Part shown: in pieces, positions 1 through 50,115 of the stretch
Numbering within the stretch: the stretch's first letter is position 1
Layout: each line of letters starts with the position of its first letter
Origin: an uncultured Gammaproteobacteria bacterium
GTDB lineage: Bacteria > Patescibacteriota > Microgenomatia > UBA10105 > UBA927
DNA: 50,115 nt
Assembly (NCBI GenBank): GCA_964394685.1
Contig: CAYMYO010000005.1
Span: forward strand, 1-50,115
Direction: 5' to 3'
Notes under the pieces: model-generated
Database searches by the model: none
What the model saw: the letters and a program-made list of their open reading frames with translations, nothing else
Told to the model about the DNA's origin: nothing
Made by a program: the position numbers and the translations under genes

Positions 1-148
1 AGGGATAAGTGCTGAAAGCATCTCAAGCACCAAGCCCACCCCAAGATGAAGAATCGTTATGAGATCCGTTGTAGATGACAACGTATATAGGCGAGGAGTG
101 TACGCGCCGTGAGGCGTTTAGCTTACTCGTACTAATCGATCCAAGTTG
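1..148 (+). rRNA. rrl: 23S rRNA, 3' end (partial)
   Basis: Conserved 23S 3'-domain motifs GGATAAnnGCTGAAAGCATC and ...TACTAATCG lie directly upstream of 5S. The exact 3' end is approximate. Confidence 0.93.
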
Positions 149-268
149 TGGAGAACAAAGGATTCCCGCAAAGCGGGACCTTGTTCAAATCCCAATGATC
201 TGAAGTAGTGTGGGAGATGGATTCCCCCTTATGTGTAATTACTCAATGTTCTTTTAAAAACAGAATTG

Positions 269-386
269 TCTCGGTAATTTGAGCGAGTCGGACCCACCTG
301 ATCCCATCCCGAACTCAGAAGTGAAACGATTCAGCGCTGACAATACTTGATTCGCAAGATTCTGGGAAGATAAGTCATCGCCGGGA
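269..386 (+). rRNA. rrf: 5S rRNA
   Basis: It contains CCACCTGATCCCATCCCGAACTCAGAAGTGAAAC and the ends pair (TCTCGG/CCGGGA). A flanking processing stem is formed by AAAAACAGAATTG (256-268) and CAATTCTGTTTTT (387-399). Confidence 0.96.
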
Positions 387-402
387 CAATTCTGTTTTTA
401 AT

Positions 403-432
403 AAAAATCCTCCGTTAGTCGGAGGATTTTTT
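403..432 (+). terminator. Intrinsic terminator of the rRNA operon
   Basis: Hairpin with U-tract: AAAAATCCTCCG-ttagt-CGGAGGATTTTTT. Confidence 0.85.
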
Positions 433-435
433 GTG

Positions 436-584
436 GAAACTCGGAAGTTTACCCCGAATCACCGCTCTTGCGAGGCACGGCCGTAGGCCCTGCGAGCAAG
501 TAAGGTTGATTCCGGGGTGAAACGCGTCAGCGCTGACAATACTTGATTCGCAAGATTCTGGGAAGATAAGTCAAAGCTGGGGAA
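436..584 (+). pseudogene. Degenerate 3' part of a second 5S rRNA copy, interrupted by a 70-bp element
   Basis: 518-573 matches 5S 322-377 except at two adjacent bases. GAAACTCGGAAG (436-447) resembles the 5S segment GAACTCAGAAG, and the two parts are separated by the insert 448-517. Confidence 0.8.
448..517. repeat. About 70-bp structured repeat element, copy 1
   Basis: TTTACC...GCTCTTGCGAGG...GCGAGCAAGTAAGGTTGAT...CCGG, with a homologous copy at 9298-9367. Confidence 0.75.
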
Positions 585-601
585 CTGTGGAGCGGTTTGA
601 A

Positions 602-1123
602 TCAATCTGTTTTAAGCCACATGCCCCAGTGGTTTTGTTGGGCAGCATCCTGCGCTCTTTTTAGTCTTTCATAATATTTTGGCTTTGCCATCTTGTGGTA
701 ATTGATCACCTGAGCCAATCCGTCTGCGACGAAGCGTTCATTCACAAATAGTGTATCTTTCCAGATGTACGCCAAGACGCGGCCATACAGATCTGGCTCG
801 CTTTCCGTAAATTCCAGTCTGACTCGTTTTCCGTCAACCAATTCTTTGTTGGTTTTGTAGGCTTGCGTTCCATACCGATCAGCTAGTTCCGGTGCATCGA
901 TTCCTTCATAGCGCACACGGTAGCCTCCTTCAATTTCGATGGTATCGCCATCGAGTACTCGTGTAACCAGATATTCTCCCTCAGTAAGTTGAATGGTTTT
1001 TCCGACAATGACTGTTTTTCCCGACGTTTCCCGTGGCAGAAAATAATTTACTGCTAGTCCAGAAGCAAAAGAAAGGAGTATTGCTACAATAAGGGCTAGA
1101 AGTGAAAACTTTCTTCTGTGCAT
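602..1123 (-). CDS. Thermonuclease (SNase-like) with N-terminal membrane anchor
   Basis: Motifs VLDGDTI, VRYEGIDAPE, DLYGRVLAY and NERFVADGLA. The start is placed at MHRRK, downstream of a TATACT box. Confidence 0.92.
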   Translation of the reverse strand: MHRRKFSLLALIVAILLSFASGLAVNYFLPRETSGKTVIVGKTIQLTEGEYLVTRVLDGDTIEIEGGYRVRYEGIDAPELADRYGTQAYKTNKELVDGKRVRLEFTESEPDLYGRVLAYIWKDTLFVNERFVADGLAQVINYHKMAKPKYYERLKRAQDAAQQNHWGMWLKTD

Positions 1124-1200
1124 ACTATTGTAAGTATACAAAATTTAACGGAGGAGGGTGTCTTCCTTGGGAAAATCAATGCAATGAATATATATTCTGT

Positions 1201-1536
1201 TTATCCTTTTGTATACATTACTAATACATCAACAATATTAGTTCCTGTTCCACTAGCTAGATTTTCTAATACTTGGTGTGTTTTTGCACGTTCTTCGGTG
1301 CCATATCCACCAACTCCTTTTAACATATGTGGCGCATCGGTTAACAGACAAAGATTCGTATGTTTATCATATAGAGTGCTTCCATTATCTTCAGGTTGAG
1401 ATATGCCGTTTAAATGGGCAATATCACCTGGTAATGTATCACCATCTTCAAAAGCAATTGTGTTGTTTTCTCTTACAAAGTTATGTCTGGTTGTTCCGTC
1501 CATCAGTTGCTCAAATTGTTCGAGTATTGGTGTCAT
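1201..1536 (-). CDS. Hypothetical protein (111 aa)
   Basis: ORF with an AAGGAG SD-like sequence upstream, divergent from a TrmB gene. Confidence 0.65.
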   Translation of the reverse strand: MTPILEQFEQLMDGTTRHNFVRENNTIAFEDGDTLPGDIAHLNGISQPEDNGSTLYDKHTNLCLLTDAPHMLKGVGGYGTEERAKTHQVLENLASGTGTNIVDVLVMYTKG

Positions 1537-1614
1537 AGACTCTCCTTTCTTTTCGTGTGTGGTATAGTATCAAATAGATTGTTAAATTAACGTAGAGATG
1601 TTAAAATATACTCA

Positions 1615-2388
1615 ATGAAACTACAAAATGAGGCTAAAATACATGAAGAATCTGTCAAAACATTAGTTACCCTTGGGTTGTCTCGCGATGAAGCACGTTG
1701 TTATGCTTTATTAATAAGTAAAGGGTCACTCAAAGCAGGGGAGCTGGCTAGTCAGATGGATATATACCCAAATGCCGTGTATCGGATTATGAAGCGGTTG
1801 GAGAAGAAAGGATTTATCGTATCTCTCGATACGCATCCGGTGACGTTTCAAGCTATCACACCGCGTATTGCAATTTCGGCATATATTGATATGAAAGAAA
1901 AAACGCTCGAGGAGATGCGGCACATATCGCTAAAATCGTTCCAAGAAGAAAAGAGTGTCTTATCTACAAAAGTCGATATCCAAACCGGGAAAAAACAGAT
2001 GTTTGATACATACATTAGTCTTGCGAAGCAGGCAAAAAAAGAAATCTGTATCATTTCTTTAGGTGAACCGGTTCCTGATGAACTAAAGTTAGTCAATCGC
2101 GATGCGATAGAACATGGTGTCCAATTGCAATTTATTTCGCATAGATATACGAATGAGAATCATGAGTTGCTTCGAAGTTGGGTACGGATGGGGATGGAAG
2201 TACGGCATTATTCAGGAGGAGGCTTTCATTTACAGATATTTGATGGGAAAACAAGTGTTCTGACAGCAAGTAATCCAAAAAATACCTCCGAACGAACGAG
2301 TATGGTGATTTATAACGAAGGTATCTCCATCGTGTTACGGGACTATTTTTCATCCGTGTGGCAAAAGGCAACACCTATCAAAGGATAA
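1615..2388 (+). CDS. TrmB-family transcriptional regulator
   Basis: N-terminal LGLS..EA..Y..L wHTH (VYRIMKRLEKKG) plus a C-terminal PLD-like sensing domain. Confidence 0.88.
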   Translation: MKLQNEAKIHEESVKTLVTLGLSRDEARCYALLISKGSLKAGELASQMDIYPNAVYRIMKRLEKKGFIVSLDTHPVTFQAITPRIAISAYIDMKEKTLEEMRHISLKSFQEEKSVLSTKVDIQTGKKQMFDTYISLAKQAKKEICIISLGEPVPDELKLVNRDAIEHGVQLQFISHRYTNENHELLRSWVRMGMEVRHYSGGGFHLQIFDGKTSVLTASNPKNTSERTSMVIYNEGISIVLRDYFSSVWQKATPIKG

Positions 2389-2453
2389 ACAAATAATTTC
2401 TCGTGGAGCGGTTTTTTCGTGGAAAAAAACTAAAGTAATTGTTTTAAACAACA

Positions 2454-2747
2454 TTAATATACTCCATCAATAACATAGTTGCCAACTCTGTAAACAATTA
2501 CAGATTCACCATGTAAATAATTATTCGGTCTTGTACACTCTGGTTCACTTATATCACTCCATTCTTGAACTAATACACGTAAATCAGAACGTGCTTGACC
2601 AAGATCTTCCGCATTCGGATCGACTGGGACTTGACCGATTTCTGCATCAAGACTGAGACGACCACAAATATCTTGAGCTTTACACCAGTCTTGATATAAG
2701 CATCCAATCATTCCAGTTGCCTTTAATGCGATCGGTCGTTCTGTCAT
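2454..2747 (-). CDS. Hypothetical protein (97 aa)
   Basis: ORF with TAAAAT 7 nt before the ATG. No recognisable family. Confidence 0.55.
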   Translation of the reverse strand: MTERPIALKATGMIGCLYQDWCKAQDICGRLSLDAEIGQVPVDPNAEDLGQARSDLRVLVQEWSDISEPECTRPNNYLHGESVIVYRVGNYVIDGVY

Positions 2748-2799
2748 GAGTGGTATTTTACTCTATTTAGGCAAGAAATTCCCTATTTGCGGAAAATGC

Positions 2800-3564
2800 T
2801 TAGGGTATTTTACTCCCTTTTTCCCATAATTTGAAATAAATCTGTCGTTGGGCTTCAACAAAAAGCGGATTGTGAAATACGATACCAATTCGTTCATCCG
2901 AATGTTCTTTTTGCCGTATTTGAATAATTGCAGTATTACTATCGTATATTACCAGTGAACAACCGAGTGAGGATGAAGTATTATGGCGAATAGACCATCC
3001 ATTTTGTTTCCAATAATGTAACAATTCTTTATTGGCTTTATCATATGTTTCAACAAGAAGCTGGACGACAACTCCACGCCCTACTGCCTCGCAGAGCGCG
3101 ACAAATACTTCCTGCGGTATAGGTTCTCCGATTGAATAAACGAATATTTCTTTTTTTGCGCGTGGGATAAGAGTCATATCATGGGAAAAAATTTCTTTCT
3201 TATCCTGAAGCACATCAATACGGAGTTCTTCTTGTGGATTTTTTCGTTTTTGCAATTGTTTTTCTAGCTCCTGTTCTTTAGCGAGATCTTCTTGATACCG
3301 TTTATCAATTAGTTGTTTGAGGGAAATAGAGGGACTAAGTGCCCGAATCTTGATGGGTTTGGTCCCTGATGTATGGACCAATTGTTTTTCGCGCAGTGAT
3401 TTGAGTGTCCTATGGGCGCTCGGGCCAAGAATATGGAGCGTTGTTGCAATATCAGCAATGGTGATGAGAGGCGAGTCCAAAGCCAAAAGGTATATGGCAG
3501 CTTCCTGTCGAGTGAGGCCAAGATTAACAAGGTTTTGTATACGTATATCGTCTGTATTTTTCAT
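2800..3564 (-). CDS. TrmB-family transcriptional regulator (paralog)
   Basis: LGLTRQEAAIYL HTH. It shares AKKEI..SIGEP motifs with 1615-2388. Confidence 0.88.
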   Translation of the reverse strand: MKNTDDIRIQNLVNLGLTRQEAAIYLLALDSPLITIADIATTLHILGPSAHRTLKSLREKQLVHTSGTKPIKIRALSPSISLKQLIDKRYQEDLAKEQELEKQLQKRKNPQEELRIDVLQDKKEIFSHDMTLIPRAKKEIFVYSIGEPIPQEVFVALCEAVGRGVVVQLLVETYDKANKELLHYWKQNGWSIRHNTSSSLGCSLVIYDSNTAIIQIRQKEHSDERIGIVFHNPLFVEAQRQIYFKLWEKGSKIP

Positions 3565-3650
3565 AGATTGGCGATAATTATAACATATTTAAGTTATAGA
3601 TACTATCTCCTTGTTACAATATAGCCTATAAGTTTAAGGAGGTGAGATGT

Positions 3651-3827
3651 ATGGAAATATATAAACATTTTTATAATACTTACGGAAGTGTAGAAGAAGA
3701 GTTTCAAAAGCGCTACGGTAAGAAGAAAATAGATGAAACACTGAAACCGCTTTCTGAAGAAGATAAAGAAGAAATTGAAAATATGGATTTGCTTGATGGT
3801 ATTGAGGATTACATGCTTGGAAAATAG
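3651..3827 (+). CDS. Small acidic hypothetical protein
   Basis: Strong AAGGAGGT SD at about 3636 upstream of the ATG. Confidence 0.6.
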   Translation: MEIYKHFYNTYGSVEEEFQKRYGKKKIDETLKPLSEEDKEEIENMDLLDGIEDYMLGK

Positions 3828-3880
3828 CTTTGGTTCATGTATAATTACCACATTCTCAAAAAGAAAGGCGGTATACATGC

Positions 3881-5029
3881 ATGGCATTAAAGAAAAAGTT
3901 AGATAAACCCTCCTCCGCCAAGGCTACGGCGGGCGAAGTAAAAAAGTCCCAAGCTACTACCATGGAGGAACTGTTGTCGCAAACAGGATACTCGCTTAAA
4001 GGCGTGAAAAAAGGCGACACAGTTGAAGGAATAGTTTCCCGGGTTTCCCATAAAGAAGTCACCATTGATATTGGCGGAAAAACAGAAGGAGTGGTCATTG
4101 ATCGGGAACTGGAAACCTACAAAGACACCATCATGGCACTCAAGGTTGGCGATAAAGTAACGGCACTTGTGATTGTTCCGGAAAACGATCGCGGACAGTC
4201 AGTGCTATCTCTTCGTAAAAGTATTTTTGAAAAACAATGGACAGATTTAACTAATCATCAAAAAAATAGTGAGCCAATCGAAGTACTTCTCAAAGAACTC
4301 GTTCGTGGAGGAATGCTTGTTGATTGTGTCGGACTTCGAGGATATATCCCACAATCTCAGTTTGATGGAAATACATTTAAGCAACTTGATCGGATGGTCG
4401 GACGTCGTATTCAGGTTAAGGTCATGGAAGTAGATCAGGCGACCAACCGTTTGATTTTCTCCCAACGAGCAATGACAGAAGAAGCAAATCTCGCCAAACA
4501 AAAGGAACTCCTGGAACTGGTTAAAGTCGGCGACACAGTTGAAGCAAAAATTACCGGCGTTGTTCCATTTGGAGCATTTGCAAAGTTTACGGTTGAAAAA
4601 GACGGTGAAAAACAGGATATTGAGGGTCTCATTCATATTTCAGAAATTGCATGGGAAAAAGTCGAAGACACCCAGCAATATCTCAAAACCAACGATACCG
4701 TGAAAGTTAAAATCATCGGTATTGATGAGAAATCCGGAAAATTGACATTGTCACTCAAACAACTGTTACCTGATCCATGGGAACATGTCTTGGATATGTT
4801 TGAGAAAGATACGCAGGTAAAAGGAAAAGTATCCCGCGTATCTCCATATGGCGTCTTTGTAAACCTGACTCCGGGAGTTGATGGACTTATTCATATCAGT
4901 AAAATTTCTCCGGGGGAAGAGCCAAAGGTGGGAGATGAGATCATTGTTAATATTGAAGATATCCAACCGGACAAACGAAAAATCAGTTTGTCCATGACGC
5001 TGAAAGAAAAGCCGATTGGCTATCGGTAA
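3881..5029 (+). CDS. rpsA: 30S ribosomal protein S1 (4 S1 domains)
   Basis: Repeated S1 motifs such as FGAF, EGLIHISEI and DGLIHISKI. Confidence 0.93.
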   Translation: MALKKKLDKPSSAKATAGEVKKSQATTMEELLSQTGYSLKGVKKGDTVEGIVSRVSHKEVTIDIGGKTEGVVIDRELETYKDTIMALKVGDKVTALVIVPENDRGQSVLSLRKSIFEKQWTDLTNHQKNSEPIEVLLKELVRGGMLVDCVGLRGYIPQSQFDGNTFKQLDRMVGRRIQVKVMEVDQATNRLIFSQRAMTEEANLAKQKELLELVKVGDTVEAKITGVVPFGAFAKFTVEKDGEKQDIEGLIHISEIAWEKVEDTQQYLKTNDTVKVKIIGIDEKSGKLTLSLKQLLPDPWEHVLDMFEKDTQVKGKVSRVSPYGVFVNLTPGVDGLIHISKISPGEEPKVGDEIIVNIEDIQPDKRKISLSMTLKEKPIGYR

Positions 5030-5031
5030 TT

Positions 5032-6330
5032 ATGAGATCGCATACGTCATTCGTGTGTCAGCAATGCAGCGCGCAGTTTCCTCAGTGGTATGGAAAATGT
5101 CCCAGTTGTGGTGAGTGGAATACGTTGGTCGAAACAGTAAAAGCCCCACTTCGTCCGCCAGCTGGCGGACTACGAGGGGTAAATCCGTCAATTCCACAGA
5201 AGTTATCTGATGTAAAACACATTGAAAAAAATAGATTGAAAAGCGGATTTATGGAATTTGACCGCGTCATGGGTGGGGGAATTGTCACCGGATCAGTAAC
5301 TCTTCTTGCCGGTGACCCGGGAATTGGAAAATCAACACTGCTTCTTCATGTGTTGTCTGCTATTGGCGGCTTGTATGTTTCAGGAGAAGAATCAGGAGAA
5401 CAAATAAAACTGCGGGCAAAACGCATGCATGTAGATGGAACTAACATCATGGTGCTCGCTGAAACAGTATTAGAGGGCATTACAGAGGCTTTGGTAAAAA
5501 CCACCTCTTCACTTATCGTTATTGATTCAATTCAAACGATGTCTTCGCAAGAACTTGATGGAATGGCCGGTTCTGTCGGGCAAATCCGGTATTGCGCAGA
5601 ACAACTCGTGTTGTTTGCAAAATCACGCGGTACCCCCATTCTTATCATTGGTCATGTAACCAAAGAGGGGGAGATAGCAGGGCCCAAAGTACTTGAACAT
5701 ATGGTGGATACAGTACTTTATTTAGAAGGAGAACGGTATCAAGACGCACGAATTCTTCGAACGCTAAAAAATCGGTTTGGGCCCATTGAAGAAGTCGGAA
5801 TTTTTGAAATGAAGGAAATAGGACTAAAGGAAATAGCAAATCCAAGCGAGATATTTCTTCAAGATCGAGTAAAGAATGTACCTGGGTCTGTAGTCACTGT
5901 TGTCATGGAAGGATCTCGCCCGCTTCTTGTTGAAATTCAAGCATTAGTGGTTTCTAGTCAACTTCCAATACCCCGCAGAGTTACTAATGGTTTTGATTAT
6001 AATCGTCTGCAACTGATTACTGCCATTTTATCTAAGCGACTTGGAATTCCCCTTGGAACCAGTGATGTTTTTGTAAACGTCAGTGGAGGACTCAAACTTA
6101 CCGAACCAGCAGCAGATCTAGCGGTAGCACTCGCAATTCTTTCATCGTTTAAAAACAAACCTGTTGATGTAAAAGCAGTTGTGTTTGGAGAATTAGGACT
6201 TCTCGGAGAAGTTCGACGCGTTGGGCAAGAAGAGCGTCGTATTAAAGAATCTAAACGTTTAGGATTTACAACTATTATTTCTCCAGAACGTACAAAAAAC
6301 TTGAAGCTTGCATCTCAATTACTCGGATAG
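5032..6330 (+). CDS. radA: DNA repair protein RadA/Sms
   Basis: Zn finger CxxC..CxxC, Walker A GDPGIGKST, KNRFG motif and a Lon-like C-terminus. Confidence 0.98.
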   Translation: MRSHTSFVCQQCSAQFPQWYGKCPSCGEWNTLVETVKAPLRPPAGGLRGVNPSIPQKLSDVKHIEKNRLKSGFMEFDRVMGGGIVTGSVTLLAGDPGIGKSTLLLHVLSAIGGLYVSGEESGEQIKLRAKRMHVDGTNIMVLAETVLEGITEALVKTTSSLIVIDSIQTMSSQELDGMAGSVGQIRYCAEQLVLFAKSRGTPILIIGHVTKEGEIAGPKVLEHMVDTVLYLEGERYQDARILRTLKNRFGPIEEVGIFEMKEIGLKEIANPSEIFLQDRVKNVPGSVVTVVMEGSRPLLVEIQALVVSSQLPIPRRVTNGFDYNRLQLITAILSKRLGIPLGTSDVFVNVSGGLKLTEPAADLAVALAILSSFKNKPVDVKAVVFGELGLLGEVRRVGQEERRIKESKRLGFTTIISPERTKNLKLASQLLG

Positions 6331-6332
6331 AT

Positions 6333-7727
6333 TTATTTCCCTAGTGATGATTCTTGTTGAACAACAGTGGACTTCATGAGTTCAATTGGAGATAAATAAC
6401 TTCTCATACGTTGATTAGACATAATAAACATAACAAGTATCACCATAATTGTTTCACCGATAAGCCACATAATGGTAAGAGCAAAATTTGCAATAGCCCA
6501 TGAAATGCCTTTTTTAATCGCAATAAAAATTGTAGGCAAAAACAGAAGACATAACCACAATCCAAAAGAAATCAAAAGAACAAGTACCCTCAATATATTG
6601 CTGCTGTCATAATCAAGAGAATGCATGTTGTTTATCAGTGCAAAAACCAAGAAGAAACAAATGACTGATCCAGTTAAAATCACAGAACTGATGAAACTGA
6701 CAGACGCAACAAGAACGATATTATTTGTTTGCGTTACTGTCTGTGATTTAGGAGTTACTGTTGTTGCGCTATTCATTTTTTTCATTATGGAGCGGATAAG
6801 AAACCAGATAAGAGAAAGAAAGAGAATACCTATTATTACTCCCCAAAATATTTCGTTTATATACAGTTTCCATCTGGCATCTGCGTAGCTTCCACGAACA
6901 GTGTAGCTATCCAGCGGTTGGAGCGATTTAGCAGTTTTCGTTATTTCACCTGAACCAATAGACGGGATATATTCATCCAGCCGTTGACTTGCCACGGGAG
7001 CCGCAGACATTTTTGCAGTTTCCATACCGGTTGTCACGTCAGTAAATCGATAGGAAATGCTTCCTTTAACGCCTTTAAGAAATAAGTCGCTGTCTGTAGT
7101 GATGCCAACTTGAAGATCTTCAATTGTTTCATTGACTTTGAGTGTTTCAAATGTGTATTTCAAAGCGCCTGTGATTGTTTTTTTCACATATCCGACACCA
7201 CGAAACGTAATAAGGATGCTCCCAGTTTGATTGGGATTAATAGTTTTGGGCAACGTAATAGTAAATTCATCTCCCTTGATGGATGTTGTTGCCTTTTGGT
7301 ATTTTGTTCCTCCGTCCCAGTAATAGTCAAAGTTTGGATATTCATATTCAGCGCAGCGCGGATTTATAGACGGATCAATTGCAGGAGACAGTTGAATTTT
7401 CGGAAGGTCATCAAGATATCTTCGACATACAGGATCTCGAATGATCTGATATACCTGCAAATTATCAGGAGTGATGCGCGGAACCCGGTAAGTAAGTGAA
7501 GAAATTTTTGCAGTTGTCTGGTTAGAAAAAACAATTTGCGCTGTTACAATCGCCTCGCCATTACCCCGAAGAAGAACTGTATACTTATGATTTTGACCAA
7601 GAATGGAGAAGGAACTATTCGGAGGAAGTGGCGCAATCATCATTTTTTCAACTGTTTGTGCGTATATGGGCTGAAAAAGAGAAGAGACACAAGAAAGAAG
7701 AACAAGAAACATGATGATCTTTTTCAT
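6333..7727 (-). CDS. Hypothetical protein with signal peptide and 4 C-terminal TM helices
   Basis: 464-aa ORF with an N-terminal signal and hydrophobic C-terminal segments. Confidence 0.85.
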   Translation of the reverse strand: MKKIIMFLVLLSCVSSLFQPIYAQTVEKMMIAPLPPNSSFSILGQNHKYTVLLRGNGEAIVTAQIVFSNQTTAKISSLTYRVPRITPDNLQVYQIIRDPVCRRYLDDLPKIQLSPAIDPSINPRCAEYEYPNFDYYWDGGTKYQKATTSIKGDEFTITLPKTINPNQTGSILITFRGVGYVKKTITGALKYTFETLKVNETIEDLQVGITTDSDLFLKGVKGSISYRFTDVTTGMETAKMSAAPVASQRLDEYIPSIGSGEITKTAKSLQPLDSYTVRGSYADARWKLYINEIFWGVIIGILFLSLIWFLIRSIMKKMNSATTVTPKSQTVTQTNNIVLVASVSFISSVILTGSVICFFLVFALINNMHSLDYDSSNILRVLVLLISFGLWLCLLFLPTIFIAIKKGISWAIANFALTIMWLIGETIMVILVMFIMSNQRMRSYLSPIELMKSTVVQQESSLGK

Positions 7728-7774
7728 ATGCTATACTAGCATAGTATTTATCACTATTTAATGTCAATGATTGC

Positions 7775-8527
7775 ATGAAGAAAACTGTGGTTAAACCAAC
7801 GAGAGCGTTTACGAAAGAACTCGCCCGGGAGATCGTAAAAAATTTAACAGCGCTCGGAAAACTCACTGCACGGCCATTTCAACGACCGATTCCCATTGAA
7901 CCCCAGCCTCTTATACGTCCGAAAGGTGAATATCCAATTCTTGTTGATACCAGTGTTTTTATAGATGGCAGGATTTTTGCAATTGTAAACAGTGGATTTC
8001 TTGTTGCAACGCTTTTGGTATCGCAAAGCGTTTTAGGCGAGCTGCAGCATATTGCTGATAGTGCAGATAGCATCAGACGGGCTAAAGGGAGAAGGGGACT
8101 TGACGTTCTTAATGCGCTCAAAAACCAAAAAAACAATCCAGGAGTGAGCCTCAAAATCATTTCTGATATTCAGAAAGAAGCAGTTGTGGTTGATCAGAAG
8201 CTCATTCAATTGGCAAAACTTTGGAAATGCAGGTTACTTACTGTTGATTTTAATCTCGCTCAGGTAGCACGGGCTCAAGGAATTAAAGTCATGAATATCA
8301 ATGATCTTGCGCAGGCACTGAAAGTTGCTCTTATTACTGGTGAAGAAGTAACCGTGAAAATAACACATGTTGGAAAAGAACGGCAGCAGGGGGTAGGGTA
8401 TCTTTCTGATGGAACCATGGTTGTTGTGGAAGAGACAAAAGATAAGGTGGGGCAGGAGATCGTGGTTATCATTACCAAAGTTCATCAAACACCAGCAGGT
8501 CAACTCTTCTTCGCACGGCTAAAGTAA
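7775..8527 (+). CDS. PIN/TRAM domain protein (YacL-like), lacking the N-terminal TM region
   Basis: PIN motifs VDTSVFIDGR, ELQHIADS and RGRRGLD-like, plus TRAM motifs GKE..QGVGYL.DGTMVVVE. Confidence 0.92.
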   Translation: MKKTVVKPTRAFTKELAREIVKNLTALGKLTARPFQRPIPIEPQPLIRPKGEYPILVDTSVFIDGRIFAIVNSGFLVATLLVSQSVLGELQHIADSADSIRRAKGRRGLDVLNALKNQKNNPGVSLKIISDIQKEAVVVDQKLIQLAKLWKCRLLTVDFNLAQVARAQGIKVMNINDLAQALKVALITGEEVTVKITHVGKERQQGVGYLSDGTMVVVEETKDKVGQEIVVIITKVHQTPAGQLFFARLK

Positions 8528-8646
8528 GTTTTCCCGAAGTTATCCACATAAATATGTTCAAAGTTATTTAGAGCGTACGAATGTGTTTATTAGCATAAAA
8601 AAGACTATAAGACTAGCGTATTTGCAAAGTAATTTTCCTATGGGAC

Positions 8647-8675
8647 TTGACAAGACCAAAAAAAAGGTTTTCAAT
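8647..8675 (+). promoter_or_regulatory. sigma70-type promoter, probably leaderless
   Basis: TTGACA-17 nt-TTCAAT, then 6 nt, then ATG at 8682. Confidence 0.65.
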
Positions 8676-8681
8676 AGTGTT

Positions 8682-8855
8682 ATGTCAGTAAAACTACTGC
8701 TCAAGCAGATGGGTTTGGGAAGTAAATTAGGGGAAAGCTCGAAGTCACGGGTTTCTCCTCTTGTCCGTGAACGTCAACGCTTCGAGGAAGAAGTGCGGAA
8801 GCAGTTTATGGAACTGAAGAAAAAAGGGATTAGTATCCCTGTATTTACACTATAA
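8682..8855 (+). CDS. Small basic hypothetical protein (57 aa)
   Basis: ORF MSVKLLLKQ...IPVFTL lies between a promoter and a terminator. Confidence 0.7.
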   Translation: MSVKLLLKQMGLGSKLGESSKSRVSPLVRERQRFEEEVRKQFMELKKKGISIPVFTL

Positions 8856-8882
8856 CAACAATCGTACTAGCAGATTTGGGGG

Positions 8883-8912
8883 AAAAGACCACCGAGAGGT
8901 GGTCTTTTTTTA
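8883..8912. terminator. Bidirectional intrinsic terminator
   Basis: AAAAGACCACC-gaga-GGTGGTCTTTTTTT. Confidence 0.85.
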
Positions 8913-9044
8913 TGGGTGTTTCCCATTAAAAAAGCATCACTACCGCTAGCAGATTTGGGTTTGGGTCATTCTTGCGAATGATTTTTGCTACGAATAGTAA
9001 TGCTTTTTCTTATCGGTATTGCCGTACGCAACACCTTATATCGC

Positions 9045-9074
9045 AGAATACCAATCACCAATATTTATTGTCAA
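9045..9074 (-). promoter_or_regulatory. sigma70-type promoter upstream of a long hairpin
   Basis: Minus strand reads TTGACA-18 nt-(TGG)TATTCT. Confidence 0.6.
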
Positions 9075-9297
9075 ATATTTTTTTGAAGCTAATATATTTC
9101 ACGGAGATTGGTAGGAAGCTGTAATTATATGTCATTTCTTCAATGGGAAATCCTCCTTCGCACTTCGTGCTTCGGCGGACGCGGTTGATCGCAACGAATA
9201 AAGCGCCAGTGATACTCTTTATGGGAAATTGATCGCCTGCCCAACGGTCAATTCCCCATACAAAATACCAATTTGGCGCTTTTCGTTGTAATAATTC

Positions 9298-9367
9298 TTT
9301 ACCGGGTATTAACGCTCTTTCGAGGCGAGGATGTAAACCTCGCGAGAAAGTAAGTTTGATACTCCGG
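9298..9367. repeat. About 70-bp structured repeat element, copy 2
   Basis: TTTACC...GCTCTTTCGAGG...GCGAGAAAGTAAGTTTGAT...CCGG, homologous to 448-517. Confidence 0.75.
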
Positions 9368-9405
9368 CCCAGAAAAAAAACGACAGAATTTTAATTAGCT
9401 GGACG

Positions 9406-9434
9406 ATTGTAACGCGAAGATTATGGGTTGTCAA
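9406..9434 (-). promoter_or_regulatory. sigma70-type promoter upstream of a non-coding hairpin region
   Basis: Minus strand reads TTGACA-17 nt-TACAAT. Confidence 0.7.
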
Positions 9435-9439
9435 TGATT

Positions 9440-9521
9440 TGTCATGCTGAATTCATTTCAGCATCTAGTATTTAATATTTACACTGGGATCCTGATCCGC
9501 CAGTTGGCGGACAGGATAACA
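9440..9521. repeat. REP-like inverted doublet with a nested CCGCCAGTTGGCGG palindrome
   Basis: TGTCATGCTGAATTCATTTCAGCATCT ... GATCCTGA[TCCGCCAGTTGGCGGA]CAGGATAACA. Confidence 0.6.
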
Positions 9522-9529
9522 AGCTAATT

Positions 9530-9748
9530 TTATTCATTAATAATTGTCCATTCACATACCTTTGCCGGTTGTCCAACGCAACGATCACATACTTTAATTT
9601 GGGGTTGTAATACATTCACAGCGTCTGTGTATGTTACGGGGCGTGATGTTTCAGGGTGATTCAAATCAATAATTATGGTTCGTAACGAATCAAGTGGAAT
9701 TGGAGCAATCATTATCATTCTTCCTGCTTTACATGTTTCTACTGCCAT
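9530..9748 (-). CDS. Hypothetical protein (72 aa, 4 Cys)
   Basis: Isolated ATG ORF with no recognisable family. Confidence 0.5.
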   Translation of the reverse strand: MAVETCKAGRMIMIAPIPLDSLRTIIIDLNHPETSRPVTYTDAVNVLQPQIKVCDRCVGQPAKVCEWTIINE

Positions 9749-9832
9749 ATGTTTAGTTGATTGTGTTTACTAATTTTGTAGTATATATCGTAGTGATAGG
9801 ATAATCAACTTTCCGATTTTGGCTTACTTTAT

Positions 9833-10087
9833 TTATCGGTAAATATTTTTTCTATTACCAATACGAAGGACTATTATTATGGTTTTATGCACATCAATGA
9901 TTGCCCGATAATCCCCAATACGAAATCGATAGGAACCAATATCCATATTTGTCAATCGTTTTGCAAATGAGAGCGGATTTTTTTGTGAAACGAAATAGGT
10001 TAGTTTTTCGACAATCATCCGTTGAACAGGTTTTGGAAGTTTTTTTAGATCCCGTACTGCATGGATATCGTAGAGCAGAGAATCCAT
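9833..10087 (-). CDS. RelE/ParE-family toxin
   Basis: Motifs A.RDLKKLP, YRFRIGDYR and IGNRKNIY. The ATG sits just after the antitoxin stop. Confidence 0.92.
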   Translation of the reverse strand: MDSLLYDIHAVRDLKKLPKPVQRMIVEKLTYFVSQKNPLSFAKRLTNMDIGSYRFRIGDYRAIIDVHKTIIIVLRIGNRKNIYR

Positions 10088-10088
10088 A

Positions 10089-10370
10089 TTACAAATCAAG
10101 CATCGCACGCACATCTTTTGACGTATATCGTTTTGTTCCTTTTCTTGCTTCCTGAATGGATACAAGATATTTCTGTGAGTTCATGGCTTCCATGTCCTCA
10201 AGAAAATCTTCCCACATGTCGTTGGGAATAAGAACACCAAGAGGAATATCATTTTTCATGACGCGGTAAAATGATTTTGTTTTTTTCGCATTATCAAATA
10301 ATCGCGTCAGTCCGGCTTGCGCACGTTGAATATTGGTGAATTTTTCATCGGAAATGAGTTGTTGAATCAT
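10089..10370 (-). CDS. Antitoxin (Phd/YefM-like)
   Basis: 93 aa, directly upstream of RelE, with a Phd-like pattern (VMKNDIPLGVLIP...WEDFLED). Confidence 0.8.
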   Translation of the reverse strand: MIQQLISDEKFTNIQRAQAGLTRLFDNAKKTKSFYRVMKNDIPLGVLIPNDMWEDFLEDMEAMNSQKYLVSIQEARKGTKRYTSKDVRAMLDL

Positions 10371-10373
10371 ATG

Positions 10374-10407
10374 TAATGATTCTATAATGATTCTGTAATT
10401 TTGTCAA
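10374..10407 (-). promoter_or_regulatory. TA operon promoter with a direct-repeat operator
   Basis: TTGACA-17-TAGAAT-8 nt-ATG. TAATGATTCT is repeated at 10374 and 10385. Confidence 0.75.
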
Positions 10408-11626
10408 GGATATGTTTTGCAGCGTTTTGACCAAGTTCTACTGCGTAATTTGTTTCTCTATCCCATGGACAGATGGAATCAAGGTTTGCAAGAAATACAT
10501 TCTGTATCGGCGTTTCGAGTTTTGGCGCACGCTGCGAATAATTTAATGCATGAACAGGCTGCGCGTTGGGAGAAGTAAAGAGAAAAGAGTTGAGAATCGA
10601 AAACTGAGAATTAATTTTTTTTATATATGGGAGAAATTTTTCGAGTAATTGTTCTTTCGTGAGTTTTAAATAAGGATGATTATCTGGAAGATAATTTCCG
10701 ATGTAAGCGATATGCTTGCCTCCGTAATTTTTTTTGTCTATAAAATTTGTGTGTTGAACAACAGCAATAAACGGATACGATCGGTCGTTTACGTTCAACC
10801 AATATGTTTTTTCAAGAATAGGTTTATCAGTTTCCAAAATAAGCGTTTGTGCCCAGAGATGGGGAATTGAAAGAAGTTGCTGTTTGTAGGTATCTGGAAA
10901 TTTGATCAACTTGACTGCAATTTGGGAAGGAACAGTCAAAAGAATATCATCAAATTTTTTCCTATCAATGTGAGTAATAGTTGTATTTGTTTTAACGATA
11001 CCACCTTGTTTTTTTATGGTATCTGCCAGCACGTCGACAAAATGAGCAAATCCGCCGCGAAAATATCCTAAACAAGGGGTCCGTTTATAGATCCGTCCCC
11101 AGAGCCACGATGCGGCGATATCGCCAGCGTACGGGCTAAATTTTGCATCCAGGAGCGGTTCCCAGATTGTTTTCCATGCAGCGTTTCCATTGAGTTTTTT
11201 AAAAAGCTGTTTTGCTGTTATCTGTTCAAGAGGTTTCCAAAAGGGGTTTAATTTCATGATGGCAGCTGTACAACCTGTGCGAAGGCGATCGATAAACGGA
11301 AGTCCGGGGAACGCAAGGATATTTATAGGAGTATCAAAAGGGTATTGATTGTTGTTCCAATAGACTGATGTGGTTGGATGGAGGATCATCAGATCTTTTT
11401 CCATTCCCAGTTCTTTAGCAAGGGCAATAATTGCTTTATCACTGGTAAAAAAATGATGATATGTTTTTTCCAAAGGCCACTTCCATGATGGCGTACGAAA
11501 TCCAGATGCAAGTCCACCAAGTGTCGTCACATCCTTTTCAAACACCGTGACCTTGTGACCGCGCTTGGTAAGCTCATACGCAGCAGCAAGTCCCGTTATC
11601 CCGCCACCAATAATTGCGATATGCAT
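10382..11626 (-). CDS. FAD-dependent oxidoreductase (amine oxidase/protoporphyrinogen oxidase-like)
   Basis: Motifs IIGGGITGL.AA, LGGLA and LEKTYHH. Confidence 0.9.
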   Translation of the reverse strand: MHIAIIGGGITGLAAAYELTKRGHKVTVFEKDVTTLGGLASGFRTPSWKWPLEKTYHHFFTSDKAIIALAKELGMEKDLMILHPTTSVYWNNNQYPFDTPINILAFPGLPFIDRLRTGCTAAIMKLNPFWKPLEQITAKQLFKKLNGNAAWKTIWEPLLDAKFSPYAGDIAASWLWGRIYKRTPCLGYFRGGFAHFVDVLADTIKKQGGIVKTNTTITHIDRKKFDDILLTVPSQIAVKLIKFPDTYKQQLLSIPHLWAQTLILETDKPILEKTYWLNVNDRSYPFIAVVQHTNFIDKKNYGGKHIAYIGNYLPDNHPYLKLTKEQLLEKFLPYIKKINSQFSILNSFLFTSPNAQPVHALNYSQRAPKLETPIQNVFLANLDSICPWDRETNYAVELGQNAAKHILDKITESL

Positions 11627-11702
11627 AGTTTGGATTGTATCACGTATTTTATGGCTTGAGTTTACTGTCTCCCAACGATATACTAGAGGACAAACGAATA
11701 CA

Positions 11703-12607
11703 ATGAAACGAGGAATAATTTCTTCTTATTGGATGCAATTATTTATTTTACTTCGTCCGTGGCAGTGGGTGAAAAACATAGCAGTATTTATTCCAATTGT
11801 GTTTACTGAAAACTTATTTGTCCCCGTATTATTTACCAGATCACTTATTGCTTTTTGTTCATTGTGTCTTCTTTCATCTTCTCATTATGTCTTAAATGAC
11901 ATTATTGATAAGGAGAGAGATAGGCAAGATCCAATTCGGAAATTTCGTCCCATTGCAGCTGGGACTATTCCCATATCTGTCGGACTAGCTACCTGGGCAA
12001 TTCTCATATTAGGTGCAATCAGCATAGCAACTCGTCTTGGGACGCCTCTTATGATTGCCATAGTTGTCTATGCAATAGTCCATTATTTTTTGTTATTTAT
12101 ATTTCGGCATATGACGATTATTGATATTTTTGTGCTTGCCATTGGCTATGTGCTCCGGTTGTATGTGGAGAAGCAGCGACAGGGGTGCACGTGTCTGTAT
12201 GGTTAATCCTTTCTGCATTTTCACTCGCACTTCTTGTAGCTGTTGGAAAACGTAGGTATGAACATATGCAGAAAAAAGAAGCGATCATGGACAGGTATTC
12301 CGTACGACTACTCGATAGTTATGTCACAGTATTTGCTACAGCTACGTTTCTTTCGTATGTATACTATACCTTTCTTTCAACATTTGCCTTCGAAAGCATT
12401 CGGGTCACAGGATTTTCTGGAGGTGAACGAAAATGGCTCATGGTGACCATCCCGTTTGTGCTTTATGGCATTATGCGTTTCTTGCAGCGGATTTACACCG
12501 ATACAAAGGGTTATTTTCAAAAAGCTCTCATGACTGATATACCGCTCTTATTTTCTGTGAGCGCTTGGGGTTGTGTGCTTATCATTATTTTGTATGTCCT
12601 CACCTAA
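11703..12607 (+). pseudogene. UbiA-family prenyltransferase (decaprenyl-phosphate phosphoribosyltransferase-like), frameshifted near 12166
   Basis: LRPWQWVKN, NDIID.E.DR and RPIAAG lie in one frame; GEAAT..SVWL..GKRR.E and TIPFVLYGI.R lie in another. One base is missing at TATGTGGAGAA. Confidence 0.85.
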
Positions 12608-13166
12608 CAATAAACACGTTATCCGCATCGGTTTGGATTTTGACGGAGTGGTTGCATATAATCCCGTGAGAATCATCCGTGCGCCTGTTGCATTTTTTAA
12701 GCAGTATGTGTTGGGGATGAAAAAGCTCCGTTTTTTTGTGCCAAAAAGCACATTCATGCGTTTTTTGTATATTCTTGCTCACGAAACAAGTGTGTTTCCT
12801 GCATTTGGTGCTTCAAAGCTTCGTGACTTATCCAAACGAACAGATATCGAATTGTATCTTATTACTGCACGGTTTCATTTTCTTGAGCCAAGTCTCTATC
12901 GATGGCTTAATCGATGGGGGTTACGATCTGTATTTAAAGGAATATATGTCAATACCACTGACAGGCAACCGCATGAACATAAATTAGATACGATTCGCAC
13001 ACTTCGCCTTGATTATTTTGTTGAGGATAATTGGGATATTGTTACGTATCTTGATGGAAAAACAAAAACAATTATTTATTGGGTGTACAACATCAATGAT
13101 CATGGAAAAAAATATCATCACAAAATACCGTATTTGAAGCGATTTTTTGAGGATATCCACCTATGA
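12594..13166 (+). CDS. HAD-superfamily hydrolase (nucleotidase-like)
   Basis: Motifs IGLDFDGV, ITAR and FVEDN. Confidence 0.8.
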   Translation: MSSPNNKHVIRIGLDFDGVVAYNPVRIIRAPVAFFKQYVLGMKKLRFFVPKSTFMRFLYILAHETSVFPAFGASKLRDLSKRTDIELYLITARFHFLEPSLYRWLNRWGLRSVFKGIYVNTTDRQPHEHKLDTIRTLRLDYFVEDNWDIVTYLDGKTKTIIYWVYNINDHGKKYHHKIPYLKRFFEDIHL

Positions 13167-14284
13167 CGCTTCTTTTTACCTTAACCTACTATGATCCGTA
13201 TGTTTCAGGACTCACAATATGTGTTAAGCGCCTTGCCGAAGGACTTGCAAAGCACGGGTCTTCGGTTCATGTATTATGTATGCGTCACACAAAGACAATT
13301 CCTTTAAAAGAAACCATTCACCATGTTTCCGTTACACGAGCTCGTTCAACACTGCGATTTCATAAAGGATTTTTATCTTTTGATTGGGTAAAACAAGCAT
13401 ATGCACTCATCCAAACATCCGATGTAATAGTTGTGAATTTGCCGCAAGTTGAAGGTTTCATTGCGGCTTGTTTTGCTAAGTGTTTTGGAAAACGCGTGAT
13501 AGCTGTCTATCACTGTGAGCTGGTGCTTCCGCGGGGGATTAGGAATCGCTGTATACAGTTTGGTGTGGAACTGGCAAACCGTATCGCATGTTTTTTTTCC
13601 GATACCATCATTACATATACAGATGACTATGCACGCCATAGTCGGGTGCTTCTACCATTTAGAAAAAAGATTCAATCAATATATCCGCCTATTCCGGTTC
13701 CACGAGTTTCTCTTTCAACAAAAAAGAAACTAACAAAATTGATTGGTTCACACAAACTTGTGATTGGTATAGCAGCGAGACTGGCAGCAGAAAAGGGAAT
13801 TGAGTATGTATTTGAAGCACTTCATTATTTACCAAAAGATACAATGATTGTGGTTGCCGGCCCCACGGAACATGTGGGGGAAGAAAAATATAAGAAGAAA
13901 ATTCTCGATCTTGTTTCTTCAAACGTAAGTCAGATAGTATTTTTAGGAACACTCACGCAAGACGAAATGGGTGCATTTTACTCCCTCATAGATGTCTTAG
14001 TGGTGTCATCAATAAATAGCACAGAAGCATTTGGACTCGTGCAGGTTGAAGCGATGCTTTGCAAAGTTCCGGTGGTTGCAACCGATCTTCCGGGAGTTCG
14101 AGTTCCCATACAACAAACTCATATGGGGATAGTGGTACCGCCAAAAAATGCAAAAGCCATAGCAGAGGCAATTGGAGCTATAGTAAAAAAGAAAAAATCA
14201 TATATACTACCAACCACGACTATTCAAACGATTTTTTCCTATGAAAAAACCATCAACGCATACAAACGTTGTTTCATTTCTTAA
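13163..14284 (+). CDS. GT4 glycosyltransferase
   Basis: Motifs RLAAEKG, EAFGLVQVEAM and PVVATDLPG. Confidence 0.93.
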   Translation: MTLLFTLTYYDPYVSGLTICVKRLAEGLAKHGSSVHVLCMRHTKTIPLKETIHHVSVTRARSTLRFHKGFLSFDWVKQAYALIQTSDVIVVNLPQVEGFIAACFAKCFGKRVIAVYHCELVLPRGIRNRCIQFGVELANRIACFFSDTIITYTDDYARHSRVLLPFRKKIQSIYPPIPVPRVSLSTKKKLTKLIGSHKLVIGIAARLAAEKGIEYVFEALHYLPKDTMIVVAGPTEHVGEEKYKKKILDLVSSNVSQIVFLGTLTQDEMGAFYSLIDVLVVSSINSTEAFGLVQVEAMLCKVPVVATDLPGVRVPIQQTHMGIVVPPKNAKAIAEAIGAIVKKKKSYILPTTTIQTIFSYEKTINAYKRCFIS

Positions 14285-15044
14285 CACGTATTTACAGAAG
14301 CGACCCCTTTTTCTTTCTCTTATTCGGGCCAAAGAAGCAGAGCTGTTTACTCGTTTTATGCCGTATCGAAAGCCAGTGTTAGACATTGGCTGTGGTGATG
14401 GTTTTTTTGCTCAAACTGTTTTTATAGCTGTTTCCATAGGGTTAGATATTCCTGGTAGCAGAATGAAAGAATTAAAAAATGTGGGTATATATAAAAAACT
14501 CGTTGAGTACGATGGATCCAAGATTCCGTTTTCAAACAATACCTTTCCAACAATCATTTCAAACTGCGTGTTCGAGCACATTGAAGATGTGGGTCGCGTT
14601 CTTGCAGAAATTTATCGTGTGCTTCGTCCAGGCGGAACGTTTGTTGTTAGCGTTATGGCAAAGCCGTGGGAGGAGCATTTATTTGGGTCGATATTTTTAG
14701 GAAATTCCTATAAACAGTACATGCAAAAAAAACAAGTTCATGTGCATTTGTATACGAGTAATCAGTGGAAAGAAGTATGTACGCGTGCAGGATTTCAGAT
14801 TAAAAAGTGCATTGGGTATTTGTCGCCGCAAGCATGTATGTGGATTGATATAGCACATTATCTTTCTATTCCAAATCTCTGTTCTTATATCCTGTTTCAT
14901 ACCTGGGTGTTATTTCCATGGATGAGTACTGTTTTTCCCATGCAACGTCTGGCTCGACTTATTGAGGGTGATGTTCCGATTGCTTCTGCCGGAGCGCTCT
15001 TTTTTATGTTAACAAAAAACAAAAAGAGTAGGGTACAATACTGA
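14241..15044 (+). CDS. Class I SAM-dependent methyltransferase
   Basis: Motifs VLDIGCGDG, VFEHI and RVLRPGG. Confidence 0.9.
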   Translation: MKKPSTHTNVVSFLNTYLQKRPLFLSLIRAKEAELFTRFMPYRKPVLDIGCGDGFFAQTVFIAVSIGLDIPGSRMKELKNVGIYKKLVEYDGSKIPFSNNTFPTIISNCVFEHIEDVGRVLAEIYRVLRPGGTFVVSVMAKPWEEHLFGSIFLGNSYKQYMQKKQVHVHLYTSNQWKEVCTRAGFQIKKCIGYLSPQACMWIDIAHYLSIPNLCSYILFHTWVLFPWMSTVFPMQRLARLIEGDVPIASAGALFFMLTKNKKSRVQY

Positions 15045-15046
15045 TT

Positions 15047-16075
15047 ATGAAACGTATGCTTATCACCGGCGGAGCAGGATTTATTGGAACAAACACATCG
15101 TTGTATTTTGCTAAAAAAAGGTATGCAATAACGCTATTTGATAATTTGTCCAGAAAAGGGACGAAAGAGAATTTAACATATCTTCAAAAACAGATTCCGC
15201 ATCTATCGTTTGTTCAGGGAGATATTCGTGATGCAAGTGCTGTCGCAAAAGTTGTATCGGGGCAAGATATCATTTTCCATTTTGCCGCCCAAGTTGCTGT
15301 AACGACATCTGTTGTTAATCCAAAAGAAGATTTTGAAATAAATGCTGGAGGCACAATGAATGTGCTTGAGGCAGTACGGCGTACCAATCCGCACGCAATA
15401 GTTATCTATAGTTCAACAAATAAAGTTTACGGAGGACTGGAGCATCTGAAAGTCATTGAAAAACAAACGCGCTATACAGTCCCAGAAAAACCATTTGGGG
15501 TAGATGAGACAACACTGTTGGATTTTAACTCACCGTATGGGTGTTCAAAAGGGTCAGCAGATCAATATGTCCGTGATTATCACAGGTTGTATGGACTCAA
15601 CACAGTTGTATTTCGCCAGTCGTGTATTTATGGGAGCCATCAGTTTGGTGTCGAGGATCAGGGGTGGTTGGCATGGTTTTTGATTGCGACACTTTTTCAT
15701 ATCCCTCTGACGATTTACGGCAATGGAAAACAAGTGCGAGATCTTCTCTCTGTAGAGGATTTACTGGTTGCGTATGAGAAAGCAATTCATCACATCAGCG
15801 TCACTTCTGGTCAAATATATAATATCGGGGGAGGTCGTGATAATGCGATATCCATATGGTTGGAATGTGTACCGCTTATTACATCTATTGCAGGATCATT
15901 GCCACAGGTAACATATACAAATGAACGGCCAGGAGATCAGCCGTATTTTATTGCTGACATAAGGAAAGCAAAACGTGACTTTGGATGGGTTCCCACTATA
16001 TCGTACAAAAAAGGTATTCAACTTCTTTACCTTTGGCTACAAGAACATGCTAAAATTATAAAGCGGAATTTATAG
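15047..16075 (+). CDS. NAD-dependent epimerase (CDP-paratose 2-epimerase-like)
   Basis: Motifs ITGGAGFIG, AAQVAVTTS, SSTNKVYG, SPYGCSK and EDQGW. Confidence 0.9.
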   Translation: MKRMLITGGAGFIGTNTSLYFAKKRYAITLFDNLSRKGTKENLTYLQKQIPHLSFVQGDIRDASAVAKVVSGQDIIFHFAAQVAVTTSVVNPKEDFEINAGGTMNVLEAVRRTNPHAIVIYSSTNKVYGGLEHLKVIEKQTRYTVPEKPFGVDETTLLDFNSPYGCSKGSADQYVRDYHRLYGLNTVVFRQSCIYGSHQFGVEDQGWLAWFLIATLFHIPLTIYGNGKQVRDLLSVEDLLVAYEKAIHHISVTSGQIYNIGGGRDNAISIWLECVPLITSIAGSLPQVTYTNERPGDQPYFIADIRKAKRDFGWVPTISYKKGIQLLYLWLQEHAKIIKRNL

Positions 16076-16653
16076 GGTAATATCCTAACACGATTGTAGC
16101 CTGCGTTATGAAATGCAGACTGAAGAAAAAATGGATTCATGTGTCGAATATTTTTTTCGATACCCCAAGGAAGTCTTCGAAGAAAAATATAGATGTACCA
16201 CAGAATATTCCATCCGTTTGGTTCAGAAAAAACGAGCACCCCATTCTTTTTTATTGTTTTTTTGAGTTGAGGGAGGATGGTGTAAATATCAACATGATGT
16301 AGGATATCAGCACCCACTATTCCATCAAACAAAGGAGTTGTTGGAAGTTTTGTTGAGGTGGTGAGGACGCCCCAAGAAGACGTCTTTATTTGTTTATATA
16401 TTTTTGTTAATTCCTGAAGAGATGTTTTTGATACATCGACCGCGTGGACATGATATCCACGACTTAAAAAATATAACGCCACTCTGCCGTTTCCTGATCC
16501 AAAATCCATGAGTTTACTTCCAATAGGAAGTTGAAGTAACTTTTCCATCTGCTCATATTCCAATAGCTGTGTTTTTGGAGGATGTTTGAGTAATCCGATC
16601 TTGTATCTGTTTTTTCGTTTATCGAAGTATATCCGTTGGTTGTTGGTGTCCAT
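16027..16653 (-). CDS. Class I SAM-dependent methyltransferase
   Basis: Motifs MDFGSGNG, AVDVS, ILHH and FSEPN. Confidence 0.85.
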   Translation of the reverse strand: MDTNNQRIYFDKRKNRYKIGLLKHPPKTQLLEYEQMEKLLQLPIGSKLMDFGSGNGRVALYFLSRGYHVHAVDVSKTSLQELTKIYKQIKTSSWGVLTTSTKLPTTPLFDGIVGADILHHVDIYTILPQLKKTIKKNGVLVFSEPNGWNILWYIYIFLRRLPWGIEKNIRHMNPFFLQSAFHNAGYNRVRILPYKFRFIILACSCSQR

Positions 16654-18430
16654 AAATTAATTGAAATAGTTGATCTTTTGTATGCGCTGTTGTTTTTTTA
16701 AATAGTATCACTTTCGGATGATCATAGACAGTAAAAGACTCTTCTGCTCCATCATCGTTGAGCGCGAGTAGACAATCGTTGGTAGAAGTAAAAGAAAATG
16801 GGGGAGGACGAAGATTGGTTTTTGTATCTGCAAATCCAAAAGAACCTGGGATTAAACAAGGATATGACGTCACTGTTGTGACATGTGTAAATCCAAGTGC
16901 TCCAGAAAATAAGAGTTCGTAATACCGTGCTGTATTGGGGAAGCGGTCGTGAAGTGTGTATAATGACCTCCAGAGCCTGTTACTCGTGAGAGCGATGTAA
17001 TCAGATTGTTCAAGTATCCGAGTAATTGTTTTCCATTTACTTGCTGAATCAGGATCATAGAGAGGTAGTCCTTCAATGCGGTACAGTGACGAACTGTATG
17101 TGTCAATGCTTACGGGTACTGCATCATCCCAGATTTCATACGTAAGGCGTGAGCCATGGGGAATGGTGTTGTAGATCCAATAGGATGTTTGTACGCGCGT
17201 ATGCGGCATTCTATAGATACTCGTAAATCCCCAGGCCCACCAGAGAATGAGGAAAGAACAGAGATATATACAATATGTAGCCCATTTTTTATGTCGGATT
17301 TTTTCCCACAAAGAAACACCAGTAACACCAGCAAGTACGGCAATCATTGGATAGATGGGATAGACATATCGGAGTGCTTTTGCAAATTGGATGCTTTGAT
17401 AGGAAAAAAGAAAGAGTATCCAAAGAACCGCAAGAAGGATTTCAACATTTATTTTTTTGTTTCGGATGCATTGGGAGAAGAAATACAGCATACAAATGCT
17501 AACAAGTGTCCCGATCGGTATTCCCAAGCCCCAGAGATACGTATGAAGCGGTAAAAATAACCCATGTAGTGTTGGAATCCACTGAAGAGCAGGTGGAAAT
17601 CCGGTATTTACTCCATCAAATTGTTTTAACTCGTGCCAATTAGCTATAAGAAGGGGATTGAGATGGGGAAAAACACTTCCGGTAAATAAATATGGATACG
17701 TAAGCCTGAGCGTTACATAGAAAAATGAACCAACGATAATTCCTGATGTAGCAAGATGAATAATATTTCTTTTTTTAATAAACATTATGATGTACATACA
17801 AAAAATAATTCCTGCAAATAACGCTGCAGATACTTTCGCAGCCACTGCAAGTCCAAATGCAATTCCAAGACCCCCTGAAAGGAAGAATAGATTGGACCTC
17901 TTTTTTGTATGAAGCATGAGAATTAAAAGAGCAAAACTGAGAGTGAGAAAAAATGTCAGATACGGATCAACAGCAAAAAAGTGTGCAAGCTGCACTGGAA
18001 GAATCATGCATGCATATATGCCAGATGCAACAAGCCCAACACTTGTTTTTTTTGATAGAAGTACTGCAATTCCAAAAACAAGAAATACAATAAATAGTTC
18101 GATAATACCAGATACAATTCTTCCCACTATGGTGACGCCATCATAGGAGCCCATATTGACACGTTCTGCTACCCATTTAACAAGAAGTACCGGCCAAGTG
18201 CCGTATACATAAAAATCAAATCCCTTATTATGTGGATTTAAAGAAGAAGTGCTGGTATCAAAATATTCCTGAATGTTTGCCGGCCAGGTAAGACCTGTTG
18301 CAACCATAGTGAGGAATCGTTCATCAGGATGAAGATGTTGGTTTTGATCCCAATGAACGCCAACAAAACGGAAATAGCCGGCTATTAACAGAATGATAAT
18401 GAAATATCCGATGTGTTTAACGTTGTTCAT
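16619..18430 (-). CDS. GT-C fold (GT39/ArnT-like) membrane glycosyltransferase
   Basis: HPDER motif after TM1, many TM helices and EESFTVYDHP. The start is placed at MNNVK, overlapping the upstream stop. Confidence 0.85.
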   Translation of the reverse strand: MNNVKHIGYFIIILLIAGYFRFVGVHWDQNQHLHPDERFLTMVATGLTWPANIQEYFDTSTSSLNPHNKGFDFYVYGTWPVLLVKWVAERVNMGSYDGVTIVGRIVSGIIELFIVFLVFGIAVLLSKKTSVGLVASGIYACMILPVQLAHFFAVDPYLTFFLTLSFALLILMLHTKKRSNLFFLSGGLGIAFGLAVAAKVSAALFAGIIFCMYIIMFIKKRNIIHLATSGIIVGSFFYVTLRLTYPYLFTGSVFPHLNPLLIANWHELKQFDGVNTGFPPALQWIPTLHGLFLPLHTYLWGLGIPIGTLVSICMLYFFSQCIRNKKINVEILLAVLWILFLFSYQSIQFAKALRYVYPIYPMIAVLAGVTGVSLWEKIRHKKWATYCIYLCSFLILWWAWGFTSIYRMPHTRVQTSYWIYNTIPHGSRLTYEIWDDAVPVSIDTYSSSLYRIEGLPLYDPDSASKWKTITRILEQSDYIALTSNRLWRSLYTLHDRFPNTARYYELLFSGALGFTHVTTVTSYPCLIPGSFGFADTKTNLRPPPFSFTSTNDCLLALNDDGAEESFTVYDHPKVILFKKTTAHTKDQLFQLIYGHQQPTDILR

Positions 18431-20051
18431 ATTGCATACACGATGCTTGTACGTCATACATCGTAAGACCAGACTGTGGATTTTGATAGACAGGAATAAA
18501 TTCCTGATGAAAGAGCGTTTGATTAGGCTGAAGAAATTGTTCTGGATTTCGAGTAAGTTCAATGTAAGCGATATTGTGTTGATGAGCAAGTCTGCAGGCG
18601 ATTTGTTTTGTTTGTGCTCGATATATCTTTTTTTGTATATCTTCCCGTTTGGTTTGGTCATACCCGTACGACCAGGTGAAATAGGAATATCCGGCAAATA
18701 TTTTCCTTCCAGCAAGTGACGCAGGATGATAAAACCAGGTGCTATTAAGAATGATATCTGTGGGTTTTGTTTTGGTTATGAAAAATTCAACGTCTGTATT
18801 TTTAGGAACATCTAATAAGGACATGTACCGGTCGTTGACAATGGGGAAGAAGTCGACGACGCCGGATAAAATTAATCCGATTAATAATACTGCTCCGATA
18901 AATTTACCAACATATCTCAATGAAAAAATTCGAACGAGCATATATGCGGAGAGCATATTACCAATGAGAAGATAGAAGTTGAAAAATTTATGATTATTGA
19001 TCATATCAACGGAAAATTGAAAGAGGTTTGGAATAAGAAAAACAAATAGAAGTGGTATCGTGATTTTTTTGATTCGCGCTGGCGCAAGGATCCATCCAAG
19101 AGGGATAAGAAACGCATGGAGTCCAAGATTTTGTATCCAATACCATAAAACATGGAATGGTGCTAAAGGAGGGGATATGAGGTATCCAGGATTCCAACGA
19201 ATTGTTTTTGGACCTGAAATAAGAGGGATAAGCTGCGGGAAGATATACATAGCTCCAACAACTCCAATGAGTAGCAATAGTACTCGAAGGCGCGGAAATA
19301 GAATGAAATAGCAAGCCATAAATATCGCAAGAATAACAAGAATCGGCTGGTGAAAGTAGGGCATGATCGCAAGAATGAATACTTGAGGGATAAGAAACAA
19401 CATTTGTTTTTTGAATGACATTTTTTCTATATACAAGAGAATCCCAATGAACAGTATGGCAAGGGCAAACGCAAATGCGAGATGCCGTTGATTCGTATAA
19501 ATATTTAAATTCCAAAACGCTGCAATTTCTCCTTGTCCCCACGGTGCAAAAGAAGGAAAAGCCTCATTCGTAACAATGTCTTTTACAGACGCGATTGATA
19601 ACGGATGGAGTGTAAAAAATCGAAGAAACGAGAATGATCCATTGAATAGAAAAAATAAAAGAGAAAGACATGTAATGCGCTTGTCGCGAAATAGTTTTTG
19701 TGCAATGAAGGCAATTGCAATCATAAGTCCTGCAAACCCGATGATACTGGGAATATTGAATGCCCAATCGATACGAAGCCCAATTTTTTCTAAGCTTCCA
19801 ACGAGAAAATAAAATAAGAAATGGTACCGGATCGGTTCACCAGGGAAGAGAGGGCTTTCCGGCGGGAAGTTATCTCCCAAAGAAAACGAACGGATGAGTG
19901 GAATGTGTGCCCCAAAATCACTCCACGCTTTTGGTGCAATAAGCATGGATGAGTTTTTCCCGTCATACGAAAACGTATGAAACATGAGCCAGGAGGAAAA
20001 GAAGAGAGAAAATATCGAGAGGATAATCCAAAAATAGATTTCTTTTTTCAT
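18417..20051 (-). CDS. Multi-pass membrane protein, probable GT-C glycosyltransferase
   Basis: WSDFGAH, YHFLF and NQRH motifs with about 11 hydrophobic segments. Confidence 0.75.
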   Translation of the reverse strand: MKKEIYFWIILSIFSLFFSSWLMFHTFSYDGKNSSMLIAPKAWSDFGAHIPLIRSFSLGDNFPPESPLFPGEPIRYHFLFYFLVGSLEKIGLRIDWAFNIPSIIGFAGLMIAIAFIAQKLFRDKRITCLSLLFFLFNGSFSFLRFFTLHPLSIASVKDIVTNEAFPSFAPWGQGEIAAFWNLNIYTNQRHLAFAFALAILFIGILLYIEKMSFKKQMLFLIPQVFILAIMPYFHQPILVILAIFMACYFILFPRLRVLLLLIGVVGAMYIFPQLIPLISGPKTIRWNPGYLISPPLAPFHVLWYWIQNLGLHAFLIPLGWILAPARIKKITIPLLFVFLIPNLFQFSVDMINNHKFFNFYLLIGNMLSAYMLVRIFSLRYVGKFIGAVLLIGLILSGVVDFFPIVNDRYMSLLDVPKNTDVEFFITKTKPTDIILNSTWFYHPASLAGRKIFAGYSYFTWSYGYDQTKREDIQKKIYRAQTKQIACRLAHQHNIAYIELTRNPEQFLQPNQTLFHQEFIPVYQNPQSGLTMYDVQASCMQYEQR

Positions 20052-20073
20052 AATTTAATTGTATCATTATGAC

Positions 20074-22257
20074 ATGTTTGTTGATGATGTATTTATTGTC
20101 CTCCAATGGTGGAGCATTCTGTTTCTTGTTAGTGCAGCTGCGTTTCCACTGACAAAACGGTTATTTCCAACATGGTACGACAGAGGATACTTGTTTAGTA
20201 AAGCAGTTGGCTTTGCTGTTGTTTCATATATCGTGTATGTTCTTGGAACGCTCCGCATCGCTCCATTTACCCAATTAACAGTCTTTAGTGTGATGGGAGT
20301 TGTATTTATTGCAGGAATTCTTCCTGGATTTTTTCATTCAAATAAGCGAGTGATTATTCAAAATAAGAGGCGATTATTATATTGGGCAAATATCATAGGG
20401 ATGGAAGAGCTTTGTTTTTTCTTTCTCCTTATTTTGTGGAGCTGGGTGAAAGCGCATGAACCATCCATCCGTGGACTTGAGAAATTCATGGATTATGGAT
20501 TCATGCAATCTATTCTCAATGCTCAATACCTGCCTGCCGGCAGGCAGGCTTTCCCGGCCATGGATATGTGGTGGGCCGGGGGATTTATCAATTATTACTA
20601 TTTTGGACATCTGGTCACAGCGGTTCTAACAAAAGTTTCAGGACTCTCCCTTTCCTATACATTTAATCTGATGCTCGCAACACTCTTTGCACTTACTGCT
20701 ACCATGGCATTTAGTATTGGGTATCAATTAACGCGAAAAAAGGGCGTAATTGCAGGAATAATTACTGCGTTTTTTGTCACGCTTGCCGGTAACATGCAAA
20801 CGATTTACGCATTTACCAAAGGATATACCGGAGATCCGCCAGCTGGCGGAGTAAAACCATTTTGGACACTCCTGTGGTCATTTTCTGAATTTTTTTCAAA
20901 AGTTGGAGAAGGGATGCAAACGTATTGGTACGCCAACGCAACCCGGTTTATTCCTTTTACTATTCATGAGTTTCCCAGTTACTCGTTTGTTGTATCCGAT
21001 GTTCATGGTCATGTTCTTTCGCTCCCTTTTGTTTTACTTGCCATAGCGCTGCTTCTATATATGTTTACTTCAGAAGTTATGAAACAAACATTCCACATGG
21101 TGTTTTATGGTTTTCTTGTAGGTGTTTTACTCATGACCAACGCCTTAGATGGTCCTATTTACGGATTACTATTTGCCGTTGGGTGGTTTGTATTTGTGAT
21201 ACTACCACATAGAAAAAGATGGAAAACACAGTGGTGGAATCTAATATATCCCGTTGGATATGTAGCACTTATCGCACTCGTAACAGCCCTTCCGTTTCTG
21301 TTTTACTTTAATTCGTTTGCAACAGGGATTGGAGTTAATTGCCCGCCAGCATCCGCCGCTGGTTGGCGGATCGGTCCGTTTATCTTTGAAGAAGTAGAGA
21401 AGTGTCAACGCTCACCATTCTGGATGATGTGGCTTTTGTGGGGATTTTTTTGGTTTAGCGGCGCTTGGCTATTTATAAGAAAAATATGGAAAAAAGAAGA
21501 TCAGAACAGTCCAATCTTACGAATACTAAAAGTGTTCTATATTGTGGGAATAGCACTGATTATTTTTCCTGAATTTCTATATGTCAAAGATATTTATCCC
21601 GCGCATTTTCGCAGTAACACCATGTTTAAGCTCGGCTACCAAGCATTTATTTGGTGGTCGATTATCGCTGGATTTGTGATAACGCACGTTATCTTTTTTA
21701 TGAAAGAGAAGTCGAAGCGGCTTCTGAGAGCTATTATTATTATTCTTTTTGTTCCACAGGTGTTTCTTGTGTCCATTTTCCCCATATTTTCGATTCGGTC
21801 GTATTTTGGAGAACTCAAAAAATACGAAGGAATTTATGGACTCGGATGGTTGGAAAAAGAATTACCAGATAGTAGTTTTGCCATTGAGTGGCTCAATAAA
21901 CAACCAAAAGATTTGGTCATCGTCGAGGCCGCTGGGGACAGCTATACAGACTATAATCACATATCTGCCTTTACCGGCCTTCCTACTATTACCGGGTGGG
22001 CAGTGCATCAGTGGTTGTGGAGGGGGAGTTTTGACATTGTGTCACCTAGACAAGAAGAAGTGAGAATTATATATGAATCAACGGACGTACAAGAAGTGCT
22101 ACCCATACTAGAGAAATATCATGTTCGGTATGTCATTGTCGGTAAGCAGGAACGCGAAAAATACGCAAATTTACAGGAAGAAAAATTTTTGGAGTTTAGC
22201 CGCGTTGCATTTCAGGTCGGACAAACGACGATATATCAAGTTGACGAAAAGAAGTAG
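20074..22257 (+). CDS. DUF2298 / YYY-domain membrane protein
   Basis: Motifs EKFMDYG, INYYYFG, TIHEFP.YSF..SDVH and NTMFKL.YQ. Confidence 0.88.
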   Translation: MFVDDVFIVLQWWSILFLVSAAAFPLTKRLFPTWYDRGYLFSKAVGFAVVSYIVYVLGTLRIAPFTQLTVFSVMGVVFIAGILPGFFHSNKRVIIQNKRRLLYWANIIGMEELCFFFLLILWSWVKAHEPSIRGLEKFMDYGFMQSILNAQYLPAGRQAFPAMDMWWAGGFINYYYFGHLVTAVLTKVSGLSLSYTFNLMLATLFALTATMAFSIGYQLTRKKGVIAGIITAFFVTLAGNMQTIYAFTKGYTGDPPAGGVKPFWTLLWSFSEFFSKVGEGMQTYWYANATRFIPFTIHEFPSYSFVVSDVHGHVLSLPFVLLAIALLLYMFTSEVMKQTFHMVFYGFLVGVLLMTNALDGPIYGLLFAVGWFVFVILPHRKRWKTQWWNLIYPVGYVALIALVTALPFLFYFNSFATGIGVNCPPASAAGWRIGPFIFEEVEKCQRSPFWMMWLLWGFFWFSGAWLFIRKIWKKEDQNSPILRILKVFYIVGIALIIFPEFLYVKDIYPAHFRSNTMFKLGYQAFIWWSIIAGFVITHVIFFMKEKSKRLLRAIIIILFVPQVFLVSIFPIFSIRSYFGELKKYEGIYGLGWLEKELPDSSFAIEWLNKQPKDLVIVEAAGDSYTDYNHISAFTGLPTITGWAVHQWLWRGSFDIVSPRQEEVRIIYESTDVQEVLPILEKYHVRYVIVGKQEREKYANLQEEKFLEFSRVAFQVGQTTIYQVDEKK

Positions 22258-22281
22258 ATTTGTTATAATCCGTTATAACGG
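22241..22281 (+). promoter_or_regulatory. Promoter and palindromic operator of the AbrB/Doc operon
   Basis: TTGACG-17-TATAAT followed by the perfect palindrome CCGTTATAACGG (22270-22281). Confidence 0.8.
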
Positions 22282-22288
22282 AGGAAAT

Positions 22289-22534
22289 ATATTACAGAAA
22301 ATTATTCAAGTAGGAAATTCTCTTGCAGTGGTGCTCCCAAAACCATTCACAAAGCTCGCCAATTTTAAGGCAGGAGATTATGTTAGCATGGAGACCAATG
22401 AACATATTCATGCTGTCTATATTCGTCCGAAACAATATGAAGATCAACCAGGACTTACTCCGGAGTTTAAAGCATGGCTCGATGATGTAGCTTCAAAAGA
22501 AAAAGATACTATTCAAGCACTTGCCCGTGTATGA
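22289..22534 (+). CDS. AbrB/MazE-family antitoxin (apparent ATA start)
   Basis: KIIQVGNSLAVVLPK motif. A GGAGG SD precedes an ATA codon, and the gene overlaps the doc start (ATGA). Confidence 0.85.
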   Translation: MLQKIIQVGNSLAVVLPKPFTKLANFKAGDYVSMETNEHIHAVYIRPKQYEDQPGLTPEFKAWLDDVASKEKDTIQALARV

Positions 22535-22920
22535 ACTATATTAGTCTTGATGAGGTATATGCAATTCATCTCCGAATGATTACTGTTGGTGGTGGGAGAG
22601 GTGATATTCATGATTTTACATTGTTACACTCAGCTATTGAGCGGCCAAAAGTGACATTTGGCGGAAAAGAGCTTTATCCAACGATTTGGAATAAAGCAGC
22701 CGCGCTTATTCATTCTTTGGTAAAAAATCATCCGTTTGATGATGGAAATAAACGAACAGCGTACTATTCGACAAAACGGTTCCTTTTTATGAATTGTTGG
22801 CAACTCTCGGCTAAAAAAGACGATGTTATTACATTTATGGTTTCAATAGATGTGAAGAATCTTTCGCTTCCAACGATAGAGCGTTGGCTTCGAACGCATA
22901 GTAAACGTCTATTGACATAA
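22531..22920 (+). CDS. doc: Death-on-curing (Fic/Doc) toxin
   Basis: HPFDDGNKR motif. Confidence 0.92.
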   Translation: MNYISLDEVYAIHLRMITVGGGRGDIHDFTLLHSAIERPKVTFGGKELYPTIWNKAAALIHSLVKNHPFDDGNKRTAYYSTKRFLFMNCWQLSAKKDDVITFMVSIDVKNLSLPTIERWLRTHSKRLLT

Positions 22921-23012
22921 AATCGCGAATATGATGTAATATCCTTAGTTAAACGATTCCTCTTGTACGAAATGTCATTTTCCAAGAATTTTTCCAAAAC
23001 AAGTGACTAATT

Positions 23013-24602
23013 ATGGCCTATAAAGCCTCTGTAAAAAAACCAGTAACAAAGAAGAAAACCACAGTTCCTCCGCCTCAGCCAAAGGCTGATGTTGAAGTAC
23101 CAAAACAAGGATTATCCATTGATGATCTGATCGGGGGACCTGTAGAAGAAAAAATAGCGCCTCCGCCAAAGGCGGATCAGCCTTTGGCTGAAGTTGCGTC
23201 ATCTGTGTCTCCGCAACCTGTCTATCGATCAACAGCGCCTGGTGGATCTGCCTTGCCGAGTCAAGGCGGGTTTACCTCGTCGCAAGGCGGGTATCGGCCA
23301 CAATATAATCGTGGTGGAGGAAGATATGATCGACCAATGGGTGGACAACGTTCGTATGGAAATCAAGGATACGGATATCAGTCTCGAGGATATCAAGGTG
23401 GATATAACAGGCCCGTTCAACGGGATTTTATACCAGCGCCAGATGGTGCCGGATTTACTGTCGATATCAATGTCCCAACCGAAACAGTAAAGGGAGTTCT
23501 TGATTTGACTCCAGAAGGACATGGATTTTTGCGTCCTAAATTTACGCCAAGCGATAAAGATGTGTATATTTCCCAATCACAAATTAGGCGTTTTTTACTT
23601 CGAAATGGTGATGAAGTGGAAGGACAGGCACGACAACCAAAAGAAAACGAACGGTATTGGGGATTACTTAAAGTTGAAAAAATAAATGAAGTGGTAGCTG
23701 AGGAAATGGTTAATCGACCACGATTTGACGACCTCACTCCTATTTATCCAAATACACTCCTTCGCCTTGAAACAGGGCAACTGCCTCTTTCAACTCGGAT
23801 TATGGATTTACTGTGTCCAATCGGCTTTGGTCAACGGGGACTCATCGTTTCTCCGCCAAAAGCAGGGAAAACAACAATTCTTAAAGAAATTGCAGCTGGA
23901 GTGACTGCCAATTATCCAAATGTACACCTCATGGCAGCGTTAATCGGGGAGCGACCGGAAGAAGTGACGGATTTAACCAGAAGTATTAAAGGTGAAGTGT
24001 TGGCAAGTAATTTCGATGAATCGCCGCAAGCACAAACGCGCGTTGCTGAAATTGCGCTTGATCGGGCAAAGCGGCTTGTTGAGATGGGTAAAGACGTTGT
24101 TGTTCTTCTTGATTCCATCACACGGCTTGCACGAGCATACAACCTTGTCGTCAATCCATCAGGGAGAACGCTTTCTGGAGGATTTGATCCGGCTGCACTA
24201 TTTCCAGCAAAGAAATTTTTAGGAGCTGCCAGGTGCATTGAAGCGGCAGCAGACAGTGGAAAATCAACCAATGGGTCATTGACGGTGATCGGAACTGCGC
24301 TTGTAGAAACCGGAAGCCGTATGGATGACCTGATTTACGAGGAATTCAAGGGAACCGGGAACATGGAATTGCATCTTTCAAGAAAACTCCAGGAACGACG
24401 CGTTTTTCCGGCTATTGATATTGCGGGATCCGGCACCCGTCATGATGAGCTCATGCTTGGAGAAGATGCGATGAAGCGCATTATTACGCTTCGGCATATG
24501 ATTACCTTGCTTGGTGATGATGAGCAGACCGTCATGATGATCGACCGCCTCGGCAAAACCAAAACAAATGAAGAGTTTTTGGAGAGTTTGAGCCAGGGTT
24601 GA
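23013..24602 (+). CDS. rho: Transcription termination factor Rho with long N-terminal extension
   Basis: Motifs GHGFLR, DVYISQSQIRRF, PPKAGKT, ERPEEVTD, LDSITRLARAYN and EEFKGTGNMELHL. Confidence 0.98.
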   Translation: MAYKASVKKPVTKKKTTVPPPQPKADVEVPKQGLSIDDLIGGPVEEKIAPPPKADQPLAEVASSVSPQPVYRSTAPGGSALPSQGGFTSSQGGYRPQYNRGGGRYDRPMGGQRSYGNQGYGYQSRGYQGGYNRPVQRDFIPAPDGAGFTVDINVPTETVKGVLDLTPEGHGFLRPKFTPSDKDVYISQSQIRRFLLRNGDEVEGQARQPKENERYWGLLKVEKINEVVAEEMVNRPRFDDLTPIYPNTLLRLETGQLPLSTRIMDLLCPIGFGQRGLIVSPPKAGKTTILKEIAAGVTANYPNVHLMAALIGERPEEVTDLTRSIKGEVLASNFDESPQAQTRVAEIALDRAKRLVEMGKDVVVLLDSITRLARAYNLVVNPSGRTLSGGFDPAALFPAKKFLGAARCIEAAADSGKSTNGSLTVIGTALVETGSRMDDLIYEEFKGTGNMELHLSRKLQERRVFPAIDIAGSGTRHDELMLGEDAMKRIITLRHMITLLGDDEQTVMMIDRLGKTKTNEEFLESLSQG

Positions 24603-24608
24603 TTCTTT

Positions 24609-25189
24609 ATGGATAATAGTTATAAAAGTTATAACGATAATAAAAATTATAACGGTTATAAAGATCTGCCATTTTTCCGTCAGGCGGAAATAATCCACGA
24701 TTTTACTGCAGAATTTACCCAAAAATATATTGATTACAAATCCAGGACTCGTGATCAGACCTGCCTGCCGGCAGGCAGGTGGATCAGGCAGCCCGGTCAG
24801 GGAAACAGAATATAGCCAAGGGCTATTTACAAAAGAGCATTGAGGGAAAATTGAAATTACTTGCGGTTGCCCGCGGATCGCTTGAAGAACTGCTTCATGA
24901 CTATTTAGATTATCTGCGTCAACATCAGTTACCCATATGGGACAAGAATGATTCTCGGTCTTTAGTCATTCGAAAGATTGTTTATAAAATTTATAAAAAT
25001 TATAACGATTATAAAATTTATATTTTTTTACCGGAAGAGGCAGCAAATGCGATGGTAATTCTGATCAACCAAACAAATCAATTATTGGATCAAAAACTCC
25101 GTTGGATCGAAGATCAGTTCATCAAAGAAGGTGGTTTCCGGGAAAATTTATTAAAAAAGCGACTCGCATATCGGCAGAGGGATGTATAA
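24609..25189 (+). pseudogene. Four-helix-bundle protein (IVP/Avd-like family) disrupted by a 20-bp insertion
   Basis: Removing 24760-24779 restores RTRDQMDQAARSGKQNIA. Downstream motifs ARGSLEELL.DY.DYLR and FIKEGGFRE are present. Confidence 0.88.
24760..24779. repeat. 20-bp palindrome CCTGCCTGCCGGCAGGCAGG (also at 20529-20548 and 31309-31328)
   Basis: Three identical perfect palindromes, all inside ORFs. Confidence 0.95.
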
Positions 25190-25200
25190 TCTTCATATGT

Positions 25201-26316
25201 ATGACACCACGATTATCTGATAAAAGAAAGAAAGAAATAAACGCAGTTATTTGCGACCGCTCCAATGTTTTTTACTGGCAAACAGACCGTCAAATAACTC
25301 CCGAGGAAGCAGGCACTATTTGGGCGGATCGTCATAAGTACTTCACTGATGAGGAAATAGTATCCCATGTCAATACATTTTGGTCAGATAATCAGGTTAC
25401 ATCTTTGGTTCCTCTTGATCAAGAAGCATCGACAAATCTTGGAAGTGTTAATTCAGTACGCATTGGTCATACGAAGAACGGATATGATGTCATTATTCGA
25501 CTTCATCCGAAAGGCATTCAAAACGGATATTTCTATGTTGAGGCTGAAGCAGCTAGATTAGCAAAATCCATTCACCTTCCGTCATACACAACGTATGTCA
25601 TTCACCTGTATGAACACGATGATGATTTTTCCTTTCAGGCATGTGAGCAATTGAAAGGGATTGCGGTTAAAAAATGGCTTGATCAACATCCTGAAGATGA
25701 AAAACGTTTTATATATGACATTGGAAAAACCATGGCGAAACTGCACACGATTCATGTATCAAGGTTTGGTCCGTTTATCAATGAGTGCGCAAAAGAGCAT
25801 CAGCTCATTGGTATACACAAAATAGAAAGAAATGCCGTTCTTGCAGGATTACCATTTAACCTTGAAGTTTTAACAAAAGAGTCTATTTTTCAACCTGCGT
25901 ACGTCAATAAAATTCAAGAATTATTTGATATGTCTCCACTCTTATCCTGTCAAAATCCGGTTCTCGTTCATAATGATTTTGCCGATTGGAATTTATTGAC
26001 GGATGGCAACCATATAACCGGTATTTGCGATTGGGATGAATGTGTCGGAGGAGATCCTATTGCTGATATAGCTTGTTGGAGCACGTTTTTTAATCCTGAA
26101 CGGCTATCGACATTTTTAGAAGGGTATTTTTCTACTTCTATAAAACCTCATGATTTTGATGAAAAATTTGAGTTATTACGGTTTCGTTATACCATTTCAA
26201 AAATGACCCTCAGGATTCGGCGTTATCTATGGGAACCGAGTTTGTCGATGAAAGAGAAAATTGAAATAGGAAAGCAACATCTTGCATTATCCTTGAAGCA
26301 CTTCAAAATTAGTTAA
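25201..26316 (+). CDS. Aminoglycoside phosphotransferase-like kinase
   Basis: Motifs [19 protein letters not shown] and GDPIADIA. Confidence 0.88.
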
Positions 26317-29005
26317 TCACCCACCAATTAAATGAGATGTCGGTCAAGGTGAGAGAGATGATGGCCACGGTGAATGCACCTTCCTTTTTATTTACCACAG
26401 ATAGTGTTTTATCAGTTGGGGTAGTGGGAGTGATAAAGATGAGCGATTTTGGTCCGACTTTATCCGTACTAATAGTTATTGATGACGTTCCTCGTGCAAT
26501 CATTGATTCGCCAACCGATGCAGTTTGAGCGGAGTTCGTTGCATTTTTATCTACTTCAACAGTGAATTTTGCTGAAGCTAATTCTTTTGCCGAGAGCGTT
26601 CCACTGACACTTGCTGATCCATTTACAATAAGCTTGCCAAGGGCAGATGGAGTAGCAGATTCTGTTGATTCTAGGAGCGGTTCTTGGGCAAGATCAAAGG
26701 TGATATCATGAGCTTCTAAAGGTCGTACGGTATCAATGCCAAGAATTCCTTGGATTTTTACGTTTTTGGTAAACAATGCATCACCAGACGTATTAATTAC
26801 AATTGAACCATTCATAATATCGAGATTCGCAAGCCGTAGTTTTTGTAAATAAAGGGGTTCTCCAGCTGTTTGAATCCCGTCACTCGTTATTCGAATGGTT
26901 CCATCGACCATAAGTGATCCCGCAATCATGGTTTCACCTAAGACTGCGCCGCCAAGAACCGAGAGGTTGTTGTTAAGCAGCATGGTATCAAGCGTGAGAT
27001 TTCTTCCTGAAAGATCGATATGGTTCTGATCAATTTGATTTTCAAATAATTTCGCAAGAAACGCAGCAGTGGTTGCAGGTAGTTCGGGATTTAAGTCAAC
27101 TGTCGGCGGAGTGACCATTTCAGCAATTGCGCTTTCTGTCGCTTCTATTGGGATACTTGATGCGGTTGCAATAGTTGCAACAAGTGATGAAATAGATGCA
27201 ATTCTCTCTTCGATATCGCCAAAACTGGTAACGATCCGCGATGCGTATAATGTATTGTCAATATGCGCTTCATTTGCATGTACTGCTTCTGCTGTCAATT
27301 CACCTGCAATCGTTGCATCACCATGTTCTGAAAAAGTTACAACTGGTTCATCATTGGTATTTGTTATCACAAAATGTGATGTGATGGTAGGTAATTGAAC
27401 CTCTATGGAATCGCCGGAAAGGGGAGAGATAGCATTTGTTTTCAACATATCAACTTCAACAAGCGGAGAAATGATTTTTTGCGGCGTGAATACAGTAGTC
27501 ATTTCCTGCATCGCTTTGACGATATAGGGAATAAGAGATGTGGCATCAAATGTCAAAAATCCGTCAGTAGGATTGGTACGGACAAGACTTGGTACGACCG
27601 TCTGTACTTCCTGCGCGATAAATCCGGATTCATTTTTAACACCGTTTATAAAATCAAACGTAACCGGCCGAAGTTTGCCAACAAGATCAAGTGCCTTACC
27701 TGTGATCGTGTTGATATTTTCTTTCAGTCGTACATCTGATGTGCATTGGCCGATCTTTCCGGTAACTGTGTTAATACACATGCTTGTTGCGCTGACAGCT
27801 GATGTCGAAAGATCATAAAAGTCACCATTTGATATTTTTACATCTCCAGTATTTCCATCAAGAAGAATAAGCGCGCTTGCAGTTGATGTTGTGCTTGGGT
27901 TATCACTTGGAGAAAATGTTGTACTTCCTAAAGCTATGCTACGATTAACAACAGGATAAGGAAAAATAAGATTATTCAAAATTCCGAGTACTGGTGTACC
28001 ATTAATTCCTCCCGCGCCCATTTCTCCCGTTGGTCCCGTCGCACCGACAGCCCCGGTTGCGCCGGTTGGACCAGAGGAACCATTTAATCCTGTCGCGCCG
28101 GTAACTCCCGTTGCGCCTGTTGATCCTGTTGGACCAACGACTCCCGTTGCGCCGGTTGCGCCCGTTGGACTTGTTGAACCAGTTTGTCCTGTAGCACCTG
28201 TTGCACCCAACACCATTCCGATAGATCCTGACGATCCTGAAGGATTTGAAGGAATAGGGTTTGGCTTTGATAGTACTGTTGTTTTTTTTGTTTCAGCAGC
28301 TTTGTAACTTATTGATCTTTGATTTTGAACACCGATTACTTGTGTAGCTACAATACCGATACCAAGAAATAAAAGAAAAACTGCGGCAATAATTGGCCAC
28401 GGTGTTTTTTGATATAGTTTTCTATCTTTTGATTCATTTTTTATTGGTTCAACAATAATTTCTTCTTTTGATAGATCTTCAAGTTCAGTAGGTGTAGTGT
28501 GTAATTCTGGAAATGTTGGGTCGCCGGGTAGTTGATGTTCGGCCTTTTCAACCAATGGTTGATCGTCCTTTGGACGAGGCTGAGGAATCCGTTGATAGGG
28601 AGTGTGGGATTTTGTGATAGTAAGTAAATCTTCAGGATAATACCGTCTGGCATTTCCATTGGTACGTGCACTATGAATAAGGCGCGCTTTTTCCCATCGA
28701 AGAAGTGTGTTTTTCGATATTTTTAACATGTGTGCTGCATCACTAAGAGATAAAGGATGTTGAGGTATTCTGATATCTTTTGTATTATTTAAAGATTCCA
28801 AATTTGAATCTGTTGATATATTTTGTTTTGTTTTGATAGCATCTAACGCTTCTCGAGAAATGAGATGAATACCATTGACATCAATTGTTGCTTCTAGTTT
28901 TCCAATTTTTATCCAATTACGAATGGTATTTTTTGATAACGAGAGTAATTTAGCAACCTGTCCTATAGTTAACTGTGATGGTGTTGCTGATACTTTCATA
29001 TTCAT
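26309..29005 (-). CDS. Membrane-anchored protein: 2x MerR-type HTH, TM, collagen-like repeat, peptidase S74 chaperone domain, beta-rich C-terminus
   Basis: HTHs [18 protein letters not shown] and [18 protein letters not shown]; [19 protein letters not shown]; GxT triplets; SDVRLKENI...GFIAQEV. Confidence 0.88.
28006..28210 (-). repeat. Collagen-like G-X-T codon repeats
   Basis: Translation [10 protein letters not shown]...[16 protein letters not shown]. Confidence 0.9.
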
Positions 29006-29604
29006 ATGTGTGAAACGTGCAAAGAGAAGTGTACATGTGTAGCTATAGCTGTGCGGAGAAAAGTTGAGGTATTTGGGTGGGTTTTTGAAGTAAACATTTC
29101 GGTCATACTTATATTACATCGGGGATGTAAAGCAATGTCAAATAGCCTTGATTGAAATTATTCCTTTGAGGCTAAACTATGGGGTAGTATTTTATGGCAA
29201 ACAAGATATAAATTATAGGATATATTTGCTATTTATCATATAATGATAGTAGTATATATCGTAATAACGCCAAAATTCATGCAGTTTCTTTTGCATATTG
29301 TTTAAATAGATATGTGAGTGGATTTTTGTAGATTATAACGATTATAAAACTTATAATAATTAAAATATTTATAAAAATTATAGAAAATCCTTTTAACATA
29401 TTTGTGGAAAACGAAGAAAAATATTTTTTTCTATTGCAGGAAAAATTTTCATCGTAGAGTACTAAATATATAATTAATAATACTTTGATATCTTATTATA
29501 TATTTATATAGTAGATGGTACGTTTTGATGTTATGATGTTTTTTTAAACACATAAATACGAAATTTGCACGAGTGGATAAATTTTGATACCCTGCATATA
29601 TCCT

Positions 29605-30684
29605 ATGAAACGTATTTTCAAAGAGTTGTTGCAAGACTCTCGAGATTGGAGTCGAGGATGGTGGTTTTATCTCGAGAGACATGCTGTGCGATTTGGAAAA
29701 GCATTTGAATCACAAAAGGATATTCTGGTTGATATTCTTATGGCTCGTCGCGGGGCCTACCAGTGGCCATTTCTTCATATTTCTCTTATTTTCCTGGCTA
29801 TCGCTGGCGCAGCAAGCGCGCCAATACTTGCTAGTTCTTATCCAGGAGCCATTCCGCAAGCACTCGCTGAGTTTACTCCGCCATCAGCTGTTGCAGTTTC
29901 TCTTGATATTGCACAAGGAGTTGACACGCAAGTGTCTGATAAACCAAGAGATCAGGTAATAACCTATGCAGTGCAAAAGGGGGATACGCTCCAAAAAATT
30001 GCGGATCAATTTGGTATTTCAATTGACACAATTAAATGGGCAAATAATCTCAGGGGTGACGCATTATCAATTAATCGGGAATTAAAAATTCCGCCGGTTA
30101 CAGGCATTGTCTATAAAGTTCGGGAAGGTGATACAATTTATACGATTGCGAAAAAATATCGCACTGAGGCACAAAAGATTGTTAACTTTCCTTTTAACGA
30201 TTTTAGTGATCCAGAAACATTCGCTTTGAATATCGGTCAAACCCTTATAGTGCCTGACGGAGTGCCGCCCGTTGTTCCTGTTTCGCCAACATATAAATTC
30301 TCTCCTTCTATATTTGCCGGAGGCACTGGCCAATTAGCGTGGCCAACAAGCGGAGCTGTTACCCAATATCCGTCGTGGTATCATAACGCGCTTGATATTG
30401 CTAACCCGGCAGAGCCGGGGATAGGCGCAGCTGATAATGGAATAGTTATTCTTGCTGAGTATTCAAAGTGGGGGTACGGTGACCACGTGATAGTTGATCA
30501 TGGAGGAGGAATTTCTACCTTATATGGACATATGCAGGCAATTTATGTGAAGCCGGGAGACAAAGTTGCTAAAGGACAAATCATAGGAAAAATGGGATCA
30601 ACCGGGAGGTCAACTGGAACGCATTTACATTTTGAAGTTCGGAAGAATGGAGCAGTGGTTGATCCGCGGCCGTATTTGAAATAG
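29605..30684 (+). CDS. LysM-domain M23 peptidase
   Basis: Two LysM repeats (VQKGDTL, VREGDTI) and the motifs HNALD, LYGH and STGTHLHFE. Confidence 0.95.
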   Translation: MKRIFKELLQDSRDWSRGWWFYLERHAVRFGKAFESQKDILVDILMARRGAYQWPFLHISLIFLAIAGAASAPILASSYPGAIPQALAEFTPPSAVAVSLDIAQGVDTQVSDKPRDQVITYAVQKGDTLQKIADQFGISIDTIKWANNLRGDALSINRELKIPPVTGIVYKVREGDTIYTIAKKYRTEAQKIVNFPFNDFSDPETFALNIGQTLIVPDGVPPVVPVSPTYKFSPSIFAGGTGQLAWPTSGAVTQYPSWYHNALDIANPAEPGIGAADNGIVILAEYSKWGYGDHVIVDHGGGISTLYGHMQAIYVKPGDKVAKGQIIGKMGSTGRSTGTHLHFEVRKNGAVVDPRPYLK

Positions 30685-30731
30685 CAATCAATAGAGTAAT
30701 ATTGCTAGCAGTTAATCTCTATTGATTGCTA
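30682..30731. terminator. 15-bp inverted repeat after the M23 gene, overlapping the tRNA promoter
   Basis: TAGCAATCAATAGAG ... CTCTATTGATTGCTA. A TTGATT-17-TATACT promoter lies at 30722-30750. Confidence 0.5.
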
Positions 30732-30760
30732 ATAGTGAAGCTAGTATACTTGATTTCACC

Positions 30761-30831
30761 GGGCCCGTCGTATACCGGTAATATGAAGCTATGGCATAGC
30801 TTAGAAAGGGGTTCAATTCCCCTCGGGTCCA
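30761..30831 (+). tRNA. tRNA-Ala(GGC)
   Basis: Acceptor GGGCCCG/CGGGTCC with G3:U70, anticodon arm AAGCT-atGGCat-AGCTT and T-loop GTTCAA. No CCA is encoded. Confidence 0.93.
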
Positions 30832-30836
30832 CAAGG

Positions 30837-30907
30837 GGGCCTGTGGTTCAACGGTAGAATACTGCATTCGCATTGCAGAGATCCGAGTTCAATTCTCGGT
30901 AGGTCCA
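30837..30907 (+). tRNA. tRNA-Ala(CGC)
   Basis: Acceptor GGGCCTG/TAGGTCC with G3:U70, anticodon arm CTGCA-ttCGCat-TGCAG and T-loop GTTCAA. Confidence 0.93.
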
Positions 30908-30923
30908 CAAGAAGAGCAGAGGA

Positions 30924-31133
30924 TTATTCGGCTTCGATGGAAACGCCGGCAACTTGCGGGGTTGTCGCATTCATCTGCGTACTGATGAATGATCCAACGA
31001 TAGCGCCGATGCCAAGCATCAAGGCTACCATGACGACAAACATCCAGCTTTTCAGAAGAAGAAGAAAATTTTTCTTCTCGCTTCTTCGAACTGGTCGCGC
31101 AGCTACTTTGCGGCGAACGACTTTTTTCTTCAT
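30924..31133 (-). CDS. Small single-TM protein (69 aa)
   Basis: Basic N-terminus, one hydrophobic helix and a C-terminal QVAG motif. It is divergent from the giant gene. Confidence 0.75.
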   Translation of the reverse strand: MKKKVVRRKVAARPVRRSEKKNFLLLLKSWMFVVMVALMLGIGAIVGSFISTQMNATTPQVAGVSIEAE

Positions 31134-31273
31134 ACGCTTTTAGCGTTGCACATTTCTTATATGTTTGTCAACCCCTTGACAAAAGTATTTCACACCCATC
31201 ATAGTTATTAATATATAAGGAAGCGCGCAAGCGTCTGCTTTTGGGTTTGGAAACGAGGCACGCATCCGAAAAA

Positions 31274-34200
31274 GTGATTAGACGTAGAATTACCGCAGCA
31301 AAATCATGCCTGCCTGCCGGCAGGCAGGGATTTATTCAGATTATCCCAATGGTCATTTTGGCCATTATGGCGATCTCTTCTTTTGTTATTATCAGTAAAA
31401 CAAAACATGATCAGCAGGATGTTCGCAGCCGGGCCGGAATAACGTGTACAAAGAAAACTGGAGTATCCGGTTGTGAATTAAAAACATATAAAATAGTCGA
31501 TGAAGTTTGCGAACCAGAACAATGTTTTACAACATCAGGGAGCGTTGCATCAGTTGTTTCGACGCCAAAACCAGCAGCAACACAGCCTCCAGCATCAACA
31601 TCTGCACCATCTTCATCATCGTCATGTGCTGAAGATGGAGAGCGCCCAACTTCAAAAGGATGTTGTGACGGATTAAGCCTTGTCAGCGGATATTGTACGT
31701 ATGTAAAAGCCAAGGCAACAGTTGCGCCAACAGAAGCTCTTAAATCTTCGGTAACAGCAACACCTAAGCCTGCAACACCAACAACAACACCTGATCCATG
31801 TGCTAATTTAGCCACACCTGATTTACGGGATGCTTGCCGGCAAAGTGGATCAACCCCAACGCCCAAGCCTGCGGTCTCAACTCCTGTATCTGTAACATCA
31901 ACTCCAAAACCTGCAGCGCCCACTTCAAATATTTCTTCGCCAACAAAAACACCGACGCGTGCGCCAACATCAACACCAAAACCGCCGACACCGACTTCTG
32001 ATCCATGTGCTAATTTAGCTACACCAGATTTACGTGATGCCTGTCGTCAAGGTAAATCTACACCAACATCAACACCAAAACCACCATCGCCAACAATAGA
32101 AACGACGTGTGTAGGTGTTGGACAAGCGCCGACAAGCTCAAAGAGATGTTGTGCCGGACTTGTTGTGTACGGGACAACCTGTGCTAATCCGCTTCCAACA
32201 AAAGCTCCCACAAAAATTCCAACACCAACTAAATTATCAACCCCAACACCAACAATAACATGTTTATATGGACAAATAACGGGTTTTGGCGGAGTGCGGT
32301 GCAATGAAGCGCCGGTCTATACAAGCACAACTCCTACAGTTTCTTCTGTTTGTCAATCTGGAAAATACCAATGCAAAACAGAGCAGTGGGGAGTAACTGT
32401 TTCGCAGTTGTGTGAAAACAATAAATGGATTACCAAAGAAACATGCGGTCTTGGATGCGATGGAGGAACAGGGAAGTGTAATGTTTATAAAAATGAATGC
32501 AAGCAGGGAGACCGTGAGTGCAAGAACGGACAATTCAGAAGTTGTAAACAGGATGGTTCTTGGGGAGATTTTATTGATTGTGCAACGAAGACCTGTTCCG
32601 GCAATGTTTGCGCAATGCTGACCTCCAAACCAACATCTCCGGCTGATCGTGTCGCAAGTGAAAACTTTATTCCAACTCCAACGAAGCAAGATTCTAAAAG
32701 CTGTAAATCCGATCAGATATGGTTAGACAACAAGTGTGTAGATGTTGCCTATGCAGGAATTAAATCGTCTGGATGGACAGGTAAGTGGTGTCCTTCGAAT
32801 CAAGATGGAATTTGTTCTCCAGGATTTCCTCCGCAATGTACAAAATATTGTCCCGGAGGATGTACTGGAATTGTGGGTTTTGCCTATTGTCCGGGTAGTT
32901 TAACTCCATCTCCAACCATCGCGTCAGCTCCGGAAGCGACACCAATTCCCAAACCAACATCTCCGGTCGACCGGGTAACCAGCGAGAACTTTATTCCCAT
33001 TCCGTCTCCAGTCCATGCGCTTGTACCGGGAGATAAGTGCGAAAAGAATAAATGTCAAACTACGTGCGAGTTCGGCGGCAAATGGGTTCTGTTTGTTGGA
33101 TGGGTGTGTAAAGACAAGCCTGCAAACTGGATTGAAGTTCCAACAGTTACACCGATGCCGACTATTGCCAATTCCCCTACACCTACTACAGCACCAATTA
33201 CGCAAGCAACAGGCGCTGCGCCAAAGCCGGGAGCGGATTTAACTGTGGGAGCGGGATGCTATAACCCGCAGGAAACTAATCCGTCAAAGAGAGGATCGGT
33301 TAAGAATTGTATAGAGGAGTGCCCGCACGAATACTCGGTTGGCTACGGAGGAGTGTATTATTGTTCTCCGGCGCCGACCGGCGCATCGACTTCGGCAGCG
33401 ACTCCAAAACTAACGCCAACACCCAAATCTCCAACAACAACTCCTGATCCATGTGACGACCCCACAATGACAATTACTGAACGAGCGGAATGTCGGAAAA
33501 AACAAAGCGTTTCTGTTGCAAATTGTGCCGGTCTTACTGATCCAGCTCTCTCTATGTGTATCGCGGCGGTTACCGGAACCGGTGCGTCGCTTCAAATGAC
33601 ACAAACAACAACGCAGGTTGTGCCAACAGGATCGCCGTTTAAAACAGATAGCCAGATTGAGGCAGTACAAAAAGCGTTTGTCGGAGGTTCGATTGGCAAA
33701 CAGGTGGCATGCGGTATATCCGGCAGTATTTCTATCGGCGCCGGAAATGAAGTGTTTGGTTGTAAGGCTGATGGATCATGGGAAAACCTGACAAGAAAAG
33801 GCGTGGATACGTCATACCTCACAAAAGATTCCCGTCCAACGTGGGTTGTTGGGAGTTTGACAGCACAGATTGTAGATACAAAAGCCGGAGCTGTCCCGGC
33901 AGATCAACGGATTACTGTTGATAAGGCAGCAGCCGGAGTTCCATCGGAGGAATCTGTCGGAAGCATTGTCGTTCCAACGCTTCCACCCATGAAGCCATGC
34001 GGTGCGTACCCGGCCGGTTCAGTTGTCATAGGCCCTGTGAGCGGAAACAACGAGCTTTGGGAGTGTGCGCTGGATGGCAGGTGGGTCAAGTGTCCAACGT
34101 GTCTTTTGACAACTATTCCTTCGTATTTAAATACACAATTAGCGTATGAAGAATATCTAAAAAACAGGACAAACGTATCCCAAAGCGCCCGACAGGCGTT

Positions 34201-37200
34201 TGCAGATAGTTATAAAATTTGTGTTTCAGATAAATCTGTAAGCGAAGCCTCTTGCGTTCAGAGGGCGATCGATGGCGCGAGGCAAGCCCAAAATGATAAA
34301 GCGCTTCAGGCATACGCTGATGTATATGAAAAGTGTAAAAAAGAAAACCGTTCCAATTGTGAAGCAGAAGCGCAAACTGCTGCGAAGGATTTCGGATTAT
34401 CCATGGTTGATTCTTTGAAAATTCCTCAAAGTTATGCGGTATATGCTGTACAAAACGAACAACGGCAAAAGAAATTTGATGAGGAATTTAATCCGAAGCT
34501 GATTTCCTATATTTTCTGCGATACGCAGGAGGTCTGTAATCAAGCATATAGTACAGCACTTCAAAGTTGTATAAGCATTGGTGGTATGACGCCAGCAGAG
34601 TGTGCGGCGTTGATAGCTGAATACAAACAAAAAGAAAAACAAACAGAAGCGCAGGGACAATGTGAGGGCGGAGGCAATTACGGGGACACGAGATCGGCAA
34701 CTGGCGGTAAAACAGAAATCTGCGAGTGCAAGACAGAAGAACAAGATGGTCAGCTTGCGATAGTCCCTGGTTCCTGTGGATGGAGAACTGCAAAAGCCAA
34801 TGCCTGCGGTACGCGGTTGGAGGGGGAAAATTGGGTAGATGGCGGGTATTGCTATACGTGTTATGTGCAGGATGGACAGGGAGTGATGGACAAACAACCC
34901 CTGGTTTCTCAATGGGGAGGAGAAGCAATGAGGCAGTTAAATAAAACGCGATGTTCGGAAAATTATACAGCAGAAAGAGATGCATACGGCGGACTTGTTA
35001 TTACGCCAGGCAAAGATGTTTCTATAAAAGTACAGACAGCTTCAGGCGAGCGGACATTGTCTGCCGGGCAAGCTATGTGTGTTGACGGAAAATGCGTTGC
35101 GGCAGAGATGAAAAACGGAAAAACAGAGAAAGTCGACGTGACAGCGACAGGCGCGTCGAGCGCGTATTCAGGATCATGCCCCAAAGAATGCGCGGTGTAT
35201 GGCGGTCGTTCATCGGAAACCATGGTGCAGTCAGGTTTGGCTGGGAAGGTCCGCGGTTACTATCGGTGTTCTGATAATGGAAGACAAGTAGAAACTGTTC
35301 AAATAATTGATTGGCCCGTTGAAGGAACAGAAAAAATAGACGTAAAGATCGCATGCGACTCGGGCATCTGCAGCGCTGGTGTGTGTGTAGAAGGGAAGCA
35401 GGTGCGAGATGCTTCTACCGGAAAATCACAAGTGTGCGGTGTGGAAGAAACATGTACGGTGATTGATCCTAATACTAGTATGAATTTGTCTGTCCGTATT
35501 ATCGAAAAACAGGATGGAAAAAATACTATCTATCTACAGCAAATATCAGATACTGCTCAAGCCGAAGAGTACTATAAACAAGTGAATCAAAATTTATCCG
35601 AATCTATGGCAAAAGGCGACATTATAGATTCTAAATACATTGCCTCATTCCAGGATTTTATCAAAGAAAACAAAGGCGCGACGTTTGATGACTATATTGG
35701 GCAGAAGCAACGGGACTCAATACAATTTGTAAAAGATAACGAGAAAAAATGGTATGACATTTTTCTTAATAAAACAGCGGCAGAAAAAGCGTTCTCGATG
35801 ATGACGGCAGATAACGCAAAGTGGTTTGTCGATGGAGTCGTAAGCGGACGGATAAATACGGAAGATTTTTCCAGACAGCTCGATGCCGCTAGCGGGTGCA
35901 CAGAAAAAGAATTGCAGATGGGTGATGCAGGACGTAAAGCATGTGGTGTTCGGAATCAAAATAAAATTTCCGATCAAGCGACTAATGTTCTTATTAATAC
36001 GTATAACCAGACGCTTACCACTGACGATCGCGTGGGCGTACGCAACGCGATAATACAAAACTTGATTGCTCAAGGAAAAAGCGTTAACGATGACGCGATA
36101 CTTTCGTATCAAAAAAAGCAGTTGGAAGATGCGGCGCATGTAAATAAGAAATGGGGAGCAAATTACTTCAGCCAAAAAGAGCTCGATGATCCGGTGATAC
36201 GAAGCCGTATTGAGCGGGCGATACCTGAGTTTCTTGAAGTGAATGTGGCGGATGACTTTGTTTCGGCTCTTAGGGGAGAAACAGATTATTCTTCGATTAG
36301 GGCGCGGTATGAGGGTGATTCAGGGCTTCGTGCAGGAGCTGGTTTTAATAAATTCTTAACCGGAAATTATGTGAAAGGGCTTGTAGCGATCGAGCAGGGG
36401 AAGGATGAAGGGAAAGACGGGAATTACGGAATGGCCGCATATCATACTGCGCGCGGCGGCTTGATGATAGCGGCAAAGCCAGTCAGCTACGCTGGATTAT
36501 TAATTGTAGGTGCTGTAGGTTGCGCTACAACTTTATGCACAAGCAGCGCTGCGATTTTTGCGGCAGCGATGCCAGCGCTTGGAGCAATGGGTACGATTAG
36601 TGCCGTAGGGGATGCGGCGGCGGCCTGTGATTTATCTCAAGGAAGTGGAGAAGCCTGTGCAAAAGCAGGTGTCAATGTTGCAATGAGCGCGGCGCTTTGG
36701 CATACGGGCAATCTAGGATTGAGGGGATTTCAACTGGCAAAAACAGGTACATCTTTAGCAGATGATGCATTGCGACTTGGTAATAAAATGGTGGAAAGTA
36801 CCGTTGCGAAAAGCGGAGCAACTTCAGGCTGGCAGCAGCTGGGCGCACTGGCTGACAAAGGGGCAATGGCAACGACGCGGGTTGCGCCGCTGTACTTTGG
36901 GTACAATGGAATAGACTGCATGACGCAGGAAGGATCGAATAAGCTTGATTGCGGACTCATGATAGCACAAGCAGGCGTTTCCATGATGCAATGGAGCAAA
37001 GCCTTTCAGACCAGTACAAAACTTTCTGCAGTTGGGAGAAGTCTTGATGTAACCGTTGACACAGGACAAGCCGTTATTGCGTGTGCAATGGCGGCAGCTT
37101 CCGGCAATCCATCCGGTTGCGATCAGGCGATTTTGTATTCCGGTATGTCTTCCGGTCGATTAGCAGGAGGCGGAAAAACAGGAGAAGCATTCAGATCTGC

Positions 37201-40200
37201 AGAAGGAGAAAGGGTGTTTGAATCGGAATATGCCCGTTTGGAAGACGCACGAAGCCGAGTTTATGATCTTTATAACGAAAAAGGTAAACCATTGGACACT
37301 ACCCCTGAGGCGCTACAGGCAAGGAAGGCGGCGGATATAGCGCTGAGAGAAGCAACATATAGATTTGCTCAGGAAGAAGTACAGGTGCGGTTAGGGTTGA
37401 AGGCAATCGGAGGAGATGCGGCAAATTATACCAAAGCGCAGCAGGAGCTGATGACTAAACAGGCGGCATACAAAACCGCAGACGAAGCGTACAAGGCATA
37501 TAAGTCATCAAACGCTGATGCCCCCCCCAAAGATCTGCTGAATAGCGATCAATTTAAGACGTATAATTCGGCCAGAAAACAGCTTGCCGAGGCATTCCAG
37601 AAGTCTGTGGGCGAGCAAACAGTTCTTAAGCCGGTTGAATTTACTCCGAAAAACGATAGCGAACAAAAGATCCATGACGGATATAAAGCAAAGCTTCAGG
37701 ATTTTCAGGAATTCGCAAAAAAAACTCTCCCTGATGATCCGGCGTACAGACAGAAATACTTTGCGCTTGTTGACGCGCAGGAGTCAGTGATGTCGTTGAG
37801 GCAGAACAAAGAGCAAAATAGCTTTACGGAAGCGATAAAAATAAAGCGCGATACTCTTATCCAGGAAAACGAAAAAATACGGGCGCTGGAAGAAGAAAAT
37901 GCAATTTTATCCGCAAAAAAGAGTAAAAGAGATATAAAGCTTAATGCGGCAAGGGTACAGGAAATACAGCAGGAACTGCAGGAAGCGTACCAAAAAACAA
38001 GAGTATTAAGCAGTGAAAATGCGACTCTAGCCCAAGCCCGCGATGAAGCCGGTACAACATTCGGAAAGATTAAAAATGCGTTGGGTCTTGGTACGACAGC
38101 AGAAGGAACGCTTGCGAAAACACAAGCACAAATCAAAAAGCCAACAGCAGTAGGAAATATCAGAGCGATGGCTGAAAACGCTCGAGCAGCGATTGCAGAA
38201 AAAATATTCGGTACGGCAATTGAACCAACTGCATTTGCAAAGCTCGTCGACCGGGCTGTTGGAGAACGTGCGCGAAACAATCTGATGCTTGAGGCAATCG
38301 GACGAAGTTTCGGGAAATCAGAAATTGATGCTGTGACCGGAAAAGTTACAGAAGTATCTCTTATTGATGAACGCGGTGTCAAAACAACAGTCGACATAAC
38401 CGGAAAAGACATTTCAACGATTAATACACTGAAAAATGCATTACTCGGTGAAGGAATATTCGACATTACATTTTCAGATGGAACGGTCATGCGTATTGCA
38501 AAAGAAGGTGCCGGTTTTTTGAGCAAAGTATATATGACCGCAACAGACGCAAATGGTATAACACAGGCAGGAAGAGAAACAAATGTAACTGTCAAATCAT
38601 CACTTCGTGTCCAGGGAGAACTTAAAGGAATAACTAAACCGGTTACTCTTGATGGAACAGAGTATGCAACTTCTGCAGATTTTGCCAAGGCAGCAATAGC
38701 AAAAAATACCCGGTATGTCGACGCAATAATTGATGGAAAACCCATGCGGCTTGAAGTAGCAAACGGGAAGGTGTTTATTTCCGAATTTGATGCAACAGGA
38801 AGACTGCAACGGGTGAGTGGAGTGACCACAAAAGCCTACATTGACAGTAGTTTGCTCACTGGCGCCAGTAAGGCAATGGTTGATCGGTTTGTAACGGAAC
38901 TTGATACGTATGAAACGACCTATCTGAAGTATAGACAAGAGAAATTTACGACAGACAAGGCTAATTATGAGAGTGCACACGCAAAATGGGTAACGGACCG
39001 TGATGCTGCAGCGGCAAGTAAAACTGAATTTAAACGTCCGGAACCGCAACCGCCAAGAGAAATGACTTCGTATGGATTCTATGGACCGGAACAAGGTGCA
39101 AAGAATCAATTGCCGTTTTTAGCAGATGCTCTTTTGGGAAAGCAAACCGGCATGAAAGGAAAACTGTATGAAGCAATTACCGGAATCGGAAAATCAAGTA
39201 CGCTTATTCCTGAAATCGCCATTTTGAAAGCGAAAATGACGAATAAGCCGGTGATGATTATTCTCAATACCCCTCAGGATGTGGCACAATTTTTTGAAGC
39301 GTTCCCGAAAGACCTTTTCGCAAAATTAGCCGATCCAAACAGGCCGCTTACTGTTGAAGAATTTGATGCTAACAGACCGCTTTCAGAAAAACAACTCGCT
39401 GCGGCAAATATTATTGTGACTACCAAAGACGCAATTTTTGAGTCCATCCGTGGCCCTGACAGCAAACCTTTTATGGATAAATTAAACGGCGCAGTGCTTC
39501 TGGCTGATGAAGCGCAGATGACACTTCGGTTGGAAATTGATTACGTGATTGGTCAGGGAGAGAGGACTACAGTCAATGCCGATTCAAAAAAAGTATTTCA
39601 GGAAGTGTATGATAGTGCATTTTTCAAAAAAATGCGTGCTGAACTTGGTTCCGGTTTGGATGGAATCCAAAAAGCGCGGGATGCAGGGACTGTTGCACTT
39701 GTCGATGGCCGCGGAAAAATTATCGATGCAACCACACAGGAAACGTTGTATCGGGAACTGTTGACGCAATCAGAACAACTTGCAGGAGCGACAAAAGATT
39801 CTACCAGGGTTTATATAGAGGAATATCAAAAAACGCATAACGGATCCACATTTGAAGACGGAATACTTGATTTCCTCAATAAAACAGATTTTGCAGGCCT
39901 TCCGGATTCAGCGGGACTTCGAAATGCACAGGTAGAAATGCGCAAACGGGTGTCTGTCGCAAATAGCATTATCAATCAATTTGCACAAGTTCCGTTGACT
40001 GATTATACGGTGAAAGACGGACGCATCGTGTTAGCTGAGGGCGGAGCAATTTCAGGCCGTACCCCCTCACGTGCTTCAGATTCCCTTGCGTTGGAATATG
40101 TGGGATACGAAACACTTAAAGGTCGCAATCCGAACCTTAATGTCACGCTTCAGCCTGATCAGGTAACCGTGACCAATTCCAGTGTTTCGACCAATTATGC

Positions 40201-43200
40201 GCGGTTTTTGAAGAATTTTTCGGAAATTTATGGATTTACCGGCACCCCGGAAACGGTCCGTCAACAGTTTGACAGGATTTACGGAGTAAAACTGGGAACC
40301 GGCGGGATTAATCAGGTTGATTTCGTGTTTGGTACAAAATCTACAACAGGGACATTTGCAGGAGGCGATCATCCTCCAGCTTCACTTCGTGGCGCAACAA
40401 GCGTACAGGATATAGAAATACGTTTAGCAGAAATTCGTGGTTCTCGAACATCCAAATCAAATATTAATTCTGATATTGAAATCATCGTCAATGCTGATCG
40501 TGGAGTGCCTTCGGATGAACTCATCGTCATGCAACAAAAATTACGTCCGGATGCAACCATTATTGTTAATAATCCGAACGGTGAGCATTATAAATTAACT
40601 GCGGTAACCGATAGCGCAGGTACGACAACGTGGCAACGGACGCCACTCAATGAAACTGCAGCGAGAGCGGAAGGGTACGCATCTGCAAAAGACATGATTG
40701 ATGCGGAAATGGCATATGTGCGAAATCAAAAAGGGAAGGCCGTGATGGTGTATGAATTTGGCCAGCATTATGGCGTTGACCGCGTCACGTTACAAAACGA
40801 AGCGTTTACAGTGCTTACCGGTCCTGATACGACAATGACAGAATTATTGCAGGCAATCGGGCGTGACCGCGGACTTAATGGCGGGAATGCATCGAGTGCC
40901 TATTCACAGTTTGACATTATCAAAAGAGGAGAGGGAAATGATCTTATGTATCTTCAACCCGATCAAATTCTTGAGTATGCCTCAAAAACATTTATCGAGA
41001 CGGAGGCGGCGGCAAACCGTCAGGCAGAGCTTCAGGCTGTGGGAAGAATAGCGGAAAATATCGGATTTGACATCCTTTCCCGAATGCAGAATGCGGCAAC
41101 ACCGAAAAGCTTTATGGATAAGGTGACCGGTCGGGGGCTTGATCCGGTTGTTCTAGACCAGCTGACTCGTATTCGCGAAGGGTTGCGTCAACAGGCGGAA
41201 CTTGATTTTTCCATAGGAAAAAGTGAAATTACCGGAAAAGCAGATGTTTTGGAAAAGATAAATACCGTACAGCGATATCTCGCAAGTGAACTTGCGCGGA
41301 TTGAAGCCGATCCAAATCTTGTAAACAGTATTGGAGCAGATGGAATGAAAGTGTTGCGTGATGCAGTTGGGACGAAAGTAGCGTTTACAGAAGCAGATTT
41401 GACCTTAACCGGAAACGGAACTTCCGGAGGGAAGAAAATCGCTATTGTTCCATATAACGATATTAAAACGATTCGTGATTATGTAGATCAACTCAATGCG
41501 GTGATGAAAGAGTCTGATCTTCCGGACACTATCGCCCGCGGAAAAACTCCAACCCAGAAAAATATCGAACCTATTGCAGCACAACAACCAGCCACCCGTC
41601 CCGATCTCACCACCCCCGCCTCCCGCCAGCAGGCAATAACGGCAGGGCAGGAAGCGATCAGGAACTGGCAGGCGGATCCGGCGTTTGTGCGTACACCTGC
41701 CGACAGAGCACAAGTATTAACCGGTTTATCTGCGGTACGAGCTGCAGCAGCAGCTGCGCTTGCAAATGTTGCTCAAGCTCAAGCGGCTCTGGATGCTCTT
41801 GCAAAAGAAGCAAAACCATATCAAGTATCAGCATTACCCGGAGCTAAATTTCAAATGGGCGATGTTGTTGGTACCGTAAAAATTGAAAGCCCTGATCAAC
41901 TTATATTGCGTATACCAAAAACCGGCGGAAGATCGGTAACGACCGCAGATCAAACGACGTTTGATTTTGACAACAACACCTATATTATTGCTCCAAAAGA
42001 TTATACAGGTAACCAGACGAAAGCGGACGTGTTGGCAAAGGGCGGTATTGAAGTAACGGCTGATACGCAAGTAACGCGTCAGGAACCTGTAAATTCAGAG
42101 GCGGCAGAAGAAGCGCGGACTGGGCGTAACTCCGCGCAACAGGCGGCAGCAGAAGCACAGCAGAGTCAGGATACATTTGAAAACGCCGCCCGTGAGGACG
42201 TAGCGACACGGTTGGGGAATGCATTAAGCACAACTACTGATATTCCAGTCACAGCTGTCCAGGCGATTGTGGATTATGAAACCGCGGCAGCGGAAGCAGT
42301 CACCAAGATGCCGGAAGCAGAGGCACAGAATATATCAGACCCAACAGTACTAGATCAAAACGCCACAGTACAAAATGTACGAAAAACAGCAGTGACAGCG
42401 CTTGATGCATATAAAATAGTAAATACCCTTACTTTTGAAACAGATACCGTTTTGAACAGCGTCTCCCATCCGGTGATGCGGGCGTTTATCGCCGCGGCGA
42501 GAGAAGCGTCAGAACAGCCGGCGGCAGTGCAGCCGGAAATCCAGCCTGCGCAGGCGCAAAAAGTCAGATTTAGCCTTATTAACTGGTGGGAAAACACCGC
42601 CAAGCCGTGGATTGTTGATTTTTTTAAACGCGATAAAGCCCCTGTACAGACTGATGTTCTTGAGGAAGAAAAACAGATAGCGCAGAGAACAGTAGAAGAA
42701 TTAGATGTTAAACGTAAACAAGCAGAAACGGCGTTAAATACAGCAAAATCAAAAGAGAAAGAGTTGACGGATTTATTAAAGAAGAGCGCCGATAATAGCG
42801 AAAGCGAGCGCAAGAAGAAGGAAAACAACACCAAGGCCGCAGCCGTAATGCGAGAAGAAACAAGCACGCTCCTGAAGAGAACAATGAGAGAGGCGGCTAT
42901 GTTAATTAACAAACAAGATAATCTTAGTGATATTAAGCCGGAAAACATATTTTCTCAATTGGATTACGCTATTCGATCATTTCTATATCAACAACATTTA
43001 AGTAAACCCGACTATAAGAACGGCGTCATTTTAAAATTTAAAGCCGCAGGATTATCAGATGAAGACGCGATGTCTATTTATAAAGAATTTGAAAATAAGC
43101 TTTATTCCCTGGAAACATTTGATACGATAAAATCTTTGATCATAAGTGGGATAGAATTTGATGAAAAAGACGGAATAAAAGAAATAGAAATAACAGAGGA

Positions 43201-46200
43201 GATGCAACAATTGTATCGTCTGATGATCGGCGACACGCATGCGGATCCGGAGCAGGCAGAGAAAATATTATTCGAGCAAGGAGCAATAACAGTTGATCCA
43301 AAAACCGGTGAGTGGAAATTGAAGGATCCGAATTTGATATTAACGTTCCTTGGTGATTATTTTGACCGCGGGATTAAATTTGACAAAGAGAAACAGCAGT
43401 TTGTTATCAGACCGTATTTGGTGCAATCCGATAAATGGAAGAGGTATGCCCGCCAGCCGGGACTGGAGCTATTAAGGAGGCTAACTGACCTGCGACGCCA
43501 AGCGGAACAAGGCGGCGGAAAGATGATACTGATGGGGGGTAATCATGAGGTTCTATTTTTGGGTGCCGCGCTCGATGATATAAATTCGCATAATTTTGAA
43601 GGCTTCGGAAATTATGGCAAAAACGGGGTTGACAAAGAAGAAGTGCGCTTGGCAAAAAAAGATATAACTGGCCTTCGGACGATGCTTTCTTCTATGGACT
43701 GGGTGGTGATCCGGTCTGGCGGCGGAATACTCCAGCATTCTGATACCGCAATGTATGCCAAGTATCTTTTTCCCGATGAACATTTTGAGGAAACAGCAGA
43801 TGGTTTAATTTCAGAGAGTGACCTACAAAGAATTGTTGAAAGAGTACGAAAACAAGGATTAACAGCACAACAAGCGGCTGGAATGATAAACCGGAATATC
43901 AAAGCGATCATAAAAAGCGGAAACAGATCGCAAGTCATGGAATTGGCACTTGATTTGACGAAGCGCAGTCAATTTATCCATGATAAAGGAATTGCAGATT
44001 TATACAGGCAATTGTTTAAAACAAACAATAAGTTGGCGCCGCAGATTATTCACGGGCACAATGGAAATATTTCTCATAATTACAACAATGGCACTGTTAT
44101 CAACCTCGATTTTCATATAAGCAGGGCGTATAAAGGCGGAGATCAAGTATATAAAGACGATACAATAATTCCCGGTTTGGAAAAGAGGACAAGAAAACAA
44201 GAAGTACCAATAACACAATATACATATCGGTATACACAGCCAAAGGCGATAGAAGTTTTTCCAAATGATTATGTATTTGGACGATTTGCAGTAACAACGA
44301 AGGATTCTTCGGCGGCGCATCAAGCGGAATTGAACCAAGTTAGAAAAAGAATAAAACAACTGGAAACAGAGATACAGGACTTGGATAAGAGTATTGGTAC
44401 AGCAAAAATCACTCTTGACGCAGCTATGAAGATTTTAGATGCACAAACCAAGGTAAATACGGCAATTGCGGCATTGAAAAAAGAAGGATTGAGCCTCGGC
44501 GCGCTTGCGGTGACAGCGGAGATGGCGAAAGACGCCGGCAAGCTCGGCACAGAGTTTGCGAAGCTCACAGGAGAGGCGATTAAACGCGTGCAAGATGTTC
44601 CCGCGCTTGAAAAAATTCAGAATGCCTTTGCTTCTGCAGCGATTATTCCAGCAGGAATTGTCAGAAGCGCTATCGAGGCTGGGGATGTGACAGGTATTGT
44701 CCGTGGCGCAATTGATGAAGCGCGCGTGCGGAAGGCGGAAGAGGAAGTAGTGATGCCCAAGCCAGCAGCAGTCGTTCAGCCCGGAGTTACTTATGCCATG
44801 AAACCATTTAAACATTGGCTTTATGATGAAGTTAATTACGGCGAGACGTTTGCATTACTTACAAATGATAAAAAACAACCTTTATATATCCTTCACAAAG
44901 ATACAGCAGAAAAAATTGTTGCTGCCAGAACAGTAACGTATTCGCGGATTTTTGGTCTTCGGTATGGAAAAGAGGTTGGATTGAGTCCTGAAGAAGTAGC
45001 AAAATTGACTTCAGTTTCTTTAAGTGGCGCGACAACTTTCTACGAAGCACAGATAGCAAGCCGTGATGTTGTGCGTGGTACAAAATCGGCACAACAGATC
45101 AAAAATCTTGCAAAAGCAAAAATTACCGTAGAAAACAGGCAGGAGAATGGCGTCGGAGTTGAAGGATGGGCATATCGGCATGTGAAAAAAGCCATTGAAG
45201 GGAAGCCGGTCGTCAATAAATGGGAAGCATGGCAACCGACGCTTGGTGTTTTCAAATGGTACAAAGACCGCGTGGATGCAGAGAAACTCACTCCATTTAA
45301 TGACGGAACGAGGAACCGTTGGCAACAAGCAGGCAGTACCGCACTGTATTTCCTGACCCGCGCAACAGGAGTTCCGCTTTTTATTGATGTTGGTCGTGTA
45401 GCGAAGTATTTTATGGAAAATCCGTACATGGTCTGGCCGGTGGTGGTGGGAAGCATCATCCCCGCCAGCGTGATTATTGGATCATTTTTTATCGCGCCAG
45501 TGTTTCAAAACTGGATGCTTTGGACAAATTCATTTGTGCCGTGGGTTTTCAGTTCTTTTTCAAATATTTCCTATGTATTTTTTGGACAAAACGGTGTGCC
45601 CGGACTTATTGTATCGGGCATTATAGCCGGTCTCATAACGTCGTTATCTGCTTTGCCGACCCTCAATCCTGTTCTGACCGTTCGCCAAAAGTATGTGACA
45701 ACAACACAAGCACCAAGTCAGCCTTTGGCTGAAATAGCACCTGTTCCTGCGACTCCAGCAAAAAGTAACATTATCCCATCAACAATTACGATAGATCCAT
45801 CAATATTACCAACAACCGATGGAATTGTGGAAGCGGGTATTCAACAATATAAACAATTTATTGCTCAGCTTCCGCCTTCGATTGCAACAAGGATAACGAG
45901 TCATGCGAGTAATGAAATAGATATAAGTGAATATTTACTTGGGGCATTTATTGGAATAAGACCAGAAGATGATCTTGTGTTAATTAACCTTGCATTGAGT
46001 CCAAGCGAAAAAACCATTGTTGAACAAATTCTTTCAGAGGTCAGCGGGGGTAATATGATAGTAATTCCTCATGGTACAAGTGTCGGTATTGATTATTCAT
46101 TAGTGAATCTCAATGCGATAGAAAGAGTAATTCGTAAAAATCCGGCAGCCTTTCCAGCGGAAGCACAAAGCAATCCTAAGCAATGGATTATAGATAATCC

Positions 46201-49200
46201 TGATGCGTGGATTATAAAAGGACATGGCGATAATACAAAGATAACTAGGTATGGGCTAGTAAGTGGTTTCTCGCCATCGTCGATACCTAGATTTGTCGCA
46301 CGAGGTCAGGTACGGAGTGTATTAAGAGTTACAAACACTACGACGGGCGAAACAGAATTTAAATCAGAAATACAGATGTTATTAGGATCAGATTTTCCAA
46401 AATTTCAACAATTACATGATAATGACTATAACGTTCAAAGAACTACAGAAGAAAAAGCCCAATATAAAGCATTGTTACAAAAAATACAAACAACCCTGCC
46501 AATAATAACAAATGAACAAATAGATGCATTAGTTGATGAATTTTCGATTCAAATGCCTGGAAGTCATCAAGCAGGATATTCTGATGCAGATATTACCTAT
46601 ACCAAAGCTCAAGCAGAGTATTATGCCTACGCCAGAGGGAATATAGACGTAATGAGTCCAGTTGCCCCTGCCGCTCCTGCTGTTGATCTTCCTGCCGCCC
46701 GGCAAAAAGTAGCAGATCTTCTTGCCGATGCCAGAACATACAAGGTGTCTGATGTTCCAAGCACAAAAGAAGTCAACGCACTGGCAGATCTCAAACAATT
46801 GAAAGATCTCGAAACACGATTGACCAATGAAATTAAGTCAGGGATTCAAAATGAATTTGTTGAAAAAACTGCTGAATATCGTGCAATTACCGGAGTTGAC
46901 TACGATAAATTATTGCCTGTTGGTGATATTGTTTCGATGAAAGCTGCGGTAACATTATTAGACATAGCAATTGTGAAAAAGCGGATAGAGATACGAATTG
47001 CTGCAAATGAATTGAAAACAAAAGCGAATGAAGATAGTATTCCTGTTACACAACCTACTGGTTTGATACAGAAAATAGTGGTTAGTGTACAAAATAATGT
47101 TGAAGTGTTGAAACGACTCGAAGTGAAAGCACTTCTTGAAAGTATTAATGAGGTCACTGATGAAAATCGATTTGTTGCCCTATATACGTCTATCAACCCT
47201 GCATTTGGTCTATGGAAAACATATCCATCCGCCGTTAACGTGATTCAAGCCATCCAAACGCGGTGGGATGCAATTCAAAAAGTACAACAAGCACTGCCAT
47301 CCGCCCCGGTTGGTATTCAATCAACAATATATAACAATATTCCTGGACTTGACGGGTCGCTCACTCTGATGTGGGACGGGACAGCTATGAAAGCAGTTGT
47401 GAAAGATATAAAAGGCGCGGTGAAAACTTCGTATACCATACCGGAAAAAGAATATGTAGAAATTAAAGAGGCTCCAGGTGTATTTTTGCGCAATTTGCCA
47501 TTTGGAGACATGCCCGGGATAGAATTATCTTCAGGAAGATATGAACGATCAATTGAAATTAAAGACAGTGCGTTAGGAAAAACCTCTTTTTCTTTTGTAA
47601 CAGATAGTACTGGGAACATTTATGGAGCCGATGGAAAAACTCTTATTAAGGAAAATGAATATATATCTATAGATGGATCTACGCGCTATAAAGTTGCATT
47701 TACTGGTAGAGGGTATCTTCTTAAGAAAGACAGGGTAGCAGGTATAAAAGTTGGCGACAAAGCAACTTTGTCAGATGGAAGTGAAATGAAAATTACTGAA
47801 AAAGATCAAATTTTTTACATCGACGGGTGGACACGTGAACAATATAAACAAGCGATAGAGGATAAAAGACCACTACGATCGAGACGTTTTATATCAGGCC
47901 AAAATATACTTGAGTTGTCAACAACTGAAACTAATCCGGAAATGACTGTAGTCTTGATACGCGGCGACAAACATCAAATAGTGACAATCAATTCTAAAAT
48001 AACAGAAGAAACCACGCAGAACATTCCTCTTTCCAGCGATCAAATAGGAGTAACCACTATTGATCCTATACCAATGAAGGATGGGATGCGGTATGCGTTC
48101 TATACGAAAAAAGAAATAGAAGACAAAGTTGATCGTGCGTTGAATACATCAGACCCACAAAATTATGACGCTCAAGCGAGTGCATACAATAGATTGATCA
48201 GGCCACTGTTACAAGGACAGATTAAGATGGAAGATGTAGAAGAACTTCTCAATCAGATCGGAAGAAAAAATACATTAAACATCGATATTCCAACACTTAT
48301 AAAAAGCCTAAAAACAAAACTAGGTATCTCTGTTGATGTTGTTCCAGACTCTGCTTTGCTACCTCAACAAAACGCATTAAAAACAGGGATTGAAGTGTTT
48401 CCAAAACTGACTTTTCTTCAACAACCCGATGGGAGCTATATTCTTCGAGATACGACAGGATCTGTTCAGAAAGATACTATATTGACTGATTATACTGAAG
48501 TTATTTTTTCAGATGGTACGAAATACACATTCCGTTTGAATCAGGATGATGAACCGTACCTCTGGAAAGAAGGCGGTAATGAATTTATCCTTTTGACTGA
48601 AGACGGAATGGAACGGATAGTAAATGAAAAACTTCCTACTGAATGGGCATACCAGATGGGACATGGAAAGAGCGCTGGTATTCAATTGAATTTTGATAGG
48701 ACAATCTCATCTAAACACGCGGTCATTGGCCATACAGCATCAGGATTTTATATAACCGATACAGATTCGACAAATGGGACATACGTGAATAATAAAAATA
48801 TTCTTGATACAGGTAATGAAAAAGTTATACTGCAGGATGCAGACGTGTTAAAGTTGGGAAACCAACAATTCACCGTGCGGATCTATCAAGGAAATCTTTT
48901 TTTACAAGCGTCTGAATACGTTATTCATATCACAGAAGAGGGAGAAGTTGCCGCTGATGCAAAGCAGCCTAAAAAAATAACCGTCAATATGCCAACCATT
49001 GCAGTTGGTGTTGGTGCGGGAACGGCATACCACATGAAAAAGTCCAATAGCAATCCTGGCTCTGGTGAAGATTATTTTGGGAGCGGCCAAACAGGAATTA
49101 TTGCTGTTGCTGATGGTGTTTCAGCACGTGTTGCTTCCCATTCTCCCGAAGGGTCGAAATTTATCGTTGAGAACATGATACCGGTGATGAAACAAACGCA

Positions 49201-50115
49201 AACACGGAAATGGAAAACGGGAAGTCCGCAGGAAATTGCCATGTGGCTCTACGAACAAATAGACCGTGTCAATCAAGAGTTGATAAACAAATTTCCCTCA
49301 CCGACAGCCGCTACTACGTTTATCGGAGCAGTAGTTATTAACGGACGGCTCTATACCATCCGTGTTGGAGATGCTGAACTCTATCGCTTACGGGCAAATG
49401 GAGCATTCGAGGAGCTTGATCCTGTAGAGCCGTTTACCGCGCAACTTCCGATACCAAACAAACCAAATGTATTTGGCATTGATCAGTCTGATCCGGACTA
49501 CAGTTCATTTCGTGGTGCTCGAATAAAATCATACCCGATACAAGCAGGCGACCGGTTTTTTGCAACCTCTGACGGATATCAGAAATATTATAAAGAAGAG
49601 AAGGGTGTTCGTCTTTCCACGATGAAGGCGATGTTGCAGGGAGATGGATTAACTCCTACTATGGCAGAAGCGCGGTTTGCAACGAGTATTGCGCAGGGAA
49701 TAGCGCGAAATAAAGGATATAAACTAGATGATACAAGCGGAATTGCGATGTTTATTGATGCGATAACCCCAACGGTTATTGGTGTGAAAGCGGTTACGAA
49801 TGTTCCGCTGATTAGCACAAATCTGAAGAATCTTACGGAAGACACGTTTACTCAACAGCTACGTGCAACCTATCTTAAAGCTCTAGAAACGCGCAAGCAA
49901 CAACGGGAGATGGAAAACGCAATACTAAAAGTTCAATCGGCATTTGATAAGCTTCGTAGAGGAGGCGTTACGATTGAAGAACTCAAATCCACAGCACAAA
50001 CCACCGGTGAGCTTGCAAAAGAAGTCAGCACGCTTCTTCTGAATGCAGTGAGAGTTCAACAGAACAAACCATATCTGGAAAGAATCCAAGATGCACTCAA
50101 ATCCACAACCGGCGG
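31274..50115 (+). CDS. Giant multidomain protein, at least 6,280 aa, 3'-truncated by the window
   Basis: The frame starting at GTG 31274 (or ATG 31349) was open in every stretch I translated. The ORF track lists no closed ORF in this frame after 31274, and recognisable domains all fall in this frame. Confidence 0.92.
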   Translation, partial: MIRRRITAAKSCLPAGRQGFIQIIPMVILAIMAISSFVIISKTKHDQQDVRSRAGITCTKKTGVSGCELKTYKIVDEVCEPEQCFTTSGSVASVVSTPKPAATQPPASTSAPSSSSSCAEDGERPTSKGCCDGLSLVSGYCTYVKAKATVAPTEALKSSVTATPKPATPTTTPDPCANLATPDLRDACRQSGSTPTPKPAVSTPVSVTSTPKPAAPTSNISSPTKTPTRAPTSTPKPPTPTSDPCANLATPDLRDACRQGKSTPTSTPKPPSPTIETTCVGVGQAPTSSKRCCAGLVVYGTTCANPLPTKAPTKIPTPTKLSTPTPTITCLYGQITGFGGVRCNEAPVYTSTTPTVSSVCQSGKYQCKTEQWGVTVSQLCENNKWITKETCGLGCDGGTGKCNVYKNECKQGDRECKNGQFRSCKQDGSWGDFIDCATKTCSGNVCAMLTSKPTSPADRVASENFIPTPTKQDSKSCKSDQIWLDNKCVDVAYAGIKSSGWTGKWCPSNQDGICSPGFPPQCTKYCPGGCTGIVGFAYCPGSLTPSPTIASAPEATPIPKPTSPVDRVTSENFIPIPSPVHALVPGDKCEKNKCQTTCEFGGKWVLFVGWVCKDKPANWIEVPTVTPMPTIANSPTPTTAPITQATGAAPKPGADLTVGAGCYNPQETNPSKRGSVKNCIEECPHEYSVGYGGVYYCSPAPTGASTSAATPKLTPTPKSPTTTPDPCDDPTMTITERAECRKKQSVSVANCAGLTDPALSMCIAAVTGTGASLQMTQTTTQVVPTGSPFKTDSQIEAVQKAFVGGSIGKQVACGISGSISIGAGNEVFGCKADGSWENLTRKGVDTSYLTKDSRPTWVVGSLTAQIVDTKAGAVPADQRITVDKAAAGVPSEESVGSIVVPTLPPMKPCGAYPAGSVVIGPVSGNNELWECALDGRWVKCPTCLLTTIPSYLNTQLAYEEYLKNRTNVSQSARQAFADSYKICVSDKSVSEASCVQRAIDGARQAQNDKALQAYADVYEKCKKENRSNCEAEAQTAAKDFGLSMVDSLKIPQSYAVYAVQNEQRQKKFDEEFNPKLISYIFCDTQEVCNQAYSTALQSCISIGGMTPAECAALIAEYKQKEKQTEAQGQCEGGGNYGDTRSATGGKTEICECKTEEQDGQLAIVPGSCGWRTAKANACGTRLEGENWVDGGYCYTCYVQDGQGVMDKQPLVSQWGGEAMRQLNKTRCSENYTAERDAYGGLVITPGKDVSIKVQTASGERTLSAGQAMCVDGKCVAAEMKNGKTEKVDVTATGASSAYSGSCPKECAVYGGRSSETMVQSGLAGKVRGYYRCSDNGRQVETVQIIDWPVEGTEKIDVKIACDSGICSAGVCVEGKQVRDASTGKSQVCGVEETCTVIDPNTSMNLSVRIIEKQDGKNTIYLQQISDTAQAEEYYKQVNQNLSESMAKGDIIDSKYIASFQDFIKENKGATFDDYIGQKQRDSIQFVKDNEKKWYDIFLNKTAAEKAFSMMTADNAKWFVDGVVSGRINTEDFSRQLDAASGCTEKELQMGDAGRKACGVRNQNKISDQATNVLINTYNQTLTTDDRVGVRNAIIQNLIAQGKSVNDDAILSYQKKQLEDAAHVNKKWGANYFSQKELDDPVIRSRIERAIPEFLEVNVADDFVSALRGETDYSSIRARYEGDSGLRAGAGFNKFLTGNYVKGLVAIEQGKDEGKDGNYGMAAYHTARGGLMIAAKPVSYAGLLIVGAVGCATTLCTSSAAIFAAAMPALGAMGTISAVGDAAAACDLSQGSGEACAKAGVNVAMSAALWHTGNLGLRGFQLAKTGTSLADDALRLGNKMVESTVAKSGATSGWQQLGALADKGAMATTRVAPLYFGYNGIDCMTQEGSNKLDCGLMIAQAGVSMMQWSKAFQTSTKLSAVGRSLDVTVDTGQAVIACAMAAASGNPSGCDQAILYSGMSSGRLAGGGKTGEAFRSAEGERVFESEYARLEDARSRVYDLYNEKGKPLDTTPEALQARKAADIALREATYRFAQEEVQVRLGLKAIGGDAANYTKAQQELMTKQAAYKTADEAYKAYKSSNADAPPKDLLNSDQFKTYNSARKQLAEAFQKSVGEQTVLKPVEFTPKNDSEQKIHDGYKAKLQDFQEFAKKTLPDDPAYRQKYFALVDAQESVMSLRQNKEQNSFTEAIKIKRDTLIQENEKIRALEEENAILSAKKSKRDIKLNAARVQEIQQELQEAYQKTRVLSSENATLAQARDEAGTTFGKIKNALGLGTTAEGTLAKTQAQIKKPTAVGNIRAMAENARAAIAEKIFGTAIEPTAFAKLVDRAVGERARNNLMLEAIGRSFGKSEIDAVTGKVTEVSLIDERGVKTTVDITGKDISTINTLKNALLGEGIFDITFSDGTVMRIAKEGAGFLSKVYMTATDANGITQAGRETNVTVKSSLRVQGELKGITKPVTLDGTEYATSADFAKAAIAKNTRYVDAIIDGKPMRLEVANGKVFISEFDATGRLQRVSGVTTKAYIDSSLLTGASKAMVDRFVTELDTYETTYLKYRQEKFTTDKANYESAHAKWVTDRDAAAASKTEFKRPEPQPPREMTSYGFYGPEQGAKNQLPFLADALLGKQTGMKGKLYEAITGIGKSSTLIPEIAILKAKMTNKPVMIILNTPQDVAQFFEAFPKDLFAKLADPNRPLTVEEFDANRPLSEKQLAAANIIVTTKDAIFESIRGPDSKPFMDKLNGAVLLADEAQMTLRLEIDYVIGQGERTTVNADSKKVFQEVYDSAFFKKMRAELGSGLDGIQKARDAGTVALVDGRGKIIDATTQETLYRELLTQSEQLAGATKDSTRVYIEEYQKTHNGSTFEDGILDFLNKTDFAGLPDSAGLRNAQVEMRKRVSVANSIINQFAQVPLTDYTVKDGRIVLAEGGAISGRTPSRASDSLALEYVGYETLKGRNPNLNVTLQPDQVTVTNSSVSTNYARFLKNFSEIYGFTGTPETVRQQFDRIYGVKLGTGGINQVDFVFGTKSTTGTFAGGDHPPASLRGATSVQDIEIRLAEIRGSRTSKSNINSDIEIIVNADRGVPSDELIVMQQKLRPDATIIVNNPNGEHYKLTAVTDSAGTTTWQRTPLNETAARAEGYASAKDMIDAEMAYVRNQKGKAVMVYEFGQHYGVDRVTLQNEAFTVLTGPDTTMTELLQAIGRDRGLNGGNASSAYSQFDIIKRGEGNDLMYLQPDQILEYASKTFIETEAAANRQAELQAVGRIAENIGFDILSRMQNAATPKSFMDKVTGRGLDPVVLDQLTRIREGLRQQAELDFSIGKSEITGKADVLEKINTVQRYLASELARIEADPNLVNSIGADGMKVLRDAVGTKVAFTEADLTLTGNGTSGGKKIAIVPYNDIKTIRDYVDQLNAVMKESDLPDTIARGKTPTQKNIEPIAAQQPATRPDLTTPASRQQAITAGQEAIRNWQADPAFVRTPADRAQVLTGLSAVRAAAAAALANVAQAQAALDALAKEAKPYQVSALPGAKFQMGDVVGTVKIESPDQLILRIPKTGGRSVTTADQTTFDFDNNTYIIAPKDYTGNQTKADVLAKGGIEVTADTQVTRQEPVNSEAAEEARTGRNSAQQAAAEAQQSQDTFENAAREDVATRLGNALSTTTDIPVTAVQAIVDYETAAAEAVTKMPEAEAQNISDPTVLDQNATVQNVRKTAVTALDAYKIVNTLTFETDTVLNSVSHPVMRAFIAAAREASEQPAAVQPEIQPAQAQKVRFSLINWWENTAKPWIVDFFKRDKAPVQTDVLEEEKQIAQRTVEELDVKRKQAETALNTAKSKEKELTDLLKKSADNSESERKKKENNTKAAAVMREETSTLLKRTMREAAMLINKQDNLSDIKPENIFSQLDYAIRSFLYQQHLSKPDYKNGVILKFKAAGLSDEDAMSIYKEFENKLYSLETFDTIKSLIISGIEFDEKDGIKEIEITEEMQQLYRLMIGDTHADPEQAEKILFEQGAITVDPKTGEWKLKDPNLILTFLGDYFDRGIKFDKEKQQFVIRPYLVQSDKWKRYARQPGLELLRRLTDLRRQAEQGGGKMILMGGNHEVLFLGAALDDINSHNFEGFGNYGKNGVDKEEVRLAKKDITGLRTMLSSMDWVVIRSGGGILQHSDTAMYAKYLFPDEHFEETADGLISESDLQRIVERVRKQGLTAQQAAGMINRNIKAIIKSGNRSQVMELALDLTKRSQFIHDKGIADLYRQLFKTNNKLAPQIIHGHNGNISHNYNNGTVINLDFHISRAYKGGDQVYKDDTIIPGLEKRTRKQEVPITQYTYRYTQPKAIEVFPNDYVFGRFAVTTKDSSAAHQAELNQVRKRIKQLETEIQDLDKSIGTAKITLDAAMKILDAQTKVNTAIAALKKEGLSLGALAVTAEMAKDAGKLGTEFAKLTGEAIKRVQDVPALEKIQNAFASAAIIPAGIVRSAIEAGDVTGIVRGAIDEARVRKAEEEVVMPKPAAVVQPGVTYAMKPFKHWLYDEVNYGETFALLTNDKKQPLYILHKDTAEKIVAARTVTYSRIFGLRYGKEVGLSPEEVAKLTSVSLSGATTFYEAQIASRDVVRGTKSAQQIKNLAKAKITVENRQENGVGVEGWAYRHVKKAIEGKPVVNKWEAWQPTLGVFKWYKDRVDAEKLTPFNDGTRNRWQQAGSTALYFLTRATGVPLFIDVGRVAKYFMENPYMVWPVVVGSIIPASVIIGSFFIAPVFQNWMLWTNSFVPWVFSSFSNISYVFFGQNGVPGLIVSGIIAGLITSLSALPTLNPVLTVRQKYVTTTQAPSQPLAEIAPVPATPAKSNIIPSTITIDPSILPTTDGIVEAGIQQYKQFIAQLPPSIATRITSHASNEIDISEYLLGAFIGIRPEDDLVLINLALSPSEKTIVEQILSEVSGGNMIVIPHGTSVGIDYSLVNLNAIERVIRKNPAAFPAEAQSNPKQWIIDNPDAWIIKGHGDNTKITRYGLVSGFSPSSIPRFVARGQVRSVLRVTNTTTGETEFKSEIQMLLGSDFPKFQQLHDNDYNVQRTTEEKAQYKALLQKIQTTLPIITNEQIDALVDEFSIQMPGSHQAGYSDADITYTKAQAEYYAYARGNIDVMSPVAPAAPAVDLPAARQKVADLLADARTYKVSDVPSTKEVNALADLKQLKDLETRLTNEIKSGIQNEFVEKTAEYRAITGVDYDKLLPVGDIVSMKAAVTLLDIAIVKKRIEIRIAANELKTKANEDSIPVTQPTGLIQKIVVSVQNNVEVLKRLEVKALLESINEVTDENRFVALYTSINPAFGLWKTYPSAVNVIQAIQTRWDAIQKVQQALPSAPVGIQSTIYNNIPGLDGSLTLMWDGTAMKAVVKDIKGAVKTSYTIPEKEYVEIKEAPGVFLRNLPFGDMPGIELSSGRYERSIEIKDSALGKTSFSFVTDSTGNIYGADGKTLIKENEYISIDGSTRYKVAFTGRGYLLKKDRVAGIKVGDKATLSDGSEMKITEKDQIFYIDGWTREQYKQAIEDKRPLRSRRFISGQNILELSTTETNPEMTVVLIRGDKHQIVTINSKITEETTQNIPLSSDQIGVTTIDPIPMKDGMRYAFYTKKEIEDKVDRALNTSDPQNYDAQASAYNRLIRPLLQGQIKMEDVEELLNQIGRKNTLNIDIPTLIKSLKTKLGISVDVVPDSALLPQQNALKTGIEVFPKLTFLQQPDGSYILRDTTGSVQKDTILTDYTEVIFSDGTKYTFRLNQDDEPYLWKEGGNEFILLTEDGMERIVNEKLPTEWAYQMGHGKSAGIQLNFDRTISSKHAVIGHTASGFYITDTDSTNGTYVNNKNILDTGNEKVILQDADVLKLGNQQFTVRIYQGNLFLQASEYVIHITEEGEVAADAKQPKKITVNMPTIAVGVGAGTAYHMKKSNSNPGSGEDYFGSGQTGIIAVADGVSARVASHSPEGSKFIVENMIPVMKQTQTRKWKTGSPQEIAMWLYEQIDRVNQELINKFPSPTAATTFIGAVVINGRLYTIRVGDAELYRLRANGAFEELDPVEPFTAQLPIPNKPNVFGIDQSDPDYSSFRGARIKSYPIQAGDRFFATSDGYQKYYKEEKGVRLSTMKAMLQGDGLTPTMAEARFATSIAQGIARNKGYKLDDTSGIAMFIDAITPTVIGVKAVTNVPLISTNLKNLTEDTFTQQLRATYLKALETRKQQREMENAILKVQSAFDKLRRGGVTIEELKSTAQTTGELAKEVSTLLLNAVRVQQNKPYLERIQDALKSTTG
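31793..32050 (+). repeat. Internal repeat DPCANLATPDLRDACRQ x2 in the giant gene
   Basis: Copies at 31793-31843 and 32000-32050 differ only at synonymous sites. A second repeat, KPTSPxDRVxSENFIP, occurs at 32627-32674 and 32951-32998. Confidence 0.9.
39100..40900 (+). other. SecA-like SF2 ATPase domain within the giant protein
   Basis: Motifs TGIGKS (39179), LLADEAQ (DEAQ at 39506), DYTVKDGRIV..SGR, NYARFLKNFSEIYGFTGTPETVRQQFDRIYGV and QAIGRDRG (about 40850). Confidence 0.8.
43214..44125 (+). other. PPP-family metallophosphoesterase domain within the giant protein
   Basis: Motifs IGDTH (GDTH at 43229), GDYFDRG (43352), GNHE (43538) and HGH (44051). Confidence 0.9.
48644..48885 (+). other. 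FHA domain within the giant protein
   Basis: Motifs DRTISSKHAVI, ITDTDSTNGTYVN and LQDADVLKLG. The canonical GR reads GH here. Confidence 0.85.
49000..49760 (+). other. PP2C/PPM-family phosphatase domain within the giant protein
   Basis: Motifs GED (49064), AVADG (VADG at 49106), ATT, VGD (49364), ATSDG (SDG at 49568) and DDTS (49727). Confidence 0.88.

Follow-up and report, generated by a model that had tools for sequence, protein, structure and literature searches.

A 20-nucleotide perfect palindrome inserted into a four-helix-bundle gene of an uncultured bacterium and dispersed, in identical form, across many bacterial phyla

The stretch of DNA analyzed here (the window; 50,115 nt of contig CAYMYO010000005.1) belongs to genome G000, an assembly of 1.0 Mb in 25 contigs with approximately 40% GC. 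At positions 24760..24779 it carries a 20-nt perfect palindrome, CCTGCCTGCCGGCAGGCAGG, which we refer to as PAL (no strand is assigned to its copies) and which shifts the reading frame of a gene for a four-helix-bundle protein. The N-terminal part of this gene lies at 24609..24759 on the plus strand and, according to the ORF list, comprises 50 codons and the A of a split Met codon; the C-terminal part, at 24780..25189 on the same strand, begins with the TG of this codon and continues with DQAARSGKQNIAKG... to the stop. The junction reads ...GAT CAG A|PAL|TG GAT CAG GCA..., i.e., PAL sits between the A and the TG of the Met codon. The two parts are in different frames: an upstream ORF (24609..24815) runs into the palindrome, and a downstream ORF of 136 aa (24779..25189) opens with a GTG at 24779 that is composed of the last G of PAL and the following TG. 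The downstream part of the gene matches TIGR02436 (profile positions 33-80 of 109) and the TIGR04258 suffix domain (positions 1-49 of 49). As a single strand, the site folds into the 9-bp stem of PAL, lengthened by the flanking GATC...GATC; no Rfam family was found in 24000-25600.

In all six genomes of the same genus, the four-helix-bundle gene is absent after rho, and these genomes match only the rho gene upstream, so that G061 was taken as the empty-site reference. A protein search of 41 family genomes identified G061 (locus L011) as the source of the closest orthologue, an unbroken 187-aa ORF whose protein is 83% identical and whose residues 1-51 are collinear with the N-terminal part of the G000 gene. 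The two DNA sequences are identical in 394 of 557 alignment columns (71%), and the sole 20-column gap falls exactly at PAL and cannot be slid; the G061 site reads GACCAGA|TGGATCAG, and the junction shows no repeated base or flank. The copy at 24760 is therefore an exact insertion without target duplication, the removal of which restores the reading frame, as the preliminary description of this DNA had proposed before an orthologous empty site was available.

The same description had taken an atypical NIAKG motif as a sign of later decay, a reading that the homologues bear out. G061 has NIAEG at this position, and the E is present in 13 of 13 motif-matching homologues (loci L011-L029). In a tree of 19 homologues, the terminal branch of the G000 gene (0.20) is approximately seven times longer than that of its sister G061 (0.029). 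The faster evolution of the G000 copy fits a relaxation of constraint after the break, and we regard the broken gene as dispensable. The best explanation for the locus is that PAL was inserted where a small GATC...GATC hairpin has its tip, and that sequence change in the interrupted gene has since outpaced that in the intact G061 orthologue.

Identical copies occur in the window at 20529..20548 and 31309..31328, as previously noted, against an expectation of 0.00 exact 20-mers from 100 dinucleotide-preserving shuffles. A fourth match, at 31305, is only a shifted self-overlap. The copy at 20529 lies in frame (YLPAGRQAF) in a conserved 732-aa membrane-protein ORF (20059..22257), where five same-genus orthologues read TAT TTT CCG and G000 reads TA|PAL|C TTT CCC G, a net gain of 21 nt (LPAGRQA). 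The copy at 31309 is in frame (SCLPAGRQGF) in the N-terminal tail that precedes the first hydrophobic helix of a giant ORF, which is open from 31205 to the end of the window; this tail has 18 residues before GFIQ compared with 12 in G006, and its divergence is too great to fix the net length of the insert. The earlier claim that both copies are tolerated in frame with a net gain of 21 nt thus holds in full for 20529, against five of five orthologues, and for 31309 with respect to the frame.

Across G000, we identified 15 exact copies of PAL and 5 copies with one to three substitutions. With indels allowed, the family comprises 26 members, among them a 21-nt variant present five times (with an additional A in one arm, read as LPAGKAG) and other 21-nt forms. 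Nine of the 15 exact copies are located in ORFs or in the broken gene and one in a tRNA gene, namely in the T-arm of a tRNA-His gene that regains a canonical cloverleaf once the 20 nt are removed. G000 also has a second tRNA-His, and further copies lie in intergenic DNA. Comparison with the whole complete same-genus genome G006 revealed empty sites for the copies in the genes for S18, RecG, FtsA, and an rmlD-like reductase, in addition to those at 24760 and 20529, and comparison with G006 and other relatives revealed insertions of the 21-nt variant in Lon and in the C-terminus of L22. In three pilin-like genes, the leader contains PAL or a copy with a single mismatch, directly before GF(T/S)L. 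The 10-nt half-sites of PAL occur in G000 only within PAL variants and never as the ends of a longer element. The genome-wide count and the orthologous empty sites, both called for in the preliminary description, uphold its proposal of an ultra-short mobile element, as does the patchy spread across phyla described below. PAL is apparently an undescribed miniature selfish element: neither PAL itself nor the 20-mer or LPAGRQ is described in the searchable full text of the literature, which mostly excludes subscription journals.

How genes accommodate the element follows from its length. PAL contains no stop codon in any frame, and all eight exact G000 copies in ORFs of at least 94 aa use the frame that reads LPAGRQ; the same peptide is found in the longest covering ORF at 15 of the 20 copies of G023, G024, G029, and G033. 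Since an insertion of 20 nt always shifts the frame, surviving copies inside genes need one extra nucleotide, as seen at 20529 and in the L27 gene of G023 (also a net +21 nt). In the 21-nt subfamily, the frame is kept by the element's own length. The only bare +20 copy in G000 is the one at 24760, in the broken gene. Within genes that still function, only insertions of 20+1 nt or members of the 21-nt subfamily persist, read as LPAGRQ.

The exact 20-mer was found in 15 of 41 relatives, including none of the 6 other members of the genus, 8 of 24 members of the family, and 4 of 6 members of a second family of the order. In a sample of the phylum, 61 of 301 genomes contained it (1-24 copies each), and the reversed control was found in none. 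A broader scan with one genome per species yielded at least 123 loci with the exact 20-mer in many phyla. By record title, the matches listed include Patescibacteria groups, Bacteroidota, Omnitrophota, Planctomycetota, Bdellovibrionales, Gammaproteobacteria, "delta proteobacteria," Thermodesulfobacteriota, Thermodesulfovibrionales, and Chloroflexi; isolates and long-read assemblies are among the matches listed, as are the cultured Bacteroidota Winogradskyella, Flagellimonas, Longitalea, and Flavivirga. Predicted viral contigs contributed 40 loci, many of them on contigs of 60-69% GC, and one 29.5-kb contig carries six copies. Such identity across distant phyla points to either a very conserved recognizing enzyme or frequent transfer.

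Within the genus, the copies appear to be young. The sister species of G000 (G002; 97/97 support) contains no exact copy and three one-mismatch copies, none at a site shared with G000; viewed in G000, one of these sites is a clean 21-nt gap and the other two hold unrelated sequence of similar length. In the other five genus members, nothing was found within three mismatches of PAL. The absence of exact copies and common sites in G002, together with the empty genomes of the other genus members, indicates that the 15 exact G000 copies are younger than the split between G000 and G002. The view that all copies are ancestral and that empty sites do not exist is already contradicted.

The sites themselves show weak preferences. 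Among 138 sites, PAL is preceded by A in 42% and by T in 9%, with a mirrored pattern on its other side. No flanking direct repeat is present at 81 of the 138 sites, and there is no target-site duplication of fixed length; direct repeats of at least 5 nt occur at 6 of the 138 (5, 7, 7, 7, 7, and 8 nt; 0.2 expected), several of them inside heptamer arrays. The stem is extended by at least 6 bp at six of these sites (0.6 expected), including PAL copies nested in the center of another PAL. A stem of at least 5 bp across the junction was found at 19 of 186 sites, compared with 83 of 1,674 control positions located 80-240 nt away in the same loci, i.e., a two-fold excess and no rule. An orientation-free EM motif search over 160 sites returned a weak A-(T/G)-A| motif with C at 5% in position -2 (1.9 bits, versus 1.1-1.4 bits for controls), and among the same number of sites neither a conserved flanking tetranucleotide nor an oriented nonpalindromic tail of PAL was found. 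The site at 24760 fits these tendencies: it reads CAGA|T and is framed by two GATC words, each self-complementary. We considered and rejected a role for microhomology of PAL with its flanks: matches of at least 5 nt are not enriched in near flanks (38 of 296) relative to far flanks (124 of 888), and the excess at 7 nt or more (11 versus 9) is due to nested or adjacent copies.

Several sites have nevertheless been filled more than once, which weak target information by itself does not account for. The D-arm of tRNA genes has been struck repeatedly in several phyla (e.g., ...GGTTAGA|GCGC, ...GGCAGA|CGCGC, and ...GGATA|GAGC). A four-helix-bundle paralogue in G044 carries PAL at the same codon as the gene at 24760 (GATCAGA|PAL|TGATC), where the insert again amounts to only 20 nt and causes a frameshift, both parts of the gene remaining open; this paralogue and the G000 and G061 genes fall in different major clades, and the well-supported branches between them force two changes. 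The membrane-gene site of the 20529 copy is also filled in G023 and is empty in G002, G001, G003, G005, and G006; with G000 and G023 filled and the sister G002 empty, two changes are forced here as well. Both of these sites have been hit twice, independently. At the C-terminus of L27, PAL is present in G023, a three-mismatch copy in G000, and none in G006.

A candidate partner for PAL emerged from the GIY-YIG genes of G000. The genome has 12 GIY-YIG matches, 11 of which are in small ORFs (open frames of 78-132 aa), several adjoining tRNA genes. One of these, P0001 on contig C9, is a 92-aa protein that matches PF01541 above the cut-off (positions 2-74 of 78) and has no match in NCBIfam; its only sequence match in the PDB is the UPF0213 protein 1zg2 (E value of 0.0098). 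PAL lies 12 nt upstream of its start codon. In the direction of the gene, the contig contains nt 1-25 of tRNA-Asp, PAL, GCGCTT, another 6 nt, the 92-aa ORF, and an intact tRNA-Asp gene, into which the final codons of the ORF extend. The first 31 nt of tRNA-Asp are thus duplicated, and PAL splits the displaced copy in the D-arm. In G006 the site of this cassette is empty, with a plain tRNA-Asp 72 nt after the upstream gene. G023 has the same layout, with a protein 86% identical to P0001 (the only close orthologue), and in G024 PAL lies 23 nt upstream of a GIY-YIG domain in a protein 36% identical to P0001. By our arithmetic, chance would place approximately 0.013 of the 15 G000 copies within 80 nt upstream of the 11 mini-GIY-YIG genes. 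PAL was also found 20-40 nt upstream of a GIY-YIG ORF at 4 of the 123 broad-scan loci (among the matches listed) and at 1 of the 40 viral loci, in some cases after a tRNA 5' piece. The palindrome is on one side of the nuclease gene only, and copies on both sides were never seen.

The association of PAL with the GIY-YIG cassette is real and concerns a minority of copies. No GIY-YIG gene adjoins 14 of the 15 G000 copies, nor any of the copies in G015 (0 of 13), G026 (0 of 20), G029 (0 of 5), or G039 (0 of 7). A GIY-YIG ORF occurs anywhere in the retrieved flanks of only 6 of the 123 broad-scan loci (among the matches listed; up to 1,200 nt on each side at 80 loci and less at 43) and of 1 of the 40 viral loci. 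In a Pfam scan of 150 of 178 selected ORFs, the neighbors were assorted housekeeping genes, with GIY-YIG twice, 23S_rRNA_IVP once, and no recurring family. The preliminary description had proposed to look for co-occurrence with RAYT/HUH or GIY-YIG genes, and neither discriminates: homologues of P0001 are present in 14 of 15 PAL-positive and 18 of 26 PAL-negative relatives, and the corresponding figures for Y1 (RAYT/HUH-type) genes are the same. One PAL-positive genome, G020, has three copies and no match to P0001. A single clade of PAL-linked nucleases was considered and rejected, the tree being unresolved (4 changes, with 12 of 500 shuffles as low). Mini-GIY-YIG proteins are the only mobilizer candidates physically linked to PAL; GIY-YIG enzymes are hydrolases and are not known to catalyze strand transfer.

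PAL resembles several known systems in part. The nearest published one is Ssn: Chenal et al. (2025; PMC11893778) describe single-domain GIY-YIG nucleases that bind, in ssDNA, the NTS/SRM hairpin repeats flanking their own gene and cut nearby ssDNA, an IS-like layout of gene and repeats, the location of 2% of NTS inside genes, and a spread of the repeats that is left open by the authors. Both systems combine a very small single-domain GIY-YIG gene (predicted, for PAL, from sequence alone) with a neighboring hairpin repeat of 20-50 nt and further dispersed hairpins. PAL differs in being a perfect 20-nt palindrome without an oriented tail that lies on one side of the gene, is invariant across phyla, and is common inside coding sequence, and the cassette of the PAL-linked nuclease is housed within a duplicated 5' piece of a tRNA gene. 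In the tRNA gene clusters of phage T4, SegB-type homing endonucleases of the free-standing GIY-YIG kind (PMC2330249) are likewise selfish genes among or beside tRNA genes. The PAL-linked nuclease differs from these in its size of 92 aa and in being accompanied by PAL and by a duplication of the tRNA 5' end. Seg proteins carry an additional domain for DNA binding, and no dispersed palindrome is known to go with them.

Among repeats without a linked nuclease of this kind, Rickettsia palindromic elements are palindromic selfish DNA inserted in frame in protein-coding genes, including housekeeping genes, and translated as an extra peptide. These elements measure approximately 100-150 bp and are not known outside Rickettsia; at 20 bp, PAL is shorter by a factor of five to seven, is found in many phyla, and keeps the frame only with one additional nucleotide. 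REP/REPIN sequences share with PAL the form of short GC-rich hairpin repeats dispersed in the genome without target duplication. REPs are imperfect palindromes, mostly extragenic, with a conserved tail, and flank their own RAYT gene, whereas PAL is not mainly extragenic and the only RAYT-like gene of G000 carries another palindrome. Unlike MITEs, PAL has neither a target-site duplication of fixed length nor, in G000, a parent IS with the same termini. The GC clusters and byp elements of yeast mitochondria are also short GC-rich palindromic inserts in AT-rich genomes, some of them in coding sequence. They are organellar, longer, and variable in sequence, with short target duplications, and translation skips over byp elements, a behavior of which PAL gives no sign.

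It is unlikely that PAL is of REP type and owes its movement to a RAYT/HUH (Y1) transposase. Such a reading could draw on HUH enzymes, by which ssDNA with hairpin ends is inserted without duplication of the target, and on the single Y1_Tnp gene of G000 (C12:5000-5344, in a 205-aa ORF), genes of this kind being present in nearly all PAL-positive relatives (14 of 15). Insertion by HUH enzymes is also raised in the discussion of the Ssn paper (PMC11893778). The Y1 gene of G000 is, however, bracketed by a different palindrome, TCAAGGCC(G/C)GGCCTTGA, which occurs upstream, downstream, and once in frame inside its own ORF, and no PAL adjoins the gene; the two look like a separate REP/RAYT-type pair. 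Y1 genes are also common among PAL-negative relatives (18 of 26), G020 has PAL and no Y1 match, and the flanks of PAL lack a conserved tetranucleotide. Other conceivable mobilizers fared no better, as no reverse transcriptase, which the preliminary description had named as a candidate, was found in G000 and no TnpB domain scored above the cut-off. We give a similarly low probability to the idea that PAL does not transpose and is a recognition or uptake signal, or a passenger, spread by transformation and homologous recombination. This would explain why the same sites are filled across lineages, i.e., in both G000 and G023 with closer relatives empty (the membrane gene, the L27 C-terminus, and the tRNA-Asp cassette), and the invariance of PAL across phyla; in Neisseria, moreover, the Ssn/NTS pair modulates transformation, according to the Ssn paper (PMC11893778). 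Against it, a gene and a tRNA are broken by PAL copies, the sites mostly bear no relation to one another, and the flanks by the common membrane-gene site are no more similar than expected of a conserved motif. The four-helix-bundle paralogues that share a site are approximately 50% identical in protein and hence too distant for homologous recombination. Uptake sequences (DUS/USS) number hundreds to thousands of copies per genome, whereas PAL has 1-24 (15 in G000).

Two further explanations concern the insert at 24760 itself. Bypass of the frameshift, with the hairpin removed from the RNA or hopped in translation so that a full-length protein is made, could be read from the G000 and G044 genes: the two are independent, each is frameshifted by the 20-nt insert at one and the same codon, and both halves are open in each. 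We consider this very improbable given that the G000 gene has accumulated change at approximately seven times the rate of the intact G061 gene and no longer has the E of the family's NIAEG motif, and that copies in working genes elsewhere are a net +21 rather than +20, which speaks against tolerance of a 20-nt insert. An assembly or library artefact might be suspected of a constant sequence scattered patchily over many metagenome assemblies, and in one sample (X2) the insert falls at a break between two Logan contigs, which meet at 24781/24782 (depth of 3-4, at which the break is uninformative). This possibility is negligible: in a comparison over 24300-25300, contigs from three other samples (X1, which may be the source sample, and X3 and X4) span the insert without a single difference, copies in working genes are in frame and all in one reading frame, decayed copies of PAL exist, and PAL is present in cultured isolates and long-read assemblies. 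The polymorphism sought in the preliminary description did not appear, since no insert-free form was seen in the Logan contigs of these four runs from one study, in which rare variants drop out.

PAL has inserted without target duplication, occurs in many identical copies with empty sites in relatives, is identical across phyla and in viral contigs, and has hit the same sites repeatedly. The reading given in the preliminary description is supported as essentially right. On balance, PAL is probably a very short nonautonomous selfish palindromic insertion element, the copy at 24760 a recent, precise, and frame-shifting insertion, and its mobilization a process in trans that involves the hairpin, with a GIY-YIG protein as the candidate enzyme. 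PAL would move as a single-stranded hairpin, and the best partner candidates would be Ssn-like single-domain GIY-YIG nucleases of approximately 80-100 aa, the cassettes of which are lodged in tRNA genes. Such a nuclease may nick DNA at A-(G/T)-A| sites of loose definition that are slightly more frequent at the tips of hairpins, and our guess is that host repair or ligation then sets the hairpin at the nick. A bolder proposal, which we advance tentatively and think somewhat less likely to be true than false, is that PAL and the tRNA-lodged mini-GIY-YIG gene form the smallest known mobile pair, in which an autonomous cassette of approximately 300 bp and a nonautonomous 20-nt hairpin, set where the nuclease nicks, have reached at least nine phyla and their phages, hitting preferred sites repeatedly and giving essential proteins new seven-residue loops (LPAGRQ plus G or A).

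With its 20 nt, PAL would rank as about the shortest known element with the behavior of mobile DNA. Essential proteins (S18, RecG, FtsA, L27, and Lon) receive a fixed peptide from it, and the repeated use of the same sites despite an almost absent target motif points to a targeting rule. If the partner is Ssn-like, this enzyme family would gain a role in spreading its own hairpins, and the two would provide a natural, well-defined nuclease-hairpin pair for ssDNA tools. For the bacteria that carry it, which include some of the smallest bacterial genomes, PAL both breaks genes and supplies proteins with new loops.

The genome under study (G000) contains a second palindrome family, TCCGCCAGCTGGCGGA, which is distinct from the 20-nt palindromic insertion element PAL and numbers approximately 30 copies (14-nt core, ≤1 mismatch). 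One copy (window positions 20835-20850) lies in frame in the membrane open reading frame (ORF) that also holds PAL, where GE-DV becomes GDPPAGGV through a net gain of 12 nt (16 in, 4 out). This copy is absent from all five genus orthologues of the membrane ORF and from G023, a relative carrying PAL. Copies of the 14-nt core also occur in the window at 5155-5168 and 9497-9510, and two loci from other phyla (L101 and L106) have a TCCGCCAGCTGGCGGA palindrome at most 45 nt from PAL.

Further palindromes and hairpins accompany two types of gene in G000. The sole Y1/HUH (RAYT-like) gene, within the stretch C12:4726-5421, is bordered on both sides by a third palindrome, TCAAGGCC(G/C)GGCCTTGA, of which an additional copy is located in frame within the coding sequence itself (translation IQPQGRALRLS). 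Two nearly identical 101-aa GIY-YIG genes (C2:99509-99733 and C2:169883-170107) are both flanked by AT-rich hairpins, ATGCTGAATTTATTTCAGCAT and ATCCTGAAACGAGTTCAGGAT, which are members of dispersed families with 9 to 13 copies. Some copies of these hairpins, such as that at window position 9497, have the loop replaced by a palindrome of the TCCGCCAGCTGGCGGA family.

In other phyla and viral contigs, PAL is frequently found between heptamer-type tandem repeat units (genome contig loci L298, L334, L336, and L355; viral contig loci L406, L413, and L423), an arrangement that generates apparent flanking direct repeats of 7 to 14 nt. The four-helix-bundle gene carries repeats of another type, namely, two stretches (window 24621-24665 and 24975-25020) in which a 9-nt unit (nnTTATAAA/C), translated as x-Y-K/N triplets, is reiterated; both are also present in G061, the relative with the closest intact orthologue. 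Numerous unrelated contigs from four sequencing runs match window positions 24980-25015 with elevated depth; the unit is thus a dispersed repeat across the community. At 24332-24367, contigs of many different organisms match, at very high depth, a conserved motif of the Rho gene (23013-24602), whose product has an N-terminal extension of approximately 150 residues rich in Gly, Tyr, Gln, and Arg. A single frame, open over 6303 codons (31205-50113) and continuing past the window end, resembles the gene for a giant surface protein that has a membrane helix at its N-terminus.

Several features of G000 are associated with tRNA loci. PAL is located within the T-arm of a tRNA-His gene (C4:7362-7381), the other tRNA-His gene, on C7, being intact, and at C11:36970 it adjoins a stray tRNA 3' fragment directly downstream of tRNA-Thr. 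A second four-helix-bundle paralogue (C11:11041-11472) is squeezed between tRNA-Pro and tRNA-Arg, a position suggesting that four-helix-bundle genes may also act as cassettes at tRNA loci.

Follow-up and report, generated by a model that had tools for sequence, protein, structure and literature searches.

Two unrelated phosphatase cassettes in the near-cysteine-free body of a giant protein from a CPR bacterium

A giant open reading frame behind a conserved peptidase gene

The window, by which we mean the whole analysed stretch of 50,115 nucleotides, comes from a 1.0-Mb CPR genome that is 100 % complete and whose nearest named relatives are Roizmanbacteria. Positions 31241..50113 of its plus strand hold the first 6,291 codons of a giant ORF, which starts with TTG and whose 3′ end is open at the contig edge. 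The ORF continues with 4,864 further codons on the minus strand of another contig (C6, L001:5407-19998). The end of the first contig (C5) is identical to the start of the reverse-complemented C6 over an exact overlap of 55 nt, the frame is kept across the join, and this 55-mer is unique in the genome. The joined protein (C5 + C6) has about 11,138 aa. Its frame is open across 33 kb and the gene alone makes up about 3.3 % of the 1-Mb genome.

All features described below for the window lie on the plus strand. The protein begins with an N-terminal membrane anchor (aa 34-52, 31340..31396, hydropathy 2.63) preceded by a basic stretch, and this segment is approximately 54-56 % identical to the giants of two relatives, G001 and G003. 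The anchor is followed by a head which by composition is rich in Cys, Pro, Thr and Ser (aa 53-1960, 31397..37120), with a first hydrophobic, Gly/Ala-rich hairpin predicted from hydropathy at aa ~1741-1790 (36461..36610). The body then contains, in this order, a DEAD-like ATPase, a PPP-type phosphatase unit, a membrane hairpin, an FHA-PP2C unit, an intein, GHKL-like motifs and two HExxH motifs. The P-loop DEAD-like ATPase (39158..40885) displays the motifs GKSS, DEAQ, TGTPE and QAIGRDRG; a tiled Pfam search gave a weak ResIII match in this region (19.6 bits), and by language-model features its nearest Atlas clusters are SecA_DEAD at 0.90. The hairpin between the two phosphatase units is again predicted from hydropathy (aa 4728-4752 and 4783-4805, 45422..45655). 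We also identified three copies of a helical linker repeat. Copy 1 follows the PPP unit (aa 4397-4481, 44429..44683; E 2.7e-6 against a profile made from the two other copies), copy 2 (aa 6206-6345, 49856..50113) extends into C6, and copy 3 lies on C6 after the intein, which carries a nested NYN nuclease. Most of the 11,138 aa had no family match in Pfam, NCBIfam or PHROGs, and tiling of the protein yielded only weak extra hints (ResIII, HATPase_c_3 and Tox-ART-HYD1).

Upstream, the giant gene has a conserved neighbour, which encodes a LysM-M23 peptidase (29584..30684). In all four relatives examined, G001, G003, G006 and G007, this gene too is followed by a giant ORF (6,144+ to 10,931 aa). 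These giants have only short patches in common with the one studied here, and the sister giants at the locus carry Amidase_2, GDSL lipase, LytR_cpsA_psr (LCP), HopA1-like, JAB and Metallophos domains. The locus is conserved and its giant gene hypervariable. We considered and rejected the idea that the entire gene had been inserted as a mobile element, given its conserved position after LysM-M23 in 4/4 relatives. At 13 more distant loci, a large open-ended ORF lies downstream in one case; for six of the 13, the sequence available downstream is shorter than 4.1 kb.

The first 2,000 aa of the giant contain 93 cysteines. After aa 1960 there are three in about 9,180 residues, compared with approximately 80 expected at the genomic frequency of 0.87 %, and one of the three is the intein nucleophile. 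The same pattern of a Cys-rich head (about 2,000 aa) and a near-Cys-free body was found in G001, G003, G006, G007, P0002 and P0003. Both kinds of phosphatase cassette have no cysteine when inside giants (4/4 and 6/6), compared with six in P0006 and one in P0007, which are free-standing homologues. Cysteine exclusion has been described for exported proteins of Gram-positive bacteria (PMC2823432).

Giant transmembrane proteins have been reported from ultra-small predatory or episymbiotic bacteria, namely the 'Archaeovorins' of Omnitrophota and smaller ones in Patescibacteria (bioRxiv 10.1101/2023.11.21.568195, PMC10066038). Like the Omnitrophota giants, the protein described here is encoded in a tiny genome by one ORF of over 10,000 aa; it has membrane segments, few recognisable domains, poor conservation and, by language-model features only, a DEAD-like ATPase resembling SecA_DEAD. 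Serine/threonine phosphatases are among the domains common to the giant proteins of Actinobacteria and Omnitrophota (bioRxiv 10.1101/2023.11.21.568195). However, the Omnitrophota type has numerous TM helices and a SecA_DEAD domain, whereas our hydropathy scan, which cannot fix topology, gave about five hydrophobic segments, and Pfam SecA_DEAD (PF07517) had no match in the giant ORF at E <= 0.1, its matches being confined to the canonical SecA and a further gene. The words 'cysteine' and 'intein' do not occur in the main text of the preprint, so the Cys-rich head with its Cys-free body, the phosphatase cassettes and the kinase absence are not described in that main text.

The two phosphatase units

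ORF analysis placed the PPP-type unit, the FHA domain and the PP2C domain in one reading frame (31241-50113). The first unit is a PPP-type, Shewanella-like metallophosphatase cassette (aa ~3983-4339, 43187..44257), recognised from motifs, profile and AF2 model. Its motifs start at positions 43229 (GDTHAD), 43352 (GDYFDRG), 43535 (GGNHE) and 44051 (HGHN). Against a cut-off of 21.5 bits, Pfam Metallophos scored 20.3 with the long query and 22.3 with a tile of 400 aa. Searching the PPP region against PDB sequences by phmmer gave nothing at E <= 10, so a profile was needed to reach relatives in PDB. The profile was based on an alignment of six rows (A1), the others being 24-40 % identical to the first, and its best match was the Shewanella cold-active phosphatase (2z72/2zbm/1v73, E 3.5e-20), with PP2A, RLPH2, calcineurin and PP1 ranking below. 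Residues D14, H16, D55, D58, R59, N117, H118, H182, H289 and D306 are invariant in A1, and these include the later His ligands, H182 (in QHSD) and H289 (in G288-H289). The AF2 model, built like that of PP2C on a six-row alignment, had a pLDDT of 75 and a pTM of 0.79. The fold search with this model resulted in 56 PDB matches at E <= 0.001, with 1v73/2z72 first and with RLPH2, WipB, PP5, lambda phosphatase and WipA as neighbours; the matches listed are mostly PPP-type phosphatases, plus ApaH, PnkP and LpxH.

The motif GDXHG of the PPP family (PMC535813) reads GDTHA here, with the Asp and His ligands kept and the final Gly changed to Ala, and in other giants the first motif is ADxHS or GDVHS. 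The GDxxDRG and GNHE motifs are both present (GDYFDRG, GNHE). The hallmarks given for bacterial-type PPP and Shelph enzymes, (I/L/V)D(S/T)G and H(A/G)G (PMC535813), are missing; the unit has LDFH and QHSD instead, with the Asp kept (the invariant D306) and the Gly lost. The resemblance to the Shewanella cold-active protein-tyrosine phosphatase/Shelph (1v73, 2z72) extends to the GDxH, GDxxDRG, GNHE and G-H motifs and to an insert after GNHE (PMC535813). It is a likeness of profile and fold; identity in the structural alignment is 14-17 %, QHSD stands for H(A/G)G and LDFH for (I/L/V)D(S/T)G, and the PPP domain forms part of a giant chain. We conclude that the unit is a divergent PPP-type metallophosphatase with all metal-binding residues kept. 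Judging from these residues the enzyme is probably active, and, being Shewanella-like, it may also accept pTyr.

The second unit is an FHA-PP2C cassette (aa ~5723-6175, 48407..49765), which is common to other giants. Its FHA domain (48653..48859) scored 51-57 bits in Pfam (cut-off 20.7). The PP2C (PPM) catalytic domain (49070..49741) contains the motifs GED, ADGVS, VGDAE, SDGY and DDTSG, with ADGVS starting at 49109, GDAELY at 49367, SDGY at 49568 and DDTSG at 49727, and Pfam PP2C_2 matched positions 49070-49609 with 39.6-44.3 bits (cut-off 24). According to six-frame Pfam searches, both domains are the sole copies of their kind in the genome. We aligned the cassette with its relatives (A2, 28-33 % identity) and found the Asp residues of GxD, ADG, GD, SDG and DDxS to be invariant (D165, D179, D265, D332 and D384/D385, matched to the canonical PP2C motifs by eye). 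The A2 profile recovered the PP2Cs Stp1, tPphA and PstP at 1e-6 to 7e-3, as well as MspP, and for the FHA part EmbR, ArnA and Rv1747. In Foldseek, the AF2 model of PP2C had PppA, PstP and tPphA on top (TM 0.66-0.72 of the target), the best being PppA of T6SS, and the FHA gave a weak TagH-type match (TIGR03354, 37 bits, cut-off 120). The confidence of both AF2 models is high in the catalytic cores. The conserved sites point to a PP2C that, too, is probably active.

The pThr-binding set of the FHA domain (Gly-Arg, Ser-x-x-His, Asn) is incomplete, as the alignment with the archaeal FHA protein ArnA (5a8i) sets the query 'mGhGks' against 'mGrSp'; the Arg is replaced by His, while SxxH and TNG are kept. 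Because of this change the grip on pThr may be weakened or pH-dependent. Among related cassettes, the FHA is canonical in G010 and G066, and both Arg and Ser are absent in G013, G075 and G063, as they are in a separate FHA domain of G007. The sequence-only reading of this DNA had described a PPP-type domain with its metal ligands (GDTH, GDYFDRG, GNHE, HGH) resembling Shewanella-like phosphatases, an FHA domain directly before a PP2C domain with its metal Asp residues, and a His in place of the phosphate-binding Arg, and all of this was confirmed by the profiles, alignments and models.

Distribution of the cassettes and search for kinases

Word-indexed protein searches recovered no giant relatives with aa 3950-6291 and, with the FHA-PP2C segment, nothing but one FHA-only protein. 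Relatives of both units were recovered by six-frame searches of whole genomes. The PPP profile matched in 10 of the 87 genomes of the order, with 13 of 14 places lying in frames of 5,378-21,156 aa. The FHA-PP2C query matched in 13/87 genomes at 16 places, every one within a frame of 1,828-21,156 aa and none of them being one of the PP2C genes of about 250 aa that are found in 24 of 36 family genomes. Similarity to G013, G075, G010, G063 and G066 ends at the cassette edges, where the fetched flanks comprised several hundred codons per side. A search of 1.84 billion representative proteins with the PPP unit gave six matches, two of which are in cysteine-free giants (4,366 and 6,618 aa). Both phosphatase units are discrete cassettes which are almost confined to giant ORFs of related genomes.

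The cassettes also occur in other combinations. In P0002, P0003 and G022 the PPP unit is found together with FHA, and the chain of the G022 giant runs from two canonical FHA domains through the PPP unit to a kinase that carries HRDVKPGN and DFG. PPP, FHA and Pkinase lie in one chain in a 21,156-aa ORF of G070, and so do PP2C and Pkinase in the giant of G062:C77. The kinase in these giants fits regulation in cis and an effector set equally well.

The original observation that no kinase is seen in the chain held for the rest of the ORF and for the genome. In six frames of the whole, 100 % complete genome, we obtained no matches for the Hanks-kinase profiles Pkinase (PF00069) and PK_Tyr_Ser-Thr (PF07714) and none for BY-kinase (TIGR01007), and the control genomes did give matches in kinase-profile searches. 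STAS (PF01740) was likewise without a match in the six-frame genome search, which leaves no STAS-domain substrate for a partner-switching PP2C of the RsbU/SpoIIE type. A single kinase-fold gene was found in the genome, and it encodes an APH-family phosphotransferase (25102..26316), 5 kb upstream of the giant. This gene is probably no conserved partner, as G001, G003, G006 and G007 lack it in the syntenic slot and its presence, patchy overall (17/61 genomes), does not track the cassettes. No Pkinase match (E <= 0.001) was found in 10 of the 15 cassette-bearing genomes. However, as a small PP2C occurs in 24 of the 36 family genomes and a Pkinase match in only seven, the absence of a Pfam kinase match is, in this clade, weak evidence for foreign substrates. 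It is also possible that a divergent kinase resides inside the 11,138-aa protein, most of which matches no family.

Possible substrates of the phosphatases

The reading that we tentatively favour, at slightly below even chances, is that the PPP unit and FHA-PP2C are active enzymes that erase phosphate marks from proteins of a partner cell. The giant would be an envelope protein with two self-contained enzyme cassettes in a Cys-free body, and once exported it would contact or enter the partner or host cell. The substrates would be phosphoproteins made by the kinases of another organism, likeliest those of this cell; since the genome has no matching kinase, the phosphatases and the FHA domain probably act on the proteins of another cell. 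The FHA domain would steer its PP2C to the substrate. Plant KAPP consists of a membrane anchor, an FHA domain and a PP2C, and it docks on a pThr site and then erases. The order of FHA and PP2C in one chain is the same here, but no specific sequence relationship is detectable and the FHA Arg is His. Against the favoured reading, the ATP-dependent modules of the body (DEAD-like ATPase, GHKL-like motifs) argue for a cytoplasmic location somewhere. The APH-family gene 5 kb upstream also counts against it.

The sequence-only reading had proposed that the domains are cargo for removing pSer/pThr marks in a host. This idea gained from the placement of the cassettes in giants, the hypervariable locus, the Cys-poor body and the fold neighbours WipA and WipB, and it lost from the Hanks kinase in the chains of some related giants. 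WipA and WipB are translocated Legionella Dot/Icm effectors with a PPP fold (PDB 5y9o, 5nny; PMC5454105, PMC5572681), and they rank 5 and 48 among the fold matches of the PPP model. However, they are separate proteins delivered by type IV secretion into eukaryotic cells, whereas the phosphatases here have no linked secretion system. Similar to MARTX, polymorphic and polyvalent proteins, the giant is a long chain that has a HINT-type element inside and variable enzyme modules exchanged among relatives. Unlike in MARTX and polymorphic toxins, this element looks like a complete intein and not a release domain, and among the scanned neighbouring genes we saw no RTX repeats, immunity gene, or phage or conjugative context, nor any hint of a dedicated secretion system.

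The strongest rival, which we regard as less likely and yet a serious contender, is regulation in cis. The FHA domain and the phosphatases would then be a built-in phospho-switch for the assembly, export or activity of the giant itself, and the kinase would be unrecognised in this genome, lost, or supplied by the partner. The model for this is found in Pseudomonas, where threonine phosphorylation through PpkA/PppA/Fha1 gates the type VI secretion system (H1-T6SS, PDB 6jkv), and mycobacterial PknB/PstP/FhaA is comparable. Both systems, like the giant, combine a PP2C with an FHA reader on an envelope machine, and their PppA and PstP are top fold matches. They differ from the present arrangement in that the kinase is missing from this genome and that FHA and PP2C are fused here, inside a giant protein. 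The first place of PppA and the weak TagH-type match of the FHA domain argue for such a switch, as does the mid-chain position of the modules next to ATP-using ones. Above all, the self-regulatory explanation stays alive because kinase, FHA and phosphatase modules are found together in single giant chains of relatives (G022, G070 and G062:C77). Against it, Hanks kinases were found neither in this genome nor in 10 of the 15 cassette-bearing ones. Moreover, the FHA Arg is replaced or lost (together with the Ser in G013, G075, G063 and the separate FHA of G007), yet the phosphatase sites are intact, and a purely cytoplasmic body would leave the exclusion of Cys unexplained.

A bolder proposal, to which we give about one chance in five, is that the Cys-free body of some 9,000 residues is threaded out of the CPR cell and into the partner cell as a single-chain, multi-enzyme injection device whose cassettes rewire or disarm the host. 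The cargo would comprise the pair erasing pSer, pThr and pTyr, the NYN nuclease nested in the intein, GHKL ATPases, zincins and possibly an ART-like tip. The phosphatases would silence a Hanks-kinase signalling of the host that is absent from the parasite itself.

We consider it more doubtful still that the substrates are not proteins, and that the PPP unit, and possibly PP2C, cleave Ap4A-type nucleotides or lipid or wall-polymer phosphates, an activity that would complement the wall- and lipid-active modules of sister giants. Bacterial PPP enzymes do include diadenosine tetraphosphatases, and their substrate is not predictable from sequence (PMC535813). ApaH, PnkP and LpxH among the fold neighbours and the Amidase_2, LCP and GDSL modules of the sister giants also fit. 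However, the closest solved relatives of the PPP unit are protein phosphatases, PP2C is fused to FHA, a phosphopeptide reader, and in P0002, P0003 and G022 the PPP unit, too, comes with an FHA domain. Finally, that the modules are decaying, non-functional relics of cassette shuffling is very improbable, as the His in the FHA, the deviating PPP motifs (GDTHA for GDxHG, LDFH for (I/L/V)D(S/T)G) and the weak Pfam scores are outweighed by metal ligands that are all invariant across cassette copies only 24-40 % identical, a frame open for 33 kb and models confident in the catalytic cores.

The giant proteins of ultra-small bacteria have so far been functionally opaque. Handles on them are provided here by shuffled enzyme cassettes, by two unrelated phospho-erasers that recur, often without a kinase, and by bodies strictly without cysteine, and from these results follow assayable domains and a testable prediction of topology. 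They lead to the hypothesis that CPR bacteria, when dealing with their hosts, may interfere with Ser/Thr/Tyr phosphorylation in the partner cell.

The giant gene and its surroundings

The window is the whole of contig C5, one of 25 contigs of a genome of 1,003,333 bases that scored 100% complete. The nearest named records carrying the giant gene's upstream neighbour belong to Candidatus Roizmanbacteria and 'Patescibacteria group' MAGs, and the source is an ultra-small CPR bacterium. From 31241 on, a single frame stays open as far as the end of C5 (forward strand, 6,291 codons). The final 55 bases of C5 equal the first 55 bases of the reverse-complemented contig C6, this 55-mer has no other copy in the genome, and the frame continues for 4,864 codons further. 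From this we predict a product of about 11,138 residues, encoded by roughly 3.3% of the genome, with the two contigs joined on the 55-base overlap alone. Most of the gene has a G+C content of 0.43-0.48, compared with 0.37-0.43 upstream of it.

Using a hydropathy scan, which does not reach as far as topology, we found an N-terminal anchor, a Gly/Ala-rich hairpin near residues 1741-1790 and a two-helix hairpin at residues 4728-4805, between both phosphatase units described below. Copies of a helical element of about 85-140 residues, which may mark cassette boundaries, follow the PPP-type unit (copy at 44429-44683), the PP2C domain (copy at 49856-50113 and on into L001, the C6 locus) and an intein (copy at residues 7149-7288 of the joined protein). 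The intein (L001:17392-18420, minus strand, about residues 527-869 in the C6 part; Intein_splicing 71-76 bits) looks complete, with Cys1, His-Asn at its C-terminus and a +1 Thr, and holds an NYN nuclease domain (88-91 bits) at the usual position of the homing endonuclease. A SecA-like assignment came only from language-model features (0.90) and a weak ResIII match; Pfam's SecA_DEAD model gave no hit to the giant protein. The tip near the C-terminus may be ADP-ribosyltransferase-like: a weak Tox-ART-HYD1 match there covers the first 20 positions of the model (17.2 bits, E 0.008; L001:6049-7248, minus strand, tile residues 221-240). The protein also has GHKL-like motifs (HATPase_c, 20.5 bits), and HExxH occurs twice, at residues 6664 and 10482.

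The giant gene is preceded by rho, an APH-family gene, a minus-strand HTH-collagen-S74 gene and a LysM-M23 peptidase gene, and the genes downstream are convergent with it. Just upstream of rho, a gene for a MazE-like antitoxin and the Fic/Doc gene behind it (22121-22920) probably form a toxin-antitoxin pair. The APH-family gene and a small S23p-like (23S_rRNA_IVP) ORF, together at 24779-26316 between rho and the HTH-collagen-S74 gene, have this position in the own genome alone, and in the relatives G001, G003 and G006 nothing lies there. The HTH-collagen-S74 gene (26309-29005) encodes an 898-aa protein in which two HTH domains of excisionase/MerR type occur together with collagen repeats and a tail-fibre chaperone domain (Peptidase_S74), and is conserved beside the LysM-M23 gene within the genus.

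Counterparts of the LysM-M23 gene in G001, G003, G005, G006 and G007 are 62-76% identical to it. We read the downstream DNA for four of these five loci (all but G005), and in all four the gene is followed by a large ORF (at least 6,144 codons, up to the contig end, 10,774, 10,674 and 10,931). These ORFs share with that of the window only short patches of 24-56% identity and carry other modules: a HopA1-like domain and LytR_cpsA_psr in G003, Amidase_2 and a different Metallophos in G001, and JAB, a GDSL lipase, LytR_cpsA_psr and a PPP-family member (86.9 bits with the PPP-unit profile) in G006. The same LysM-M23 neighbour, the short shared patches and the other enzymes show a conserved locus whose content is exchanged module by module. 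Among 13 more distant loci, six with little downstream sequence, a downstream giant was found in one. In G007 (L007, G007:C2:190001-206035), the 10,931-codon ORF is directly followed on its 3′ side by another open frame, at least 5,345 codons long, giving tandem giants.

Identity of the two phosphatase units

The PPP-type unit (43187-44257, forward strand, residues about 3983-4339) gave a weak match to Pfam Metallophos (20.3 bits against a cut-off of 21.5, and 22.3 bits once a 400-residue tile was the query), at the place where the sequence-only reading had put such a domain, and all motifs quoted there are present. The only other Metallophos gene of the genome is a 270-codon ORF on contig C1. 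The sequence alone had no match in PDB and recovered six proteins out of 1.84 billion representatives: two giants without cysteine (4,366 and 6,618 aa, the former recorded as 'FHA domain-containing protein, partial [Patescibacteria group bacterium]'), a fragment, two free-standing enzymes of about 280 aa and a protein of 2,679 aa. The match to the last is broken into nine short segments and seems to be an artefact of low complexity.

In the six-row alignment of the unit, the expected ligands D14, H16, D55, D58, R59, N117, H118, H182 and H289 are invariant. The best match of the profile was the Shewanella cold-active protein-tyrosine phosphatase (E 3.5e-20), followed by PnkP, BSU1, PP2A, RLPH2, calcineurin and PP1. 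The AF2 model (pLDDT 75.0, pTM 0.79) had the same first fold matches, with further ones to RLPH2, the Legionella effector WipB, PP5, lambda phosphatase, ApaH and WipA; profile and model were built on one shared alignment, which includes the two free-standing enzymes. By the motif definitions in the portion of PMC535813 used here, the unit has GDXXDRG and GNHE, but GDTHA in place of GDXHG, LDFH at the bacterial (I/L/V)D(S/T)G motif and QHSD at H(A/G)G. We therefore class the unit as a PPP-type enzyme that has the Shelph archetype as its nearest solved relative, and not as a demonstrated Shelph. As both the Shewanella enzyme and RLPH2 are active on pTyr, Ser/Thr specificity should not be assumed.

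The second unit (48407-49765, forward strand, residues about 5723-6175) was clearer, with Pfam FHA at 51 bits and PP2C_2 at 39.6 bits, both where they had been predicted. The proposed Arg to His change in the FHA domain was borne out by alignment to the archaeal FHA protein ArnA, in which Gly-His replaces the usual Gly-Arg and Ser-x-x-His and Thr-Asn-Gly are retained. The genome encodes no second FHA or PP2C. The profile matched EmbR on the FHA side (4.6e-9) and Stp1 (1.1e-6), then tPphA, MspP and PstP, on the PP2C side, and the AF2 model (pLDDT 71.2, pTM 0.63) had as first fold matches PppA of the Pseudomonas T6SS, PstP and tPphA. The Asp residues of GxD, ADG, GD, SDG and DDxS are invariant across the alignment at 28-33% identity. 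In its pThr-binding residues the FHA differs from copy to copy of the cassette: G010 and G066 have the canonical set, Arg and Ser are both gone in G013, G075 and G063, and only Arg is changed in the own genome. The reader domain is therefore less tightly constrained than the catalytic domain.

Cassettes and cysteines in giant proteins

We searched residues 5780-6200 against 87 genomes of the order, the own genome included, and 13 matched, with all 16 places in open frames of 1,828 to 21,156 codons. The whole unit was found in G013 (17,285 aa), G075 (a fragment, 2,418+ aa), G010 (17,568 aa) and G063 (14,446 aa), in pieces in G066 (12,854 aa) and as the PP2C part in G062 (10,184 aa); the rest were short and mostly FHA only. 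Likeness to other giants stops at about residues 5723 and 6175, and the compared loci extend several hundred codons beyond the unit on both sides. PP2C genes of roughly 250 residues are present in 24 of 36 family genomes and 0 of 6 own-genus genomes, and none in the 87 genomes was matched by this query.

The PPP-unit profile matched 10 of the 87 genomes at 14 places, 13 of them in frames of 5,378-21,156 codons and one in a 355-codon frame of G062. An FHA accompanies the PPP unit in the giant proteins P0002 and P0003 and in G022. By BLAST and by the single-sequence search (2 of 61 genomes matched), the giants of the window and of G007 (10,931 aa) have in common the PPP region and one further patch, nothing more. 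Very long open frames of related CPR genomes of 1.2-1.8 Mb are those of G070:C22 (21,156 codons), G010:C3 (17,568), G013:C8 (17,285) and G093:C2 (16,236).

The first 2,000 residues of the giant protein contain 93 Cys. Beyond residue 1960 there are three in about 9,180 residues, namely the first residue of the intein and two near the C-terminus, against about 80 expected from the genome average of 0.87% (523 ORFs of 250-1,500 codons). The same split is seen in G001, G003, G006, G007, P0002 and P0003; in every such giant examined, that of the window included (31397-50113 and L001:5407-19998, minus strand), the head is rich in Cys (40-82 within the first 1,000 aa) and the body of 4,000-9,000 aa is nearly free of it. 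Cassette copies within giants lack cysteine (4 of 4 PPP rows, 6 of 6 FHA-PP2C rows), and the free-standing enzymes have 6 and 1. Cysteine exclusion is described, in the accessible portion of PMC2823432, as a trait of exported proteins in Gram-positive bacteria; the partial literature consulted held no description of a head/body split. Of the hints that the body, together with its phosphatases, at some point meets an oxidising or translocation step, we consider this pattern the strongest.

Kinases and possible substrates

The absence of a Hanks kinase held up, as neither Pkinase nor PK_Tyr_Ser-Thr matched the own genome; the STAS and BY-kinase model gave 0 matches there, and control genomes did give matches. 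The sole APH-family gene (65 bits) has weak NCBIfam matches to small-molecule kinases, is absent from the corresponding slot of G001, G003, G006 and G007 and is patchy in relatives (17/61). We defined as cassette-bearing the 15 genomes with a PPP unit or a PP2C-containing match, FHA-only genomes being excluded; some are only 81-93% complete. In ten, no match to Pkinase reached E <= 0.001 (the own genome, G006, G007, G010, G013, G027, G031, G066, G075 and G088) and five have one (G022, G062, G070, G071 and, below the family cut-off, G063). Since many genomes of the family have a small PP2C gene and few (7/36) a kinase match, an absent kinase is weaker evidence in this clade than elsewhere.

In G022, G070 and G062 the kinase lies within a giant ORF that also holds FHA and/or phosphatase. 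Such giants with their own kinase speak for a built-in phospho-switch of T6SS type, which we rate as the main rival reading, less likely than action on the proteins of another cell. What probability remains goes to non-protein substrates or decay of modules.

Related proteins have been discussed before. According to excerpts of PMC10066038, Omnitrophota and, at smaller size, Patescibacteria have giant ORFs that are poorly conserved and membrane-bound, with adhesion or pore formation as a possible use. A giant-gene preprint (10.1101/2023.11.21.568195) describes divergent SecA_DEAD domains and names, among shared domains, serine/threonine phosphatases; 'FHA', 'cysteine' and 'intein' are absent from its main text. 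For predatory ultra-small bacteria, the accessible part of 10.1101/2025.01.14.632903 suggests that giant proteins join prey sensing with defeating prey defences. No related paper that combines FHA and PP2C with 'Candidate Phyla Radiation' came up in a literature search.

We are confident that the phosphatase cassettes are real, probably active, and located in a hypervariable giant envelope protein. That they act on phosphoproteins made by the kinases of another cell, as the sequence-only reading had proposed, we hold tentatively, at somewhat below even chances, because the kinase is absent and cysteine excluded, because the cassettes are shuffled along with wall- or lipid-active and effector-like modules, and because WipA and WipB offer a precedent (PMC5454105 and PMC5572681, both in excerpt).
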